A DNA stretch of 60,777 nucleotides, filler included, from Hausera hauseri (Eukaryota), in the NCBI GenBank assembly GCA_046269625.1. It is 11 parts of 11 records of this genome, joined end to end, with 100 filler letters (N's around TTAATTAATTAA, not from the genome) between each part and the next. Parts side by side here need not be neighbours in the genome. Positions count along the whole stretch, not along the records: positions 4,427 to 9,763 come from JBJURY010275951.1; 10 more parts are not named here. One strand, written 5' to 3'. The notes beneath the pieces are model-generated. The model ran no database searches and had not been told where the DNA came from. It saw only the letters and a list, made by a program, of their open reading frames with translations. Positions 1 through 60,777 of the stretch are shown here, one piece after another. Numbering within the stretch: the stretch's first letter is position 1; every line of letters starts with the position of its first letter. Made by a program: the position numbers and the translations under genes.

Positions 1-431
1 TAAAGGCTACCTGACACTGAAGCTCAAAGGATTCAAGGAAAGGAGCGGCGTCAAATCCCCAATATGAAAAATGGGGAAGTTTACTATGATTTACATGACT
101 TACTTTGTGTTTTTGTGATTTTAGTTTTTCGCCGATCAATAAATAAATGTAATCATATTATATATTTTGTTTTCTTGTACAAAGTTATTTACTTCTACCT
201 TACTTAATAATAATAGGTTAAGTAAGTAACCGAAAACAAAACACAAAAGACACTGAAAAAAGTACATTATTAACACGGAAATAAAACACTGTACAATAAA
301 TAATCATTGTCATTAATTATCACAATATCCTGAGAAGATTGAATTGCCTATATCCGATCTGATCTGACAGCACCAAACGTGCTTTATTTCAACCTGCAAT
401 GTCCATACGCCCAACTCTTATTTCGTCCCAT

Positions 432-3400
432 TCACTTTCGCTTATCATCGTTACATGACAAAACGACTTTCGCATTAGTTATTGTGTACAACTGGTGCTT
501 AATTGATCGGATGATGGTTTCAGACACAACAGCCACTGATTGTCCTCCTTTTACTGCTGCTGCTTCTTTATATATACGGCGATAATCACCGTGGTCGATT
601 TCCGTCTGCTTCAGGTGGACTCCTTTGGCGCGCATTTTCGGTCCACAGTCCGTCAGAATACTGTAGCACTTTGAACGTAGGAATATCCATTCCTAATACC
701 GGACACGACCTTCACTTTCATCCTTGAAACAACCGATTTTGTCGGTGATCGCGCTGCTGTACAACAGATGATCCTCTGGATAGTTGGACGTGTCCAGTAG
801 TCCATCTGCCATCATTTGCTGCAGCAGTTGGTCGCGATTAACGTTTATCAGCTCAAGGAAAAAGCTGTCTGTTTCACCGACAATGATACTGATCTCATAG
901 CCATTGAACATTTGCCGGTAACGTGCCAAGTCGCGATACTGGAGCTCATACATTCGCAATTTGCTCAAGTCCAATACCATTTGTCTGATATAACTTAATC
1001 GGTCCAGAACGACTTCTCTGTTTAGTAGCATCGCAACCATTCCATCGGCAATGTGCACTGACCGCCGAAACTGCGCCTTACTCGTATACGTAACCAACCG
1101 CTTTTCGCTATTGCATAAGCGTACAATGAGCCGCTTTTTCAGATTCTCCACTGTTTTTCCATAGAGCGAATTGTTTTTCAGCTTGTAATAGTCCTTTTCA
1201 AACTTTATACAATCTGCAGCTCGTTTCTCCAAATTTCCGTCTATGAACGCCTTGAATATAAGAGCCTGAGCAAATCGGATTGCACGATACAGCTGTGTTA
1301 CGCGTACACCGAACTGCATTTATAACTGTATCAAATGCCAATGAACCACGTAATTCAGTTTCAATTCATGCGTCATGAGCAGTTTCTTCACTTTTGAGCC
1401 TGGCGGACATTGGTTAAATGGTGCGATAGGTAAACCATCCAAAACGTCATGTAGCTCATTTGGTACCACGAGGGCGACCTCCATCAGGTATCCGACTGAG
1501 CCTGCCATGTCTGCTTGTGGTAGGTTGACCACTATGTCGTCCAGATCTTGTGTGTCGACAACCCATTCGAATGAAACGTACGGCAAAAGTTGCGAAAGCG
1601 CCCAGCCGTACAGGTTATTAATATCAATATACAGCAGTGATATGGTATCGAAGGTAGCACTGACCTGATGCTTGCTGACAAATGTCATGCCGCCGCGAAT
1701 ATCAGCATCAAGCAGCCGGTACATTTCCGGGTCTTGAAGCAGCTCAATGTCTCGATTTAGTGACATTATAGCTGACGCCAAACTCATTCCTGGTATGGAA
1801 TAAAAGTTGAGTGGCTCCAACCTATCTTCAACCAATGTTTTCTCTTGAAACGTTTGGAACACATCGGCTAACAGGTACACTTCCAGTTTAAGATACTAAG
1901 GAATGTAATCCAACATGTTTCTACAGCCAAGTTCTGTCCAACACCTCTGTGCTTTCCGGTATTCATCCTCTGCAATACCTGTCCATCGCGGCGGTAATCC
2001 CTCTCCTGTCCGGAGTCGCTCATACGATGTTGCAAAGTCATATGGAAATATGCCTTTGCTGCGTACAATATGTGCGGAAAACTACGTCAGTACTATCGGC
2101 ACATCTGGCAAGGCAATTACCAGCTTTGCCAGAGATTTATTGAGAAATTGCCATGAATCGAGGAAGCGTACCTGAAACCAATTAATACGAGCAGACAATG
2201 ACAGGTATTTCTCCATCGTAGTCGGAATTACGGATAGTTCCCAGTGCGGAAATCCGTTTATGGCCCATTTTAAAATATAGTGACAATCATAACCCCTGAA
2301 GTTATGAAATACCACCGGCAAGAATGGCCGCACACGCTTTACTAAATTGCATGATTTGCATGCTGCTCCGAGATATTAATCGATAGAATGATCGTGATCT
2401 GGTACGAGCCGTTCCTGTGTATCGAACGGTAATATTCTGTGGCATAGGTAACATTCATCTGTGACTGCAAACGTCAGGCATTCATCTTCATTTGTCCACA
2501 TCAAGGGTTTATTGCTATTTCTACTGCACCAGGGTGAGATTTTAGTTTCCAATATGGTTTTCAATTGCTGCAAAAAATCACGTACACAATTCCATCCGTG
2601 GAAAACATAATATTGAGGTTGAAGACATGAGGCTTTTATTGTGACAACCAAAATTCCGAAGGCGATTGAAACATGTTTTTGGTCATATATTTTGCGCCGT
2701 GGTAGGATAGCTTCGATATCGGCATATACTACATATGCCGGACTATCTGTTTTTGGCCAATAAGTGAGTCCGAGTTCTTGTTTGACGGGCATGACATACA
2801 TTGTGGTTCTTGAAAAATTTTGTCTGCACAGTGTCACATGTTTCGCCAATGTTGTTTCCCACCTGAATCCATGAAGACATACAGGACAAAATTTACACTG
2901 TTTTTGGAGGAAACAATCATGCTCCATGTTTAGCAGTTTGTTCGGATTTATCACTGCATCGCAATGGTACTTTTCTTTTCTTTTCAGTAGCAACAAATTT
3001 ACTGAGAGGCCATTTGGGTATCAACTACAATAAACTATATGCACATAAGGATTTTCGTAAATTTCTTCATACACCGGTATTTCTACGATTGTGTTATACC
3101 GGAACACGTTGATTGTCAGTGTCGGATTATGCCGTTCCAAAGCAGAAATGGTTTTGAGTTTCATCAACATCTAGCTTTTATCTAAATCCAATTCGGAAAA
3201 ATACTGCCGATACTGTTTTGGACGAGATGCATTATGTCTGTACACTTCGTCATATTTCAATACAGCCAGAATACTGTAAAGAAAACATTATTCATCGTTA
3301 GTATTTTTTACATTCACTACCGCCGGAGACTGCTTCTGAGCTGCAGGCGTCGGTATGAATGATTGCCCGGACAAATATATTATATCACTCGACTTTGTTA

Positions 3401-3724
3401 TGATAAAGCTGAGGGTGACAATTCGTATAATTCACCATCCACTACTCTTTTCCGAGTAGTTGACGATTTTCTCCTCCAGCTTTTCGCCGACGTCGGTAAT
3501 AAAATCATTCCATAAGGTACAGCTCGATGTGACAGATACCATTGTTTCGTGTCACCTTCAATATTTTCAAACTCTGCAAGTGCATAATATTGCACTTTGC
3601 AGTGTTGGTGTTGATGTTGGAATTTTTCCACTTCTAATTCCACCCGGTTGCGCACATTTTGCGGAAAATATCTCAATTGCGCTGTTGTTGTTGTTTTCGA
3701 CGACATATTCGCTTTTATATCCAC
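432..3724 (-). pseudogene. Polinton/Maverick protein-primed family B DNA polymerase (pPolB), broken by stops and frameshifts
   Basis: Consecutive minus-strand ORF pieces carry YADIEA (exo I), CYLC..DHDH (endonuclease VII-like insert), FHNFRGYDCH, RFLDSWQFL, KGIFPY, IRGGMTF, YIDINNLYGWALSQ, KLKNNSLYGKT and GETDS (YxDTDS-like). Confidence 0.92.
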
Positions 3725-3735
3725 GTACGATCTGT

Positions 3736-3961
3736 TCAGATAGTACTTGATTGTAATGTCGGGTTATTCCTGTTGTATCTGCTCCTCTTTCTGCTGTTGC
3801 TGTTCCCGCTGTTGCTCTTTTTCTTCTTGCAGCTCGGTACCGGTTCTGATGTATTTGTCCAGACTTGTTGATGCCTTACGTTTTCTACTAGTTGTTGTTG
3901 TTGTTGCTGTTGTTGAAGGGATGCTGCTGCTGCTGCCGCTGCCAATTTTTGTTGATTTCAT
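3736..3961 (-). repeat. Low-complexity CAA/CAG triplet tract (poly-Q/T/S small ORF upstream of pPolB)
   Basis: gttgttgttg / ctgctgctg runs at ~3885-3945; a related low-complexity stretch precedes the second pPolB copy (21250-21400). Confidence 0.5.
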
Positions 3962-3989
3962 TAATATTTGTTTTTTTGACCACTACCAC

Positions 3990-4308
3990 TGAAACTGGTT
4001 CAAGTGGTTCTGGTGCTCATTGTAATATTGTTCATATCTTATTTTATCATCAACTATTGAATAACCGGGACAAACGTAGGCACTTTTACCGTGCATTATT
4101 GTGGCGCCATAGTATTGCTCTGTTGCACTATGCAACCACCAACGTCATGCACTGTACTTGTACAGTACCGTGGGTACATGGGGCAATGAAAAATAATCAT
4201 CTTTGACCGTGTAAATGGTCTGAGATGATGCTTGTGCATCTCATAAAAATTGGAGTACGGACATTGGGCTGAAATATTATTACATGTCGGACACAGATAT
4301 TTGTCCAT
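3990..4308 (-). pseudogene. Small Cys/His-rich Polinton ORF upstream of pPolB
   Basis: CPTC...FYEMHKHHLRPFT...STVHDVGGC; homologous to 20935-21231, which occupies the same position relative to the other pPolB copy. Confidence 0.6.
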
Positions 4309-4326
4309 TCCAATGTGGTAATACTT

Positions 4327-4426
4327 NNNNNNNNNNNNNNNNNNNNNNNNNNNNNNNNNNNNNNNNNNNNTTAATTAATTAANNNNNNNNNNNNNNNNNN
4401 NNNNNNNNNNNNNNNNNNNNNNNNNN
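4327..4426. other. Artificial contig spacer
   Basis: N44-TTAATTAATTAA-N44. Confidence 0.98.
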
Positions 4427-4595
4427 TAAACCCTTGATGTGGACAGATGAATATGAACCATTGATGTTTGCAGCCACAGATGAATGTTACCTGTGCCACA
4501 AAATATTACCGTTCGATGCACAGGAACGACTCGTACCGGACCATGATCATTTTACCGGTCGATACTTGGGAGCAGCATGCAATTCTTGTAATTAT
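4427..4595 (+). pseudogene. Polinton pPolB fragment (endonuclease VII-like insert)
   Basis: KPLMWTDEYEPLMFAATDECYLCHKILPFDAQERLVPDHDHFTGRYLGAACNSCN; close to 2350-2510(-) and 22630-22780(+). Confidence 0.85.
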
Positions 4596-4864
4596 ATTAA
4601 AAAAAGACATTAAACAAATTTGTTGGTGGCAGTGGATAGCAGGCAGGATTTTCAAAACCATATTCTTTTAAAATCCGTACTGACTAAATAATCCGTTTTG
4701 ATAACTTGGCAACGCACAATAGGACATTTTATGAAATAAAATTTTCTAAAGAAACATCGGTATTTAAACTTTTTTCATTCGAAATCAACCAATCAGAACG
4801 CACTGAGTTATACTGAAGGTAAAATGTATAATGAAGTTGTATTAAGTAGATGTTCGTAGTCAAA

Positions 4865-5245
4865 TCACTTTATTCCAAGAATAATAATTTTTCCCGTATG
4901 GAAAACATTAACACAGTGGATTAAAATATGTTAGATGTAATGCTGGAAATAATTCAGGCTTGTGTGAACATGCAACTTTTTTGTGTCAAGTTATTTAGAT
5001 TGATAATTTCGTTCAGATTCATACATAGGGTAATTGACTGAAGCGTTTCGATTTTGATATTTAGTGGTAAATCTGTTTCCACAATAGGTTTTCGATAGCC
5101 CATAATACGACATTTACCGTTTGAAAACATGATTATTTTGTAATCAGCATAATTAAGAATACACGGCCTTGGTTTCCAATCGTTAAATCGTCGATGTTGG
5201 AGTTTTTTTATCTATGTTTGCCTTATAATTAATATTAACTAACAT
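4865..5245 (-). pseudogene. Miniature intronless TATA-binding-protein-like gene, frameshifted
   Basis: Manual translation: MLVNINYK...KIIMFSNGKCRIMG...LQSITL..INLNNL...KPELFPALHLTYFNPLC/NVFHTGKIIILGIK. Both TBP repeats are recognisable (LIFxSGK and PELFPxL..IFxSGKIVLTG). Missed by the ORF track because of frameshifts. Confidence 0.75.
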
Positions 5246-5270
5246 TTTAATATGTGTACGCACACATCCC

Positions 5271-5330
5271 TATTTATACTTATTTTTACCTAATCAGAAT
5301 GAAGCATGTAGATAAAATTTAGTATAAATA
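5271..5330. promoter_or_regulatory. Back-to-back TATA boxes of a putative bidirectional promoter
   Basis: TATAAATA on the minus strand at 5271-5278 (~26 nt before the TBP-like ATG at 5245) and on the plus strand at 5323-5330 (before an ATG at 5366). Confidence 0.4.
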
Positions 5331-5365
5331 CAGTTCACGTTTGCAAACAAGTCATTTTCTGCAAA

Positions 5366-5925
5366 ATGGAATACAAACTATGCTGCATTCAATTAGACGT
5401 TGACGACAATGGAAAAGTCGTAATTGTTGACCCAAATGACTCAGAATAATTTAATGAAATAGCTGATGACACTGTTGTTAATGAACAACTTATTGATAAC
5501 AAAGTAGCAGATAAACTTGTTGCAGAATAATTTGAAGACATTGGTCTGGTCGAAAACAGTGATTATTTTGAAGATTATCATGACAAAAGTCGCCACATAA
5601 GCGTATATAATTATTATCAATATACTTTCTCTAACTGCTTTTATAGGATTGTGAAAGTACAGATGATGATAAACAATCTTATGATGAGTATGTACATCAA
5701 ACATCAACATTCTCTCAAAATGTTAAAAGCAAACAGGATGTCAATATTACCCATCTTATTGACCTACTAACTGATATTATTGAAAGCGGTGAACTTAACG
5801 GAACTACAATTGTACCTGAAGCCAAATTACCTACTACTGTACGCAAACATATTCCATTTTTTGCTCAATTTATGGCGATTTATGACATTGTTATAAAACT
5901 TGGTACAAATGAAAGAAAAGACTAA
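5366..5925 (+). pseudogene. Interrupted acidic hypothetical ORF divergent from the TBP-like gene
   Basis: MEYKLCCIQLDVDDNGKVVIVDPND... is D/E-rich with in-frame stops and ends near an AATAAA; no family recognised. Confidence 0.3.
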
Positions 5926-6184
5926 CAATCATCTTTGTGTTTTCATTAATAAACTGTATTTATTAATAAAACTGTAGTTTAATAAATTATTGTGTTCTTA
6001 GTTTTATGGTATAAAAAAATAAAAAGTCAGTGAATAAAAGATTTATTGTACAAACAAGTCACTGAGCACATAACGTGAATGTGTGTATTATTTTTCCACC
6101 CCATGACTCATCCGCGAACCACATCAATCCCAGTCCTTGCCAGAGAGGTTGATCTCATGTCCTCACTTCCTATTACTCAGGTCG

Positions 6185-6560
6185 CTTTAACCTTACAAAT
6201 GTACTGTTTCAATTGCATATAATGAAAATCATTCCATTCCCGCTTTCCTGTAATTCCATACAGTCTTCCTCACCATAATTGTTAAGTTCATACGGATACC
6301 AATTGCTATAGTCAACAGTTGAATTATCCGCCCATATGAATTTCCCTTCTGCTGCCTAATCGGTAAGGTCGATCCACACGTGTTTTGTGACAGTTAACTT
6401 TCGTAACACAACATCCACTTCAGCTTTTCCATGAATTGATACTAAGTGACCACTGAATGTTCTACAGTGGCTTTTACTTTCGTGGAATGTGGATTTCGAA
6501 AAGAACTGCCGATAACAATACCCCTAGAATTGTGTATAGTTAAACCAAACATCCAGTAGT
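6185..6560 (-). pseudogene. Intronless C-type lectin domain pseudogene
   Basis: GYCYRQF..STFHESKSHCRTFSGHLVSIH...HVWIDLTD*AAEGKFIWADNSTVDYSNWYPYELNNYGEEDCMELQEKREWNDFH..KQYICK has the WIGL / EPNN / WND / ICK pattern. Confidence 0.85.
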
Positions 6561-7249
6561 GTACTAACATTGTAAAATTGAAATGATTTCGGATAATGAA
6601 GTACGCTTGTCACTTTCATCGTTTTCTCAATCGGCAGCTAAATTTGATTTACTAACATTAATAGACTTATTAAATACGGATAACGTATTACTGTTAGTTC
6701 CCCGAGCATACAAATACACCCTTTATTATTAGTAATTTTCTTTATTTACTCCTGATTAAATAGGAAGCCCGTGAATTATAACTTCGTCTCTAACCTTGTT
6801 TTCTTTAGAACCCTAATGACCACTAGGCTATTCTCAAAGGTCTAAACTTATTTATGTCCTACCCTCTAACTTTTTTTCACCCTGGTAGCCACTAAACTCT
6901 CCTTAAAGGCTACTTTAACTAGTTATCAAAAACACAGTCAAACCCAAATATGAAAATAAATATTCTATCCCTCGTTTTAAACACTCAAGATAAAAAAGGG
7001 ATTCTAACTAACTTATGACGATTATATGCAAAAACAAAGAAAACAAGAAATACACTCACTCTAATAAAGCACTACAGAGAAACTAAATACAAAATAATAT
7101 ATGTTAGTGTCTATAAACCCAACTTTATATATTGTTGCAATCATGAGAAAATTTACAAAGATTTGCATTTCGTTATTTCTTAGTCACAAACAAAGTATTT
7201 TCACAGTACCGTTTTTGTCATTTAGGTACATTAATTACGGTAATTTGGT

Positions 7250-8799
7250 TACATAGGAAACTTCAACGTTCCAACACGCAGGGGCAAAGAATGCGCTTCA
7301 CCACTGGCGCCGGAATACTCATCGTAATCAACGTTGTCTGGCAGAGGAGCAATGAATGCTGAAGGCGGCGGTTGTGCGTTAAGAGGTAAATCGAGCTAAT
7401 TGATTGAGGTCGGAACAAAGCTTATCAGATGTTGGTGAATTTGATCGACTGTTGGTATCCAGATAGGGTCCATTATGTGAAATCTGGTTAATTGAAGGAA
7501 TAAATCGAAAATGGCATGAAGCATATTCTGATGATTTAACATCCCCAGTGAGCGAATGCGGTTTATTCGGCGAGCATCACGATACGTAACATGTCCCCCA
7601 AGGACCATGCTGTAATTCAACACACCTTAAGATATCAGTTTGAGCCAGAGAAAAACAGGATAAAAACAGGTCGACGTCAAAAGTGACAATCACTCGTCCA
7701 TAAGTGAATCCAGCCACGCGAAGGGACACCAATGCGAGATCTGCAGCAGTTTCCAACGCCTGAAGAGGTATACCATAAATGTGCGACTCCGAATTAGACA
7801 CACGCACGCGAAGGCTAATCATTGTGCAGTAACGTTACAATAACGTGCCGCTTTGCATTTCACCCAGGCATATACCAATGCAAACTTTAATGGCTCCAGA
7901 GAGAGCCGTTGCGACACCAACAAAAATGTAATCAGCGCCCACTGGTTGTCGGTTTAATCGCATAAAAGAACGGCGTTTATGCGCCGTAGGAGGTAGCGGT
8001 AAGAAAGAACAATTCATCAGTCGTGTAGCACCATTATTAGATTGAGACCAATATTCCAACCACGGCAACGAAATACTACATTCGATTTCTAGCATAATGG
8101 TCGTGGGCATGACATCTATTCGCACTTTTGGACCGTCAATAGCCAATACGGATGATGTGAAACGAATGGAGGAATATTCTGGAACTGGAAAATAAGACTC
8201 GACGTCTTGATCTTGCCAATAAAATTCCAGTTGACCCTCAGATATCGATAAAAGACTATCACGAAGATTATATTGTAAGTCCGATTGTTCAAGAAGCTTC
8301 TCTAGCAACAGTCGAAGCTGTATTGTTGCTTTTGGCGAAAACGATGAACTATAATCATTCTCTCTTAAAGGCTATTACTTTTTAACCAGTTGGGCAATGA
8401 AAAGGAGTTTTTATAAACGATGGTCGAGCGTGTACGAGCATTGGCATTGATGGCTTTGTACATATTATTAGAACGCGGTATTTCGTAAAATACATTGGTT
8501 GGTTTTACATCATCGGTTCGTATAAGTAGTCCTGGAAGATCTTGTAACTGTCGACTTTGCACTGTATTATCGATGAAACGTATGGAAAATTGAGTTGGCT
8601 GCAAAATTTCATCATTTGTAGATGTTCGTTTACCATCGTGTGGTATCGTTTCACCCAAACCATGTACCAAATTCACAAGATGAGAGGCCTGTGCATTTTG
8701 GATATTTACAATAGATGGTTTTCGCCTCTGTAACCACGAGAGGTAGGTTGGATCTGACACTGAAGGAAAGGAAGAATAAGAAAAATTCGCTACAGCCAT
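7250..8799 (-). pseudogene. Retroelement accessory ORF with C-terminal DEDDh (REX4/ISG20-like) exonuclease fold lacking catalytic acids
   Basis: ORF pieces 8365-8799, 7835-8308, 7577-7822 and 7396-7623 join via single stops or indels. DYIFVGVATAL...YCTMISLRVRVSNSESHIYGI...GRVIVTFDV...YRDA aligns with the 38158-38910 protein. Confidence 0.55.
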
Positions 8800-8829
8800 G
8801 CAGCTCGCAGCTGTAGCTAAAAGTAATCG

Positions 8830-9763
8830 TCATAAGATTACCTCATAATTTAGATCGTGTTTTTGATCATCAGGCTTGCTATTTTTAGTTTTATAACTAT
8901 TACGTTTAATGCTCTCATATTCGTCTCCATCATTTATCCGCAAATTCCAAAAATTTCGCCGAAGCCACCAAGTAAGAGCAAACACAATAATGATCATCCC
9001 AACGACTACAATAATAACGACAAGCCAAGAAAATAAGATTAAGTGATCAATAGGACTTTCAGCTGCAACGTTAAGAGAAGACTGCATATTTATTCTACCA
9101 TAATGACTAGATAAACTCATTCCTTCTGGGGGTATCTGGTGTGGTAGCAGTTCTTTTTGGCAATGGGCAACGAATTTCATTTTTGGTTTACTTTTACATA
9201 TAGGTGATGTTCGAGACAAGACATATCGCAGCATAGACGAAACAGTGGGGTGTACAAGTTTTTTGCTATAGTCTTTGAAACCAACAATGGCTTAGGTACC
9301 ATGAGTTTTAAGGTGGTATTGAGAAGCGTAAAATTATTAAAGCCAAGTATAATAAAGGTTAATTGGACAATATCGTAGCCAGTGCTTGAAATCTCAAGGC
9401 TATAATTCTTCGTGATCCGAATTTTATTAAAACCTCCATTCTCTACCTGATGTCCTGTAGCACTATAACACAGTACTTTTATTGCTATGTGATACGAGCC
9501 CAACAAGATTGTAACAATACCCATATGTTGCCGTATAAAAATTTACGGAACTCTATACGTTTCCTTTAATTTATCATTCTTTGTTGACGATACTCTCTCC
9601 CAAAGATATTCTTCTGATAGATTTAATGGTTCAGTTCGTGCTCGAATCCATTGGAAATTAATATATCGGCGCAGATTGCCTACGTTACAGCTGAGTTTTA
9701 GCCAGGCTGATTTGCTATAGTTAAACTCGCGTTGATATCTAACTACCCGTTTAGAGGTCTTCC
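8830..9763 (-). pseudogene. C-terminal part of an env-like membrane protein
   Basis: TM helix LILFSWLVVIIVVVGMIIIVFALTWWLRR plus cytoplasmic tail, N-glycosylation sequons, and an LFRLCC motif matching RVCC/QVCC of the env-like ORFs at ~19660 and ~36925. Confidence 0.5.
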
Positions 9764-9863
9764 NNNNNNNNNNNNNNNNNNNNNNNNNNNNNNNNNNNNN
9801 NNNNNNNTTAATTAATTAANNNNNNNNNNNNNNNNNNNNNNNNNNNNNNNNNNNNNNNNNNNN
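9764..9863. other. Artificial contig spacer
   Basis: N44-TTAATTAATTAA-N44. Confidence 0.98.
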
Positions 9864-10950
9864 ATGAACGTGTATAGTTGATGATAATATCGGATTGCTG
9901 CAAAAAGAATCCATTGAAGCTGAGACGGAAATTAGTTGGTGACGATTCTCGTTGTAGAGCCTCGAACAAATGTGCGATGGTTGCTGTTTTATGTACATAA
10001 TATGTATATTCGCGTTTATTTCCTAGTGAAAGGGTTAAAAAAATGAAATTTTTTAATATGTCAGGTGTATAGCGCGGTGCACAAAACACGGGTATGCCCA
10101 CAATATCCGAGTTGTAAAGGCTTGTTTTTCTGACCGGGGAGATCATTGATTTGAGCTGCGATGATTTATTATTGGCGTTGCGACAAAGATGGAGAAATTG
10201 ACTATTGTCAAAATATATGGTGACCAATTCATCGGGTGAACTTTTATATGTTAAAGAATTGGTACATTCATTAACATATGTATAAAAGAAATATGGTATA
10301 TTAATTGATTGAGAGTCATTTAATTGGGATTTGGTGTCGGAACCAATGAATAGGCGTAAACGTAAAGTTATTGATAGTGGTAAAAATGTGAACAGGAAGG
10401 ACGATCTTAGGTAGGGATAGTGAAGATGGTATCTGTTCATGATCAATAAGTAGCATTTTAAGTTGATGCGATGAGTCAAATTTATAACAAAATCTGATAT
10501 TGTTGTTTTAGTATGTGTGCGGTGTGTGTGTATATGTTTGTCTTGAAAGAAAAGATAGATAAAGGAAAAGACATGTTTATTTTGTAGAGTAAGAGAAGTG
10601 CAGAAGAAGGTATGTTCAGGTTTGGAGGTATAGTGCGCCACCGGAGGCACGACCGCGCACCAACGATAACTGTTGACCTTTCGAGTAACTGTATTGACGT
10701 TTTTTTCTTCTACGGAATTTCGATACAATTGGTTTATCATATTGTTTTTAAAAACGATTGGAAAATAAGTTAAGAAATGAATGTTCGTTTTCTGTTGATA
10801 ATATACCTTTAAGTCAAATGTTCTCTCCTTCATCCATCGAAAAAAATGTAAAAGTAAGTAATTCCTATATTTCTCCGAATGCGTGTCGATATTTACGCCT
10901 TCATTCAATCGATGGAAATCTTTTATATTACTGAACTTTAAACGTTTCAC
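9864..10950 (-). CDS. Continuation of the mosaic ORF: SCAP-like start followed by two ubiquitin-like domains; runs off the contig end
   Basis: INVKRLKF continues SCAP SIDIRRMEL across a 1-nt shift. FIYLFFQDK..TTISDF..TLRLRLFIG and FIFLTLSLGNKREYTYYVHKTATIAHLFEALQRESSPTNFRLSFNGFFL resemble beta-grasp Ubl domains. Confidence 0.5.
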
Positions 10951-10951
10951 A

Positions 10952-13381
10952 TTAATGGGAAAAAATGGTAACGAGGCGTGTTAATTGTAGAAAAAGGTCA
11001 GCAGGTAAACCGATTGCGAAAAATGGCAGGAATACTTGTATGGCAGGATTAAGTGTAAAAATACCCAAGCTCATAATAAATATTTCAGAAATCAAATTTT
11101 GTGTTATTATCCAACCTTCTTTTTTCAGACCTTGTGCTTTTCTATGTTTCACGCGTAAATCGAATACTAAATGTTTCGATGAAAGTTGAACATGCGTGGG
11201 CAACATTTCTTTTTCGATATATGAAATTTCGTTTTTAAATTCAACAAGATCATGAATGTTAATATTGTATATTGCTTTCAAATCCGAAATAGTAGTGGTT
11301 AAAAACCTTTTGTCACAAGTTTTCTCTGATCGTTCATGCCGCGGATGGGGTAATCCCAAATGACCTTGTTCTGGTCTAAACATACGTAAATGGGGTTTAA
11401 TTTTTTTAAGATTGTCTTTGGGCGTTTCTGTCCCAGATGGGGTTGTGGTTGTCATATGCATTACCATAATTATTGTTTTGTACGTTTTTGAATTTTTATC
11501 TCGAATAAACGGATCTTGTAAAAACAATCGGACATACACCACGTCAATATTATGAAATATTTGCTGCATCGAGTGCCGGTCCTTCGATCCGATGATTTTT
11601 TTAACTCCGGCAAGAACGTGGTTAGTCATCGATTCATGAAACATTTTGACAAGAGGTTTTATAGCAATGCACATGAACAAAATAGTAAACCACGCAATGA
11701 ATACGGTGGTGTCTTGTAGGACGTTTTCGTTTATTTTCGTGTTAGAAGGAATTAATAGTGAAAAACTATATGCAATTTTGCCACGCAGGTAGCTATACCA
11801 TCTGATAAATTGTTCGTTCCACTTAATATACCTTACATTCAAATTAAAATAATTAATAAGAAATGGGATACATAACGTAAAAACGAATCTAACGTAGAGG
11901 TCCGTAGAATCGAAGAAAGCAGAATCATTTGTACTGATTGTTGCGCGATTCAGTGCTTGCATTCTAGGTGCCATTGCCACGTTTTCCTCCGTTTCTGTAT
12001 TTCGCATACGCGAGTAGTGCTTTATCGTTTCTGAGCCACCAGTCACAATGGTTCGTTTAATTGTACGAAATGGATTTCCATCAATGGCAATACTTTTCAA
12101 GCTATACATATAACGGAAAACCATTGGCAATGATGTAAGATCATTGCTACTAAGGTTGATATTGGAAATTTTATTGTGAATTTCGGAAAGCTTATTGTTA
12201 ACCAATGCCAATGTAAAAACAATTGAAATGAGCGATATGTGTTCAGCAGAAAGAACTTTGATTTGATTATGTGTTACCAGTAATTCCATCAAATTAGGAT
12301 GTGATAAAGAAATGGAAAAGATTGTCAGACAATTGAATTGTAAATTAAGATGCTCTACAGGAGCTGCAAATCGTTCAGAAAATTGGCTTATTTTATTATA
12401 AGACAAAACCAATGACTTCAAATCCACAAATGAATCAAGGAAATCGGAAAATTTTATGTTAACCAGACTAGAATTTTCAGCAGTAGACTTCTCGGAAAAT
12501 ATGTTTTCAATTTTCGTTGAAAAATCCAAAATGCAATTAATAAATTCATAATGTTTCTCCGTAAATAAAATCTGATTAAAAACGGTAACTTCTTTCATTA
12601 AACCGTTGATTTCAGAGACAACAAATTTATTTAATTTGTTAATTTGACCAACAGAATCAAATTCAACGTGGGAATCAAGAGGTTTGGGAACCTTTTCGCC
12701 ATTGTCGAGTAAACTATACGGTATTATTATTGAAATATGTTTTTCGGAATCAGTTTTAATGTATTTATAAACACGTTTTGGTTCCAATATAAATACGTAA
12801 CTCGCATAATCTTTTAGTTTCGGTAGATTTTCCACAGTTTTTACTTGTCGGCAAATAATGTTGTCTACTAAGGATGCATGTTTCTGTCTCGCTTTTATAA
12901 GACAAGCAATGACTTTCTCATTTGAGTTTTCTGGCAAGATGAAAAATTTAAACTTGTTCCGGACTTTTGCACTGAGAAGGTCATTTTCAGAATCTTTACC
13001 ACCACCCAATAATTCAGGTTCAAATGGCTTTTTTATAAAATATCTGTCATCATCGTCAGTATTAAATAATTCATTTCCCAACAATTTATGATGCTTGATT
13101 AATTCATTAATTGTTGCATCATTTGTGTCTGATATCCTTTCACCAGTTTTGATACCTCTTTCAGTAAGTGGCGATCGGAGTGTGCCATCAGTTTCCTGTG
13201 ATATTATAATTTTAATTTCACCGGTATTTTCAGAATTAATACGTATATTCCTATGGTGCTCGGCTCTGTTTAATTCCTGTTGATAGTCATATTCTGATTT
13301 GGAAGCGGAAACTGCAATTGTTCTAGTAAATTCTTCTGTTGGATCTCTAACAAAAGTCTGTGTTTCATAGTAGTCCAACAT
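10952..13381 (-). CDS. 809-aa chimeric ORF: unknown N-terminus + LRRC40-like LRRs + SLC9 Na+/H+ exchanger fragment + SCAP sterol-sensing-domain fragment
   Basis: LRR ~12420-12000 (IAIDGNPFRTIKRTIVTGGSETIKHY, cf. LRRC40 LEGNPLRTIRREII..GTQEVLKYL). NHE ~11900-11515 (EQFIRWYSYLRGKIAYSF, FTILFMCIAIKPLV, HVLAGVKKIIG). SCAP ~11170-10955 (DLRVKHRKAQGL..EGW..GIFTLNPAIQVF..ADLFLQ). Confidence 0.75.
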   Translation of the reverse strand: MLDYYETQTFVRDPTEEFTRTIAVSASKSEYDYQQELNRAEHHRNIRINSENTGEIKIIISQETDGTLRSPLTERGIKTGERISDTNDATINELIKHHKLLGNELFNTDDDDRYFIKKPFEPELLGGGKDSENDLLSAKVRNKFKFFILPENSNEKVIACLIKARQKHASLVDNIICRQVKTVENLPKLKDYASYVFILEPKRVYKYIKTDSEKHISIIIPYSLLDNGEKVPKPLDSHVEFDSVGQINKLNKFVVSEINGLMKEVTVFNQILFTEKHYEFINCILDFSTKIENIFSEKSTAENSSLVNIKFSDFLDSFVDLKSLVLSYNKISQFSERFAAPVEHLNLQFNCLTIFSISLSHPNLMELLVTHNQIKVLSAEHISLISIVFTLALVNNKLSEIHNKISNINLSSNDLTSLPMVFRYMYSLKSIAIDGNPFRTIKRTIVTGGSETIKHYSRMRNTETEENVAMAPRMQALNRATISTNDSAFFDSTDLYVRFVFTLCIPFLINYFNLNVRYIKWNEQFIRWYSYLRGKIAYSFSLLIPSNTKINENVLQDTTVFIAWFTILFMCIAIKPLVKMFHESMTNHVLAGVKKIIGSKDRHSMQQIFHNIDVVYVRLFLQDPFIRDKNSKTYKTIIMVMHMTTTTPSGTETPKDNLKKIKPHLRMFRPEQGHLGLPHPRHERSEKTCDKRFLTTTISDLKAIYNINIHDLVEFKNEISYIEKEMLPTHVQLSSKHLVFDLRVKHRKAQGLKKEGWIITQNLISEIFIMSLGIFTLNPAIQVFLPFFAIGLPADLFLQLTRLVTIFSH

Positions 13382-15184
13382 CTCTAATGACAGTGTTTGT
13401 TCTGCATGAGTTTCTTCAATGTAAGTTGATTCTGTGAAATTATCGGTTTTCTCTCACAAAATTGTCATATTCTTCCTTGTGTTTTGCAAAATATCCCAAT
13501 ATTTCCGAAGACTGATCATCAATCATTTGTAGACTTGATTTTGAAAAGTTTTCCGTCGGTGGAATAAAATGCATATTGGCATTGAAATCGGAATCATTAT
13601 TATCTGACACCATTGTTAATTTAGGAATATATCCACATAACATTGTTAATTCAGAATAAAGGAATAATTCCAAATGCAGTAAATAAAGTTTATTTTCCAA
13701 ATCAAAAAATCCAATCAATTAAAATCTATTATGTACATTGATATTTTTCTATACATTTATTTACATATAAATATACAAATATATAGTCTGAGGATTTTGA
13801 TAGATATTTTTCTTTTAACAGAACATCAATTGTGGTACTGATAATAATAATAATTCGTTATTCTCGATATTTTCGTTAACAACCGGTACGTCTTTTCTTC
13901 TTATATCTTTTGCGTGATGACTCAACTAAATTTCCTTCCCCTGGTGGCAATTCATTGTCACTTTCTTTTAGAAGCTTTAGTATTTTAATAACGTTTCTTT
14001 TCCAACTTGTTTGTCACATTAGAATCGATAATTTCCTTGCACTGGATAGAAATATCAAACAATCAGCAGCAGTGTCTTATAGATTTATAACACGATTTTC
14101 TCTTGGCCACACTGTATTATCGATTGAGGAAATACAACAAAAATATCGGCAGGAGTAATACACTGGGAGGATGAGTCATATCAGAATGTATGTCAGATCC
14201 ATTCAGTTGTAGAAGATTTACTTTTGACAGTCTACAAATATATTTCATTGTCTTGAAAACATCATAATGAAATGGCCATAAACTTTGGAGTCAGTTGATA
14301 AATGAGTTTTTATTTCCACTTGTCTTAGTACCTCCATGTTTGCAGTAAAATATGATGACAATACCATTCAATTATGAACAATCAATTCCGATTTATCGTG
14401 GTAGCACCCGAATCCTCCGCAGCACAATTATGTTTTTGTGTGAAGATATTTTCTGACATGTCAGTAATATTTTATTTTATATAGATATTTTCAAACAACT
14501 ATTGTTCATTTCGTTTACATGATTGTTGTGCTTTAATTTTTCTATGTTGTTTACTTTTGAACGTTCAAAATGGTCATATATTTTACTATTTGGATATCAA
14601 CTGTACTATTATTATTATTTATACTGTCATTTATTTTAGATTTATTTGATTTTGTACAAATTTGGTTGAATCCTGTAAATATGTTTTCTTTTTTGCAGTG
14701 TAAAATTTTAATAGAAAATCTAAATAAATGATGTGTGCAGTAATATATCATCGCTGGCGATTTGTGTACATCTGTCATTTTCGCCCAATGGTACCAAAAA
14801 AACTTTCACAGTTAAGATATTAATCCGTGATGTTTGAGTTTCAGAATTATAATTTGTATATTTTGTATTTGCTTCTTCAATTACAAAGTTTCGCCTTCCT
14901 TTTTTTATTATTTCTCATTTTTAAATAACATTTTGAGTAGCGGAAGGTAGAACGGTTTGAACACGGATCTCACGACGGTTAGATATGTGTCCAATCCCCG
15001 TTTTTCTAATAGCACAACAGCCAGAACTCATCGTATGGCCACTGCTTCGGGAAAGTAGCATTTATTCATCAGCTTTCAAATCCTCCCACCTCTTCAGTTT
15101 TTTGTTTAAAAGATAAGAGTATTCTACGCTGGTGAAAGGTGAATATCCTGTATTGTTTGGCAAGTTAAAACTACACACGAAATG

Positions 15185-15284
15185 NNNNNNNNNNNNNNNN
15201 NNNNNNNNNNNNNNNNNNNNNNNNNNNNTTAATTAATTAANNNNNNNNNNNNNNNNNNNNNNNNNNNNNNNNNNNNNNNNNNNN
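15185..15284. other. Artificial contig spacer
   Basis: N44-TTAATTAATTAA-N44. Confidence 0.98.
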
Positions 15285-15519
15285 AGTATAGACAGAAATT
15301 AATAACTGACTTACCCCATCTAGATCCCGTAGATGAATACCATGGACAGTTGTATAACGAGCAACCTTTAATGAATCCCTCAGCTCCCCGATACGTAGTG
15401 CATACAGGATTATATCCGATGCATCAAGTGCAACAGATGCAACAAAATGTTGACGAAAATGTGATACCCTATAAACGTGAATCTACATATAAAACTGATG
15501 ATAAAAATGAACAACCATC

Positions 15520-18500
15520 ACCTATAAGGCCAGAAATAGAGATAGAGGTGAATGGATACCCAATGACGGCTTTGCTAGGCACTGGGTCTACAATTACAAT
15601 AATGGGAAGGAGCCAATTGCCGAAGGAGTTAAAAAGGAAATTACGAAGACCGACAACTACCTTAGTAAATGTAGGAGCATTCATCACATAAGAAGAAATC
15701 AAGATGGTCTTAGATGATAAAATTAAGATCGGTGAACAGATTGTAAAACATACTATAAGGATAGCCGATAATCTGACTAACGAGATTTTAATTGGATGTG
15801 ATATCCTAAACCAATTGGAAAATGTTTATATAGATGTGAGAATATGTCAACTGAAGACGTTTGGCGAAGACAAAGGAATGGTCTCAATAACAAGAGATAT
15901 TATAATCCCACCGCAATCCGAGATAGTAGTACCCGGAAAAATAGAAAGTCAAGTATTACCAAAGGTTATTTACTTCGAACCTTTCCCACAAGTCATGGAA
16001 AAGTATGAAATTCTAATCGCCCCCCATGTACATAGGGTAAGGAATGGAAAGATCCATTTGCGGATTTGTAATACGGCAAGAAAAGAAAGGCGATTAGGGA
16101 AGAATATGAGATTGGGAGAAGTAACGACCAGCTAGGAAGTAATAAAACAAGAAATATGTTCTACAATTTCAGACGCAGATAAAATAGAAAAATTAATGAT
16201 AGAGAAGTTAAAGAAGGAACCAAACGAAAATAGAGAAAAAGATAAAATTATCAATATCAATTGGCATAAAAAGCTACAAAAATGCGAAATTTTAACTAAG
16301 AAAGAGAAGCGTATGCTAATTGAGCTATTAGAAAAGAATAACAATCGATTTGCACAAAATGATTATGACTTGGGTAAAATGAATATAATACAACATATCA
16401 TTAAGTTGAAGGATGGACAAGACAAACCAATAAAAAAGACCATATCGGCTAGCATATTATAAAAAACAAACAAGAAAAATAATAAAAGAAATAATGGAAA
16501 ACAAGATAATTCGACCAAGTTGTTCCCCATGGACGGATCCAGTAGTGATGGTTAAGAAGAAAGATGGCACTATGAGATTTTGTACAGACTACAAGGCATT
16601 AAACGAAATAACAGAGACGGATACATATCCTTTACCAAGAATTGACAAGATATTAGATAAATTACATGGATCGACAATATTCTCAACGATAGATTTACAA
16701 AAAGGTTATTAGCAAGTGGAGGTGAAAGAAGTGCATAAACCAAAGACAGCCTTCTCAATTAGAGAAGGGTTATGGGAATTTAATAGGATGCCATTTGGAT
16801 TAAAGAATGGACAGCCAACGTTTCAGAGAGGAACAAAACTTCTGCTGCTAGACGCTCTACATGCCATGGTATATATTTATAATGTAATAATAGAATCATC
16901 AAATTTTCAACAATATCTAAGGGATCTGCAAGATCTCTTTGATAGATGCGAAGTAATGGGCCTAAAGATAAACCCAAAGAAATGTTCATTTGCTCAAGCG
17001 GAAGTAGATTGCCTCGGACATAGGGTAGATAGATATGGCGTAAAATCTCAAGACAGGCTTTTATGAAAAATAAGAGACTTTCCAAAGCCAGGTACAGTCA
17101 AAGAATTACGTTAAGTTTTAGGTTTGGCAAACTATTACCAAAAATTTATAAAGGATTTCAGAAAAATTGCGAAACCTTTGTACGAACTATTACGTGAAGA
17201 CCTAGACAAAGTTATTTGGACAAACGAATGCCAAAAAGCTTTCGAATATTTAAAGGATAGACTGTTAACTGCTCCTATTTTAATCTATCCTGATATGACC
17301 AAACCATTCATTTTCGCAACAGACGCAAGCGATTATGGAGTAGGAGCAGTGTTATCACAAAAGGGTGAAGACGGCAAAGAACATCCAGTAGCGTATGTTT
17401 CACGGAAACGTAATAAACACAAGAGGAAATATGCAGTAATTGAAAAAGAATTGTTGGCAGTAATATTCGCCTTGGAGGTATTAACACCCTATATTAGTGA
17501 AAATAAACCTCGTGTAATCTATACAGACCATAGACCGCTTCAATGGTTAAAACAGCATGATAATCCTAATAGCAGACTATTACGATGGGCTCTGAAGTTA
17601 CAACCCTATACATTGAATTTCCAGTATAAACCAGGAACACGAAACGCAAATGCCGATTACCTATCCAGAATACCCAGTAAGTCAGAAACAGAAAAAGCAA
17701 TAGTCGCAGCCGTATAGAGCATGGATGGATCTGTAGAGAAAATTAAGGCAAACCAAAATGAAGACGTTGAAATAAGTGCCATTAGAAAATACATAAAAGA
17801 CAAATCCATACCAGCTAATAAAGAACTAACTCGCCATTTGGCCCGATTCAGTGAAGCTTATGAAGAGAAAGAAGGATTTTTATACTTCGTTCATCAAAAC
17901 GGACCCACTTTAGTAATTGATAAGAAAAATAGAACAGTTGTGTTAACTCAATACCACGATGGACTACCTGGCGGACACCAATCAGCAAATAAAACTCTTA
18001 GTAAAATGAAACGGAAATACTTTTGGCCGACTATAACGAAAGATGTACAAGACTGGTGCGGTAGTTGTAAATAATGTGCTACCCGAAAGAACACGGGAAC
18101 AAAATACAAAGCACCCATCAAAGTATGGGACAATACCCCAGCACCATTTGGGTTTACCTCAATAGATATAACAGGACCACTACCGTTAACCCGAAATGGA
18201 AACCGATATATCTTAGTCTTTATTGACTATTTCACTAGATGGGTTGTTGCCCTATCTATGGCTGATATGAAGGCAGATACAATTGCTGAGAAATTAGTGG
18301 AAAATATAGTATTCAATTATGGAGCCCCAAAAATCCTCTTAACTGATCAAGCGTCTAATTTAACTGGAACCGTAATGCAGTCCATATAAGACATTCTGAA
18401 GATATTAAAGTTACGATCCACACCAGGACACCCGGAAAATAATGGAATGGTTGAAATATATATTGGAGATTTAAAAGGGAAAGTACAAACGGTGGTAAAC

Positions 18501-18986
18501 ACTAGGAAAGACGATTGGGACGAATATATCAATGCATGTGTTTTCGTAAATCGGACATCGGTTCATGAAGCCACCAAAGAGATACCCTTCTATTTAATGT
18601 ATTTACGGGACGCAAGATCGATCTAGATTTTAATGTGAAAACCATTTCACACTTAATGAAAGTAGGAACGCCTACAGTTAGCATATAAAATGATTGGTGA
18701 AAATCAGAAAGATTATAAACTAAGATATAAAAAGTATTATGATCAAAAGACCAAGCAGCCAAAAATTAAGATAGGCGACCAAGTAATGTTATATTCACCG
18801 GCAATTAAAAAGGGTAAAAGGTCTAAGTTAGATAGACCCTATAAAGGACCGTATGAAGTAGAAAAAAGAAACTTACCGAATATTTGTTTGAGGAAAAATA
18901 ATACTTCTGTGAAAGTCCACATTAATAGATGCAAGCCCGCTGCCAAGGAGAGCGAACTAAGAAAAGGTGACAAAGAGTTGGTATGA
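15520..18986 (+). pseudogene. pol: Gypsy pol: aspartic protease, RT, RNase H, integrase
   Basis: VNGYPMTALLGTGS (DTG mutated), ILIGCDIL; SPW..PVVMVKKKDGTMRFCTDY, RMPFGLKN; TDASDYGVGAVLSQ, EKELLA, TDHRPL; HDGLPGGH..WCGSC, IDITGPLP, GPY module. Confidence 0.92.
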
Positions 18987-20350
18987 AGCATTAGTGATAA
19001 AGTAATCGAAATAAATTCAACAAGTAAACTCCAGATAAAGAATGTCCTATTACTAATCATCATCTTGTTATCTCCCATAGTGATAGGACAGATGACGAAT
19101 TCAGAAATCGAACGAGCAAAAATAAGACATGCCATAGCTATGCAAAAAGATCTGTTAATGAAAGCTCTACGGTATAAAATAACATATTCAAAGAAAGGTC
19201 AGAAAATAATAATTTGAAATATGTTAAACCAAATGCCATCGAGATATACAATGGGAATACAAATGATACCTTGGCATGATAACAAAAGAGATCCTAATGA
19301 GCGGCAATATGATTGCCTATTCCACGCGGAGACCAATAATACAGAATGTATAATACACGACTCAGGTATTCATTATATATATCTTACACTCATAGTAAAA
19401 CAAGGAGACTACTATAGAAGTAGGAAAACAAAATTTTTTAGATCAACAGTAATCCCTACCAGACAACAGATGAAACCTTATTAGACGAAATAATACTTAA
19501 CCAAATGATAGTAAAACCTGTGGGATTCAAAAGCGGAAGAAGTTGCATTGAGATTATAACAATGATACGATTAGAAGATACTCAAAGAATAACAATAAAG
19601 CTAATAGAAACCGTGATTCCAGAAGTCAGAGTTTGCAGGATTAAAGGTAATCAGCAACAAGTTTGTTGTATGGTTACAAGAGGAAAATATACCATGTCTA
19701 TTATCTTCTGTTTCGTAAAAGGAATGGTAAATTCAGGTATCCAGTAGAACGAAAAGGACCAACAATGTTCATAGGATATAAGAATGAATGAGTACGATGA
19801 TATGCCAGAGAAGATCACGACACCATTTGTGCAGTCCTCGGCTGATAAAAAAGAGATGACTATCCTAATTAAACCCTAAGCTTCATATTATCGTCAAAAA
19901 CGCTCCATATGGGATAACGTGACAATCGTAGCAGAGCCTACCGCATTAATTATCTCCATTAAACCAGATCTTGATTTTGTAAAAGTTAAATTCAACTGCA
20001 AAAAATAAGATACGATAGTGTCAAAGGGAGTCATAACCCCTCACGACTTGGTAGTATCATGCGCAGCCTTGGATCCCGACACAAGATACACGGTCATTCT
20101 ACAATTGCTAGATGACAATGACAAAATAACCTTTACAAAAGTAATGTCCGCGATTACAAAAAGTAACAAAGTAGAATCACTATATGGGATAAATACAGTT
20201 AAAAATAAAACAACAAAAAAGCCATCATGAGCGGTATATAAGTATTCTCGCCTAGAAATAATCATAATAGGTTCAATAGTCCCAATAGTAGTTATGATAA
20301 TAGTAGCGATATTGTTTAAGGTAATACGACGACGACTCAAGAAAAAATGA
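18987..20350 (+). pseudogene. env: Env-like type I membrane protein in frame with pol
   Basis: Signal-like NVLLLIIILLSPIVIG, Cys-containing ectodomain, furin site RQKR (19892-19903), FN3-like VVSCAALDPDTRYTVILQL, TM IIIIGSIVPIVVMIIVAILF followed by KVIRRR. Confidence 0.65.
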
Positions 20351-20356
20351 AGCTGG

Positions 20357-20456
20357 NNNNNNNNNNNNNNNNNNNNNNNNNNNNNNNNNNNNNNNNNNNN
20401 TTAATTAATTAANNNNNNNNNNNNNNNNNNNNNNNNNNNNNNNNNNNNNNNNNNNN
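20357..20456. other. Artificial contig spacer
   Basis: N44-TTAATTAATTAA-N44. Confidence 0.98.
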
Positions 20457-20612
20457 CAGTCGTTATACATTTGATTGTGCTGTCCGAAATTGTCGTATTG
20501 ACATTGGAAAACACGTCGTAGCCTGCACTGTTTTCTGTAACACGTCTCGGTACAGAGGCATTTTCATCTGTTAAAATAATCTTTACACCATTCGTTATCA
20601 TTATTTTATGCA
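20457..20612 (-). CDS. dut: dUTPase N-terminal part (Polinton-associated), truncated by contig end
   Basis: ENASVPRRVTENSAGYDVFS = trimeric dUTPase motif 1 (AGYDL). Confidence 0.8.
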
Positions 20613-20694
20613 TGTTTTTTAAATTACACGTATATTTATACTCTCTGATTGGGTTGATGAAAGAAGAAGAAGAAGAAGAATAAAACAACAAAAT

Positions 20695-20946
20695 TTATTG
20701 AAAATTAAAATGTTCTTCAGCTACATGCCAAATCGAGCTTTTGATACCGGCTTTTCCCTTGTATTCTTGTAATTCAATATTCAGTTGACACTTTAAACCA
20801 CCACCACCATCATCGCCATCGGGTATATGAGATATTTCGCAACCGATAAAATCAAAAAATTTCGTTTTCTGCGCCGGTAAATCGACATACTGCTGTTGTA
20901 CGGTCGATTTGTTTAACTTTAAATTCAAGTTTAATTGATAAAACAA
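20695..20946 (-). pseudogene. 5'-truncated conserved Polinton hypothetical ORF upstream of dUTPase
   Basis: LPAQKTK..LKCQLNIELQEYKGKAGIKSSIWHV is homologous to 40800-41149. Confidence 0.6.
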
Positions 20947-21231
20947 TGCCTATACGTAGACTTTTATGAGATGCACAAGTATCATCTCGGACCGTTTACA
21001 ACATGGTCGAAGAAGATGATGCTAGTGCATTACCCCATGTACTCACGGTACCGTACAAGTACAGTGCACGACGTTGATGGTTGCCATAATGCAATGGAAC
21101 AATACTATGGTGCCACAACGGTGCACAGTAAACGGGCCTATATTTGTTCCGGTTGTTCTATAGTTGTTGATGATAAAATCAATTATGAACAATTTTACAA
21201 TGAGCACGAGTACCACTTGAACCAGTTTTAG
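20945..21231 (+). pseudogene. Small Cys/His-rich Polinton ORF (5'-truncated)
   Basis: Homologous to 3990-4308. Confidence 0.6.
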
Positions 21232-21413
21232 AAGTCCAAAAAGAAAATATTAATGGAGGCAGAAAAAAGAAGCAGTATTCCCTCAACAAGCAGGAAACGT
21301 CAAGCATCAACAAGACTTAATGAATACCTACAAAGCAGCAATACAGGGCATCTCAGCGGCAGCAGCAGCAGGAACCGCCCATTACTGTCAAGTCCGACAT
21401 AAATAGATCGCAC

Positions 21414-23740
21414 ATGGACATAAATGCGAACATGTCGGCGACAACAACAACGCAATTGAGACATGCTCCGCATAATGTGCGCAACCAGTTAGAATCCGAA
21501 GTGGAGAAAATCAAACAACATCAACACCACCACCGCAAAGTGCAATATTATTCACTTTCAGAATTTGAAAACGTGCAAGGTGACAGGAAACAGTGGTACC
21601 TGTCACATTGAACCGAACCGTATTCTGACAATTTTATTGCCGATGTAGGCGAAAAGCTCGAGGAGGAAATCGCCACCTACGCGGAAAAGGGTAGTGGCTG
21701 GCGAATTACAAAACTAGTCACTCTTGGCTTTATCGTAACAAAGTCGAGTGACATAATTTACCTGTCCGGACGATCATTCATACCGACACCCACAGCTCTG
21801 CAGCATTCACATGCAGTAGTGAATGTAAAAAATACTGACGACGAATACTGTTTTCTTTGCAGTATTCTGGTGGTAATAAAATATGACAAAGTGGACAGAC
21901 ATAGTGTAAATCGTCCAAATCAGTATCGGCAGTATTTTTCCTAATTGGATTTAGATGAATGCTGGATGCCGATGAAACTAAAAACCATTCCGGCTTTTAA
22001 ACGGCGTAATCCAACACAGGCAATAAATGTGTTTCGGTACAATACAATAATAGAAATATCGGCAAACGAAGGGATATATAAAAACCCCCATGTGGACATA
22101 ATTTATCGAAGTCCGAACGCAAGTGGAGACCCAATATATTTGTTACTTTTGGAGCAAGAAGAAAAGTTCCATTACATGGCAGTAACCAATTTTGACCGAC
22201 TATTAAACATGGACTACCATCAGTTTGTCCAAAAGCATATACAATGTAAATGGTGTCTTGTATGTCTGCATGGTTTCAGGTTAAAAACAACATGGGAGAA
22301 ACATGTGACGCTATGCAAGTGAAATTCAACTGGAACAACCATGTACGTTATACCATTCAAAAAAGAGCTCCGATTCAGTGACTAGTCGAAAACGAACAGT
22401 CCGGCATATGTGGTATATTCCGATATTGAGGAAATTCTATCACGGCACAACGTGTAAGATCAAAAACACGTTCCAATCGCCGTTGGTATGTTGGTTGTCC
22501 CAATAAAAGCGGGCGGTCAGCCGCAGTATTACGCCTTTCACGGCTGGAACTTTACGTGATTTCCTGCAGCGTTTGGAAACGATAGTGGAAATGGAAATCA
22601 AGCCTTGATATTGCAATAATTCTACTAGACCATTGATTTGGACAGATGAATATGAAGTGCTGATGTTCGCTGCGACCGATGAATGCTAGCTATGCCACAA
22701 AATATTACCGTTCGACGCACACGAACGTCTTGTACTGGACCATGATCATTTCACCGATCGATATTTGGGAGAAGCATGAAATTTGTAAAATTGGCAAGGC
22801 GTGCGCGGCAATTCCTGCCGGTGTTTTTTTTTTATAATTTTCGATGTTATTATTGTCATCATATACNNNNNNNNNNGTCAACACTCATAAACAGGTTCCA
22901 GGTACGCTTCCTTAATTTGTTGCAATTTCTCAATGAGTCTCTAGCAAAGCTCGTAAATGGCTTGCCGGATGTGCCGATAACATTGACGGAATTCTCCACA
23001 CATATTGCGTGTAGCAAAGGCATATTCCCGTATGACTTTGGAACATCATATGAGAGACTCCGAACAACAGAGGAATTACCACCGCGATGGACACGTATCG
23101 CAGAGAATGAATACCGGAAAGCATAGAGGTGTTGGACAGAACTGGGCTGCAGAAGCATGTTGGAGTACATGCTTCAGTATCTAAAACTGGACGTGTATTT
23201 ATTAACCGATGTGTTCCAAGCATTTCGAACAAAAGCCTTGGCTGGAGGTTGGCTGGAGCCACTCAACATTTATTCCATACCCGGAATGAGTTGGACGTTA
23301 GCTGTAAAGACACTGGATCGAGACATTGAGCTAATGCAAGACCCGGAAATGTATCGGCTGTTTGTCATCAAGTATCAGGTCAGTGCTACCGCCGTTACCA
23401 CATCGCTGCGGTATATTGATATTAATAACCTGTACGGCTGGGCGCTTTCGCAACCCTTGCCGTACGGTTCATTCGAATGGGTTGTCAACAGATAAGATCT
23501 TGACGACATAATGGTCAACGTACCACGAGAAGACATGGCAAGCTCAGTCAGATACCTAATGGAAGTCGATCTCGTGGTACCAGATGAAGTGCACGACGTT
23601 TTGGACGATTTATCGGTCGCACCATTTAACCAATATCCGCCAGGCTTAAAAGTGAAGAAACTGTTTATGACACATGAATCGAAGCTGAATTATGTGGTTC
23701 ATTGGCATCTGATACAGTTCATGCAGCTCAGTGTACGCGT
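21414..23740 (+). pseudogene. Second Polinton pPolB copy, 3'-truncated
   Basis: Colinear with 432-3724: MDINANMS.., KGSGW, INVFRY, CLVCLHGF, YSDIE, KGIFPYDF, YLKLDVYLLTDVF, YIDINNLYGWALSQPLP; ends after YVVHWHLIQ. Confidence 0.9.
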
Positions 23741-24446
23741 TTTAGTAACCAGTTGCAACGTTGAAACGGAGCAGCTATTATAAATCCAAAATAAAAAGGG
23801 CTAATGAACAACGCTTTATTATTTATAATTCAAAAAATTATCTATAAATTATTAAAAATCAATTTTGGTACAATATATACAATAATATTACAAGGTTCTT
23901 CTATTTTTCTGAAACACATAGACACACGTTGTGAATAGAATGATGAAAAGTTCATTTGGTTTTGGAACAATTTTTGATGATGCAACAAAAATGATAATCC
24001 TTTATCGCTTGATTTAATTGACGATCCTGAAAGAGTCACTTGTTGGAAAGATTGTTATCTCCGCTTGAAGTTGAATTTTCGCCTCTGAGGAAACAAGTTG
24101 TGCCCGCGACCGCGGCGTCATATGACCCAGTGGCCAGATTAAGACTGTAAAGAGAAGAATAAATGGAGATTGTAGTAGGAAAAAGAACTTGTACTCAATG
24201 GGTTTTGGTCCGTGTTAGTCTTTGGACTCCATCTATGAACGTCTCCCTGCTGTAAGTACTACATGTCACTTGGTGTGACCTGTTAGATGTTACTGGGGCT
24301 TGTGGAGTTTTTTGAGGTAGAGATGCTGTGGATTTTGTGGTGTTCTGGGAGGATGCCTCATGATGATGTGAAAGTAAAGAAGAAGCTGAAAAAAGAAAAG
24401 GATCACGTGAAGTAGACGAAACTGGAGATGGCAGTGAATTAAGAGA

Positions 24447-24888
24447 TAGTAGGGGAAAAATGCGGGTTCTCTCTCACCTGGGGTGGGGGTAATTGATAAA
24501 TCAATTTTGCACATGTGCCAATCGATAGTGCACACAGTACGTGTACTATCGGTCGGTAGTGTGCTAGGCGACGTTGCCGCAAAGCACTGTTGTTATGCGC
24601 ATTTTTGCACATTTCACAAATCAATCGTTGCACAGTGCAGTATTGATCAAATCGATCGGAACAACGTGCTTATCGGTAGTATACATCAGTGCGCATCGAT
24701 TGGTGCATAGTGCAGATGTGCAGCACACGTAAAAATGTGCAAAAATCAATAATATCGGATTTACTATATTCACAATATTGATTATTGGAGCACGGCACCG
24801 CGTGCAATCGGAAGCACACATGATGCACTGTGTGAATGTGCAGTTAGAATTTAAATATATTGATTGGTTTTCGAATAATTGCCAACTG
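24447..24888 (+). repeat. Interspersed non-coding repeat rich in ATCGAT/GTGCAC palindromes
   Basis: Colinear with 59584-60030 (both start agtaggg(g)aaaaaatg and contain tgtgcagttagaatttaa..tattgattggtttt.gaataattgccaactg). Confidence 0.8.
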
Positions 24889-24988
24889 NNNNNNNNNNNN
24901 NNNNNNNNNNNNNNNNNNNNNNNNNNNNNNNNTTAATTAATTAANNNNNNNNNNNNNNNNNNNNNNNNNNNNNNNNNNNNNNNNNNNN
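24889..24988. other. Artificial contig spacer
   Basis: N44-TTAATTAATTAA-N44. Confidence 0.98.
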
Positions 24989-26550
24989 TAATTCGGACCA
25001 TTCCCGCAGTTGATTAGCTATTATCGGCTTTGCTAATATAGCCTTGTCTAGCATCTTATATGCATCCTTTAATTCATCATCTGGACCTTTTATGAAATTC
25101 ATAATCCGGCCGACATAACTAAACTCATCCTTATATTCATCAATTTCTTCCATAGAAGCTTTTATTACGTATTTGGTTTCTTCTTTATTTAGAAACATAA
25201 TTCGGTTTCTCAAACTACAAATTTGTGTTCACTTTTTATTTTACATTTTGGTACGGTTTTCTAGGTTCGTATATTGTTTGGGTAGAGCGAAGGAGATTTT
25301 TATCATCTCCATTAAGGGAGAAATATCTACTGGGTCTACACCCAACATCTCTAAATCAATATCACTTCGATGGTTAACCGGTTTTCCTCTAAGCCGATTA
25401 ATCTTTGCACAGCAAATTTCATCCATCTTACGCTCTATCTTACGGACTACTGTCTTAAGTTTTGGGTTTGCTTCTAATGTAGACAGTAGCGTCTGGGCTT
25501 TATCGACTTTTACATCAATACTATCTTCGTTTAGCACCATCCTTCCGAAAATTCGACTTCACTTTTAATCATTGATTCTCTTTCACGCTTCCATTTTAGC
25601 AAAGTTTCATGTGGTACCTCCTCAGGTTTCCTAAGTTGATTGCTTCATATAGCTTCCCTCCACTACATAATTTTAAACTTTTATATAACCTCTCAGCAAA
25701 CTGTTGCTCTTTACCGGATATATCTACTTGTTCACTAATCTGCTTAAGCCTTTCCAAATTTTGTTGTAATATTTCTAGATCGTGGCATCTATTTCTCGTT
25801 TTCTTTAATCCATCGGCATTTTTCCACGAACGTCGGATTTTCTACTTTCTTGGATCAAAATCATCAATATTTCCCGTTTCGTCCTTAGTAGTGGAAAGTG
25901 GGCAAATCTTGTTAATTTCGTTAACTGACTCTGCAGATTCTTTTACCTCGATAGGTGTGAATGGACCTATTTCGGGTGTATTTAATCTAGGCTCTACGTC
26001 GCTCTCTACAGCGATGGTCGTATTTTTTGTTTCTTCTATTTTCTCTCTAGTTTCTTGCAAACATGAACGACTTCTACGTTTCGTTTTCGGTGTAGGGCTG
26101 CGGCCTCTATCTTTCGTAATTTTAAGTATTAATGGTTCCATGAATTCTTTTTCTGCTATATCATCTTCAGTAACCTTGTCTACTTTTTTAACCGTGAACT
26201 CAGGCTCTGCATCTAAGTCGACTTCTGTCGAAGTTCCTGGTTTATCTGCTGTTTTATTACTTGTCCTAACACTCTTCTTTCGTGTCATATCAATTCCTTT
26301 GGGTGCTATCGCGTACTCATATTCAGTTTCTGGTTCTGATAAACCATTATACACTTCTAATAGTCTTAGCTTATCTCCGTATTCTTTTCTAGTCATCAAA
26401 ATTTGTGGATTAATAGATTCAGGTTAAGCATCTAGAAATTTTCGCAAGTCTTGTATGTCGATAATAGTACCTGTATCTCCACGAGCACCATACTTTGCCT
26501 CTAAGTTTTCATTAACTTTAATCATACTAGTCCTATTATGAGCCGTAAAT
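24989..26550 (-). pseudogene. Unknown coiled-coil ORF 'X' directly following the gag zinc knuckle
   Basis: EPETEYEYAIAPK, PLILKITKDRGRS, EINKICPL and NPKLKTV..NRLRGKPV..DLEMLGVDP match 52249-53584; no protease or RT motifs. Confidence 0.7.
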
Positions 26551-26554
26551 GAAA

Positions 26555-27565
26555 CGTTGCGTGGATTTGGACATGTTCATGCTATGTATCCTTCTTTACC
26601 GCAGGTAAAACAAACTAAGTTTCCATTACTACCAATTTTTTGTCGACTGTCTTCATTTACTGGCGATTTAGATCTATTTGAACTCCTATTATTCGGGTTC
26701 GACGAACATTATGTACTATATGCATTTCGTCGACTATCATTATTTTGATTATCATCGTGACGATTTTGATAGTTAGGACTTTTATAGTTTCCTCGATTTC
26801 TATCCGAATTGGAATTCGACTTATTTATATTTCGTTCGCTAGCATAATTATTATTTCGGATACTCGTATTGTCGTTATTACTATTTTTCTTTTCATAATT
26901 TCTATTTTCATTAAATCGTCTATCGTCTCTATCGATATGATCATTCCGATTATTATTCCTATCATTTCTATCATTCTGTCTGGCATATCTATCGAGTGTT
27001 ATCTCTACGTCTCGGGCCAATTGCCGAATTCGCTCAAAATTCTCAGGTCTGGCAAAATACCATTAATTAATTGAGTCGTCATCATGACGTCTAGATCTGG
27101 CGGGGTTACCTTTTCCGCAGCATCACGTTCCGCGCCTGATTTAGCTTTTGCTACATTAGCTATTCTTAAGGTACTTACATAACTATTAGCGAGTTTCTTC
27201 AATGCAAATGCAAACTGGGTTACCGATTCACGCTTCTGTTGCACTCTTTTATGAAATGCCATAAGCTTCTGTTGCGGCGTTACTGTTGGCAATAATTTAC
27301 GGTTTAATGTTCCTAATAGGGAGGACTAAGATTTATTCTCATCATTAGTGAGCTCGCTATAAGTATCAACGGCCAAATTCTTCAAGTACAGCAACAAACG
27401 TTTAATCATCACTTCCGGAGTAAGACTAGCACCTTCTGCTTGCAACTTATAAGTTCTCAAAAATTCATTTAACCCGTCCGAATCACCATCGTTTGAAGGC
27501 AGGTTCAAAGAATCAAAAGTAAAGATGTCCAGTTTCCGCGCTACTGGTGGGTTATCTGCTGCCAT
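26555..27565 (-). pseudogene. gag: Gypsy gag (capsid + CCHC knuckle)
   Basis: NEFLRTYKLQA..RLLLYLKNLAVDTYSEL, FHKRVQQKRESVTQFAFALKKLA (retrotransposon capsid), N/R-rich linker, VCFTCGKEGYIA*TCP at ~26568-26612. Confidence 0.82.
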
Positions 27566-27948
27566 ATTAGTCTCAAAATTTACTTTTTAACTTTAGGTTT
27601 TACAAGAGGAATTTTAAACTTATCGACTCAGTTAACAGCGGTTAAGTCTGTATTAACTAAATTTACTCTAGTTTCAGGAAGTGAAAGTTTATCTAACATT
27701 TTGTTATCTCTATATATATTTCTATGCGTCTGGTGTATAGGCGAGTTTACTTTGTCGTTTAAATCAAGGTTTACTTTTAATCTATCAATATTCGTTCTCA
27801 AAAGAATTTTACTTTAAACCCTATTCAACTTATAACCCGAATTTTAAGACTTTTCAAACTATATTCGATTACCTGATGTGGGCCGCTGATCGCCGATATG
27901 TCGTTAATTAACTCTTAGCTGAAGTAAAGTCTAGCGAGGCACTAATCT

Positions 27949-27966
27949 GTCCTGCTAGGGTTGCCA
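27949..27966 (-). promoter_or_regulatory. Primer-binding site (probably tRNA-Arg)
   Basis: TGGCAACCCTAGCAGGA lies 2 nt after the LTR end; tRNA identity is inferred from resemblance to Arg 3' ends. Confidence 0.6.
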
Positions 27967-27968
27967 AA

Positions 27969-28703
27969 TGTTATATACTCGAGTGGCCGTTATACAACTC
28001 CCATTATATAACAATAATTACACTTGAATTTTAAAAATTCTTAATACAGGTAAGGTCTACGTTATTGAGTAGACAGCTTGTGCCTTATTTCAAATAGTTT
28101 AAATCAGTAGTGCTGGTACTCGCTTGCGGTCCCGGGCAGAAATTTTAACAAAATTCTAGTCTTATGCTATTTTACAGTAGACGTTTTCCACTAAGGTAGT
28201 CTAATTATCCTTATGGGGCAATGGAAACTGTACAAGATTTTTAAAATAACAGTTTATATTTAATACAACAATAATAATTACTAAATCAACACGAAGTTTT
28301 CTCCAATATCGTTCTCAGTCAATTATTCAATTAAGTTCGTTCTAGACTAATATATCAGTTCAATCGTTTCGCTGTTACTGAATTTCTCGTCGATTCACAA
28401 TGTTTCACAATTTCTAGTATCTCTGCTGACATTCAACTTATTTATATATTTCTGGTCTATCACGTGAGTGTGTACGTGACCAGTTAATTGCAATTTAACT
28501 GATTTTCTGTACTTTTCATTCTCTTTTTCTGGTTTTAGAAATGTTTTAATTCGACATAAATTCATTGTCTTCTCCAAAAATTTCAAAATTTATGTCCGAT
28601 TATTGCTGAATTCTTTTTTTATATTTGTACAAATTCCTAAGTTTGTACAATTATTAGAAATAATCATAAAATAATAATTATTCACAATATGTTGTTTATA
28701 ACA
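27969..28703 (-). repeat. 5' LTR (~735 bp)
   Basis: Terminal inverted repeats TGTTATA...TATAACA, followed by a PBS and gag. Confidence 0.75.
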
Positions 28704-28759
28704 GTGTTTACAAATTGGACGTCTTTACATCATTTGGACTTTTCCAACATATATATAGT

Positions 28760-29414
28760 AGGGTAAAAATGTATGTTCTGCGCCAGGGGGTTCCACTTGC
28801 GCAATTCCATAATTGCGCCACTACCCGTGCGATTTGCATAACTTCCGGCGGTTTCCTGCGTAATTTCCGGTAAATTTTGCGCACTTTGGGCATAAATTAC
28901 GCGATTTAGACGCAATTTTCCCAGGAAATTGCGCATCGCGTTACGCGCAATCGATCGCGTCAAAAAATTGTGCAAAAATATCCTGTTATTACGCAATCAC
29001 CGTTAAAGAAAGTGTTTTTTTTTGCGAATTTCGTGAGAACCTAAAAACATTTTACCTTTTTCTCAACGGATTCCAACTTAGCTCAGCAGCGCGGTTCGAA
29101 CGGTATATAACATTGTCTGGTAAGTGGAACAGCGGGCCGAGGAAACCCTAGGTATGTTCTGCGCCAGTCCGGTTTTTTCAATGAAAATCGTCGGAAATTC
29201 AATATATCAGCTCGCAGAATACCTATGGAGTTGATTAAGGTGTCGTTCGATGCGTTTCCATGAGGCGAGTCGAATGAATGTAGTATCGACAGCATTGGAT
29301 CACCGGGACCGAAGGTATGAGTAGAAAACTGAGCAAAAAATTATTTTTAATTGAGCACTGCTCACAATTTAAATAACATCCGGTAAAACGCCTTTAGCTC
29401 GATCCATAATGGCT
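28760..29414. repeat. Non-coding, CG/palindrome-rich repeat-like sequence (possible DNA-transposon remnant)
   Basis: Internal duplication gtatgttctgcgccag (~28771 and ~29152), many short palindromes, no coding motif. Confidence 0.35.
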
Positions 29415-29514
29415 NNNNNNNNNNNNNNNNNNNNNNNNNNNNNNNNNNNNNNNNNNNNTTAATTAATTAANNNNNNNNNNNNNNNNNNNNNNNNNNNNNN
29501 NNNNNNNNNNNNNN
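29415..29514. other. Artificial contig spacer
   Basis: N44-TTAATTAATTAA-N44. Confidence 0.98.
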
Positions 29515-29794
29515 AACTGGTTAAAGCCGTCCAGGTCAACCCTACCTGACGGCGTCCTGTTTAATATAAAGTAAAGAGAGCCTAATAAACCGTAAGGCCA
29601 AGTAAATATAAGCCCACAGGCAACAGTTGACCCGACACATTACCTATAGGTTAGTGATAGGTAGGACTGTTACCTCTGATTGCATCTAGCCCACAAGTCT
29701 TGACAGTCAACTGAGTGCCTATTTTTGTTCTTTCCACTAATTTGAATAAAGCATTATTAAGCCTCTCCCAACTCAAATTGGTGTAGATTGAACA
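29515..29794 (+). repeat. 3' part of an LTR (solo or 3' LTR) of the tRNA-His-primed Gypsy family
   Basis: Colinear with 39622-39913 (gccgtccaggtcaa, acacattacctatagg.tagtgataggtagga, ends gattgaaca); AATAAA present; no PBS after it. Confidence 0.8.
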
Positions 29795-30152
29795 AAAACG
29801 CTTTTAACGGAATAACCATTTAGGAGATTTTCTAACAAGTTTCCATTTTTTTCTGATATTGAATTCAACGATCCATTGGATGAAATATCACTACTGAGAC
29901 TGGACGCATCCTTATTTATATTGTCTTCTATTCCAGATTTTATAGACAATGCTTCAGCTCCAAGTTTCAAAATGAACATATTTCCAACTATAAAAATAGT
30001 TCTGTAGTTCTGAAATTCCTGAATGTGTTTCACCGATATTTAGAAACTAGTTTAATTAGCCAATGAAATGTAAAGTACAGACTTGTAATACGAAGGTTTA
30101 TATCAAATACTCATAAACAGTCAGTAATGCACTTTTAACTATTTGTCTGTCA

Positions 30153-30515
30153 CTACCAAATGCATGTTGACCAAAGACAAATAGAATATTTGTCTGTCTG
30201 TTTAATATAAATGTCGTTGTGATACCAACTGATCTCTGGAACTGGATGTCCAACAACAATTGCTTTAAATGTTGCGGTTCCTTTCAATGCAACTGTTGAG
30301 TTTTGTGGCTTTTTAATAAAATTCTGGAGTTCTAAATAAGGACCTGTACTGTCTAAACTTTCTGAATGCACTAATACGCTTACATTTTTGTGCATTAAGC
30401 ACTTCCAAATGGATCTTTCACGATAACACAATATTTGCCTTCATCATCATGGAATACTTCATGAATATAGAGAGTAGCCACATTTTCATCTCGGAATAAC
30501 TTGTAATCCTTTGAC
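30153..30515 (-). pseudogene. Host Ig I-set domain gene fragment (titin/twitchin-like)
   Basis: ATLYIHEVFHDDEGKYCVIVKDPFGSA and FIKKPQNSTVALKGTATFKAIVVGHPVPEISWYHN. Confidence 0.8.
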
Positions 30516-30519
30516 ACTT

Positions 30520-30640
30520 TAAGGCGGAAAATCGGGACCCGCCTATGCGTCCGACGCGTCGGCAGCGCAAAATCCGGCCGTGCACAACCGAATGGGCCGG
30601 AGGGCAAAGATCGACGTGGGTGCCACATCACCCCCCCCCC
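30520..30640 (-). repeat. Polypurine tract (G10, 30631-30640) and start of the 3' LTR (TGATGTGG from 30630)
   Basis: Reverse complement reads GGGGGGGGGG|TGATGTGGCA; the related element's LTR ends in ACATCA (58131-58136). Confidence 0.75.
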
Positions 30641-30703
30641 GTGGCAAAGTTAGAACTATAAAGAATAAAAGAAAGAGAGAAAAAAAGCGCAAAACAAAGT
30701 GTG

Positions 30704-33700
30704 TTAGTTGAGTTTAGTATGTATAAGGCGTTGAATATCTTCGACTGATTTTTCCCTGCTATATTGACTGAATGTGACTCTGCGTGTTGTGTGTTTTTGT
30801 GCAATGTTTTTGTCTGCAGAAATTGAGGTTGGGGAAAAATTGGTAGATTTTGGTGTAGGTGTTATGTCGTGCGAAGATGAGTCAGAAGGTGAAGAAGGTG
30901 AATAAGGAAGAGTGATTGTTGAAGACGGAGGGTTAAAAGTATTGAAAAGAGTGTTAGAAGACGAAGGAGTGATGAAAGGTGTAGTGGTGGATAAAGAAAG
31001 AAAGGAAAAAGTTGGAGTAGAGATTGGGTTTGTGTTGAATAAAAGAGTGGAAGAGGAAGATGAAACAGAAGGAGTGGTAACGATAAAAAGAGTGGTAGGA
31101 ATAGAAGGAGGAAGTGTAGAAAATGACGTAGTAATACTAGGCACGGGAAGGGAAGGTGGAAATGGTGTAGCAATAGATGTAGTAATAGCAGGGAGTAGGG
31201 CAGTAAGAAAAGAAGTTGAAGTGTCGGTTGGTATGGTGTCGTCGACAAAGAAAGCGGGCTTTAGGTTAGTAATGTGTACTGTGAAGTCTTTGCTATCTTT
31301 AGTGGTAATGGCGTTATGCAAGTGGAGCTGTATAAGTTTATAGGGCCCCAGGTACCGTGGCTGGAAACCGCAAGGAGCTTGATTCTTCAGCCATACGAAT
31401 TTAGCCGTGCACAAATCTTCAGGTAAGTTTTATCTTTGTGAAGTATCTTTCAGAACGAATCTCTGCTGACCTCGACAAAGTGATTTTGCGCCGCTCATAT
31501 TGTCTCATCTGTGGGATTGTCATCTAGGGCGGTTAGTTCGAATAATGATCGGACAGGAGCTTCGAATAAGGCTTCAGTAGGTGAGCATCCTGTAGAAGTG
31601 GACGGAGCGTTACGCCAGCCGAGCAGAACGAACGGAAGAAGATTGGTCCAACTACTGTTGGACTCTGCAAGAATGCGTAGTGACGTTTTCAATGTTCCGT
31701 GGTAACGTTCTAAGAGGCCATTAGATTGGGAATGATAAGGTGTAGTATGAATATGGTGGATCCGCAATCGGTTAACGACGGATTTGAACAGGTTGGACTC
31801 AAACTATGGACAATGGTGCGTGATGACGAAGCGAGGTAATCCAAACCTGCTAATCCATGTGCGAATGAAAACGTCAGCTATGGTGTCAGTGTTTGTGCTC
31901 CACAGATGGATGGCTTCTGGCCTTCACGAGGAACGGTCCATCATGGTGAGGATAAATTGATGACCGTTTTCTGGAGGAAGAGGAACAACGATGTCGATAT
32001 GCACGAACTCGAAGCGCGATGTGCAGGGAAAGTGGAATAGTGGTGGCTTTAAATGCTTAGTTGTTTTGTACTTTTGGCATGCCACACACTCCTTAACCCA
32101 TGCCTGCACATCAGAACGCATTGACGTCTATATTACTTGTCGATGAAGTAGATGAAAAGTGGCGTTAGCACCAGGATGGTGTAGTAAATGCTCATGGTGA
32201 AATACTTGCTTTACAATGAAGATGCTAAAATTTTTACCGATTGTTTTAATTTGGAGGTGTCCAAAGCCATGCCGTCAACGATTGTGCAAGATTTAAAAGA
32301 CTTAAGCATGTCTTGAGGTGGATGGTTCTGTTGAAGTTCTTGCGTAAAAATCGGAGAAAAACTAATTGAACTAACCGACCTCGATAAAAAATCAGCAACG
32401 AAATTTCTAACTCTGTTTATATGTTTAGTATCGAAGTTAAATGTCGATAAGTATGATATTTGTCGTTCTTGGCGTGTGGAAGGATGTTTCATAGCCATGA
32501 TGTTAAGTAAAGGCTTGTGATCAGTTTGTAGAGTGAAACGATGAGCGACAAGTAAATGTGAAAAGTGCTTTAAAGAGAGAACGATTGTTAATAGTTCTCA
32601 ATCAAACGTGGAATATCTGGTTTCAGTTGCGGTTAGCTTGCGGGAGAAAAATTCTAAAGGTTGGATTTTACTCTTGTAGATTTGGTGGATTACAGCGCCT
32701 ACCGAAGTGGTTGACGTGTCAGTGGTGAGGATGAGCTCTGCATCAGGCTTGGGAAAGGTTAGAATATTTACTGTTTTGATGCCTTCGCGTAGCTTGTTGA
32801 ATTTGTCAATTAGTTCAGGTATCCACTGGATTGGTTGGTTTTTTTGCCGCCGCTTAGGTGTGCGAATGGTGTTGTCAATTCCAAACAATATGGTACGTAT
32901 TTATGTATCAAGTGGAGTGTGCCAAGGAAGCTGCGCATTTCACTGGTCGTACGAGGCTATTGGATGTTTTTAAAAGCTTCGACTCGGTCTGATTGGGAAG
33001 AGTGACCGTCTGGTGTAATAACGTGGCCTAAAAAGTTTATGCGCTTTTTGAAAAATTGGCATTTGTCAAAAATGATTTGTAGATTATGATGGTTGAGACG
33101 TTGAAATATTTCTCAAAGGTGTTCTTCACGTTGTTTGGCCGAAGATGAAACGACTAGAATGTCGTCGATATAATAGAAAGAATTGAATCGATGTGCCGCT
33201 GAAAAGTTTGTGCGGCATTCCGCCAAACCAGATGGCATAAATAGATATTCATAAAGGCCAAAAGGAGTAGTTACTGCGGTTTTTCCTATATCTTCGGGTG
33301 CTACCGGTATTTGATGGTATGCTTTAGCTAAATCAATGGTTGAATAGATGGTGGTTGAATTGAGATGATGCAGGATATCCTTGATGAGTGGTAAAGGATA
33401 CGCGTCCATGATAGTCAAGTTGTTTAACTGTCGGTAGTCACCGCATGGTCTAAAAGTACCTTCCTTTTTTGTACAACGTGTAACGGTGGTGACCAAGGAG
33501 ATTTGGAACGGCGTACTATGCCGGAACGTTCTAGCTCGAGAAATTCGGTTTCTACGGCCTGTCTACGGCGAGGTGACAAAGGCCGTACCTTTTGGCTTAT
33601 TAAACGTTGATGCTTTGTGACTATATGGTGTAAAGTGCTGTTGGCTGGAGTAAAAGGTACCATCTTTTTTAAGTACGCGTGGACATGACTTGTTGATAAA

Positions 33701-34400
33701 TTGCTGTAACGCTGTATGTAGCTGTGAGAAATTCAGTGAAAGTAGTGGAACGATTTGAGTGGTTGCGGATGCAGTGTGTGACTTGTTAGGTGGTGTGCAG
33801 TCAAGTGGTATTTGGTGTAAGATGCTTGAATTGAAAATGGTGTTGTATAAAGTTACTTCGCTGAATGGAACAACGTTGGTGGCAGTACCACAATTATCGA
33901 CATTGAACTTCGATCGAATGTCAATATTATTATTTAAAAATTTACGAATATAATTATTATGAAAATTCGAATTAATCGTTGATTTTTTAAGATTAATTTC
34001 CGCATTCCGATCGACTGCGCGATAGTCGAAACGCTATTTACATGTCCAGAAATGTCGCCAACGGTGCCTTTCCTCAAACATTGCTGACTGCAGTCGACCA
34101 GTAAGTTATAATGTGATAGAAAGTTAGATACGAGAATTGCCGTCTGGACGTTAGCGACTGTGAACGTCCAGTAGAAGGGTGAAAGAAAATTCGGCAGAAT
34201 GAAAGATGGTTTAGTCGTACCAGAAATGTGCAGCGGTTGGCCTGAAGCAGTATATAAAGGATTAAGTTTAAATGAAGAATCTTGTGTAGGAAAGGTTTGC
34301 GGTAATAGAGAATTTGCTGCACCTGTATCGATGAGAAAGTCAACAGATTGTGTTGAAGGGGCAGTGATTGCAGCCTTTAGAGTAAAGAATGCAAAAGAGA
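30704..34400 (-). pseudogene. pol: pol (PR-RT-RH-IN) with a long Ser/Thr/Pro-rich C-terminal tail
   Basis: ORF pieces 33934-34605, 33424-33663, 33113-33496, 32598-32888, 32211-32498, 31924-32121, 31495-31767 and 30704-31414. Confidence 0.9.
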
Positions 34401-34529
34401 CGTGTCGGCATGAAGAGTGTGAATTAGTGCAATCGCCAGAGTTTGCAATAACTGCTGGTGGCGAAGTTAGTTTTTTGGAAAGGTAAACTGGGACGACTGT
34501 GAGAAGTGAAGGCAGTACGTTCGTCGTTC

Positions 34530-35562
34530 GTACTGGGTTTGAAGATGCAGCCGGGGATACATTTATATGCTTGATTTTTGAATCTTGCATGGTAAATACA
34601 GACAACGGTGTCGGAGGAAAAATTTTTATTATAGAACTTGCAGCCTAGGCAGCACTTTTGAGCATTAGTGTTAAATCTGCTGTGGTAATAGCAGATTGAC
34701 GAACGTGCAGGCGATGGTGAGCGGTTTTATGACGCAGAACGGGTACAATATGCGGAAAAACCCCCTCAGCGGGACAGTGACAACTCGTTTAGTTTGTTAT
34801 TGATATTATTAATTGTTGCTTGTAGTGCAATGCTTTCAGCACGTAGCTGGTTGAGTTGTTGTTCTATGGATGTAGTATTTGATTGTATGTCGTTAGATGC
34901 GACTGCTTCTGAAACTATTAGTTGAGAATTTGTGTGTAGGACATCGTATGTCCTATCGGCCAATTCGGTTAATTTATCAAGCGGCGTGGAGTCTCCCACC
35001 ACGGTAAGAAGGAACCGTATTTGGATATGTAGGGCATTCAGAAAATAATGGCGTAGAAGATCTGGGTTATGCTGCTTAGTTACTCCAAGAGTACGCAAGT
35101 GTGCTAACGAGGTGCGTAGGAAGTCACTGGGTTCTTGTGTTCCCAGTCCATTTACATTAAAGAAACGTTGCATTATGGAGACAATTGAAGGTTCGGTCTG
35201 TTTTAAGAGAACGTCAAATAATTGGATATAAGGAACAGGGTGTTAAAAATGTCTAGCAGGTTATGTATTGATGCTTTTATTGAGTTGGGGCGAAGATAGA
35301 ATAAGCTGTGAGCTTTAGATAAGGAGTCTGTGATACCATTAGACTGTAGCCAGAGTTGATGGAAGTGAGGCCACGTTTTACTGGATTTTTCATTATCTGT
35401 GAAGTAATCTATGCAATGTGTATAAGTATAAACTGGGTTTTTGTTGGAAGAATTTGCGTCGGTAAAAATAGGTGTATGATTTGGTCTGGTGTAGTAGAGA
35501 ATGGTTATTGGCTTTTTTGTAGTGGTTGTATTCGTGGTGTCAGTGATTGGTGGAGAGTTCAT
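34530..35562 (-). pseudogene. gag: gag with two tandem CHCC zinc knuckles
   Basis: GLGTQEPSDFLR..LLRHYFLNAL..LDKLTELADR; CYYHSRFNTNAQKCCLGC and CIYHARFKNQAYKCIPGC. Confidence 0.8.
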
Positions 35563-35680
35563 TCCACCACGGATACGGAGATGTATGTTGAAGCAAGTGT
35601 AATTTTAAAAGGAAGGTAAAGTTTCACTGAAGTGTATAATAGCACCATTTAGAGTGAGACAGAAGTCTGAAGAACCAATG
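35563..35680 (-). pseudogene. C-terminal half of a ubiquitin-like domain in frame with gag
   Basis: SSDFCLTLNGAIIHFSETLPSF*NYTCFNIHLRIRGG|MNS (cf. ubiquitin QRLIFAGKQL...TLHLVLRLRGG). Confidence 0.7.
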
Positions 35681-35689
35681 TCCTCATCA

Positions 35690-35810
35690 AAATCCACATC
35701 ATCCTCATCACGAAACAGAAATACATTAATTGACAAATGTGGATTCTGCCTCTTAAATTTGCCTGTATTGCATATTTTCATTGGCATATCTTCCAAAGAA
35801 TATTTCAGCT
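35690..35810 (-). pseudogene. Short Polinton pPolB N-terminal-like fragment
   Basis: DMPMKICNTGKFKRQNPHLSINVFLF resembles WMPMKLKTIPAFKRRNPTQAINVFRY in the 21945 piece. Confidence 0.5.
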
Positions 35811-36391
35811 CGCTTAAATAAGGAGTTAATTGCTGTATAATTGCAGTTTAAAAAGAACGAGATTGACCAAACACTTGAATCTTCACTACACGAATACAGT
35901 TTCTGGCAATCAACAGAAGCAATAATACAGGAATTAGTCAATAAGCAGTTCTCGATCAATCCGTTGTCTTCAAGTTAAATTTAAAAAATTCGTAAGCTCA
36001 CAAGTTTTCACGTTCCTTTATCTTCCATCTGCCTTCTTTATATAGCGTTGGAATCCATCAATTATTTATTTTACAACTGTTTCCATTTCATTTTTTAGCT
36101 CTAGCTTTACCCATTAATAATTCAATTCTAAGCTACATTTACATTCTTGTCTGGCTACAATTTTCATTTAGGAATATAAATAATAAATTGAAATGCTAAT
36201 TTAATATTTATGTTACATGTATACATCTTTATATCGTTCATTGTTATGGCGTTCATTGTGGTATTTCTTCTATTTACAACACAACTATAGAATTTCTCAA
36301 TTTTTACACATTTTTGATTTTAATTCAAATGTGTCTTGTGACCTAGCCATACAACTTCCGCTCACACTTTTTTATGGGTTATAGAAGATTT

Positions 36392-36491
36392 NNNNNNNNN
36401 NNNNNNNNNNNNNNNNNNNNNNNNNNNNNNNNNNNTTAATTAATTAANNNNNNNNNNNNNNNNNNNNNNNNNNNNNNNNNNNNNNNNNNNN
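36392..36491. other. Artificial contig spacer
   Basis: N44-TTAATTAATTAA-N44. Confidence 0.98.
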
Positions 36492-37701
36492 AAAGGCTAC
36501 CCAACCAGTATGTAACAGGAATTTAGGTGATCCACGGGTATGATTATGAACGAAACCCGAAACAACGAAAGTATGATTGGGGCCTTACTCATTGGAGGAA
36601 CACGACGGAATGTATAGTAGATGACTGTGGCAATTACCTCATATACTATACTCTGATCAAAAGATTTAAAAATCGCTATCAATGGCAATATACAAAGTGC
36701 CAAGGTATCTTACAGGTTCCTAGTAGACGAACAATGAATGCAACTCTCTTAGATGAAATAATAGTAACTCAACTCACTGTTAAACCGATAGGATTCAAAG
36801 GTGGACGAAGTTGTGTCGAAATTAGGACCATGATAGAGTTGGAATAGGACAAAGTAATAAGTATAAGACTTAAAAAGAAACAAAGGATACCAACAAATTG
36901 CCAGTTAACTGAGAAGCACCTCCGAGTATGTTGTAATGCCCTACGAGGACGAACTATGGTTTACAGTTTATATTAATAAAAAAGGACTCAAAGAGAGTTA
37001 AAACTCTAACTCACAAAGGGCCTAGAACATATGTTCCACTCAAAAGTGTCACTGAATATGACGACAACCAGCAGCCACGTGTCATGACATCTCTTGCGAA
37101 TCTTGCACTATCTAATAAAATAAAGAAAAATGTTGGAAATATGACCGTTCTTATTCGACCTCATGCCGTATCCTATCGCTACAAACGTTCTGTCTTAGAA
37201 AATGCCACTATATCTTCCACGCTCACCTCCTTAGTTGTAGCTACTCAACCTGATTTAAACTTCTATAAAATAAAGCTTATTTGAAAACTAGGTCAATAGA
37301 TTATAGCAAAAGGCATTATTGCGCCAGACGATACAGTAGTGCCGTGTGCTGAGCTAAGTCCAAATACGAAGTATACGGTCACACTACAGTTATATAGTGA
37401 CGATAATAGGATAATCTCTAGTAAATTACTGATAGTTTCGACGAAAGCCAAAACACAACAAAAAGTAAAAAACAAAAAGGGTACAGGCTCCAATACAAAT
37501 CCACCACCATCAAAAGCAAGTTATACCTCTTCCCGAATAGAAATAATCATAATAAATACTGTATGTCCCACGATCTTCTTAAATGCACTAGCTCTTATAA
37601 TAAAAACAATCGTTTGTATACGAAAACGTCGCAGATCAAACTGGGTTAGAATAGACATGCGACGCACACCGAACATCTTGGATACTGGTAATCCAAGTTG
37701 A
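36492..37701 (+). pseudogene. env: Env-like membrane protein, homologue of 18987-20350
   Basis: NTTECIVDD, VKPIGFKGGRSCVEI, furin site RYKR, FN3-like VVPCAELSPNTKYTVTLQL, TM followed by RKRRR. Confidence 0.7.
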
Positions 37702-37877
37702 CAATGGCTTCAGCGGATTGTTGTAGACGCAATCCGAGAAATTAAGATAACTGAATATTATTCAGTTACCGCGAAAAATAATAAGTTTAAAATGACAACG
37801 ATTACCAAACCAATATGATAACCGTTGTATTATATTTAAGATTTTGTGATATGTATATGACGTTGATTTTTATAGTA

Positions 37878-38910
37878 ATGGATATTCAAGCCGTGCAGCA
37901 CAGCAAGAATTGGTACGAGAACGCCAAAAACCACCTGTCGAATGCAACCTCTTCCAATCAATACCACATCCGAGTCAACGAAAATACTTAGTCTCAACTA
38001 TCCAATGGTTCAGCAAATACCCAAAATATCAAGGGGCATTCAATGGGGAATCGATCATTGGCATTAGTCCACATCACAAAGGCCATCTAATTTCCTCTAC
38101 CAGATTTGATCAGCTTCCCGAATAAATTCCACAGTTAATATTTATGATATCATCGGTATGTTCCAGATAAAAATGAAGGACATCAAAACAAATCATCAAA
38201 GGGAACTAACCAATTTGGACCCAAACCACGGAGTGACACTCCAATTCGATTTAATCAAAAGAAATACTCTCCAGATTCTCACATTAACCAATCGAATCAT
38301 GCTTGGAATCGAGTTGATAAAGGCAGAATCCATTTGGACAACACCCCCACAAGGAAAGTGTTTCAACCTAACGAAACGTGACTATCTAAAGTATACTGAC
38401 AAATCATACCGACGAGTGCCACAAATTTTTAACGAAGATATTGTAGTGGTTGCAGTTAACTTGGCATACAATCAGAATAACCAGCTGACGCCGTTAGAAT
38501 GCTCGGTAATAAACCTTCAAGGAGATACTCTGTTCTATACGATGATAACCCCAAGACAAAGAATCAATAACTTTGACTCCCATATTACAGGACTCACCGA
38601 AAACAACATCAACAATCAAATGGACGCTAATTTATCCTATCAGATTTCAGCCGTTTCAAATGATAAGATGGTCGTTGGAGCCGGCGTACTGGAGATGTTA
38701 CAAAAACATCTCTGTGCGTTACGACGAATTATTGGAGTTCGTGATGTGCTCTATCATGAAGAAATAATTCGGACGTATAAACTGGAAACGAGGACTTACA
38801 AGGAGTTGGCTAAGAAATTCTATGAAATGAAAGGTATGTCACTCCGCAGTATGGCACTGGTGCAATGTTACCATGCTTATATAATACTTTGCGATGGGAC
38901 GATGAGATAA
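37878..38910 (+). pseudogene. Accessory ORF with DEDDh (REX4/ISG20-like) exonuclease fold, catalytic D/E absent
   Basis: DIVVVAVNLAY...ECSVINLQGDTLFYTMITPRQRINNFDSHITGLTENNI...KMVVGAG...VRDV parallels REX4 ALDCEMV..RVSIVN..G..VYD.YVKP...V.DYRT.VSGI...ILVGH...IRDT. Confidence 0.65.
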
Positions 38911-39621
38911 TAAATAAAACTACGGCCTCCAACAAGGTACTAAAAAACCACTAGAAGCATCGTCAAAAAGAAGGATCGAAATAGAAGTAATAATATACGG
39001 CGAAATCTTTAAACCTGACGGACTCGGATACAAAGCTTCTTCCGGTAAAACAATTTTTCTCTCGCTTCCAACCAGTCAATAAAATGAGTCAATTTTCTTC
39101 TCGCCCCCGTCGACTGATCAGATCTAATCCCAGAAAATCTAAATAGAAATTAAAAAACAAACAGACAAACAATTACCTACTCCTGAATTAACGTGAATTG
39201 ACATAGCTAAATGTGCAAATAAAGCAACGAAGCAATTATTACCTTCCTTCGAGTTATTTGACTTGCTTTCGAGTGATTTGAATGTAAATATTGATATTTG
39301 ATTAGTAATTATTGTTATGTACAAACCTATTATTTATGGTAGACAAATCCACAAAAAGGTATAAATACTAGTGTAAAATCATAGCTGTATGAATAATTTT
39401 GAAACTCACTTATTACGTGACGATTCCAAAGACACTGTCATTTGCTTTTTCTGTTTCACGTAAGTAATAATCTATTACTATTGTTACTGCGGTTATTGTA
39501 ATTTTATTTGGTGTCATTGTAATTTTATGTTTGGATTTCTTCATATTAAACACTATTGTTGTCACATTTTGCATCTTTTTACTATTGCAATTTAATAATA
39601 AGTAACTAAGTAATACCCTAA

Positions 39622-39913
39622 GTAAGTTGGTTACACAAGCCGTCCAGGTCAAACCTACCTGACGACATCCAGTATAATAATAAATAAAGAGTGCAAAATA
39701 AACTTTAGGGTCTAGTAAATTGGAAATCAGCCTCTGAAGCCACTCTTACCCAACACATTACCTATAGGATAGTGATAGGTAGGATCTACGCGTCTGTCTT
39801 GCACTGTTTGAAGTATCTGAAATTTGTAAAGAAAGCAACTTTGTTCTTCTCGCTAATTTGATTAATGTCCAATTAATAAGTCTCTCTCAACGCGAATTAG
39901 TGAGGATTGAACA
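39622..39913 (+). repeat. LTR, 3' part (5' boundary uncertain, possibly from ~39310-39480)
   Basis: Homologous to 29515-29794; ends TTGAACA 2 nt before a PBS. Confidence 0.75.
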
Positions 39914-39915
39914 AC

Positions 39916-39933
39916 TGGTGCCGTGACCCGGGA
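39916..39933 (+). promoter_or_regulatory. Primer-binding site, tRNA-His
   Basis: TGGTGCCGTGACCCGGGA vs the tRNA-His 3' complement TGGTGCCGTGACTCGGAT. Confidence 0.8.
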
Positions 39934-40075
39934 CATCTCTTGATTTGCATAAGTAACAACTAAGGAAAGAAAGATTAAGACCATCAAAGGTACAAGATAT
40001 CAGGAAAACCATACTTCAGAAGATAACGGACCACACTACGGCTTAGAATATTTGGATAACTTATTTGAAGACGAA

Positions 40076-40546
40076 ATGGCGGCAAATCAGAATGTAAATA
40101 TAGCAGAACAATATGTCCAATCAAAAGCCGATTATAAACTCCCCTATGAAGAAATTTTCAGGAAAAGAGGATATACAGGGTTTTATGATGGAGTATGAAG
40201 TCTATTCAAAAAGTTTCGGATGAGACGATAAGCAAAGGATGGAACGCCTACCTCTTCATCTAAAGGGAACGGCGTTGGCAATTTATTTCCAAATGCCCGA
40301 CGATAAAAAGAAGGACTGGAAAAGTATAAAAGAAAGGATGCCTCAGATGTTTCTAGTTGATCCCTCTCGAAAGGGGCGAATAGAAGAATTCATAAGGAGG
40401 AGGCAATGTAAAGATGAAACAGTCCAAGATTTCGTCTGCGCCTTGGAGAAACTAGCGGCCAGAGCATACCCAGACGCCACGATAAGGAATAATGCCCTGT
40501 TAGCTCAGTTCCAATACGGATTAGAAGAGAAGTTAAGGACAATAAT
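40076..40546 (+). pseudogene. gag: Gypsy gag N-terminal/capsid region, truncated by contig end
   Basis: KFSGKEDIQGF..RLPLHLKGTALAIY..EFIRRRQCKDETVQDFVCALEKLAARAYP..QFQYGL. Confidence 0.85.
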
Positions 40547-40646
40547 NNNNNNNNNNNNNNNNNNNNNNNNNNNNNNNNNNNNNNNNNNNNTTAATTAATT
40601 AANNNNNNNNNNNNNNNNNNNNNNNNNNNNNNNNNNNNNNNNNNNN
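40547..40646. other. Artificial contig spacer
   Basis: N44-TTAATTAATTAA-N44. Confidence 0.98.
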
Positions 40647-40681
40647 CAAAGGCATTTTCATCAATTAAGATAATCTTTACA

Positions 40682-41352
40682 TCATTCATTATCATTATTC
40701 TTATACCTATTTTTTAAAATTACACGTATATTTATATTCATTAATTGAGTTAATGACGGAAGAAGAACGGTAAAACAAAATAACAACAATATTAATTGAT
40801 AATTAAAATTTGCTTCAGCTACACGCCAAATCGGGCTTTTGATACTGGCTTTTTCCTGGTATCCCTGAAATTCAATGTTCAGTCGACACTTTAAATCATC
40901 ATCAAGTACATTAGACATTTCGCGATCCATAAAATAAAGCAATTTGGTTTTCTGAGCCGGTAAGGCGACAGATTTCTGTTGCACGGTCGTTTCGTTCAAC
41001 TTTAAATCCACGTTTAATTGATGCAGAGCATGAGAAAGTTTATTTAAATTTTCATCCGAAAGCCGTTTTACACGATAGCTGTACATGGATGCACATAGAG
41101 ACACGGGATCATTCAATGAACTCAGTATGGGCGTTTGCAGAAAATGCATTTTATACTTGAGAAAAATTCGTTTGGGTAAAATGTCTGTGTGTCGCGCGAC
41201 GGTTTTGATTTTCGTTTACGTATTCCAAACATCGCCATTTGCCTTTTTAAGGTCGTTATTCTGCTGATGCTGCTGCTGATGATGATGATGATTTCTGAGC
41301 AAGTTCCTTTTTCGTTTCCAGACAATCGACATCGTAATCGCCCTGCAGACAA
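40682..41352 (-). pseudogene. Conserved Polinton hypothetical ORF upstream of dUTPase
   Basis: Homologous to 20695-20946 and followed by the dUTPase start (DVKIILIDENAF). Confidence 0.55.
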
Positions 41353-41396
41353 TCGCCATTAGAATTATCACACAGTTTTTCTAATTGTTGGACAGG

Positions 41397-41708
41397 TTAT
41401 GTTTTCGTTTCCGGCAATTTGACACTAGAATTATCCTTTTTGTAGCCAAGTAACCACGACCAATCTGAACTTTCATTATTTCTACAAGCACCATCATCAT
41501 CATTGAGTAGAATCGTCGTGTCCTCGTCGTCTTTCATGGCAGTAATGTCTGAATGAGCATGATAATGGTATTTGTAGTTTGTTGTTGAGCAGAGTACATT
41601 ATTTTGATTAACTAAAACATTTATGTGGTTTTTAATTTGATTAATAATTGATTTATAGTCCACTGAATCCGAGTACAACAATTTTTCCACTGCTAAACAC
41701 ATTGACAC
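41397..41708 (-). CDS. Hypothetical small Polinton protein
   Basis: 103-aa ORF tightly packed among Polinton genes; no motif recognised. Confidence 0.3.
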   Translation of the reverse strand: MSMCLAVEKLLYSDSVDYKSIINQIKNHINVLVNQNNVLCSTTNYKYHYHAHSDITAMKDDEDTTILLNDDDGACRNNESSDWSWLLGYKKDNSSVKLPETKT

Positions 41709-42146
41709 AAAGTGGGTAAAATCAAGTCATTCTCAGTGCAGGAAACAGTTTGGATTCATACGTACATTCAGTAGTGCCCATTGTTAATTTGTACAGATTG
41801 ATTGATGGACAGTCTAACTAAGTCATTACCGTTATTGATTGGATTTGGTCTATGACAATTCCAATTGGTAGTAGTTTATTGTTACTGTAAACTGTGATTG
41901 GTTTGCGACAACCAATAATACGACACTTTTCCAATTGAAATATGATGCATGTAAAATCCGGTGGACCCTTGAGGACATACTGTTACGGCTTCCATTGATT
42001 AAAGGGTAGTGTGTTAATGTCACACTCGGTAGCAGGTACTCGATAGTTGATATTACCTAACATTATGGAAAGTGTTTATACTACAGCTATTTATATACGT
42101 GTAACAAGTTAATGAACAAATCATATGAGGAAAGGTTGTATTATTA

Positions 42147-42810
42147 TTCAGATGAAACTGCAGAATGATGAAATTTCCAGATTGTAGGCTCCAGTGAAAG
42201 TGGCAAAACGCAATTTGCGTGTAAACTATTGCAGAACTACAGTGACATGATTCATTCACAGCGTTACAATCACATATACTGGCATCAGGTGTAGGTGATG
42301 ATGGTGAGTCTGGTCGGACACATCGGGAATTTTGTAAACTGAAATCAATAACGGTAGTTGATGGGTTTGATGAGAACTGGTCAGAGCGATTACGCAACGG
42401 TGGCGTTATTGTCATTCATGATTTATTTCAGGAAGCCGCGAAACAATCGGATTTCAATAACCTGTTCACGAAGATTGCACGACACCGTAGTGTGACGGTT
42501 ATTTTCATTAGGCAAAACATGTTCCATCATGGTGTACAGCACCGAACAAGAAATCTAAACGTACATTATTTGGCGTTGTTCAAAAATCCCCGTGATTAGA
42601 CTATCATTGATTATGTTGCACGACAAGCATTTCCTCACAATCGAGCCTTCTTGACAGATGCATATCATGACGCTATGTACAAACTGCATGGATATCTGTT
42701 TACTGACTTTACACAACGGTGTCCCGATGATATGCCTGCAAGAACAGATATTTTCAATCAGAAAGGTGTACATATCTATAAACAATTTCGAAAATCGACG
42801 AGATGATTGT
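42147..42810 (+). pseudogene. A32/FtsK-like viral DNA-packaging ATPase
   Basis: FQIVGSSESGKT (Walker A), GGVIVIHDL (Walker B), LFTKIARHRSVTVIFIRQNMF, NVHYLALFKNPRD. Confidence 0.85.
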
Positions 42811-43010
42811 GATAAGATGAAGAATTTCCTAAAAGAAATTGTTGAATGTAAACCTACCAAGCGGGTGGCCGGCATGATACGTGTATCAAAATTAACTGCT
42901 ACAGTCAAGCGATCAGTCAATTCTGTGCTTCGAACAATATCAGCAGCAGCAACCAGACGCATATTACCGTGACAGTGGCATTGATTATAAACAACTACGT
43001 ATCAGCATCA

Positions 43011-43358
43011 ATGCGTCCAAAAATGCAATTCAAACGTAGTCAGCCGTACGTTATTGCTTTGCTCAAGGCACTGACGAAACATAAGGAAAACATGCTACGA
43101 TCATTCTCGCAATTTGTAGTAGACGATTTGATGGAAATTTTGTACAATATCGTTGTGGATCACGTTGACATTGGTAGTGGAAAGCGGAATTTACTAAAGT
43201 GTCGAAAACTACTCATTAGCCTTGCCAACGCTTGTAATAAACGACTGAAACGGGAGATCAAGTATCTGCACGATGGAGGATTCCTTTCAGCAATTCTACC
43301 GGTTTTCACGTCATTACTGGGTGGACTCATTGGAAGAACAGATGAGTATAAACAATGA
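43011..43358 (+). CDS. Small Polinton/adintovirus core-type protein with C-terminal GGFL amphipathic segment
   Basis: EILYNIV..G..I...LLK...HDGGFLSAILPVFTSLLGGLIG; located between the ATPase and integrase. Confidence 0.55.
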   Translation: MRPKMQFKRSQPYVIALLKALTKHKENMLRSFSQFVVDDLMEILYNIVVDHVDIGSGKRNLLKCRKLLISLANACNKRLKREIKYLHDGGFLSAILPVFTSLLGGLIGRTDEYKQ

Positions 43359-43504
43359 AGGTAGGTATATGGTGATTTGCAATATGCGTGCATGGTCTTC
43401 ATCGTTTTATCCCAGTTTACCGAATCTTTCATTAACAATTCCGTTTAATTATGGCAATGCTAACAAGAATGACATCATCTACAACCCCAACGACAATGAT
43501 CGGT

Positions 43505-44530
43505 GACGTGTGATTCGATCCGCGTCATTCAGTCGAGTACAATGGCGTCGACAAACTAGCAAAGTCTGTCAAATCGACTCGGCGACAAATCCAACGTTAG
43601 CTGGGGAAACAGTTAGCATGCAGCATAAACAAACCAATAAGAAGGCGTTTTCCAACTCATGCATTCCGTGTTGCCGGTGTATGTAACGTGTGGCAAGAAG
43701 ACCTTATAGAAATGATTCCATATGCCACCATTAGCGATGGGTATCGGAATGTGCTGATATGTATTTATGTGTTTAGGCGTTTTGCACGTGCAACTGTTGT
43801 CAAATCCAAATCCGATAAAGAGATTTCCAAAGCTGTTTACAGATTAATTAAACAACAACCACCGAAACATGTACAAACGTATTTGGGTAAGGAATTTTAC
43901 AACTCTCAGATTGCATTAGTTTTGAGGTGGTTCGGTGTAAACCAATACTCAGTGTTTTCACAATACAAGGCTGCACTTTATTGAACGATTTAATTTAACC
44001 TTGCTTGGCCGACTGAACAAATTCTTTACGAAGAATGGCAATAAACGCTGGGTAGATACATTACAGTATATTATGCATGCATATAATCATTCGACACATC
44101 GTGGCATTCATGGATTACGGCCAATGAATGTAATCAATGATTTGGACATGTGGCTTTATCAAAACCGAACACAACGACGACGACGTCAACAACCACTTAA
44201 ACGTCCCAAGTATAAAATCGGTGATTATGTACGTATTTCAAAGCTGAGTAGGACACCATTCAATAAGAATTTCAATCAGAACTGGAGCGATGAGGTTTTC
44301 CGAATTTCAGCAATCAACACTAAACAAACACCTGTTATGTACGTTTTAGAATATGAAAATTGTGACGAAATACGTGGAAAATTGTACAAACAGGAATTGG
44401 AAGTACTACTATAAAAACCTGATGTGTATCATATTTAGGAAATTCTACCTTCATGCGGCAAATGTTTTAATAAACAATACCTCGTTAAGCGGCATGGATA
44501 CATCAAACCCAGCTGGACATTTGCATCGCA
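43505..44530 (+). pseudogene. Polinton retroviral-like integrase with chromodomain-like C-terminus
   Basis: WQEDLIEM, VQTYLGKEFYN, KAAL.ERFN, YNHSTHRGI, KYKIGDYVRISK..FNKNFNQNWSDEVFRI, GKLYKQEL, QYLVKRHGY. Confidence 0.88.
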
Positions 44531-44539
44531 GATTGAGTG

Positions 44540-45340
44540 ATGAGCATTTATTTGGTACTTGATAGTAACAGATTATCAGAACTTTACTACAACAATACCG
44601 CTGAACGGTTTACCATGGCGTTGGACCAGATGCTCGACTTAGGTCAGGGAGCTGGAAAGTGGTTTTGGCGGAATTCACATTTACCTTTTCACCAATAACA
44701 ATACGAGAGAATAGTGGAATATACTATACTGTACTAAGACAATCTCCTGCATCTAGTAGTTTGCAGTTAGTCCGACACTCTAATTGAACATTCCATGTCC
44801 GCAATTACAAGCAGAAATATTTCCCGATTTATATTTGTCATTTAAACAATCAATTGGTGCTAAGACACAAACATCCGATTGAATTGCAATTTAAATCATT
44901 AGACGACGCTCAGATATAGGGTTTTCAATTTGTCAATGTGGGGTCGAAAGGTCTACAGCTCGACAGATATAGTATAATTGATGAAAAATTGAACTTTTCC
45001 ATGAAAACCACTGATATTACAGTGTACTGGCAAAGAACTGAATCATTCTTTTACCCTCATACAACAGGAAATGATTTTTTTACGGAAACGAAAACAGAAT
45101 TCTGTGCAACCTCCAAGGTGGTAGCTATGGTTGTATTTCGTTAATACTACGTGACAATATTACATATTTTGCCTTTGATAACCTATTGGCACGGAATCTG
45201 AGTTTTAAGAAACGAGAATTCGATCAAACCGGCGGCAGACGGCCCATTGTTGTTAAACAGAAACCATGTCGCCACGATGCATTTCATCGAATCAATATTT
45301 TGGCGGATCTAACTGAACCCGTATATGTTGGCGGACAGTC
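44540..45340 (+). pseudogene. Polinton minor capsid (penton-like) protein
   Basis: MSIYLVLDSN..YNNTAERFTMALDQMLDL...WKVVLAEF and INILADLTEPVYVGGQ. Confidence 0.65.
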
Positions 45341-45349
45341 TTTTTTTTC

Positions 45350-45676
45350 ATACCCGTCGTCACCGTCTTGTTTCTTTGACATGCCCCACAGCGTTTAATC
45401 ACTTCCTTGACGGCGTCTTTCATGTTTGTCATATCGTAGTTATTGCTTATGTATTTTGTTAATTTTTTCTATTCCGGCGTGGGATAGCATGACGTGGCAT
45501 TGCTTTATCATTTCTCCTCTCTTATCTGTTGGTATCCATATCTTGCCTGTTCTTGCTTTCACTATGCCACTTTCTACTATGAATTTCCAATGCTCTTTCT
45601 TTGAGGTGTCTATTTTTATTTCTTCAATTTCTTTGCTATCTCTTTGATATGGATATGCTTCTGTTGCTTCAACTGC
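45350..45676 (-). pseudogene. Gypsy integrase HHCC zinc-finger fragment abutting the Polinton
   Basis: KIWIPTDKRGEMIKQCHVMLSHAGIEK...VKEVIKRCGACQRNK. Confidence 0.75.
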
Positions 45677-45776
45677 NNNNNNNNNNNNNNNNNNNNNNNN
45701 NNNNNNNNNNNNNNNNNNNNTTAATTAATTAANNNNNNNNNNNNNNNNNNNNNNNNNNNNNNNNNNNNNNNNNNNN
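45677..45776. other. Artificial contig spacer
   Basis: N44-TTAATTAATTAA-N44. Confidence 0.98.
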
Positions 45777-48700
45777 AAAAATAATCTAATTTTTTTGCTC
45801 GTAAAAATTTTTCGTCTTTTTGTTCTGATTTGTATTCTGGAGTTTTCTCCTTTAGCGGTGAAAGTTTTAACGCGATTTTCCTGATTCCATATATATTGCT
45901 CAATGAATTTTCATCGATGCACCATTGGGCGTTAGACGTAGGCGTTAGGACAGCAATCAACGATAAGGCTACTATTATCTGTGCATAAGATACTGGTCTA
46001 GCGGCAATCGACGAGGTCTTGTTTTGTCGCGGTCTTAGATTATAGTGTTTAGCTGGTCTTATATCTGCTTTAACTACTGTTTGGGTTGACACGACTTCCT
46101 CTTTACCGTTTTTGTTAACATAGACCGTGGTCGGTGTTGTGCGGACGATTTCGTATGGTCCTCTTTCGGTACGGGTTAATTTCAAGGATGTACCTTTCTT
46201 CGCGACCGGGTAATGTATATAGATACAATTTCCCTTTTCCAGATCATGGGGCTTGGTCTTTTTGTCATATTGTTTTTTAAATTGTTCCTGGTATTCAAGT
46301 GATAATGTTTTGCAACTTCCCAACACTTTTGCAATCTTGTTTGTAAGACTTTGGCGAAGTTTTGTGCTAGATCCTTGAGGTTTTTTCCGTATGTTGACAT
46401 ATCTAGATCTGTGGGTAAGATTGCTTCTCGTCCGAACATCATAAAGAACGGAGTGAATCCTATTGCTGGATGCGGGGTGGTATTGATTTCGAACTGGGTT
46501 CCTTCTAGGAATTCGTCCCAATCCTTTTGGTCTTTGGCCACTACTGTTGGTAGTATACGAATGACTGTTGCGTCCATTCGATCGACCATTCCATTATATC
46601 AGGGGTGGTACGCGGTAGTGGTTAATCGTTCGATTTCGAATATCTTAGTAATTTTTTCGAATAATTCACTTGTGAAGTTCCTTCCTCTATCCGTTACGAT
46701 TTGTTCTGGTGGTCCGTATCTGCAGATAATTTTCCTTACCACCGCGTCGGCTAAAGTTTCTGCCTTTTGATCTAATAGTGCCACCAGCTCGACGAAATGT
46801 GTTAATCGATCCACGCAGGTCAGAATATATCTGTTATTTTTGTGAGTTTTAGGCAAAGGTCCCACTATATCCATAAACATAGCTTGCATGGGCCTATCTG
46901 GTACGTTTATGAGTTTTAATTCTGCCACGTACCCTTTCGTTTTCCTTTGCTTTGTCTAACAAACTTCGCAAGCACCTACCCAATTCTTTACATCAGTATG
47001 AATGCTTGGCCAATAGTATTTATTTAATATCCTTTCAAAGGTCTTCTTCCAAGACATGTTTCCACCTAAATATGAATTATGTTCGGCTATAAGTATTTCG
47101 ACACGTAATCCTTTTGGAATAACTATTAGTCTTCTCCCTTTTCGTTCGTAATATAGAATATTATCTTTGTTCGATGCGCGATATTTATGTCCGTGTTTCT
47201 GTAGATGCTTCTTTAATTATCGTCCTTTGGGCATTTTGCCGTTTTGTTCGAACTCAACAATTTGCTGAATAACCTTATCTTTAGCTTTTTCTACGGTGAT
47301 TCCGATCGTTTTATCCAGGGTTAGGGTTCTTTGACGTTCAATTATTCGTTCGAGCTGCGTTTCCTTAACTGTGGTAATCCCACTGGTTTTTGTCTTTAAC
47401 CTTGATAGTGCGTCGGCGTCGACATGTTTAGTACCTGGTTTGTATTGGAATTCAATGTTATATAGTGAGATTTCATCGATCCAACGGTTTAATCTACATG
47501 TTGGATTATTAGCTTGTCCCTTCAATGTCGTGACTGCTTTGTGGTCGGTCACTATTATAATCTTTTGTCCATAGACATAGACATTAAAGTATCGTAGTGC
47601 TTCCTTTACGACTAACGTTTCTAATTCAGTAACCGAATAATTCTTTTCAGCTTTTTTAACGAGCGTCCTCCATAGGCTATTAGATGGTCTAGTTCTTCAT
47701 CTTCTCGTTTCTGAGCTAATTCGTATCCTATACCTTCTTTACTTGCATATGTTTTAATGACGAATGGTAGGTTAAAATCAGGGTATGTTAAAACTGGTTT
47801 GCTTGCCAAATCCTCTTCATTTCGTCGAATGCTTTTTGTTCCAATTCCGTCCATCTTCACATAGTTACCTTTTTGAGTAGGCGATATAGTGGTGCGTTAA
47901 TTTTCGAATTATCTGGTACGAAAGGGGCATAATATCCACATATACCTAACCAATGTCTTAACTCTTTTTGATTCTGCGGTTCCATACAATCGGATATTTT
48001 ATTTAGCGGGGAATTATCCGGTTTTGACCCTCCTTCTCCAACTATGTGTCCGAGGTACGATACTGCCTTCTGTGCCCATTTACATTTCTTTGGATTTAGT
48101 TTCAACCCTGCTTGTTCTAGTCGCATGAGTGTATCCTCAATGTCCTTTAAGTGTTCTTCTTCTGTTTTTGATGCTATCATTATATCGTCCAAAATCGCGA
48201 AAGCATAATCAAGTCCTATGAGCATTTTATTCATCGTTCTAGTAAAAATGGCTGGTCCTGTAATGATGCCGAAAGGCATAACATTAAATTCGTATACGCC
48301 ATCGTGTGTTTCAAACGCTGTCTTATATCGATCTTCTTCTTCGATTTCCACTTGCCAGTATTCTGATTGTAAGTCGAGAGTGGTAAACCATTTCACTCCT
48401 GATAATCTGTCTAAAGCTTCATTTACTGACGGTAGGGGAAACGAGTCTTTCACCATCAGCGTGTTTAATACACGATAATCTATACAAAATCGATGTTTTG
48501 TAGTTCCTTTCTTTTTAACCATAAGCATAGGTGAGTATCATGATCGGCAGAATGATCAAATTATATCGGCATTTAACATTCGTTCTACCTCTTTAGTTAT
48601 TTCTGGTCTTAGTGAATGGGGAGATGGGTATCATTTGGACATTTTTTGTTCTTTTAGATCGATTTCATCATTCGAACCGGGTTTCTTCCTTAATGAGATT

Positions 48701-49280
48701 GTTAATCTCAGGGCTTTTGCTCTGCCTATGTCTTCCTCATTTCGTGCGATTATTGAACGATATTTACATAGTAATTCGTAGAACTTGCAATACGCCTCAG
48801 GAGAGAATTTGGTTTCAACGTGAGGTGGAAATTCAGCGAACTTATATGGCTTTTCCTCTATTATTACTGCCGATACTCTGCAAATGTGACCTAAAGTAGT
48901 GTTAGCATGCAGTCTTACGGAAATTCGTACATTGTTTATCAATCTGATAGGTATTCGTCCCGTCACTACTCTACATAAAATATTACTAAACATGAGGTTT
49001 GGATCGATATTTTCTTGAGGTTCAAAATATACCGACAGATCTTCGTCTTGACGAATCTGTGCAAAAATTATCATTTCGGTCCTGGGAGGAATGTCTTCAT
49101 CTTCTGGAATCCATACTTCGCCCGATTTTCTTTCCTTTATTACTTTTGTCCCTTTTATTGGTTCGAGCTTAATTAATTTCCCATTATGCACATCGATTGC
49201 CATGCCTGGTATCTGTTTCAATATGTCACAACCTAGTACTACATCGTCCGTTAACTGATCCATTATCGCAAATTCGTTGG
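45777..49280 (-). pseudogene. pol: Gypsy pol (C-terminal half of PR, dUTPase-like spacer, RT, RNase H, integrase) running into a signal-peptide-led env-like start
   Basis: VVLGCDIL; RFCIDYR, VMPFG, AILDDIMI; TYASKEGIG, TDHKAV; MDIVGPLP, TDRGRNF, TTAYHP; GPY; HYNLRPR then IIVALSLIAVLTPTSNAQW. Confidence 0.9.
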
Positions 49281-49289
49281 TGTGGAATG

Positions 49290-50103
49290 TTCTACATCTT
49301 CCTTTGATTTAGTATTTGTGTGTAATTTATTTGTATAACGTTTTCCGGCTGTCTTATTAAACTTTAACTTTTTGATTTTGATGAAATTACAATCTCTCTA
49401 AGAAGGTGGGCTCCATACCACAACTGAACTTCGAAACGTGCAAGCACCATCATGAATGTGACACTTGATTTTCATTGAATAGTTTGGTAACACTATGAAA
49501 CATCGCTTTTAGGGATCTTAACGCGGTTTCGTAAAAATCTACGACTACTATTCCTCCTTCTTTTCTTTTCCCGGTGTCGTATTCTGCTCCAACACTATAA
49601 CCGGTGTGCATGTTCAATTTTCCAACTGCCACTTTGTAGGCTCTGATTATCTTTCCTTATTGAGCTTCCAACTCCATACCATCCCAAACCATTTTTCCGG
49701 TTATGCGGGCTCCTAAACAATGTCGTCTGTCCACGTTCATTGGAATTAATGGGATAATTGGTTTGATTGTTGACGAATGCCCGTGCATATTACCACAATG
49801 GAAAATGCTGCGAGATCTCTGTATCATGCATTCAGTCGCATCCATCGCAATTAATTCACGTTGCTGATATAATATATACATTTTTTCTGTTGTCTCGAGC
49901 TTATGAGGTCTCGCATCTTCGCATGTTTCTAAGTCCATCAGGGAGTATTTCTGACCCACCTTAAATTTGTCGCAATCATATATAGTGACTGCTCCTACCT
50001 GCTTTACTAGCATCATTATCGTCAGCAAGTTAATCAACCAATTGGATTCGTTTCCTTTGTTCGGAGAGATATTTCGTATCATGTCCTCTAACTTATTAGT
50101 CAC
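49290..50103 (-). pseudogene. env: Chuvirus-like (class III) envelope glycoprotein, N-terminal part
   Basis: Signal WLINLLTIMMLVKQVGA then IYDC..YSLMDLETC...YQQ...ECMIQRSRSIFHCGNMHGHSS...HC....TG, the Cys/HCGxH pattern of Chuviridae G and related retroelement envs. Confidence 0.7.
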
Positions 50104-50249
50104 TTTTGTATTATCCTCTTTTTCAAATAATTTAATCCATCTTATTTCTTTAGGTACCCTTCTTGCAGCTTTTCTGGCTAACCCAATTGCCTCCTATCAA
50201 TCACGGTTTCGTCAGGGAGGGTACTTTTAGATCATTTAAATCGTGAGGT

Positions 50250-53200
50250 CTACATTGTCCGGGCTATATTATATATCAGTCTTTCCTTTTCGGATAATCT
50301 GTCTCCTTGGAGTCTGGTATAATTCACTATCCTTATTAGATCTTTCATTAGTTCAATCAGTTCTTCGTTATCGGAACTCGGGGTTGGTACTGATAGTTGT
50401 CTCAATTCTCTAATCAGATCCGCGTTATAGTCGATTTCTTTTATTTTTCTTGGTCTTCCGACCGGCCGTTTCGCTTTCATCGGTGGTGCGGTTTCGCTCA
50501 GCGGAACTAAATTCTTATCGTATTGCGGGTTATCCTCATCAGTCTGTAAGTATTCGAAGTACATTGCAGCATCCTGAATCACCATGATTCTTCCAACGCA
50601 ATGCTCTGTATGCGCATTTCTCATGGCTTCGTCTTTGGTTTGCTCACTGGCGATTATTGCTATTATTCGATTTTCCTCGAAGGGTATAATCCCTACGTCT
50701 ATTAAGGATTCTAGCTCATCTAGTATCCTACCTCTGAAATATAGCCGATAACTAATTCCTTTCCTATCATCCTTATCCATTATCCGCCGTTTTATATCCG
50801 CAACAGTGGTATAGGTAGTTCACTCAAATTCCTCGTCATCCATCCGTTCGGATGATGTCTTCACTTTAAGTTCCGTTTCTGGTTTATTTCTTAGCAATTT
50901 AGCGTATTCTTTTATTAGAAGTTTGGGTACAGCGCTGTATGCAGTGTTTTCACTGGATAGCTTAGTCAAAGTTGGAATTAATTTCCTTAACCTAACTTCA
51001 CTTATATTTATTTTCAACACATTGCTCCGTTCCTTTTCGGCTATTGTGGGGTCAAGTAGAATTTGCACGTCGAATTTCGTCTTCTGGGTACCAATAGGTG
51101 ACTCCAAGATTTGTATTGGAGTTCTTTGGCTTTATTCGTTTAGACCTTGGAGATATTCATCCCACTCGGTTTCATCATCTGCGTCAGGTAACTCGTAGGT
51201 TATTAGTACCGTATGTCCGACCTGGACTCGAGTAATTCTCTTATCTGCGGTTGCAATGTTTTCATTATGGATACCCTAAATCCGTATCCATTTCCGCACG
51301 CTTGCTGTATCAGTGTTATTAATCGGCACATTTCTTCTGGTTGTGTCAGGGCTTTCTCCCGATAATTAGTCATTTCTGCGATTCTGTCTCTTTGCCATCT
51401 CTGTATAAATTCCGTTTTATCGTTCATTTCAGATTCCGTAAGGGAATACTTGTTCTTGTAAACTTCTGTTTCTCTCAGTAATTCGTTTAGCTCGCATTGT
51501 CTTTTCTCGGAGCGTAACCGGGTTTCTTTTACCAGACGTATTCGATTTGTTAGTCGTTTGACTACTATTTCGTCAATTTCTGCCATTTCTGTTAATAGTA
51601 GGATTAATTTATGCATTTGATTTAATGCTTCAGCGTCCGGATCTATTGCGTCCATTAACCTGCCTATAAACTTGGCTTCATCATCCGTTAACTGAAGATC
51701 CTTCCGAATTTCCGTTAGTTCGGTTTGGCAATGTAGGTCGAAACCTGGCGTCCATTCTGCTGGATTCTGTAGATATTGTAGTGTTTGCAGCAGAACAATT
51801 CGGTGATCGTTACATACTTCTAATGTTTCTATTTCGTGGGCTGAGATTTCCTTCAACGGTTTCTGCATTAGGTTCTGTATCCCTTCCAAACGGATGTTCA
51901 CTAAACTCCGCTGGAGGTCAGTGTTATTTGATCTTGATTTTTGATCATAAATTCAAGTTCTCGGAATGATTCGAATTTACTTCGCAATTTCGCTTCGTCT
52001 TTTATCGTACAGATATCTATTAACATTTCTTCCAATTGGTGTTTCATTATCGACTCAGCCACGGCGAAATCTCTCAATCTTTCATTTATTATCTCTGCTA
52101 TGGAAGGTAGCAAATCTATCCACTTCTTTAGTTGTTTAGATATTGCCGGTTTAGTGTAGATTATTTCGTCTAATGTCTCAAAAGCTTCTTTTAGTTCGTG
52201 AACCGGTCCTCGTACAAATTCTATGATCTGTTTCATGTAGTTGAATTCTTATTTATATTCATCTAACTCAAGAAGGCAAGTGCGCATTATTCTCTGTGCT
52301 TCTACCTTTTCAGAGTGGACTACACCAATCCTTAATTCGTTGATTTTGGTTCGTATTTTATTTTCTATTTTAATGCGTATTTCCAAATCTAGATATTGTC
52401 GAGGGCTACCCTTTATCAGGCTGCATATTGCTACTAAAGAGGGGATACCAATTGGATCTATACCCAATATTTCTAGGTCAGCGTTAATCAATTCATATAC
52501 TGGCTTGTTATGAAGATGAGAAATTATTGCTTCTTCGATCTCGTATAGCAATCCCTCTAAATTACGTTTTACGCGTTTTAGTTTTGGGTTGTTCTTAAGT
52601 GTGCATAACAGTCCTTGCGCTTGATTGACCTGCTGAAGAAACGGTTCATTTTTATTCCACCATTTTTCGTAAAATCGATCCCACTCTTTATCCACAGTTC
52701 TATTTTATTTTGCCCATTTTCTATCAAGTTCTGCGGCATTTCTTGCAGTTCATACGGTTTCTGAGAATCGGGTTTAAGCTTTATATATAGCTTTTCTATA
52801 AATTGTTGTTCTTTTCCAGAAATATCCAACTGTTTGCCTATTTGCTGGAGTTTTTGCAAGCTCTCTTGGAGCGTTTCTGGGTCATTCAGTGCGTCTGTTA
52901 TTTTAGCTAGTTTCTTTGCATTTTTCCAAGATTTTCTAATTTTCTCGAACTTTACAGATTTTCCTCTTCTGATTCCTCTTCGCTAACTGGTAACGGACAT
53001 ATTTTATTAATTTCATCAATATTCGAAATATTTGTTGTTTTCGAAGCGTCTTGAGTTATTACGGGAGTATTTAACTCTGTTTCATCTCTTAAAGTGATAG
53101 TGAAGCCTTCCTCCTTTTCTACACTCTTTCTAATATGGGATCGTGAACGAGTTCCCGACCTTCTCCTAAGAGAAAGGCTTCTACCTCTATTTTTGGTTAT

Positions 53201-53620
53201 CTTAAGTATTAATGGCCCAATAAATTCACTCTCAGCTTCGTCTGTTGTTTTATCATTATTTTGAGGTGTGTCCTTGGTATCTGCATCCATGTCTACACTC
53301 GAAGACGTCGTCGGCCTTTCTTCTTTCTTCTCTTTCGCTGCTTGATTTAGATTTTTCTTTCTGGCTATGTTAGTACTTTTAGGTGCTATTGCCCTTTCGT
53401 ATTCCGTTTTTGGTTCTCTCAACCTATGGTAAACTTCCATTTGGTGCAGCTTTTCTTCGTATTCCTTCCTAGCCTTAATTACTTGTGGGTTATTAGATTC
53501 GACCATATTTTTCACGTATTTTCGTAAATCCTGCATCTCGATAATCATACTTATATCACCTCGTTTTCCGTAGATTCCTTCCAAATTATATTTTATCGTG
53601 CTAGCTTTACTAATCTCTGA
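50250..53620 (-). pseudogene. Unknown ~1100-aa helical/coiled-coil ORF 'X' with an AT-hook near the C-terminus
   Basis: Seven consecutive ORF pieces; the N-terminal ~500 aa are homologous to 24989-26550, which follows gag; KRPVGRPRK AT-hook at ~50445-50475. Confidence 0.65.
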
Positions 53621-53720
53621 NNNNNNNNNNNNNNNNNNNNNNNNNNNNNNNNNNNNNNNNNNNNTTAATTAATTAANNNNNNNNNNNNNNNNNNNNNNNN
53701 NNNNNNNNNNNNNNNNNNNN
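53621..53720. other. Artificial contig spacer
   Basis: N44-TTAATTAATTAA-N44. Confidence 0.98.
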
Positions 53721-56700
53721 GATTCCTTAGCCAAACAAACCTGGCAGAATATAAATTGTCGGGTAAAAACATTTTATCGTTGTGTAATATACTACAGAAC
53801 AAGTCTTTACTGACTGTGACGAAATGTCTCTGTGCTGCTCAGATTGTTTCATCTGTAGGCGTATCCTCTAGGGCTGTTAGCTCAAACAAAGTACGTACAG
53901 GCGCTACAAATAAGGCTTCGGTAGGTAAGCATCCTGTAGAAATGGATGAAGTTTTCCTCCAGCTAAGCAGGACCAACGAGGAAGAGCTGTTCAACTACTG
54001 TTGGATTCATCGAGAATTTTTAGCCACGTTTTCAGTGTGCTGTGGAATCTCTCAATAAAATCATTTTATTGGGGATGATAAGGCATTGTGTATAGATGGT
54101 TCATCCCCAATCGGTTAACGAGTGATTTGAACAGGTTGTATTCGAATATGGGACCTTGGTCCAAAATGATAAATCTAGGAGATCCAAACCTGCTGATTCA
54201 AGTGCGGATAAAAACTTCAGCTATCGTATCCGTGTTTGTGCTTCGTGGCGGGACGGCTTCTGGCCATCTAGAGGAACGGTCCATCATGGTCAAAATGAAT
54301 TGATGGCCATTGTCTGGAGGAAGAGGACCGACAAAATATATATGAACGGACTCGAAACGCAATGTGCAAGGGAAACGATATAATTGTGACTTCAAATGCT
54401 TGGTGGTTTTAAATTTATGGCAAGCCACGCACTCCTTAACCCACGCTTGCATATCGGAACGCATTGACCGCCAAACTACCTGTCGGTGAAGTAAGTGAAA
54501 AGTGGCCTTAGCACCAGGATGGTGTAGAGAATGCACACTGTTGAAAGCCTGTTTTTGCAAAGCAGGTGCTAAGATTATTTTAGACTCTCCTGGTTTAAAC
54601 GTGTCTAAGGCCATGTCATCAACGATGTTCCACGATTTAAAAGATTTAAGAATGTCTTGAGGTGGCTGGTTTTCCAAAAGTTGATTTTGAGTGAAAATGT
54701 GTTTAAAATTAATTGAGCCAATTGACCTAGACAAAAAATCTGCGACCAAGTTGTTAATGCCATTCATATGCTTAATTTCGAAATTAAACATCGACGAGTA
54801 CGATATCTGTCATCTTTGCCGAGAAGATCGTTGCTTCATCGCCATGATATTTATGAGGGGTATATGATCGGTTTATATTGTAAAACGGCAATCAGTGAGT
54901 AAATGCGAAAAGTGTTTTAAAGCGAGAAATATTGCCAGTAGTTCTCGGTCAAAAGTGGATTATCTGGTTTCAGGATGTGTTCATTGGCGTGAAAAGAACT
55001 CCAGCGTTGATTTTCGCCTTTATGAATCTGGTGCAGTACAGAGCCTACAGTGGTAGTAGAGTCGTCTGTGGTAAGAATAAGCTCAGCGTCTGGCTTAGGA
55101 TGTGATAATATTTCGACTGTTTTAGGCCATCCCGTAACTTATTAAACTTATCTAGCAGTTCCGGCTTCCACAGTATTGGCTGATGCTATTTTCTGCCACT
55201 TAGGTGAGCAAAGGGTGCGGTTAGCTCTGAGCAATATGGGACATACTTGTGGAAGAAATGTACTGTGCCGAGGAAGCTCCTCATTTCCGTGGTTGTTCAC
55301 GGTAATTGAACGTTTTTGAGGACCTCGACTCGGTTAGGCTGAGGAGAATGCACTTCAGAAGAGATAACGTGTCCGAGGAAATTTATGCGTCGTTGGAAGA
55401 AGTGACATTTTGTAAAGTTTATTTGGAGGTTGTGTTGGTGTAAACGGTGAAAGATAAATCGTAGATGTCCCTCATGCTGTTTACTGGATGAAGAAGCAAC
55501 TAGAATGTCATCAGTGTAAGGATGAGCATAAGGAAGAACTGAAAGTATTGCATCTATGTGACGTTGGAAGGTTTGTGTGTCATTCCTTAGACCAAAGGGC
55601 ATATATAAATATTCGTAAAGACCAAAGGGTGTAGTAACCGCGCTTTTTCGATATCTGCGGGTGCCACCGGGATTTGGTGATGAGCCTTGGTCAGGTAAAT
55701 AGTAGCATATATTTCGGTGGCGTTGAAACGATGTAATATGTCTTTTATCAATGGTAACGGGTACTCGTCCATTATGGTCAAAGAGTTTAGTTGCCGATAG
55801 TCACCGCATGGTCGAAACGATCCGTCCTTTTTTTGAACAACATGTAAAGGCGAAGACCATGGCGACTTGAATCAGCGTACTACGCCGGAGCGTTCAAGAT
55901 CTAGGAATTCGGTTTCAACGGCCCGTCTGCATCGCGGAGAAAATGGACGTAGCTTTTTGGCGAATAGGTCTTTGGTGTTGTGTTACGATGTGGTGAAAAG
56001 TTTTGTTTGTTGGTATAAAAGACCTATCTTTTTGAATTACGCGAGTACATGATATATTAATGTACTGTTGCAGACTTTTAGGGAAATTGTGAAAGATCGG
56101 TGAAGGCGAGATAGTTTTATCATTAACAGTTCCTCATTTGGTGGCTTAAGATCGAGAGCTATTTGATGCAGTATGGTCGTGTTTAATATTGTATTTGAGG
56201 AAGTAATTTTATCGAGTGTTTTTACGGTGGCGACAAAATCATAGTTGTCAACGTCCAATTTCGATTCCGTGTGAATATTATATTTTAAAAATTTATGAAA
56301 TAAGTTATGATTATTTGAAAAGATCTGTTTATTCGAAGACTTTTTTAATGTTGGCTTCCGTGTAATCTTTATTTGCGCGACAGCTGAAATGCCATTTGTC
56401 TGGCCAATTTGATTCTTTTGGCCATTTTTTAAACAACGTTGTTTACAGTCCACCAGAAATTTATAATGAAATAGAAAATCAGACCCTAGAATGGCTGTCT
56501 GCACAATTGCAACGATAGATGTCCAATGAAACTTTGATGTAAAGTTTGGCAAAGTGAAAGAGAGTCTAGAGGTGCCGGAAACGTGTAGCGACTGTCCGGA
56601 AGCTGTAAAAGAGATTTTGTTTTAGATGGTACGTTTTGAACTGAAAAGGTGAGCGGTAATAGCGATATCGTTGCACCTGTGTCGATAAGAAAGTTTATGT

Positions 56701-58250
56701 ATTGAGATGGTTGTATTATGGTAGAAGCTTTCAACGTGAATACAGCGAAAGAAATTTTTCGCCTATCAAAATGCAAAGAATGGCCGTCGCCAGTGCTTGC
56801 CGTAAACTCTGGCGGTGGAGTTAGTTTTTTGAAAGAGGGGAACTTGAACGGCTGTTAGAAATGTAGCTAACATGTCCGTCGTTTGAATACAGTGTGTTGC
56901 TGTTAAAAGGACAACCTGAGATGCATTTGTGCGCATTATGCCTAAATTTTGCATGGTATATGCAAACAATGTTGTTAGTATGGTACTTCTGGGTGTAAAA
57001 TTTGCACTCAAGATGGCAGAAACAAAACCCCCTATCAAGTGAATGAATTCTCGTTCAGTTTATTGTTGATATTACTTAGTGTTGTTTGCATGGCCGCATT
57101 TTTGGCTCATAGTTGATTTAACTGCTGTTCGAATGTATTGTTGTTGGTAGTAACGGCTACGGAAATGACTGATTGAGTGTGCACATGCAAGACCTCGTAT
57201 ATTTTGTCTGACAATTCAGCCAATTTATCAAGCGTCGTCGGTTCTTCGACGGCGGTAAGTAATGCCCTACTTTGTATTGGCAGTGCGTTCAAGAAGTAGC
57301 GTGGCAAAAGATCGGCATTGTTTTTTAGTTACGCCAAGTGTTTGAAGTTGAGCGAGCGACGTTCTAAGGACATCTGACGGTTTTTGCGTTCCCATAGCAT
57401 TGTCGTTGAAGAACCAATGAATTATGGAGTACACAGATGGTTCGGTAAGCTTTAAAACGGCATTGTAAAGATGTCTGTATGGATCAGGTTGCTGGAAGAT
57501 GTCTAGCAAGTCATGAATGGACGTTTTTACTGTAGTCGGTAAAAGACAAAGTAGGTTATGAGCTTTGGTTAGCGAATCAGTAATACTGTTAGACTGCAGC
57601 CAAGGTTTGTGAAGGCTAAGCCAGGTTTTGGTGGGCTTCTCATGATCGATAAAATATTCTGTGCACTGAAAAGAAGTGTGTTTGGATGACTGGATGGAAG
57701 GTGTATCAGCGGTGAAAGTAGATGGCGTGGTTACAGTCGTTTATTTTTGGTGAACAGTGAAAGGTGATGGTTTAGAGGTAGTTTTGTCAGTAGTGTCAAT
57801 GGTGAACGAAGAATCCATGCCACGACAGATACGAATGTGTACTTGAATAATGATATTTTGGGTTGAAGGAACGAAAAGGTTGTGAAAATTTATAGTAATT
57901 ACAGGAAGGTTGTTGTACGTAAGGTAAAAGTTAGAAATATTAGCATAGTGTAGTACATAACTGTACAAGGAATGCGCGTCGATAAAATACGTTGTATTGA
58001 GTGTGAGTAATTGGCGATTATTTAGGAAGAATAAAAGGGAAGAATTGGTGTTGGCCCTAGTGATGACGCAACGGACCGGACCGTAGCTCCCACTGACATT
58101 GGACAACCGGTTGGGCAGTCGGTCACGCTGTGATGTACTTTCCTCTCACGGAAAACAACACGAAGAAGAAAACAAGAATGACGCTTTATTACCTTATAGC
58201 AAAGCAGAAACCCTAAGCAGAGCGAAATAAACCGGCAAAAAAGAAACATT
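53721..58250 (-). mobile_element. Second CsRn1-like Gypsy copy: LTR end, decayed PBS, Ubl-gag-pol
   Basis: Colinear with 31380-35680: FLIDTGA, MPFGLRN..YTDDIL, HSLHHPG..CVAC, HIYFVGPLP. The LTR contains AATAAA and ends ACATCA at 58131, followed by CAGCGTGACCGAC (possible decayed tRNA-Trp PBS). Confidence 0.88.
57819..58050 (-). pseudogene. Ubiquitin-like domain in frame with gag
   Basis: LLFFLNNRQLLTL...ISNFYLTYNN...IIIQVHIRICRG|MDS; codons TGT CGT GGC are two substitutions from CGT GGT GGC (RGG). Confidence 0.65.
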
Positions 58251-58302
58251 TTATTTTTTTAAACATACTAAAGAAGGAAAAACGTCAGAAACTAAGAATC
58301 CA

Positions 58303-59144
58303 GTGATAATCAAGGAGTCTATCGAACTTGGACAAGAAGTGCAGCCCCCTAGAATTCTAGTTATAACAGAGTATTACAATAATGGCAGGATTAAAGAAGC
58401 CCTATTTTATATCTCTGTAGAGCAAAGAAGAATCGACAACGAAAATACATACGCGCGAGACGGCCCTGATATAGGGGGACATTTGACTCCAGCATTCCGC
58501 TCAAAAATCGAAACTAAGAGACGGACCGTTCCAATGGATACAAATGTCCGGATACAACTAAAAAGCCACCACAAAAATGGGCGTACCAAATTTATACAAC
58601 AATGAGCTGGGGAGAATGGATAATTCTCGTTGAATCTGATGACGCTAAAAGAAGTTCCGTTGACCCGTGGCAAAAGGAATTATACGGCTATCTTTACAGA
58701 GGTACAAGAGAATTAATATTCGAGAGGATTAAGAACGAGTCAAAAGTAGACCTAGATGCTCCTGAAAACAACGAATGTCCCGTGTGTGAAGCTGACCTCC
58801 GTCAAGGCTATGTAATCCTCGGTAACAACAATTGTATCCACAAATATTGTCGTTATTATTTGGAGACCGGAACACTGAAGAACTGGAAGACAACAAGTGC
58901 AGTATGTCGGGCCAAAACTGAAAGTCTCAAGTATCATGCCAGTGGCAAGAATAGCAGGATAGTTGACCTTCTGCCCAGCACCAGCTGCCAACTAAATTTG
59001 AAGCCCCAGAATAATAGAGTAAATCGTGAAGCAAGTTTACGAAGCCGGTTGAACCAGTTACAGCAACATGATAACCGTGGCTGCTCTTCTGACGCAATCG
59101 GCCCATCCGAGGTTGCCATTCAGAGAAGAAGAATATTGTTGTGA
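58303..59144 (+). pseudogene. Intronless ORF pair with a degenerate C3HC4 RING finger
   Basis: CPVC-x13-CIHKYCRYY-x12-SAVC (two ligands lost). Confidence 0.6.
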
Positions 59145-59583
59145 GGATATAACCGAGAATTGAAATTCTAAATTTAAATTAGAAACATTTTTAAATTTTA
59201 AATATTCAACCACGAATTTAATTTAAAAATGTAATATTAAAAGTATAATTTAATTTTGGAATTCCGGAAAATTTGTTTCCAAATGAGTATTTTGAGATAC
59301 AATAAAATTTTTAACAATTGGTGTTACTTTTTAATGAGTAATTACAAACGATCAAATTCCGCTTTAGAGGACATACCACAGGCGGAGATTTCACAAATAT
59401 ATCGAAGCTAGGTGATGATGTGCACGGCGTGGATGCACCCGCGGCCAACAATTGTAAAAAGGCATTCTAGATAGTGCAAGAGTGTAAGACATATACAAAT
59501 ATATAAATCGCAAATTTTAAAATTATATCTAAAGAAATATGACCAAATTATTTAATCAAATAAAAATTTGCAGATTTGACATA

Positions 59584-60480
59584 AGTAGGGAAAAAATGGG
59601 AAGTGTGCCTCACGCCCCGGAAAGTGGGCGCGTCGATAAATCGATAATGCACATGTGCTAATCGATAGTACATACTGAGCACTATCGATCGGTAGCGTTC
59701 TAGGCAACGGTGCCGCTAGGCACCGTTGCTAAGAACATTTTTGCACATTTTACAAGTCGATCGCTGCACAGTTCAGTATTGATCGAATCGATGATAACAA
59801 AGTGCTAATCGATAGTGCACATCAGTTAACATCGATTAGTGCATACTGCAGGTGTGCTGCACATGGGCAAGTGTGCAAAAATTAATAATATCGGATTTTC
59901 GATAATCCCAATGTTGGTGATTTGCATCCAGCATCGGGTGCAATCGAAAGCACACTTGATGCACTGTGTGTATGTGCAGTTAGAATTTAAGTATATTAAT
60001 TGGTTTTTGAATAATTGCCAACTGAGGCAGATTTCCCATAGGCCTTTCTGCTATAAATTGAAAATCAATAATATCAGTATGGCACATATACTAGGGGGTG
60101 CAGTACTTGATGTACTATCGTTCAGTGAAATACACGAGTTAGGTGTGCTCCTGGATACGCTTGTCAAGGCACTTTTCACATTTGTCACTGTGCAGCGTAG
60201 GACTGATGGAATCGATCGGGCTCAAGTACAGGTAGATAGAGCACATTGATATGCACCTTGATATATACTGTGTCGTGCAAAAACACATGTTCAAGTGTGC
60301 AAAAATCAATAATATCGGATTTCCGATATTTTTCATATTGATGATTAGGACATATGACCGGATGGGATCAGTTGAAAACATGGTGCAGTATATGAATGTG
60401 CAGTTAGAATTTAAATTTATCGAGCCGATTTCGAATAATATCGATCCAAAGTGCAACTGGGACAGACTCCCCATAGGCTT
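59584..60480 (+). repeat. ATCGAT/GTGCAC-rich interspersed repeat with an internal ~200-nt duplication
   Basis: 59584-60030 matches 24447-24888; ~60250-60460 is a diverged copy of ~59830-60030. Confidence 0.8.
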
Positions 60481-60777
60481 TTTAGGCCCTAAGGGATCAA
60501 AATTTGATATTATAATTAGCGGGGACAGACACGAAATCGAGTATGGCGATCTCGAATCTCGAGTCAGATATTCGAAATTCCAAAATTTTTTGGCACAAAT
60601 ATCGAATATCGAACTATTCGAAAAATCTAACAACGGCAATCGATTTCACATATATGAAAACCCCCTCATACATAAAAATTATTCCATGAAAATGTACTAC
60701 ATAGATACAAAATCAATATTTCGAATTAAGCAAAATCTGCATTTAAAGCCCAGTGAAGCGGAAATCAATAAATCTAA

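Follow-up and report, generated by a model that had tools for sequence, protein, structure and literature searches.

Animal LTR elements known to carry genes for enzymes in addition to gag, pol and env are few, and what such enzymes are for is a standing question. A locus in Hausera hauseri raises the questions of what kind of element would carry a membrane-protein gene followed by an exonuclease-like gene devoid of its catalytic acids, and whether that pair, which a first-pass annotation had taken for env plus a pseudo-exonuclease, had already lost catalysis in a common ancestor. The window, that is the whole stretch of DNA analysed (60,777 nucleotides), consists of 11 contigs of H. hauseri joined by N-spacers, and its content is mostly decayed eukaryotic Ty3/gypsy and Maverick-like DNA. 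The locus studied is the right-hand 2.5 kb of the 5.3-kb contig 4427–9763, read on the minus strand, and is a decayed copy of an accessory gene pair that probably stems from a large animal retrotransposon.

Gene order at the locus

On the minus strand, a membrane-protein frame (ORF3, 9763–8830) is followed directly past its stop by ORF4 (8799–7249) and then by a T-rich stretch. The features are:

8830–9763, minus strand: ORF3, a type I membrane-protein frame truncated by the contig end so that its 3' part is left, with one internal stop (9545–9543) and one frame change between 9291 and 9177
8962–9042, minus strand: transmembrane (TM) helix of ORF3 (Kyte-Doolittle 3.28 over 19 aa), then basic residues and a tail of about 44 aa
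8760–8784, minus strand: splice-acceptor-like site at the 5' end of ORF4, 21 of 22 pyrimidines and then CAG
7249–8799, minus strand: ORF4, about 517 codons, broken by stops at 8367–8365, 7837–7835 and 7398–7396, a frame change near 8300 and a break near 7600
8050–8481, minus strand (lower limit approximate): predicted AlkB-like double-stranded beta-helix domain, with the LPNxLK family motif at 8397–8380 and no HxD..H metal triad
7450–7978, minus strand (lower limit approximate): predicted DEDDh fold of ISG20/REX4 type, with no acid in the ExoI and ExoII acid columns
6930–7248, minus strand: T-rich non-coding stretch 3' of ORF4, 3' UTR-like, in which no LTR is callable

A TM-anchored ORF followed by one of roughly 500 codons is therefore present as the first-pass annotation had described, the ORF4 frame carrying at least five breaks. 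The acceptor-like site at 8760 is the best of seven sites with at least 19 pyrimidines on both strands of the whole window, and its place at the ORF4 start is that expected for a spliced subgenomic RNA, for which it may have served as acceptor. Passages of PMC5408684 describe ORF3s as spliced messages.

ORF4 and the 38158 protein belong to one family

The relationship of ORF4 to an ORF on another contig, the 38158 protein, had been proposed on the basis of four quoted motif pairs, and all eight motifs were located: IMLEIE (8098–8081), DYIFVGVATA (7933–7904), YCTMIS..HIYGI (7831–7769) and YRDA (7584–7573) on the minus strand of the present contig, and IMLGIE (38296), DIVVVAVNLA (38437), FYTMIT.. 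(38533) and VRDV (38737) on the plus strand of the partner. In the family alignment three of these pairs are in register, but the YRDA/VRDV pairing was rejected, because the family motif G-[IVL]-R-D, to which VRDV corresponds, aligns with RCVE at 7627–7616, and YRDA is found about 14 codons further on, in a different frame. What was called the 38158 protein comprises no more than the C-terminal 250 residues encoded by a longer frame that is frameshifted; the database relative P0001 (447 aa), 58% identical to the partner, matches 37884–38945, and the partner frame is seen to start before 37884. Two further ORF4 family regions thus lie in the window:

37884–38945, plus strand: partner ORF4 family member (38158 protein and its frameshifted N-part), matched by P0001
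58348–59144, plus strand: third ORF4 remnant, a RING-bearing C-terminal part of P0019 type (E=2e-50, 41–44% identity)

Compared directly, the two copies show no DNA match in a blastn self-comparison of the window, in keeping with the earlier statement that DNA similarity is not evident, and the significance of the protein comparison is modest: BLASTP gave E=7e-5 with 29% identity over 59 aa, phmmer gave 7.8 bits, and hhalign of this copy against the partner together with its closest relative P0001 gave a probability of 12.8% (E=0.0023). Through the family the profile score is strong. A search of 1.84 billion representatives with the 250-aa partner (E<=0.001) returned 19 matches, 18 of them real (P0010, a SpaA-repeat protein, was dropped as spurious), and a profile search returned eight matches among 7118 candidates, three of them new, which gives a family of 21 relatives; P0008 and P0017 were left out of the tree and the acid counts as truncated, leaving 19 full-length members. 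When the ORF4 frame of this copy was scored with X placed at each break, it reached 38.1 bits against a profile of the 21 database proteins alone and 44.5 bits against one of 17 database proteins from which P0001 was left out, scores reached by 0 of 500 shuffles in each case, and its reversed sequence gave -3.1 bits or was unreported with the same profiles. Against the 12 acid-bearing members alone, hhalign gave a probability of 81.6% (E=1.1e-5). Because of the database-only profiles, the shuffle controls and this last alignment, membership of the ~517-codon frame and the 38158 ORF in the same protein family can be regarded as established at the level of sequence comparison. The earlier claim that the C-half aligns with the 38158 protein thus holds as to homology but was too narrow, since the database-only profiles match this contig twice, with both domains in order across the frame change near 8300. 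The best single family match of this copy is P0019, which lacks the catalytic acids (14.9 bits).

Other searches returned no relatives. A word-index search found none of the 250-aa partner (0 of 298 candidates) or of the open N-terminal piece of this copy (0 of 77); PDB searches with single sequences stayed below significance, the best matches (E 0.56 and 0.18) both being DEDDh enzymes; and Pfam gave nothing at E<=1 for the pieces of this copy and chance-level matches at E<=10. In bacterial and archaeal genomes two sets of pattern matches, 61 and 40 in number, contained no confirmed family member, and phages gave no family match.

ORF4 is predicted to combine an AlkB-like domain and a DEDDh exonuclease fold

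The family profile matches ISG20L2 (E=5e-26), ISG20 (1e-12), SDN1 (5e-11), the PolC exonuclease and Pan2 (nine sequences at E<=1), and PF00929 (RNase_T) is found at E<0.003 in 11 of the 21 relatives. Folds were assigned from models of two relatives, P0012, which keeps the acids (mean pLDDT 77.7), and P0001, which has lost them (76.9), each model showing a pair of domains with a disordered tail. Of these domains, the second aligns with ISG20 at Z 19.8 (rmsd 1.9, 159 residues) for P0012 and Z 19.1 (rmsd 2.4, 156 residues) for P0001, whereas RNase D reaches only Z 9.7 against the 19.8 of ISG20. The models for the relatives, and the profile for this copy, thus assign the second domain to the ISG20/REX4-type DEDDh exonuclease fold. 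ORF4 shares this fold and the sequence profile with ISG20, ISG20L2, REX4, SDN1 and Pan2 but differs from them in being fused behind an AlkB-like domain, in being intron-less mobile cargo and, in this copy, in lacking the acids.

The first domain, which was absent from the description in the first-pass annotation, aligns with ALKBH6 at Z 12.3 (rmsd 3.1, 135 residues) for P0012 and Z 13.9 (rmsd 3.1, 149 residues) for P0001; ALKBH7, Ofd2, ALKBH1 and ALKBH5 lie within 2 Z units of ALKBH6, cupins are close behind (Z 10–11), and AlkB-type domains of viral replicases were matched as well. At these middling Z scores the domain is modelled as an AlkB-like double-stranded beta-helix, the core it has in common with AlkB/2OG-Fe(II) dioxygenases including viral ones (ALKBH6, ALKBH7, Ofd2). 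The iron triad motif of these dioxygenases is HxD..H; unlike them, the family has one conserved His (16 of 21 rows), one conserved Glu (18 of 21) and no HxD..H, and this copy is without the His. P0019 carries an added C-terminal RING domain.

Hydrophobic N-terminal stretches occur in three of the seven acid-less relatives (P0001, P0018 and P0019) and in none of the 12 acid-bearing ones; they may represent signal anchors or else be no more than pyrimidine tracts that are translated.

No fusogen match for the membrane ORF

Two further ORF3s are present in the window:

36492–37701, plus strand: partner ORF3, broken, with an FN3-like membrane-proximal domain and a TM helix
19032–20350, plus strand: ORF3 homologue, about 434 codons from signal peptide to TM helix, directly behind the integrase of a Ty3/gypsy pol; the contig ends before any ORF4

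The partner ORF3 is 37–41% identical to the ~434-codon frame on contig 15285–20356. The Atlas call for its last open piece was FN3 plus TM (0.94); 165 of 256 features are shared, where matches within one family typically share 170, and the call is a lead rather than proof. The ORF3 ectodomain of the present contig is beta-rich and possibly fibronectin-III-like. Searches of Pfam and PDB gave no match for this partial ORF3 and no fusogen match for any ORF3 piece, and tblastn of this ORF3 against the other two gave a best E of 1.9. Its ectodomain scored 3.7 bits against a profile of the two other sequences, a value that is the best of 37 X placements and was reached by 2 of 1000 shuffles; with the TM helix included, 20 of 1000 shuffles reached the score. 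The fold matches, which were those of the ORF4 models, included no fusogen. By sequence, homology of this ORF3 to the other two is therefore marginal, although possible. A signal-like stretch was seen only in the 19032 homologue and a TM helix in the ORF3 of this contig, both being features of broad specificity.

These results leave the label env unsupported, the partner ORF3 looking like FN3 plus TM, and an attachment or receptor-mimic protein is more likely than a fusogen. The proposal that the cassette is conserved across distant subfamilies stands as far as gene order is concerned, which is the same on both contigs, but homology of the membrane ORFs is only marginal. The order of a Ty3/gypsy pol followed by a signal-peptide, TM-anchored ORF resembles that of errantiviruses with F-type and gB-type env as described in passages of PMC13524379; ORF3, about 434 codons long, differs from their env in its FN3-like call and in matching no fusion protein. 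A large gypsy element of the window (45777–53620, minus strand) carries a gB-type fragment (Monjiviricetes_fusion, E=5e-15) at 49660–50193, before pol, which suggests that post-pol membrane ORFs need not be the fusogen. The position of this fragment corresponds to the gag-env-pol order described in passages of PMC13524379. The ORF3–ORF4 family is itself a warning against calling each TM ORF behind pol env, and passages of PMC11952523 describe a non-Env TM protein that spreads retrotransposons.

The same element has a further signal-peptide ORF after the integrase, near 46000, its pol being 35–48% identical to that of 15285–20356, and a weak ubiquitin-like domain (E=0.011) at 50253–50819 (minus strand), upstream of the gB fragment. 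A Ubi2/SUMO-like motif is described for Burro elements in passages of PMC6431247.

Loss of the catalytic acids and its timing

In the family alignment all three columns of the ExoI D-x-E and the ExoII acid are non-acidic in this copy and in the partner, so that the observation that both lack the ExoI acids was correct. At ExoIII, one frame of this copy after ~7600 offers an H-x4-D that comes about 17 residues too early and the other an open acidic proline-rich tail, neither being significant over 21 comparisons; the partner is without H-x4-D. Among the 19 full-length relatives, 12 keep D-x-E, D/E and H-x4-D and seven are without most of them; nine of the 12 acid-bearing relatives have E at ExoII, and H-x4-D in all 12 points to the DEDDh type. 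Since this intact set matches cellular ISG20, the family ancestor was most plausibly active, and an ancestral loss of catalysis is not supported at the level of the family.

In a tree of 21 rows the acid label needs three changes, and 0% of 200 bootstrap trees give one, the starred branches forcing only one. The AU test rejects neither a single clan made up of the nine acid-less rows (p-AU 0.30) nor clans that join both window copies (p-AU 0.33 and 0.41). This copy forms the longest branch (3.89), pairs weakly with P0019 (74/90) in a long-branch pairing, and scores alike against active (28.6 bits) and inactive members (25.9 bits). For the two window copies a single shared loss is thus neither shown nor rejected by the sequences.

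Decay of this locus was estimated from three stops in 696 sense codons, corresponding to about 3% substitutions (0.6–8.8%). Under a uniform neutral model the chance that such decay changed each of three given residues is P=3e-4 (upper value 6e-3), and because of this low probability the acid loss in this copy appears to predate its decay, which alone is no explanation.

The claim that conservation of the inactive protein implies selection finds partial support. The seven acid-less relatives are open frames of 447–870 aa, as little as 17–23% identical to each other's lineages, and keep 18–23 of 28–30 non-catalytic family columns, the corresponding counts being 14 of 25 for the partner and 9 of 26 for this copy. 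In the acid-less pair P0002/P0018, columns conserved among active members are identical at 43 of 55 positions against 100 of 167 others (p=0.015), but in the pair formed by the partner and P0001 the difference is not significant (32 of 46 against 64 of 110, p=0.21). Selection after loss of the acids is therefore supported for one inactive pair and is not significant for the 38158 lineage.

Element context

On contig 4427–9763 no pol match, repeat or LTR pair, PBS, gag, polypurine tract before TG or tRNA gene was found, in agreement with the earlier statement that neither pol nor LTR is visible there. The Ty3/gypsy type of the element is inferred from other contigs. On that of the partner, ORF3 and ORF4 are followed by a T-rich stretch, an LTR-like stretch, a PBS-like motif and gag:

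39626–39933, plus strand: LTR-like stretch, 72% identical over ~290 bp to a solo copy at 29518–29795, then a PBS-like motif at 39916 and a gag fragment at 40224–40544

This LTR-PBS-gag junction may reflect a tandem array or the circularly permuted assembly of a repeat. Unrelated DNA follows the LTR-like sequence 29518–29795 (plus strand), which makes it a solo LTR. Contig 15285–20356 provides the pol, in PR-RT-RH-IN order, followed by the ORF3 that it has in common with the partner.

The flanks of the two copies differ: the partner adjoins LTR-PBS-gag, but the far flank of the present contig is Maverick-like. Past ORF4 the contig continues with the T-rich stretch, a broken C-type lectin gene and Maverick-like DNA, of which 4427–4601 matches polB-associated DNA at 84% and 4874–5145 matches an integrase-bearing Maverick-like contig; no Maverick end was found between 4427–5145 and ORF4. 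Maverick-like DNA is present on about five of the 11 contigs of the window. The RING remnant 58348–59144 is truncated on its upstream side by a gypsy element of opposite orientation and lies 440 bp from, and outside, a Maverick-like end at 59584, which we take to be of AGTAG type. Of eight relatives from the profile search, five are on contigs of 14.3–16.2 kb and three on contigs of 2.6–3.1 kb.

Proposed origin and function of the ORF4 family

We consider it likely that what remains at this locus is the accessory region, now decayed, from the 3' side of a large Ty3/gypsy-type LTR element, with a membrane gene and then the two-domain ORF4. As to function, we tentatively propose, with rather less than even confidence and by analogy, that ORF4 is an exonuclease turned RNA-end-binding pseudo-nuclease. 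Intact members would be 3'-5' RNA exonucleases, aided in RNA binding by the metal-free AlkB fold, and would trim silencing RNAs of the host or the RNA of the element at their 3' ends; several branches, that of this copy included, would have lost the acids while the element was still active, and the acid-less protein would persist as a pseudo-nuclease protecting the RNA of the element or sequestering small RNAs, to which protein one branch would have added a RING domain. Expression would be from a spliced subgenomic RNA. Identity and mechanism taken together form the explanation that we favour, by a little more than an even chance. The PDB title of SDN1 names it a nuclease of small RNAs. Among DEDD folds, some are inactive but used for nucleic-acid binding, namely those of Exu and the PML PXL (passages of PMC13659232) and of Maelstrom and EXD1 (passages of PMC5408684); like ORF4 here, they have an exonuclease fold devoid of the acid set, but they are host genes with other partner domains, and Exu reaches only Z 10.7–10.9 against ORF4 family models. 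The arenavirus ExoN acts in immune suppression (passages of PMC7968707).

The first-pass reading, in which one ancient loss of catalysis preceded the inheritance of an env plus pseudo-exonuclease cassette by both window elements, agrees with the missing acids of both copies, their identical gene order, the p-AU values of the nine-row and joint clans and the acid-less best match P0019, but appears unlikely to us in view of the three changes that the best tree needs, the bootstrap trees, the near-equal scores of this copy with active and inactive members, the missing fusogen signature and the marginal homology of the ORF3s. Still less probable is that the acid-less versions are relics under relaxed selection, structural or hitch-hiking cargo devoid of an RNA-related role: most acid-less rows have long branches, the 38158 pair gives p=0.21, and extra ORFs in bdelloids are described as intragenomically neutral in passages of PMC5408684, but seven acid-less frames have stayed open down to 17–23% identity between lineages, the fold of P0001 is confident and P0002/P0018 gives p=0.015. 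We rate this the least probable reading.

Between these two in probability, and hence quite unlikely, is the possibility that the cassette is Maverick/Polinton-like cargo at this locus, belonging to a family common to Mavericks and LTR elements. The matches at 4427–4601 and 4874–5145 and the RING remnant 440 bp from a Maverick-like end are consistent with such an origin, the 14.3–16.2 kb contigs of five of the eight relatives would fit either element type, and sharing of ORFs between unrelated elements has been reported (passages of PMC5408684). Against it, the partner copy is joined to LTR-PBS-gag and has its ORF3 in common with a pol-linked element, the end at 59584 has the RING remnant on its outer side, and Maverick-like DNA is so widespread in the window, on ~5 of 11 contigs, that adjacency through nesting is common.

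The preferred reading, a Ty3/gypsy-type accessory region, adds to known cases, as exonuclease cargo in LTR elements has been described before. The closest published case, as far as the passages of PMC5408684 go, is the DEDDy exonuclease ORF3 of the bdelloid Juno/Vesta LTR elements and Terminons, which is likewise a DnaQ-like 3'-5' exonuclease gene behind pol and occurs there as a DEED variant, as E at ExoII does here in nine of 12. The bdelloid proteins are RNase D-like, reported intact and without a TM helix, whereas the ORF4 family is DEDDh/ISG20-like, has an AlkB-like N-domain, includes branches devoid of the acids and comes after a TM gene distinct from it. The Burro elements of planarians, giant gypsy elements, likewise combine large size with regulatory cargo, RING-type domains included, but this cargo lies within the polyprotein, and no exonuclease is named for Burro in the passages of PMC6431247. 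In the literature, as far as its texts were accessible, no AlkB-fold/DEDDh ORF or FN3 membrane ORF in LTR elements was found, although one may be described in subscription papers, bioRxiv supplements or TE databases; a term search of the accessible supplements of PMC13524379 gave 0 matches.

A bolder reading, doubtful as it stands, would see a widespread, undescribed lineage of ~15-kb animal Ty3/gypsy elements with a virus-like module, in which a fibronectin-III receptor-mimic is combined with an AlkB-fold/ISG20-fold RNA-end protein countering piRNA/siRNA silencing, the latter repeatedly a double pseudo-enzyme and in one branch equipped with a RING ligase. In the ORF4 family one protein exists naturally in active and inactive versions, which would permit a direct test of whether retroelement exonuclease cargo cuts or binds RNA, as well as a test of whether animal transposons encode suppressors of small-RNA silencing.

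Other features of the window

The broken C-type lectin gene (6155–6523, minus strand, E=2e-15) is intron-less and converges on a Maverick-like gene at an AT-rich stretch (~5930–6040). One Maverick-region ORF is common to 4957–5211 and 41668–42003 (both minus strand, 42% identical); it has no Pfam match, and by eye we presume a resemblance to the TATA-binding-protein repeat. At 9865–13453 (minus strand), open frames of 833 and 372 aa form a single run without introns that includes pieces of LRR, sterol-sensing, kinesin-like and ubiquitin-like type and looks like a mosaic of captured host fragments.

What the first reader, a model, noticed from the sequence alone, without database searches (positions are those of the whole stretch)
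9864..13718. ~1200-codon intronless mosaic ORF stitched from unrelated host genes
Seen: one reading frame joins an unknown N-terminus, LRRC40-like LRRs, SLC9 exchanger TM/tail pieces and the SCAP sterol-sensing domain. After a single 1-nt shift at ~10951 it continues into Ubl-like domains. The fragments have internal deletions and altered conserved motifs (GGLRG to SYLRG), yet 809 codons stay open while the neighbouring mobile ORFs are full of stops. Inference: serial capture of spliced mRNA pieces (retroelement template switching, or Helitron capture followed by retroposition), and possibly a young chimeric gene.
Basis: partly seen in the sequence, partly recalled or inferred. Interest (0 to 1): 0.7.

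Follow-up and report, generated by a model that had tools for sequence, protein, structure and literature searches.

The report
Multicopy five-gene patchwork kept in frame
In an unidentified AT-rich animal, pieces of at least four (probably five) unrelated host genes sit head to tail in one long open reading frame on a repeated DNA element; they were likely picked up as RNA by a jumping gene, and the reading frame appears to be kept while the protein sequence itself decays.

Summary
Real. On a 5.3-kb unplaced contig (9864-15184; the 'neighbouring' mobile ORFs lie on other contigs) one minus-strand frame joins an unassigned N-terminus, the middle of LRRC40, the end of an SLC9/NHE, a weak KIF9 piece and part of the SCAP sterol-sensing domain. 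809 codons are open. Each recognisable joint is bridged by a public contig. The 1-nt shift (10957-10959) is absent from run X1's contigs, and SCAP likeness continues across it, so the frame runs about 1170 codons, off the contig end, into one weak ubiquitin-like domain.

New here: the stretch is repeated (depth 39-56 in the ORF core, about 5 in the flank, 4200 at the 3' end). Copies differ as if protein-neutral (20 synonymous, 44 non-synonymous, 0 stops of 64). Conserved NHE residues are lost (20 of 32 kept). Yet larger rearrangements mostly keep frame (9 of 13; 10 of 19 with small indels).

Best reading: an LTR-retroelement-borne patchwork under selection for an open frame, not for a protein. 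No LTR pair, parent gene or RNA was available to test. The scan noted similar mosaics elsewhere in this genome. A new variant of Bs1-type chimeric capture.

The parts
9864..15184 (.). the unplaced contig that holds the finding, between two artificial 100-base spacers
14421..14427 (-). estimated 5' edge of the repeated block; a TG lies at 14426 (weak: 5 TG in 60 bases)
   Evidence: X1 depth falls from 139 to 16 between bins; edge estimates 14421-14427 from the finer bins, 14397-14447 from the coarser
13720..14420 (-). repeated, non-coding leader (stops in all six frames)
   Evidence: X1 depth 133-1832
13800..13924 (-). short high-depth module about 160-280 bases upstream of the first ATG; candidate promoter core (inferred)
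   Evidence: X1 depth 1832, loose ends at 13799, 13831, 13844
13440..13718 (-). upstream 92-codon frame with ATGs at 13643 and 13613; out of frame with the main ORF in the window, in frame in some copies
   Evidence: no Pfam or NCBIfam match
12449..13453 (-). unassigned N-terminal 335 codons (first ATG 13381); lowest-depth part of the ORF, identical to an X1 contig over 767 bases
   Evidence: searches give no credible match; record 5
11960..12448 (-). middle part of LRRC40 (aa 336-498) with 2- and 6-residue gaps
   Evidence: profile of 23 relatives E 4.7e-35; named relatives LRRC40-like
11384..11899 (-). SLC9/NHE last transmembrane helices and proximal tail (aa 519-690), with 16-, 1- and 1-residue gaps
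   Evidence: 47% identity to P0004, E 2e-46; profile E 1e-38
11186..11383 (-). KIF9-like piece (weak; the Pfam match starts at aa 679 and overlaps the NHE end)
   Evidence: PF23735 E 6e-4, 20.4 bits against cut-off 31.9
10930..11164 (-). SCAP sterol-sensing domain, C-terminal half, continuing nine residues past the shift
   Evidence: PF12349 E 3.3e-10; PDB SCAP E 5e-11; continuation ranks 2 of 6420 nine-mers
10957..10959 (-). 1-nt shift in the window, not seen in run X1's contigs
10024..10929 (-). unassigned open frame, about 300 codons; X1 depth rises from about 130 to 1400 towards the 3' end
9864..10023 (-). ubiquitin/SUMO-like domain (weak), highest-depth module; the frame runs off the contig without a stop
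   Evidence: PF11976 E 0.005; X1 depth 4204

Best explanation
This is a repeated element carrying pieces of at least four host genes in one open frame; the pieces were likely captured one after another as mRNA by an LTR-type retrotransposon, and copies likely spread only if the frame stays open, so the protein is probably a passenger. Shown: identity of the pieces, their joints, the repeated and modular nature, protein-neutral differences among copies. Inferred: capture by reverse-transcriptase template switching; further recombination among copies; and a translation filter, meaning either that the ribosome must read through the patchwork to the high-copy 3' module and what follows it, or that RNAs with an early stop are destroyed by nonsense-mediated decay before they are copied. 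Odds by step: real multicopy mosaic 0.9; LTR/RNA origin 0.65; selection on frame rather than protein 0.6.
For: Joints bridged by contigs of three studies: N-terminus/LRRC40 (X3, 12332-12572, 0 differences), LRRC40/NHE (X2, 11425-11983), NHE/KIF9 (X2, 11319-11447, with 18 extra bases at the joint), KIF9/SCAP (X2, 11135-11301, only about 31 bases on the SCAP side), SCAP/next (X1, 10884-11083). X1 depth 39-56 in the core, 4.5-5.4 at 14848-15184, 200-436 over NHE, 4204 at the 3' end; 577 contigs laid, 115 under 90% identity. Of 64 listed single-base differences in the ORF, 20 are synonymous (19.6 expected if neutral), 44 non-synonymous, 0 stops. The mosaic keeps 20 of 32 conserved NHE columns against 28 of 32 for P0004 (Fisher p 0.04), and 30 of 39 for SCAP; this implies roughly 9-14% neutral divergence. 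Staying open with five in-frame gaps and three sense, in-frame joints has a rough chance of 5e-7. Rearrangements of 18 bases or more keep frame in 9 of 13 cases (p 0.009), 5 of 7 where the size is certain (p 0.045). LTR template-switch capture of several mRNAs is documented (PMC5131818, sections 6, 8). Earlier unchecked notes report mosaics at Gypsy LTR positions in this genome (leads only).
Against: No LTR pair, primer site, gag, pol or target-site duplication lies on this contig; the 3' end is missing. Counting all indels and joints, 10 of 19 keep frame (p 0.065); 5 of the 6 small indels shift it, and the 18-base cut-off was chosen after seeing the data. Several joints cluster at 10816-11385 and may not be independent; one event carries 607 of the 699 in-frame depth. 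The 64 differences are the best-supported rows, not all (192 and 134 rows were not shown), and they include dead copies, which drift neutrally under any model; 0 stops against 1.6 expected has no power. The locus was picked because it is open, among many mosaics. Contig depth is a rough guide and no copy number. No contig spans the whole ORF. Several ATGs precede the first in-frame one. Two of the five gaps (LRRC40) could be lineage-specific to the parent.
Confidence: 0.5

Rival explanations
1. A Bs1-like chimeric gene: the patchwork protein does something for the element or the host, and omega near 1 reflects dead copies or mixed selection.
For: About 1170 open codons; near-identical core pieces in three runs with different organism labels; Bs1 is a precedent (PMC13317346, passages).
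Against: The pieces are partial (last NHE helices only, half a sterol-sensing domain); conserved residues are eroded; modules are swapped or deleted among copies, including the whole SCAP piece (joint 10819-11319 in X1 and X2); small frameshifts in X2 and X3 (low depth).
Confidence: 0.17
2. DNA-level capture (Helitron, Pack-type element, or ectopic recombination at a 'tinkering locus'), with the frame selected afterwards.
For: Helitrons and Pack elements carry several gene fragments (PMC6431247, passages); composite loci arise by ectopic recombination in Drosophila (bioRxiv 10.64898/2026.08.09.743762, sections 8, 13). Parent introns are unknown.
Against: About 1500 bases of recognisable coding sequence hold no intron or flanking non-coding tract; no terminal inverted repeats on the contig; the better edge estimate falls on TG, not TC (weak). 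Weisman's chimeric proteins join two genes.
Confidence: 0.15
3. No selection: one lucky or recently assembled open copy among very many mosaics, possibly helped by an assembly that merged several copies.
For: Chosen for being open; most noted mosaics in this genome are dead; no contig spans the ORF; at some NHE positions no listed X1 contig carries the window's base.
Against: Each joint exists in independent contigs; merging copies does not create an open frame unless the copies are open; chance about 5e-7 for the recognisable part alone; earlier notes list two other stop-free mosaics of 3.5-4.2 kb (unchecked).
Confidence: 0.15

Closest known systems
Maize Bs1 (PMC13317346, passages; the two primary papers were not held)
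   Same: Segments of several unrelated host genes brought together by a retrotransposon into one chimeric ORF.
   Different: Animal; four or five parents plus about 630 unassigned codons; modules vary among copies; no protein-level constraint seen; expression unknown; the LTR carrier is not shown here.
LTR-mediated chimeric retrocopies of animals, including the mouse four-gene 'Super' retrocopy (Tan et al. 2016, PMC5131818; abstract, sections 6 and 8)
   Same: Partial, intron-free, sense pieces of several mRNAs at one locus.
   Different: There, 14 of 21 older retrocopies had lost their frame and in-frame cases were put down to youth; here the frame survives about 10% divergence and the mosaic is itself amplified.
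Planarian Burro giant Gypsy elements (PMC6431247, section 7)
   Same: Host-like domains, among them PF11976 SUMO-like, built into one very long element ORF; another contig of this window has the Burro-like order Ubl, fusion glycoprotein, protease, RT.
   Different: Burro's domains sit in a Gag-to-integrase polyprotein; no gag, env or pol is on this contig, and its Ubl does not match the window's Gypsy Ubl (E 0.1).
Drosophila tinkering loci (Weisman, bioRxiv 10.64898/2026.08.09.743762; abstract, sections 8 and 13)
   Same: Clusters of dispersed gene fragments that form composites and spread.
   Different: Mostly DNA-level with flanking non-coding tracts; 4 chimeric proteins of two parents each.

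Membership tests
LTR-mediated chimeric retrocopy (Bs1 / Tan 2016) | fragments of two or more host genes | tested here: met
LTR-mediated chimeric retrocopy (Bs1 / Tan 2016) | parental introns removed | not testable with these tools
   no host genome held; the mosaic itself is uninterrupted
LTR-mediated chimeric retrocopy (Bs1 / Tan 2016) | flanked by LTR-retrotransposon sequence (TG...CA, primer site, target-site duplication) | tested here: inconclusive
   repeated block starts near a TG at 14426; 3' end off the contig; no match to the window's Gypsy contigs
LTR-mediated chimeric retrocopy (Bs1 / Tan 2016) | microsimilarity at switch points | not testable with these tools
   parent DNA not available
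Functional chimeric gene | purifying selection on the protein | tested here: not met
   omega about 0.97 on 64 listed differences; conserved residues lost; sample includes dead copies
Functional chimeric gene | transcribed and translated | not testable with these tools
   only DNA-type contigs were available
Burro-type giant Gypsy polyprotein | single ORF with Gag, env-like, PR, RT, RH, IN | tested here: inconclusive
   none on the contig; the frame runs off the contig end
Burro-type giant Gypsy polyprotein | PF11976 SUMO-like domain inside the ORF | tested here: inconclusive
   E 0.005, under the curated cut-off
Helitron / Pack-TIR capture | TC...hairpin-CTRR ends or terminal inverted repeats | tested here: inconclusive
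   no TC within the finer edge estimate; no terminal inverted repeats; 3' end missing

The most novel reading that the evidence does not exclude
A giant-retrotransposon 'cargo bay': this animal's LTR elements keep swallowing host mRNA pieces upstream of a conserved high-copy module, and because the ribosome must read through to that module, only in-frame, stop-free captures are copied on. Selfish replication would then mass-produce long, translated multi-domain proteins with no selection on their sequence. That would explain how Burro-like polyproteins gain host domains and would be a steady source of raw new genes.
Probability: 0.3. Interest if true: 0.8.

Novelty: new variant of a known kind. 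Interest (0 to 1): 0.6.

Why it matters
Chimeric retrocopies usually lose their frame with age, and getting several unrelated pieces into one frame is the hard step in making a composite gene. Here the frame seems to be kept while the amino acids drift. If an element's own replication does that filtering, it supplies long translated domain shuffles without any benefit to the host, and the idea can be tested directly with long reads, ribosome profiling and knock-down of nonsense-mediated decay. I found no paper describing frame-only selection on captured mosaics in five full-text searches (listings only); subscription journals and preprint supplements were not searchable.

Tried and rejected
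No whole genome is held, so parents, exon borders and the 3' continuation could not be read. No RNA holder was listed; this says nothing about expression. Word-index protein searches: whole ORF 0 of 5341 candidates; aa 500-833, 1 of 1645, an NHE; second frame against longer proteins 0 of 1043. N-terminus: no credible match in Pfam, NCBIfam, PDB or the Atlas, nor among the best 150 of 586 representative hits. Atlas hits of the second frame to USP-type UBL clusters scored 0.82, a lead only. Single-sequence folds had pLDDT 33-34, so no fold search was run. A profile of the variable SCAP tail did not score the continuation (341 of 500 shuffles as good); the fixed-position test was first run one residue off and corrected by coordinates. 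Metagenome and viral scans for the 3' module gave only seed-sized or marginal matches, taken as chance. No Rfam match of note, no internal long repeats, no histone stem-loop by a strict pattern. Four look-alike look-ups by sequence and one by relatives found nothing among earlier findings. PMC3434034 (abstract only) was not relevant.

Full report
Setting. The window is a string of 11 small contigs joined by artificial 100-base spacers. The finding lies on one of them, 9864-15184 (33% GC). The decayed Gypsy and Polinton-like ORFs are on other contigs and are no local control. The host is an unidentified AT-rich animal; earlier notes call it a probable flatworm, which I did not test. No genome is held.

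The frame. On the minus strand 10952-13453 is open for 833 codons, 809 from the ATG at 13381. A second frame, 9865-10980, is open for 372 codons and leaves the contig without a stop. The other minus-strand frames hold 45 and 92 stops over the first stretch.

The pieces. Profiles built from relatives found among 1.84 billion proteins place the middle of LRRC40 at aa 336-498 (E 5e-35), the end of an SLC9/NHE at 519-690 (E 1e-38; 47% identical to the unnamed P0004) and the C-terminal half of the SCAP sterol-sensing domain at 764-832 (E 5e-25). Pfam adds a weak KIF9 piece at 679-756 (E 6e-4) and one weak ubiquitin/SUMO-like domain at 9889-10023 (E 0.005). All are sense and in their native frame. 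About 335 N-terminal and 300 C-terminal codons stay unassigned. None of the pieces is complete enough to work as its parent does (inference from what is missing).

Read support. Three public runs, held as contigs, from three studies hold the stretch; one could be the assembly's source. Every recognisable joint is bridged by at least one contig, the KIF9/SCAP joint only narrowly (table 8). No contig spans the ORF, so full-length phasing rests on the assembly. At 10957-10959 X1 contigs are one base shorter at depth 62.8+7.5 of 70.2, and the nine residues that follow in the second frame match the SCAP continuation (rank 2 of 6420). The shift is therefore inside the SCAP piece and not typical of the family: 1172 codons run from 13381 to the contig end. 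Near 13450 some copies are two bases longer (20.4 of 131.2), which brings the upstream 92-codon frame into register (1260 codons from 13643).

It is a repeat. X1 depth is about 5 at 14848-15184, 133-186 at 14048-14416, 1832 at 13802-13924, 39 over the N-terminus (one 767-base contig, 0 differences), 72-170 over LRRC40, 200-436 over NHE, 130-170 over KIF9/SCAP, then 342, 550, 1232-1411 and 4204 towards 9864. X2 shows a flatter version (73 at the 3' end, 3-5 in the core) and X3 almost none. Depth is only a rough guide, but 577 X1 contigs spread from 99% to under 90% identity. Modules are shared unequally, and some copies lack a 0.5-kb block with the SCAP piece. Five loose ends that I examined are diverged homologous versions, not foreign sequence. 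The block's 5' edge is near 14421-14427, where a TG lies; this is weak evidence for an LTR start. Upstream of 13720 all frames are closed.

Frame kept, protein drifting. Of 64 listed single-base differences in the ORF (best-supported rows only; 192 and 134 rows were hidden), 20 are synonymous against 19.6 expected under neutrality, 44 change the residue, none makes a stop (1.6 expected). In the NHE piece several changes lead from the window's residue back to that of P0004. The mosaic keeps 20 of 32 conserved NHE columns (P0004 keeps 28) and 30 of 39 in SCAP, about 9-14% neutral divergence (the SCAP baseline is assumed). A rough chance of no stop, five in-frame gaps and three sense in-frame joints is 5e-7, before allowing for the locus having been picked as open. 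Among copies, 9 of 13 rearrangements of 18 bases or more keep frame (p 0.009), 5 of 7 with certain size (p 0.045). Against this: all events give 10 of 19 (p 0.065), 5 of 6 small indels shift the frame (minor X1 copies; single low-depth contigs of X2 and X3), the cut-off was post hoc, and some joints may be the same event. I left the two events at 10957-10959 and 13449 out of these counts.

Mechanism. Template switching between an LTR element's RNA and host mRNAs is the documented way to stack partial intron-free pieces of several genes (PMC5131818, sections 6 and 8). Earlier notes on this genome describe such mosaics at Gypsy LTR positions and two other stop-free mosaics (unchecked, and no sequence look-alike to mine was found). 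I infer that this is such an element, with dead sequence before the first ATG and an open frame after it because copies are filtered on translation: read-through to the high-depth 3' module, or escape from nonsense-mediated decay. The weak PF11976 match recalls the SUMO-like domain in planarian Burro polyproteins (PMC6431247, section 7), and another contig here has the Burro-like gene order, but the two Ubl domains do not match and no gag or pol is linked.

Verdict. Observation confirmed with corrections. It works like Bs1 and LTR-mediated chimeric retrocopies; membership is unproven because LTRs and parents could not be seen. The amplification and the apparent frame-only selection make it a new variant. 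Interest 0.6.

Noticed in passing
window 45777-53620 (-): Decayed Gypsy element with the order coiled-coil ORFs, ubiquitin-like (50253-50819, E 0.011), Monjiviricetes-type fusion glycoprotein (49660-50193, E 4.7e-15), protease, RT (E 1.4e-35), RNase H, integrase: env-like before pol, as described for planarian Burro. Protease, RNase H and integrase were recognised by eye.
   Followed up: partly
window 693-3505 and 21612-23719: Two decayed copies (73-88% alike) of a Polinton-like family B DNA polymerase on different contigs.
   Followed up: no
window 42246-44414: Decayed integrase (rve, E 0.028) with small ORFs that look like Polinton/adintovirus genes (resemblance recalled).
   Followed up: no
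window 29515-36391 and 53721-60777: Two 70-75% alike copies of a second Gypsy family; a RING-like ORF (by eye, no Pfam match) lies at 58518-59144 on the opposite strand.
   Followed up: no
window 24499-24879 and 59639-60439: Shared 81-83% block with a 34-base repeat spaced about 150 bases apart, on two contigs.
   Followed up: no
window 13900-14300 (-): Broken pieces that by eye resemble a RING finger; no Pfam match in single frames. Possibly dead captured sequence in the leader.
   Followed up: partly
window 7835-9542 (-): Run of 120-180-codon ORFs in near-continuous frame with a transmembrane-like stretch; no Pfam match. Could be another decayed mosaic.
   Followed up: partly
whole window: Ten 100-base spacers with a central 12-base word that puts stops in all frames mark concatenated unplaced contigs; ORFs and repeats across them are artefacts.
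   Followed up: yes

Follow-up and report, generated by a model that had tools for sequence, protein, structure and literature searches.

The accessory gene that precedes an LTR in this Hausera hauseri DNA is best read, with a probability of about 55%, as the decayed last accessory gene of a Gypsy element, likely a giant Burro-like one, whose product was likely an RNA-binding protein made of an AlkB-fold domain and a catalytically dead DEDDh domain. The window, i.e., the whole stretch of 60,777 nucleotides that was analysed, strings together 11 H. hauseri contigs by means of artificial spacers, each an N run, a stop-codon linker and another N run; neighbours across the spacers carry no meaning. 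The contig of the gene (36492-40546, N spacers at both ends) carries a broken membrane-protein ORF, the accessory gene, the LTR, a primer-binding site and the start of gag, in this order (Table 1). It holds one LTR and no pol, which is visible only on the sister contig of the window (15285-20356) and at the relative locus L006.

Table 1. Features of the contig carrying the accessory gene (window positions).
Feature	Position	Strand	Evidence or remark
Broken type-I membrane-protein ORF	36494..37701	+	Beta-rich ectodomain, S/T-rich stalk, basic tail
Accessory gene, decayed: AlkB-like barrel, linker, DEDDh pseudo-nuclease, variable tail	37878..39055	+	tblastn with P0002
AlkB-like double-stranded beta-helix domain, metal site predicted absent	37878..38330	+	P0002 model match
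ISG20/REX4-like DEDDh domain	38437..38930	+	Five catalytic columns read A, N, M, L, L
LTR	39115..39913	+	3' end firm (..GATTGAACA); start 39115 or 39318, uncertain
Primer-binding site	39916..39932	+	1 match in window, 0.01 expected by chance
Broken gag start, truncated at contig end	40078..40546	+	PF03732, E 4.2e-7

The extent of the gene was derived from its closest relative, P0002, which has an open frame of 447 aa and is 57-61% identical to the window copy. In tblastn, homology to P0002 begins at the start of the AlkB-like domain and runs to about 39055, with frame changes near 37990, 38135, 38875 and 38945. Since homology continues past 38910, the stop at that position is an artefact of decay. 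The initial annotation had described 37878-38910 as a single ORF. Its part from 38110 to 38910 is the longest open frame (plus strand, 266 codons) and contains the REX4/ISG20-like motifs that had been quoted; the span as a whole is frameshifted and falls short of the end of homology, and the N-terminal domain had been missed. A low-complexity frame from 37878 was considered as the true N-terminus up to 38380 and ruled out by the P0002 alignment. Judged by its sequence, the window copy is a pseudogene, as are the membrane ORF and the gag of the same contig.

Relatives of the protein were collected with phmmer over 1.84 billion proteins at E up to 0.001, which gave 15 sequences. The 16-sequence profile (window plus 15 relatives) matched in PDB the proteins ISG20L2 (E 1.2e-23), ISG20 (1.2e-12) and SDN1 (2.4e-10). 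A profile of 13 distant relatives, built without the window sequence or P0002, matched 38212-38835 with an iE of 1e-24 among 66 window frames, which is beyond chance. The top ESM Atlas match for the ORF scored 0.93 (184/256 features), with RNase_T annotated on 59% of the members, and the PF00929 (RNase_T) cut-off was passed by 5 of the 15 relatives. The window protein taken alone had no Pfam match, and its PDB matches were weak, with DEDDh proteins making up three of six (ISG20, E 0.27). With this single protein, a word-based homologue search returned none of 298 proteins of near length and none of 1241 longer ones, and an alignment search found nothing beyond two proteins already collected. 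PHROGs, NCBIfam and Rfam gave no meaningful match, and no relative was found in four viral-contig scans.

The structural evidence comes from the model of P0002 (17-row alignment, pLDDT 74.1, pTM 0.68). This is the confident model; the single-sequence model of the window domain (pLDDT 38.8) was unusable and fold searches with it were uninformative. Residues 228-386 of the P0002 model superimpose on ISG20 with Z 17.0 and an rmsd of 2.5 over 155 aligned positions, and Foldseek, which had been suggested as a check against DEDDh families, also matched ISG20 (E 8.7e-8). The DEDDh fold proposed at the outset is therefore borne out by both the profile and the model. Human ISG20 and ISG20L2 (PDB 1wlj, 7yw5) are the closest in solved fold and sequence profile; unlike the gene described here, they are host enzymes with intact catalytic residues and without an AlkB-like domain.

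The N-terminal domain was recognized from the same model. Residues 37-192 of P0002 match ALKBH6 (Z 12.9, rmsd 3.0, 147 aligned), followed by ALKBH7 (Z 12.0) and ALKBH5 (Z 11.2), with cupins lower at 9.0-9.6; Foldseek gave AlkB and cupin chains equally, at E about 6e-6. The AlkB / 2OG-Fe(II) dioxygenases bind their metal through an HxD...H triad. With strands mapped by eye, no HxD column was common to the family, in either intact-looking or dead members: H-x-D/E occurs in 3 of the 14 rows that have N-domain sequence, at unrelated places. One His on another strand is common to 13/16 rows and is Tyr in the window and P0002. The Atlas leads for the N-terminal domain were all below 0.9, and a PDB sequence search with the N-terminal part gave no match. 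The motif CFNLTKR, matched by eye to the last AlkB strand, was rejected since the model places it in the linker. On the strength of the model, the gene product is predicted to be a two-domain AlkB-fold and DEDDh fusion.

At ExoI the window copy has VVVAVNLA, where A (38452) and N (38458) occupy the D and E columns; the initial annotation had noted the replacement of D-x-E by AVN. ExoII has M (38695) and ExoIII has L at 38842 and 38857, all non-catalytic, with the ExoIII columns of the window depending on the alignment. No variant fell on the ExoI codons among 40 of 909 variant rows. P0002 shows A, N, T, L, L at the catalytic columns. As its frame is open and has the same AVN and no ExoII or ExoIII residues, the loss is not a product of decay in the window copy; nor is D-x-E restored in the nearest relative, intact as that is. 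The catalytic set D, E, E/D, H, D is present in 7 of the 15 relatives, ExoI D-x-E is missing in 6, and the remaining 2 are truncated with ExoI kept. The dead rows form three supported pairs, the window counted, and one singleton. The description "catalytically dead", in the sense of missing catalytic residues, thus fits the lineage of the window and P0002, while about half of the family looks intact, and the dead condition would be a state of lineages, not a trait of the family.

On a tree of 17 rows (window, 15 relatives and L004), the dead label requires at least two changes, and one long-branch dead protein nests among the intact-looking ones; the AU test did not reject a tree that keeps the dead rows in one group (p 0.10). 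A second family member, much more diverged and broken, lies at 7450-8480 on the minus strand of the window. It has FVGVA at ExoI, matches the family profile with an iE of 2e-5 in the N-terminal part and 1.9 in the DEDDh part (pairwise E 5e-5), and comes after an ORF whose membrane helix lies at about 8990.

The Ty3/Gypsy hallmarks, LTR, primer-binding site and gag, are all present on the contig of the gene. The 3' end of the LTR is fixed at 39913 because a related fragment (29518-29794, 71.5% identical) terminates in identical bases with no primer site behind it. Both candidate starts lie downstream of the accessory gene; the C-rich motif before 39115, picked after sight and expected about once per window by chance, is a weak indication. 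The primer-binding site is presumably of the tRNA-His type. The gag resembles that of L001 (tblastx, E 3e-12), and the permuted order of the contig matches this relative, where an LTR with inverted termini (3033 to about 4614) comes after the gene, then a primer site at 4621 and next a CCHC gag. The earlier placement of the gene within an LTR element, towards its 3' end, is thereby supported, with LTR, primer site and gag following it on a contig with one LTR.

The single LTR between 3' genes and gag could be the outcome of a collapsed repeat assembly; a repeat pair was seen in none of the five relative loci scanned. A comparison with one sequencing run covering part of the stretch mapped 4073 run contigs onto it, mostly less than 95% identical, which marks the stretch as a diverged multi-copy repeat. 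Depth falls across 38940-39619, which together with the one LTR and the lack of pol makes two adjacent elements conceivable.

Relatives in element context were confirmed at 6 loci out of 139 pattern matches, all of the intact-looking type and from one metagenome; the one dead-type gene seen in such a context is the window's own. In four of the six (L001-L004), the same LTR-start junction lies within about 190 nt 3' of the gene, and a C-rich tract (CCCCCCGAGATA), not a polypurine tract, precedes the apparent LTR start. The shared junction was not seen in L005 and L006. Upstream of the gene, L002 (54-1845) and L004 (300-3999) have genes for RING-finger proteins, together with a TRAF-like gene that is complete (RING, zf-TRAF, MATH). 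L006 (2-9019) has an open polyprotein of 3006 aa with the fusogen PF24664, protease, RT, RNase H and integrase, ending in frame with a signal-peptide-like segment, FN3-like repeats and a membrane helix, a part that has no Pfam match. A coiled-coil-like ORF and then the exonuclease gene follow.

This layout resembles the giant planarian Gypsy elements Burro/GYPSM1 as described in part of their account (PMC6431247): a mononegavirus-type fusogen precedes pro-pol in L006, and TRAF/MATH and RING genes occur in L002 and L004, features that are not visible on the contig of the window gene. The GAG-ENV-POL elements of nematodes, bryozoans and flatworms, as they appear in the portion of PMC13524379 available, have the layout of L006. 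In contrast, the Burro account lists, in the sections covered, no DEDDh, AlkB-like or FN3 membrane ORF (PMC6431247). The Burro likeness is drawn from the gene layout of the relatives.

The ORF upstream of the accessory gene had been called env, a designation that the analysis does not support. It has an FN3-like domain at about 37300-37440 and one membrane helix at about 37546-37602 (hydropathy 2.18). It weakly matches BOC/CDO chains (E 0.043), which are FN3 domains. With the ORF that follows integrase on the Gypsy contig 15285-20356 it shares 36-48% identity. No match to Pfam or to the L006 fusogen region was found with the broken pieces of the ORF. In L006, a similar membrane module sits at the end of pol and the fusogen before the protease; hhalign of the membrane ORF with the L006 C-terminus covered 19 columns at a probability of 46%, a statistically weak link that is architectural in kind. 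The supposed env is probably a separate membrane protein, perhaps with a role in attachment. Non-Env membrane proteins occur in LTR elements, according to the part of a preprint that was available (bioRxiv 2025.03.14.642691). The present case indicates that in elements of its own kind a post-pol membrane ORF need not be an envelope fusogen.

Two further Gypsy elements lie on other contigs of the window. The sister contig 15285-20356 (plus strand) has pro-pol and then an ORF with signal peptide, FN3-like domain and membrane segment; its pol is 44% identical to that of L006 over 863 aa. At 45777-53620 (minus strand), a fusogen fragment (PF24664, Monjiviricetes-type, E 4.7e-15) lies upstream of pro-pol, and a signal-peptide-like ORF follows the integrase.

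In the preferred reading of an RNA-binding AlkB-fold and dead DEDDh protein, the ancestor would have combined an active 3'-5' exonuclease with an AlkB-fold module that held the substrate and had no catalytic part; roughly half of the relatives seem to have stayed in this state. In the window lineage, catalysis would have been lost and the binding scaffold kept, and the product would bind RNA ends without cutting them. Its most likely use, still a tentative one, would be to clamp the 3' ends of element RNA or of derived small-RNA intermediates and so shield them from host exonucleases and silencing. The arenavirus domain, described in part of a published account as a 3'-5' exonuclease that suppresses innate signalling (PMC7968707), is active and therefore serves as an analogy for purpose, not for a dead enzyme. 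It is a doubtful extension that the fusion of giant env-bearing Gypsy elements turned more than once from an active RNA-trimming enzyme into a double pseudo-enzyme, reading RNA ends, possibly methylated ones, and suppressing silencing.

The presence of two nucleic-acid-enzyme folds without catalytic residues would also suit a structural RNP factor for selecting, localising or packaging the element RNA, in the manner of Exuperantia or a nuclear-export helper and with no anti-silencing role. Exuperantia, which binds mRNA through an inactive Exo domain, as given in part of its description (PMC5785220), is among the structural matches of P0002 (PDB 5l80; Z 10.2, rmsd 3.6, 157 aligned), though well below ISG20, and offers a model for binding without cutting. 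It is, however, a host gene with a SAM-like domain (PMC5785220), and the likeness seen is a structural one. The RNP factor is made unlikely by the family itself: in about half of the relatives the nuclease residues persist under strong constraint, and pure packaging would have no need of them.

The RING and TRAF/MATH genes beside the exonuclease gene in L002 and L004 could point instead to a decoy or scaffold that binds proteins of host nuclease, ubiquitin or immune-signalling complexes and no RNA. The DEDDh domain of the window is charge-neutral (15 K+R, 14 D+E), which does not favour RNA binding and would fit such a decoy. This explanation is nevertheless quite improbable, as the dead-type DEDDh domains of P0003, P0006, P0012 and P0016 are basic, and the P-R motif is invariant, kept with other structural columns in 16/16 rows.

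Selection on the family was estimated from the four intact-looking copies L001-L004, for which dN/dS was computable; they come from one metagenome and are not independent. The values were 0.04-0.10 for the AlkB-like domain (6/6 pairs), 0.03-0.05 for the DEDDh domain (5/6 pairs, one saturated) and 0.13-0.28 for the tail. These values indicate purifying selection in the catalytically intact relatives. For the dead lineage, selection is deduced from open frames and from the identity of the domain as against the tail. The dead-type proteins P0002, P0003, P0006 and P0012 have long open frames of 447-662 aa, and each of the three dead pairs shows higher identity in the DEDDh domain than in linker or tail (64% vs 44%, 58% vs 38% and 43% vs 33%).

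These data bear on the idea that selection on the dead lineage is weak or was relaxed recently, the gene being a relic that has lost catalysis and is drifting to loss. The frameshifts of the window copy and the very long branch to the window and P0002 (2.81) could be taken in its favour, but the open frames and the better-kept DEDDh domain oppose it, and the membrane ORF and gag are broken too, so that decay is element-wide; a relic is thus highly improbable. That the protein is still a nuclease working with a different residue set, as proposed for Maelstrom, is barely credible: the D of M-D and the R-D, whose conservation in dead members could speak for it, are kept in intact-looking ones as well and are probably structural, and no alternative His/Cys set is common to the dead lineages, among which the replacements at the catalytic columns vary.

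The DnaQ-like domain is among the known accessory domains, as given in part of PMC6338049. The Juno and Vesta LTR retrotransposons of bdelloid rotifers, as well as Terminons, carry a DEDDy ORF3 with intact residues (Rodriguez 2017, PMC5408684, in the portion available). Like the present gene, it is an accessory ORF of DnaQ-like exonuclease type placed at the 3' end of its LTR element, and its DEED motif variant is likewise found in several relatives here. It is DEDDy and RNase D-like (PMC5408684), whereas the window gene is DEDDh and ISG20-like, AlkB-fused and of a dead lineage. In orchids, a Ty3/Gypsy ORF encodes an active AlkB m6A demethylase, according to the accessible part of PMC9289625. 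In both cases a large Gypsy element carries an AlkB-fold domain. The orchid domain is close to plant ALKBH (PMC9289625), while that of the window is highly diverged, lacks a conserved HxD and is fused to DEDDh.

Catalytic residues are thus intact in both previously known kinds of cargo, the exonuclease in rotifers and AlkB in orchids. Neither an AlkB fold fused with DEDDh nor a dead DEDDh domain in an LTR element was found in the literature searched, with the supplements of PMC13524379 or Repbase as places that may list the ORF. The natural occurrence of the fusion in intact-looking and dead versions provides a pair for studying the passage from an enzyme to an RNA-binding factor, and it bears on how animal retroelements guard their RNA from host silencing.

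Other contigs of the window contain remnants of different origin. At 9864-13453 (minus strand), long open frames hold LRR and sterol-sensing fragments and a weak ubiquitin-like match, and have the appearance of captured pieces of host genes. Two decayed Maverick/Polinton-like family-B polymerase remnants, recognized by eye and 73-82% alike, occupy 1-4326 and 20457-24888. A C-type lectin-like fragment, also recognized by eye, lies at about 6190-6400 on the minus strand.

Follow-up and report, generated by a model that had tools for sequence, protein, structure and literature searches.

A decayed Ty3/gypsy retrotransposon copy of Hausera hauseri with an envelope remnant upstream of pol, and its probable gag-X-env-pol family

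In the genome of Hausera hauseri, positions 49290..53620 of the window (the whole stretch of DNA analysed, 60,777 nucleotides in 11 parts joined end to end) encode a long ORF, here called X, followed by a chuvirus-like glycoprotein, G. An earlier note had placed no pol with these genes and had proposed either a pol-less gag-X-env module, served by a separate pol-bearing partner, or an element with env upstream of pol; the question raised by this locus is which of the two it represents. It should be noted that the window is made of short, repeat-rich contigs, and that an immunoglobulin I-set match (Pfam) points to an animal.

The order X, G, pol, all on the minus strand, is read directly on the contig at 45777-53620, where a Ty3/gypsy pol (PR remnant, RT, RH and IN; minus strand, 49278-46018) follows directly after G. 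Since pol starts at the very base where G stops, and on the same strand, the absence of pol on which the pol-less module was built does not hold, and such a module is unlikely, though the G/protease junction is rare enough to leave a small doubt. The other proposal, env upstream of pol, is supported, being seen both on this contig and in the closest intact relatives, the polyproteins P0126 and P0139. The contig is probably a dead copy of a Ty3/gypsy LTR retrotransposon in which X, an env remnant and pol follow each other on a single strand. It is likely one member of a gag-X-env-pol family with a high copy number, and its middle has likely been deleted. Within X, G and pol there are 13 stops and 8 frame changes, and env and PR are incomplete, so that an intact-ORF filter would exclude this copy; it is filed as a decayed copy of the GAG-ENV-POL type with HSV/gB-type Env, not as an intact member. 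Judged from its sequence, neither a fusogen nor an active protease could be made from it. Lesions per 100 codons amount to 0.81 in X, 1.19 in G and 0.78 in pol, a similar density, as expected of one insertion, and past selection at the protein level is found in all three. The contig ends before reaching either LTR.

ORF X (50232..53620, minus strand, about 1,120 codons) has its 5' end cut by the contig end. The earlier description of a charged ORF of about 1,100 residues proved sound: from 53620 to about 50250, X consists of five reading-frame pieces broken by stops and frame changes (1,108 codons counted, 5 stops, 4 frame changes), and D+E+K+R make up 31-36% of each piece. X was once under purifying selection, and its paralogue at 24989-26516 has codon-position bias. 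A degenerate PR or RT inside X, which had been named as a result that would speak against the original interpretation, was looked for in all six frames, and no PR, RT, RH or IN remnant was found. The label "helical" had no confident model behind it and is dropped here; a PDB sequence search with the helical X profile returned nothing significant, and the best ESM Atlas scores for two X pieces (0.76 and 0.82) were uninformative.

Two features of X could be recognized. The AT-hook reported previously is present as an AT-hook-like motif, KRPVGRPRK (50445..50471, minus strand), read in X at 50471-50445, which we take to be an AT-hook; in P0126, RPPGRPP, placed about as far ahead of the signal peptide, resembles it in a marginal alignment. 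Upstream of the motif, a ubiquitin-like domain is probable at 50652..50873 (minus strand), where the Pfam PF00240 match (E 0.0019) reaches 18.4 bits against a curated cut-off of 25.4, and where the top PDB sequence matches are ubiquitin chains. Two single-sequence folds of this stretch were uninformative (pLDDT 53.8 and 51.7), the second being without a ubiquitin fold. Apart from this sub-threshold match, Pfam gave just weak unrelated matches on the X pieces, and none to AIR1, MATH, BCL2, BIR or ankyrin at E up to 0.1. The similarity of X to the N-terminal part of P0126 is marginal, with 9 of 500 shuffles reaching the score for one piece and three other pieces not above chance. In literature listings, no paper on an X-like protein combining an AT-hook with a ubiquitin-like domain was found; Sacco et al. 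(2022), Grohme et al. (2018) and the eLife ORF files may describe such regions.

Ahead of G lies an internal signal-peptide-like stretch (49990..50040, minus strand; hydropathy peak 1.71 over 15 residues), which aligns with the signal region of P0126. It is followed by the N-terminal remnant of a chuvirus/herpes-gB-type glycoprotein (49278..49989, minus strand), recognized by Pfam and by alignment to the G of P0126. The signal peptide and the YDC..SL.D...C..C...S.FHCG pattern described earlier were both recovered (YDC...SL.D...C at 49980-49921, FHCG at 49803), together with a match to Monjiviricetes_fusion (PF24664; profile positions 6-190 of 653, E 8.5e-16). About 254 of some 650 codons are kept; the remaining ectodomain is missing, as is the membrane anchor. 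Compared with the G of P0126, 63 of 205 positions are identical, a score reached by none of 300 shuffles (and, for the tail in the second frame, by none of 500); the search match to P0126 is 29% identical (E 2e-16). Of the 30 variable places listed among copies, 22 fall on third codon positions of the G frame, as far as 49302. As to X running into G, the adjoining order stands and the in-frame fusion does not, the two being in different frames in this copy. When proteins of 434-2,000 aa were searched by words with G, none of 533 candidates scored, which is weak evidence; none of three candidate stretches was confirmed as a viral contig with G, and a PDB sequence search with G gave nothing significant.

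The pol that follows keeps the order PR-RT-RH-IN, with PR present as its C-terminal half (49174..49278, minus strand): this half lacks the catalytic D[ST]G motif, and a profile of 49 proteases matches this remnant at positions 74-107 of 117 only. Between PR and RT there is a spacer domain (48850..49120, minus strand), presumably dUTPase-like, which shares 29% identity with the corresponding slot of P0126 and has no Pfam match. The reverse transcriptase (47860..48594, minus strand; RVT_1, E 1.4e-35) has as its best relatives, about 50% identical, proteins named as gypsy-type pol (412, 17.6, 297, Ty3); RNase H (47380..47836, minus strand; RT_RNaseH and RT_RNaseH_2) and integrase (46018..47150, minus strand; H2C2 zinc finger, core, GPY motif and C-terminal part) follow. 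The Pfam set and the named matches are thus gypsy-type and not Pao-type, and the element, as far as its sequence tells, is not Bel/Pao, the framing adopted in the earlier note, but Ty3/gypsy in its pol. In frame with the integrase C-terminus, a second signal-peptide-like stretch (hydropathy peak 2.18) and the start of a downstream protein, cut by the contig end, occupy 45778..45995 (minus strand). The same arrangement of integrase and signal-like stretch is seen by eye in a second element of the window (15285-20356), in P0016 and in L001. A count of hydrophobic-tail motifs after integrase covered 14 proteins and did not flag P0016; it is left out of account here. This downstream ORF was considered as an X homologue and ruled out, its best score with the X N-terminal profile being below 0 bits.

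The G/protease junction (49275..49280, minus strand) is a likely deletion breakpoint, marked by loose contig ends (6 contigs at 49275 and 13 at 49277) and by a drop in summed depth to 26 at 49280-49289, against 56,000-63,000 and about 6,000 on its two sides; summed depth toward the protease is roughly ten times that toward G, which is not a copy number. Three G-side contigs with a 3-base indel relative to this copy account for all the depth at 49280-49289. Among the pieces listed (8 of 550), none crossed the junction with 31 letters on each side, nor was a joint found there. In run X1, 23,091 contigs cover all 30 bins of the contig at 45777-53620, and the depth over pol mostly exceeds that over X and G. 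A single listed contig connects 52215 in X with 47228 in pol; at a depth of 3.9, this is weak evidence. That run contains only 0.36 of the sampled words, and may therefore come from another individual without this copy. Because the join at about 49277 is seldom seen in run X1 despite its many copies, a deletion specific to this copy is likely; it would have removed roughly 1.5 kb or more and brought the initial 40% of env up against the latter half of the protease. The position of pol after G on the same strand is collinear with such a simple internal loss.

The presumed undeleted arrangement can be seen in the two intact relatives. P0126, the top match of 47 in a G-to-RT search, is an intact single ORF of 3,036 aa with PF24664 at 407-1044, followed by PR, RT, RH and IN; P0139 has a Gag knuckle, G, PR, RT, RH and IN within one ORF. 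Both have a signal, a PF24664 env, an anchor and PR, RT, RH and IN in one frame, as proposed for the present family; in our copy the frames are broken both between X and G and between G and PR. The G of P0126 is the closest found, and its pol is 33-46% identical to that of our contig; P0126 differs in three protease-like domains, C2H2-like fingers and an N-terminal part that matches X marginally, and P0139 in being without a long X. The search favoured RT-bearing proteins by design, and within that scope both PF24664-bearing proteins among the 47 matches (2 of 2) have pol in the same ORF. In a FastTree phylogeny the pol of the contig groups with both env-upstream polyproteins (5 of 54 rows, SH 0.94), a placement with the best likelihood of seven tested, of which the AU test rejects one; in the IQ-TREE phylogeny it falls outside the env-upstream clade, without support (59.5/31), and the RT-only tree leaves it unplaced. 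The element at 15285-20356 groups firmly with P0126, P0139 and P0016 (99.1/100). Its stretch before PR was considered as an env tail, which is not borne out (35 of 500 shuffles reach the score).

The position of gag upstream of env is seen only through X on a second family, represented by the contig at 24989-29414. There, a gag ending in one CCHC knuckle (26570..27565, minus strand; tblastn match with the Gag portion of P0139 at E 1.9e-5; no Pfam gag match) is followed by the first 509 codons of X (24989..26516, minus strand). The claim that X begins right after the Gag zinc knuckle is borne out, since the knuckle (26612) and the start of X (about 26516) share a reading frame, which 4 stops interrupt over 488 codons. 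Across 443 aligned codons the two copies of X have 42-58% identity, a level far higher than that of 200 shuffles each. Upstream of gag lies the 5' LTR (27969..29112, minus strand; TG...CA). The LTR ends given earlier, 27969-28703, are retained on the right, where 27969 is firm, and revised on the left, where 29112, with a 10-bp terminal inverted repeat (equalled in 0.4% of 2,000 shuffles), is likelier than 28703, with 7 bp (21.5%). A primer-binding-site-like sequence beginning with TGG lies 2 bases after the LTR (27949..27966, minus strand); no exact tRNA entry was found for it, nor a second copy of this LTR in the window. The gag-X and X-G-pol arrangements come from two different families, with X about 44% identical, and no single copy has all the parts.

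The junction at about 49277 could instead join two elements, by neighbour recombination, by nested insertion with loss or by assembly chimerism, bringing an X-G element together with the pol of another gypsy family. We give this a minor but real chance: no bridging piece or joint was found among the 8 listed of 550, the depth at 49280-49289 is all from the three G-side contigs with the indel, the depth step is tenfold, the placement of pol varies among trees, and short, repeat-rich contigs make up the window. However, both sides lie on the same strand in the order expected from P0126 and P0139, their lesion density is similar, one other contig has an X-to-pol joint, and run X1, with 0.36 of the sampled words, may be an individual without this copy. 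Under this two-element reading, env ahead of pol would probably remain the order of the X-G family, but the pol on this contig would belong to another one.

There is only a slight chance of a bipartite system, in which gag-X-env elements lacking pol depend for their copying on a distinct pol-bearing family whose LTR ends they share, the contig being a rare recombinant of the two. If true, one partner would give the capsid, a 1,100-aa chromatin- and ubiquitin-directed accessory protein and the fusogen, and the other the enzymes, so that each LTR family would need the other. That G typically continues into PR in this family is not seen directly, in most bins the depth of pol exceeds that of X and G, and rotifer TelKA2n is described, in the available part of the source, as env-bearing, non-autonomous and without most of pol (PMC5408684); against this, the intact relatives of G carry pol in the same ORF (2 of 2, in a search that favoured RT-bearing proteins), the window holds no second LTR copy, and no partner sharing its ends was seen. 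Most improbable of all is an ordinary gag-pol-X-env element, in which case the contig would hold two elements, in tandem or nested, and pol would have been lost between gag and X in the copy at 24989-29414. The signal-like stretch and new ORF in frame after integrase do look like a 3' env, but this ORF scores below 0 bits with the X profile, gag and X are in frame, the start of X is conserved in both families, and P0126 and P0139 have env before pol, not the ordinary order that the earlier note had held out as a countercheck.

Under the preferred reading, a single gag-X-env-pol element, the 5' LTR transcript of an active member would be read as a single long polyprotein in the order Gag, X, signal, Env, anchor, PR, RT, RH, IN, signal and membrane protein. 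Env would be led into the ER by the internal signal, which host signal peptidase would then cut, and the Env anchor would bring the chain back to the cytosol, so that PR, RT and IN would be made there, to be freed by the protease that the element itself encodes. As a class III fusogen, Env would serve cell-to-cell spread. X may be a non-catalytic accessory, tethered to Gag or membrane, binding AT-rich DNA by its AT-hook and host proteins by its ubiquitin-like domain.

The gag-env-pol layout is already published (PMC6431247 and, in its available part, PMC13524379), and X is the only uncharacterised part. GAG-ENV-POL Ty3/gypsy errantiviruses with HSV/gB-type Env are described from Platyhelminthes, Bryozoa and Nematoda in the available part of Chary and Hayashi (eLife 2026, PMC13524379); like the present copy, they have a gypsy pol and a chuvirus/gB-like env before it, and the cysteine and motif spacing of G resembles six Schmidtea rows of that source by eye, a likeness that was not computed. 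That part of the source describes neither a long accessory ORF between gag and env nor a membrane protein after integrase. It gives spans of 16,937 and 17,964 bases for Smed_5 and Smed_6, against 14,544-14,922 for Smed_1-4, and from their greater length the former two may hide an X-like region. In Burro/GYPSM1, the planarian giant gypsy, env follows accessory domains, shares a frame with the gag before it and the pol after it, and is related to fusion proteins of negative-strand RNA viruses (Arkhipova and Yushenova, 2019, PMC6431247). Its order is Gag CCHC knuckle, accessory region (Smc-like, Ubi/SUMO-like), env, PR, a dUTPase-like position between PR and RT, RT, RH and IN (PMC6431247). Its ORF1, however, has 4,873-5,140 aa with AIR1, MATH, BCL2, BIR and ankyrin motifs (PMC6431247), whereas X has about 1,120 aa and an AT-hook, none of those motifs being found in it by Pfam; the contig, compared with Burro by description only, is not filed as Burro. 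Anakin, mosquito Pao elements with a chuvirus glycoprotein (Dezordi et al., 2020, PMC7642597, in its available part), shares the glycoprotein family but has a Bel/Pao pol instead of the gypsy pol found here; in Bel/Pao elements such as Roo, Tas and Cer7, env lies downstream of pol.

With the layout published, the value of the finding is modest, and only the unlikely two-partner system would be a major result. The family would be high-copy and mid-sized, standing between the ordinary GAG-ENV-POL errantiviruses and the giant Burro elements, and it carries a conserved accessory region that includes an AT-hook and probably a ubiquitin-like domain, as well as a second membrane protein after integrase. 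Should X-like regions account for the longer of the published flatworm and bryozoan elements, X would be an undescribed accessory gene of this group of retrovirus-like elements.

On contig 45777-53620 (minus strand), a pol that is predicted to be of the Ty3/gypsy type, from its Pfam set and the names of its best relatives, starts at 49278, on the same strand as the chuvirus/gB-type glycoprotein remnant (G) and immediately behind it. The pol-less, bipartite gag-X-env module, one of the two options in the earlier note, is therefore unlikely. The pol opens with the second half of a protease (from 49278, minus strand; profile positions 74-107 of 117, without the catalytic motif). Next come a spacer, the RT and RNase H domains and the integrase, and after these an in-frame signal-like stretch and a further ORF, truncated at the contig end.

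The chuvirus-like nature of G was borne out by a PF24664 match (profile 6-190 of 653, E 8.5e-16). A signal-like stretch does precede this match, as had been claimed, and is separated from ORF X by one frame change. The tail of G, in a second frame, aligns with a full-length relative at a score reached by 0 of 500 shuffles, and variation between G copies tracks the G frame as far as 49302 (22 of the 30 listed places are third positions). G ends after about 254 codons, and the rest of the ectodomain and the anchor are absent.

ORF X runs from 53620 downwards (minus strand) for about 1,120 codons; 4 frame changes split it into five pieces, and it is interrupted by 5 stops. It is charged (31-36% of residues) and carries an AT-hook-like motif at 50471-50445 (minus strand), both as anticipated. 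The stretch 50873-50652 (minus strand) matches ubiquitin at E 0.0019, under the Pfam cut-off, and ubiquitin chains rank first in a PDB sequence search; two single-sequence folds were of too poor quality for confirmation. In six frames, profiles built from fetched relatives found no PR, RT, RNase H or integrase in X, although the genuine pol reached scores of up to 293 bits with them, so that X shows no degenerate PR/RT. Between two families, 443 aligned codons of X differ by 39%, 30% and 60% at first, second and third positions, a pattern showing that X was formerly selected as a protein.

The position of X directly after the Gag zinc knuckle was confirmed on contig 24989-29414 (minus strand), where an LTR and a PBS-like site are followed by a 331-codon gag, the knuckle and X in one frame. 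The left end of this LTR, previously set at 28703, is more likely at 29112; the longer candidate includes a GC-richer stretch (28750-29112, minus strand) with repeated TGCGCA-like words, possibly U3 regulatory repeats.

With the G-to-RT stretch as query, proteins of 1,437-4,575 aa yielded 47 hits, two of them with PF24664. The best match, P0126, is a single 3,036-aa ORF with env at 407-1044, then PR, RT, RNase H and integrase; P0139 runs from Gag knuckle to env to pol. Identity to P0126 is 29% for G and 33-46% for pol. P0126, an intact polyprotein with env, has three protease-like domains, one behind the integrase, and C2H2-like fingers separate the first two. Pol trees used 563 columns (RT, RNase H, integrase) and 54 rows, namely 52 of 89 collinear pols, near-copies removed, and two window elements. 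FastTree grouped the pol of contig 45777-53620 with both env-upstream proteins (0.94), whereas IQ-TREE placed it elsewhere, unsupported; the AU test favoured the FastTree placement and rejected solely the plant-element control. The neighbouring element at 15285-20356 is a firm member of the env-upstream clade (99.1/100, IQ-TREE).

That element (plus strand) is a decayed gypsy pol with a PSAP-containing stretch ahead of PR, and an in-frame signal peptide and probable membrane protein behind the integrase. The latter has a homologue (35-48%) in the ORF 36494-37698, within 36492-38907 (plus strand), which terminates in a membrane anchor. The ORF that follows has a weak match (E 0.002) to a 709-aa ORF behind pol in the sequence L001 (2-5437), and is exonuclease-like by eye, Pfam support being absent.

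The join between G and the protease was examined with contigs of sequencing run X1, which contains 0.36 of sampled words. Because 23,091 of them, mostly 80-95% alike, aligned and covered all 30 bins of contig 45777-53620, each of X, G and pol is repetitive. Summed depth is 26 at the junction, against plateaus of about 60,000 and 6,000 on its two sides; protease-side contigs diverge into unlike sequence at 49275 (at least 6) and 49277 (at least 13; 6 of 57 rows listed); and none of the 8 listed pieces, of 550, spans it. This join is therefore atypical of the family: either this copy has suffered a deletion, or two elements meet here. X, G and pol carry 0.81, 1.19 and 0.78 lesions per 100 codons, which is consistent with a single insertion, and one X1 contig, weakly, joins X to pol at another place. 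On the protease side, each of the 10 variable places listed falls at a third position. Compared with P0126/P0139, the copy would be short of about 430 env and 70 protease codons, at least about 1.5 kb.

The window consists of 11 short contigs with spacers between them, and most of these contigs are mobile elements in decay. A stop-free 833-codon frame at 9811-13453 (minus strand) combines fragments of leucine-rich repeat, Na/H exchanger and sterol-sensing type; behind it lies a 390-codon frame that weakly matches SUMO/ubiquitin-like sequence, and the whole resembles a mosaic of host gene fragments. Two related decayed type B2 DNA polymerase copies (1-4326 and 20457-24888; E 7e-4; 73-82% DNA identity) are presumably Polinton-like, and short ORFs at 42246-44411 (plus strand), which match integrase weakly (E 0.028) and include a stretch that by eye looks ATPase-like, we take to be possibly a Polinton or adintovirus remnant. 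Immunoglobulin I-set pieces (30156-30649, minus strand) adjoin the end of a gypsy copy 69% identical to that on 53721-57668. Broken ORFs in series at 7580-9291 (minus strand) include a membrane-anchor-like stretch and gave zero Pfam matches.

According to Chary and Hayashi (PMC13524379), errantiviruses of Nematoda, Bryozoa and Platyhelminthes have env of the HSV/gB type only, arranged GAG-ENV-POL; they also report that gypsy pol can be accompanied by the chuvirus-like glycoprotein seen in Bel/Pao elements of mosquitoes. In Burro, as described by Arkhipova and Yushenova (PMC6431247), ORF1 begins with Gag and a set of accessory domains, Smc and Ubi/SUMO-like ones among them, and continues with env, PR, dUTPase-like, RT, RNase H and integrase. 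The element on contig 45777-53620 would work like both, and it is classed as a probable new, decayed member of the GAG-ENV-POL kind. Burro's hallmark accessory motifs did not turn up in it, and for this reason it was not assigned there; nor was it assigned to Anakin, the mosquito Pao elements with a chuvirus glycoprotein, its pol being Ty3/gypsy.

Gene order, selection and breakage are the established part, and this copy is dead. Going by how P0126 and P0139 are built, and by what is generally known of signal peptides and class III fusogens, a single polyprotein would be made. Its internal signal and anchor would thread Env as a loop across the ER membrane and bring the chain back into the cytosol, where PR, RT and integrase would be made; X would likely act as an accessory adaptor towards AT-rich DNA and host proteins. 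The feature is real and its layout already known, with X as one uncharacterised accessory region.

Follow-up and report, generated by a model that had tools for sequence, protein, structure and literature searches.

LTR retrotransposons mature Gag by their own aspartic protease. Among host genes, FUBI-eS30 is an N-terminal fusion of a ubiquitin-like (Ubl) domain ending in di-glycine (GG). In this gene as in SDE2, an N-terminal Ubl ending in GG and a partner unrelated to it share one reading frame, as at the locus described here; both are host genes, not mobile elements. SDE2 is cut by USP5, according to the part of PMC13572447 at hand. Pestiviruses carry a borrowed ubiquitin before NS3, where host C-terminal hydrolases make an authentic N-terminus; in the accessible portions of PMC8310069 and PMC13517609 this is a recent, near-identical host ubiquitin in an RNA virus, whereas here an old, highly diverged Ubl stands before a capsid. 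An engineered ubiquitin-HIV Gag vaccine is also among the nearest precedents (PMC3914991, available in part).

Ubiquitin-related modules are known in gypsy elements as well. The planarian Burro/GYPSM1 elements have a SUMO-like domain (PF11976) in their gypsy polyprotein, located internally between MATH and BCL-2 in a giant polyprotein with an N-terminal CCHC Gag, and the accessible sections of PMC6431247 make no mention of di-glycine processing. This layout is not the one found here, where a CHCC Gag follows the Ubl and gag terminates ahead of pol. LTR elements can also carry host mRNA pieces, sometimes mosaic and in frame, as LTR-mediated retrocopies, for which the available pages of PMC5131818 do not describe a protease-release module that separates the cargo from Gag. 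The Ulp1 and OTU proteases found in transposons (excerpts of PMC2836005) are another subject than Ubl-Gag, and the main text of PMC13524379 contains no ubiquitin, Ubl, SUMO or CsRn1. No report of a natural Ubl-Gag fusion was found in the literature covered, which was seen in part and lies outside Repbase, GyDB and most subscription journals.

The closest mobile elements are those of the CsRn1 clade (CsRn1, PwRn1 and AgCR). The available part of PMC2582038 gives the CX2HX9CX3C (CHCC) Gag motif as the mark of CsRn1-like elements, puts protease, RT and integrase in that order, and describes a slippery heptamer together with different frames for gag and pol. Clade features also include a tRNA-Trp primer site, paired LTRs and a 4-bp target site duplication. 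Judged by its Gag motif and domain order, the family studied here is CsRn1-like. It shares the separate frames and the heptamer, and differs from the clade as described in that same part by adding an N-terminal Ubl-GG and two CHCC motifs.

Two relic copies in the window

The window, i.e. the whole stretch of 60,777 nucleotides of Hausera hauseri DNA that was analysed, consists of contigs chained with N spacers. Copy 2 of the element lies on the contig at 53721-60777 and copy 1 on that at 29515-36391 (Table 1). The two copies show 68% DNA identity over 4378 alignment columns (about 4.4 kb); both are incomplete on their contigs and are dead relics. In pol of copy 2, Pfam recognizes RVT_1 (E 4e-17) and Integrase_H2C2 (E 1e-13), together with a weak RVP match (E 0.04). 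An A-AAA-AAC heptamer is located at the gag end in both copies alike. Two CHCC motifs are present in copy 1 and one intact motif in copy 2. Beyond 58139, 15 sister contigs (run X1) part from copy 2 and depth goes down to about 6.5. The window contains no tRNA gene with which the PBS-like site of copy 2 could be compared.

Table 1. Features of the two copies and of a third Ubl-like segment, with their positions in the window
Feature	Position	Strand	Basis
Copy 2, presumed 5' LTR end, terminal ACATCA	58131..58136	-	sequence; 15 contigs with loose ends at 58139
Copy 2, PBS-like site in decayed form, spanned by the open frame	58115..58130	-	position behind LTR end
Copy 2, open ATG-less frame from LTR end to Ubl	58053..58145	-	frame reading
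Copy 2, ubiquitin-like domain of about 78 codons with decayed di-glycine	57819..58052	-	leader HMM; sister contigs
Copy 2, Gag with DUF7041-like N-part and CHCC, stops and frameshifts	56830..57818	-	PF23055 E 3e-4, below cut-off
Copy 2, pol with protease, RT and integrase, broken, rest cut off by contig end	53721..56829	-	Pfam
Copy 1, C-terminal half of Ubl, ending LRIRGG, one private stop	35563..35677	-	sequence, sister contigs
Copy 1, Polinton-like DNA polymerase scrap replacing N-terminal half of Ubl	35678..35826	-	tblastx, depth
Copy 1, Gag, broken, two CHCC motifs	34476..35562	-	alignment, motif scan
Third Ubl-like segment, cut by contig end, terminal in frame 9864-10980	9864..10062	-	Pfam, Atlas

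The scrap in copy 1 matches the very high-copy Polinton-like polymerase at window positions 3218-3060 and 21966-22076 (tblastx E 2-3e-4). Its summed contig depth is 1e5-2.6e5 versus a few hundred just downstream, and the loose ends of 57, 62 and 71 contigs fall at its borders (35678, 35824 and 35826). The apparent 75-residue unit running from Met to GG is therefore a chimera, and the Met at about 35783 was rejected as initiating a Ubl of 75 residues, the N-terminal half being Polinton-like polymerase. Two decayed copies of a Polinton-like protein-primed polymerase, 73-88% alike, occupy 693-3763 (-) and 21612-23719 (+).

At 58231-59144 (+), two overlapping ORFs of 124 and 208 codons point away from copy 2; the match of the 208-codon ORF to RING is weak (E 0.08), and depth is low (7-22) as far as 58500. 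At 30389-30640 (-), an I-set immunoglobulin piece (Pfam E 4.5e-6) begins about 100 bases behind the G-run of copy 1 and its 3' LTR head, TGATGTGG. Two unclassified dispersed repeats, with copies 67-81% alike, are found at 59578-60482 / 24443-24888 and at 29515-29795 / 39628-39914. Retroelement relics are located at 17115-17717 (+) (RT_RNaseH E 9e-38) and 47857-48537 (-) (RVT_1 E 1e-35), and a motif scan near these two relics revealed no GG-Met leader.

Leader frame in the two copies and their sisters

The initial annotation described an open leader between LTR/PBS and Gag in copy 2. The frame from 58145 to 57744 (-) is indeed open, and what was found of the LTR is its terminal ACATCA only. In agreement with that annotation, the leader contains SNFYLTYNN and ends in VHIRICRG|MDS. 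The Gag Met is at 57818, in frame; the leader's counterpart in copy 1 has SDFCLTLNG and LRIRGG|MNS, with the Met at 35562 and one in-frame stop in the leader, and the M(D/N)S..TT..K following the junction is common to both copies. No in-frame ATG is present in the leader of copy 2. The 99 codons from its PBS-like site to the Gag Met stay stop-free in 2.3% of 5000 dinucleotide shuffles, which is by itself modest evidence.

The use of a second copy as support stands for the last 24 leader codons, in which 8, 17 and 7 bases are identical between the copies at codon positions 1, 2 and 3, respectively. This pattern is typical of coding DNA (Fisher p=0.0016, codon-shuffle p=5e-5) and was obtained on an ungapped block picked after viewing the alignment. 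Copy 1 keeps only about 38 Ubl codons; because the Polinton-like scrap truncates it, the comparison from copy to copy concerns the C-terminal half of the Ubl only. DNA similarity between the leaders reaches z 5.6 over the last 60 nt and is not significant over nt 61-120 (z 0.2); at the protein level, the similarity has p=0.04. In the Gag core, 40, 46 and 29 of 56 bases are identical at codon positions 1, 2 and 3. A conserved segment between the primer site and the Ubl was considered and rejected, copy 2 giving p>0.05 against all five relatives compared.

Sister copies were taken from one run, X1, which may be the window's own source; 709 of its contigs align to copy 2 and 5607 to copy 1. The leader-Gag junction is bridged by five of the eight copy 2 sister pieces listed, each with 30-40 differences. 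The decayed VHIRICRG had been regarded as two point changes away from IRIRGG, and the sister contigs carry the state of copy 1 at both motif codons where copy 2 departs from it, 27 and 22 contigs siding with copy 1 (depth 470.5/470.5 and 391.5/467.8). The stop in the copy 1 leader is likewise private to that copy, 33 contigs differing from it.

The variant sites listed are 40 of 232 for copy 2 and 40 of 87 for copy 1, and variant counts are therefore partial. In the copy 1 leader, four of the five shared polymorphisms listed are synonymous (binomial p 0.045, third positions), and no indel is found among the variants listed for copy 1. The 16 variants listed in the copy 2 leader, distributed 6/5/5 over codon positions, are nearly fixed differences, i.e. 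decay private to copy 2, and are no test of selection. Two indels are listed in the Ubl of copy 2, in one contig each; the segment before it has one 9-base insertion and four entries of equal depth totalling 9 bases. Over the GG-Met junction of copy 1, two bins (35543-35596) have a summed depth of about 3e4 versus about 1.5e3 on either side; a few high-depth contigs share just this stretch and may come from other subfamilies that conserve the motif.

Protein relatives and the predicted ubiquitin fold

A profile built from pieces of the window and compared with 1.84 billion protein representatives gave four matches (E 2e-14 to 7e-5), to which cluster members from ENA and JGI/IMG added three, for a set of seven proteins, all with an open frame. 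In all four clusters and all seven members, a leader ending in RLLGG, RLCGG or KAYGG precedes the same CHCC Gag. Each relative has a single GG site, which the first conserved Gag cysteine follows at a distance of 18-37 residues, and a GG is expected by chance within 60 residues at 0.02-0.08 per protein. Among these relatives, P0006 was retrieved on Gag alone and the best-matching stretch of P0005 is Gag; P0006 and P0008 start inside the leader. Two CHCC motifs are found in six of the seven relatives and one in P0004. Identity is 34-56% in the Gag core and mostly 16-37% in the leaders, one pair of which gives no alignment.

Scored against 1218 six-frame segments, an HMM of four relatives' leaders places the copy 2 leader at the top (E 5e-5), with a score reached by none of 2000 shuffles, in a comparison that is partly circular, two of the leaders having come from a profile containing copy 2. 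The next segments are copy 1 (E 0.11), the third Ubl-like segment (E 0.18) and an unrelated segment (E 0.21). When only the two most distant leaders go into the HMM, copy 2 is not singled out, 120 of 2000 shuffles scoring as high. Word-based protein searches recovered none of 431 candidates with copy 2, none of 7996 among longer proteins with alignment A3, and one of 7993 with alignment A4, which is P0005 itself. No related loci were found in metagenome contigs or viral contigs, and an Atlas search with the copy 2 leader returned no usable match.

The proposal that the element passes the Ubl on as part of itself was borne out, sister contigs bridging leader and Gag and all four independent protein clusters having Ubl-GG-Gag. 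Copies lacking the leader and leaders diverging independently of the frame, named beforehand as counter-evidence, were looked for and not found. The Ubl-GG-Gag architecture is very probably heritable.

The leader of the intact relative P0005 is predicted to be a ubiquitin-fold domain. In the model of this protein (nine aligned sequences, mean pLDDT 60), residues 16-90 follow the strand-strand-helix-strand-strand-strand order of ubiquitin, before a linker without order, a capsid made of helices and, last, one long helix. Foldseek returned ubiquitin or Ubl chains in 42 of 47 rows (probability 1.00, best E 2.2e-3, TM about 0.7), with no row at E 0.001 or better. With VIA, residues 7-99 account for 45 of 50 rows (best Z 8.8, rmsd 2.2, 71 aligned), including UBL4A (Z 8.6, rmsd 3.0, 80 aligned), and the other five are capsids (MLV, Copia, PEG10 and dArc), of which MLV is the best (Z 9.9, rmsd 2.6, 80 aligned). 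The copy 2 leader has no Pfam match; its own model (pLDDT 61) leaves the last strand unformed and gave no ubiquitin match in fold searches, its best Z being 3.9 to unrelated chains.

At the sequence level, none of the seven relatives' leaders is above the Pfam cut-off for PF00240 or PF11976 (best 17.4 bits versus 23.8). A leader profile compared with PDB sequences gave ubiquitin-fold proteins, ELMO1 counted as one of them, in seven of nine matches, all non-significant (E above 0.1), with SDE2/FUBI-family matches at E 1.2 and 1.9. In a further leader profile, SDE2 (E 0.47) and eS30 (E 0.49) are the top two of three matches, again non-significant. The match to SDE2 or FUBI being non-significant, an origin from either is a lead only. 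Searches of PDB sequences with single leader sequences found nothing, and a three-sequence profile retrieved two T-cell receptor chains only.

Host-gene pieces also occur ahead of the Ubl. In P0004 and P0007, Rrp44/DIS3 and CNOT1 pieces, Ubl, GG and Gag are encoded in one frame of about 1000 aa. In the window, 10952-13453 (-) holds an 833-codon intronless mosaic ORF with LRR, Na/H exchanger, KIF9 and sterol-sensing pieces; a long frame at 9864-10980 (-) overlaps it and crosses a PBS-like site near 10660. The third Ubl-like segment of the window matches Rad60-SLD (E 0.004) and ubiquitin (E 0.004), both below the Pfam cut-off, and has Atlas leads of 0.81-0.85.

Probable release of Gag by a host deubiquitinase and competing readings

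In this CsRn1-like Ty3/gypsy family, Gag shares its reading frame with a predicted ubiquitin-fold domain that precedes it and ends in di-glycine. Translation would run through the leader, a host deubiquitinase would presumably cut after GG, and this cut would release Gag with a defined N-terminus; more speculatively, it would leave Gag indifferent to the upstream translation product, host-gene pieces included. By analogy with known Ubl fusions, the reading that a host deubiquitinase cuts after the Ubl-GG and so frees Gag is given a probability of about 0.7. In three of the four clusters, no Met lies between GG and capsid, the first one standing 101-262 residues past GG, inside or beyond the capsid, and an AUG-started capsid is therefore obtained only via the Ubl. 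Copies 1 and 2 and P0003 have a Met behind the motif, from which Gag could be started with no Ubl attached. Judged by the N-degron residue classes, conservation of a destabilising residue after GG was unsupported; the residues found there vary (M, S, N and G), which makes a conserved degron unlikely.

It is rather unlikely that the released Ubl, rather than the new end of Gag, is what matters, as a modifier or decoy acting on the host ubiquitin system (E1, deubiquitinases or proteasome receptors). E1 enzymes use a free C-terminal GG, and flatworm Burro elements have several ubiquitin-related modules (accessible sections of PMC6431247). The strong divergence of the leaders, however, suits a cleavage tag better than a surface binding a conserved host partner, and the element showed no E1, E2 or E3. 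Such a role is compatible with cleavage by a host deubiquitinase and not exclusive of it. Slightly less probable is a Ubl that remains attached to Gag, where it would recruit the proteasome or trafficking factors that bind ubiquitin (ESCRT). Budding of foamy virus is promoted when ubiquitin is fused to the C-terminus of its Gag (PMC2958808, seen in part), and P0005 has a low-complexity linker (pLDDT under 50) between Ubl and capsid, which would fit this possibility. The GG lies, nevertheless, exactly at the domain end in all four clusters, which a domain that is not cleaved would presumably not need, and no env was seen on reading copy 1.

The least probable reading is that of an untranslated or neutral A/T/C-rich leader, or a one-off host capture, with the motif arising by chance, or else a cut by the element's own protease. 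A neutral leader would agree with the state of copy 2, which has neither an ATG nor an intact motif there and whose open frame has a p of only 0.023, and host pieces are freely captured, as in P0004 and P0007. Neutrality is largely refuted, however, by the second-position conservation and synonymous sister variation, and by the same architecture in four of four distant clusters, three of them with no Met behind GG; the predicted ubiquitin fold also speaks against this reading.

Cleavage by a host deubiquitinase can be extended to a more tentative possibility, in which a captured SDE2/FUBI-type Ubl would serve as a release linker: translation would start in exchangeable host-gene pieces at the LTR and cross the primer site and the Ubl, and the deubiquitinase would then free Gag. 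The pieces in P0004 and P0007, the ATG-less frame over the primer site of copy 2 and the mosaic ORF upstream of the third Ubl-like segment fit such an arrangement, as may the I-set piece behind the 3' LTR head of copy 1.

If Gag is freed by a host deubiquitinase, the ubiquitin system of the host would make the first cut in the capsid precursor of a retroelement lineage; the host would gain a control point, and a simple assay would be possible. The Ubl-GG-Gag arrangement may also explain the tolerance of long in-frame host-gene mosaics ahead of Gag. If the Ubl is indeed a release linker, the element could carry and translate arbitrary mosaics of host proteins, its capsid remaining unharmed.
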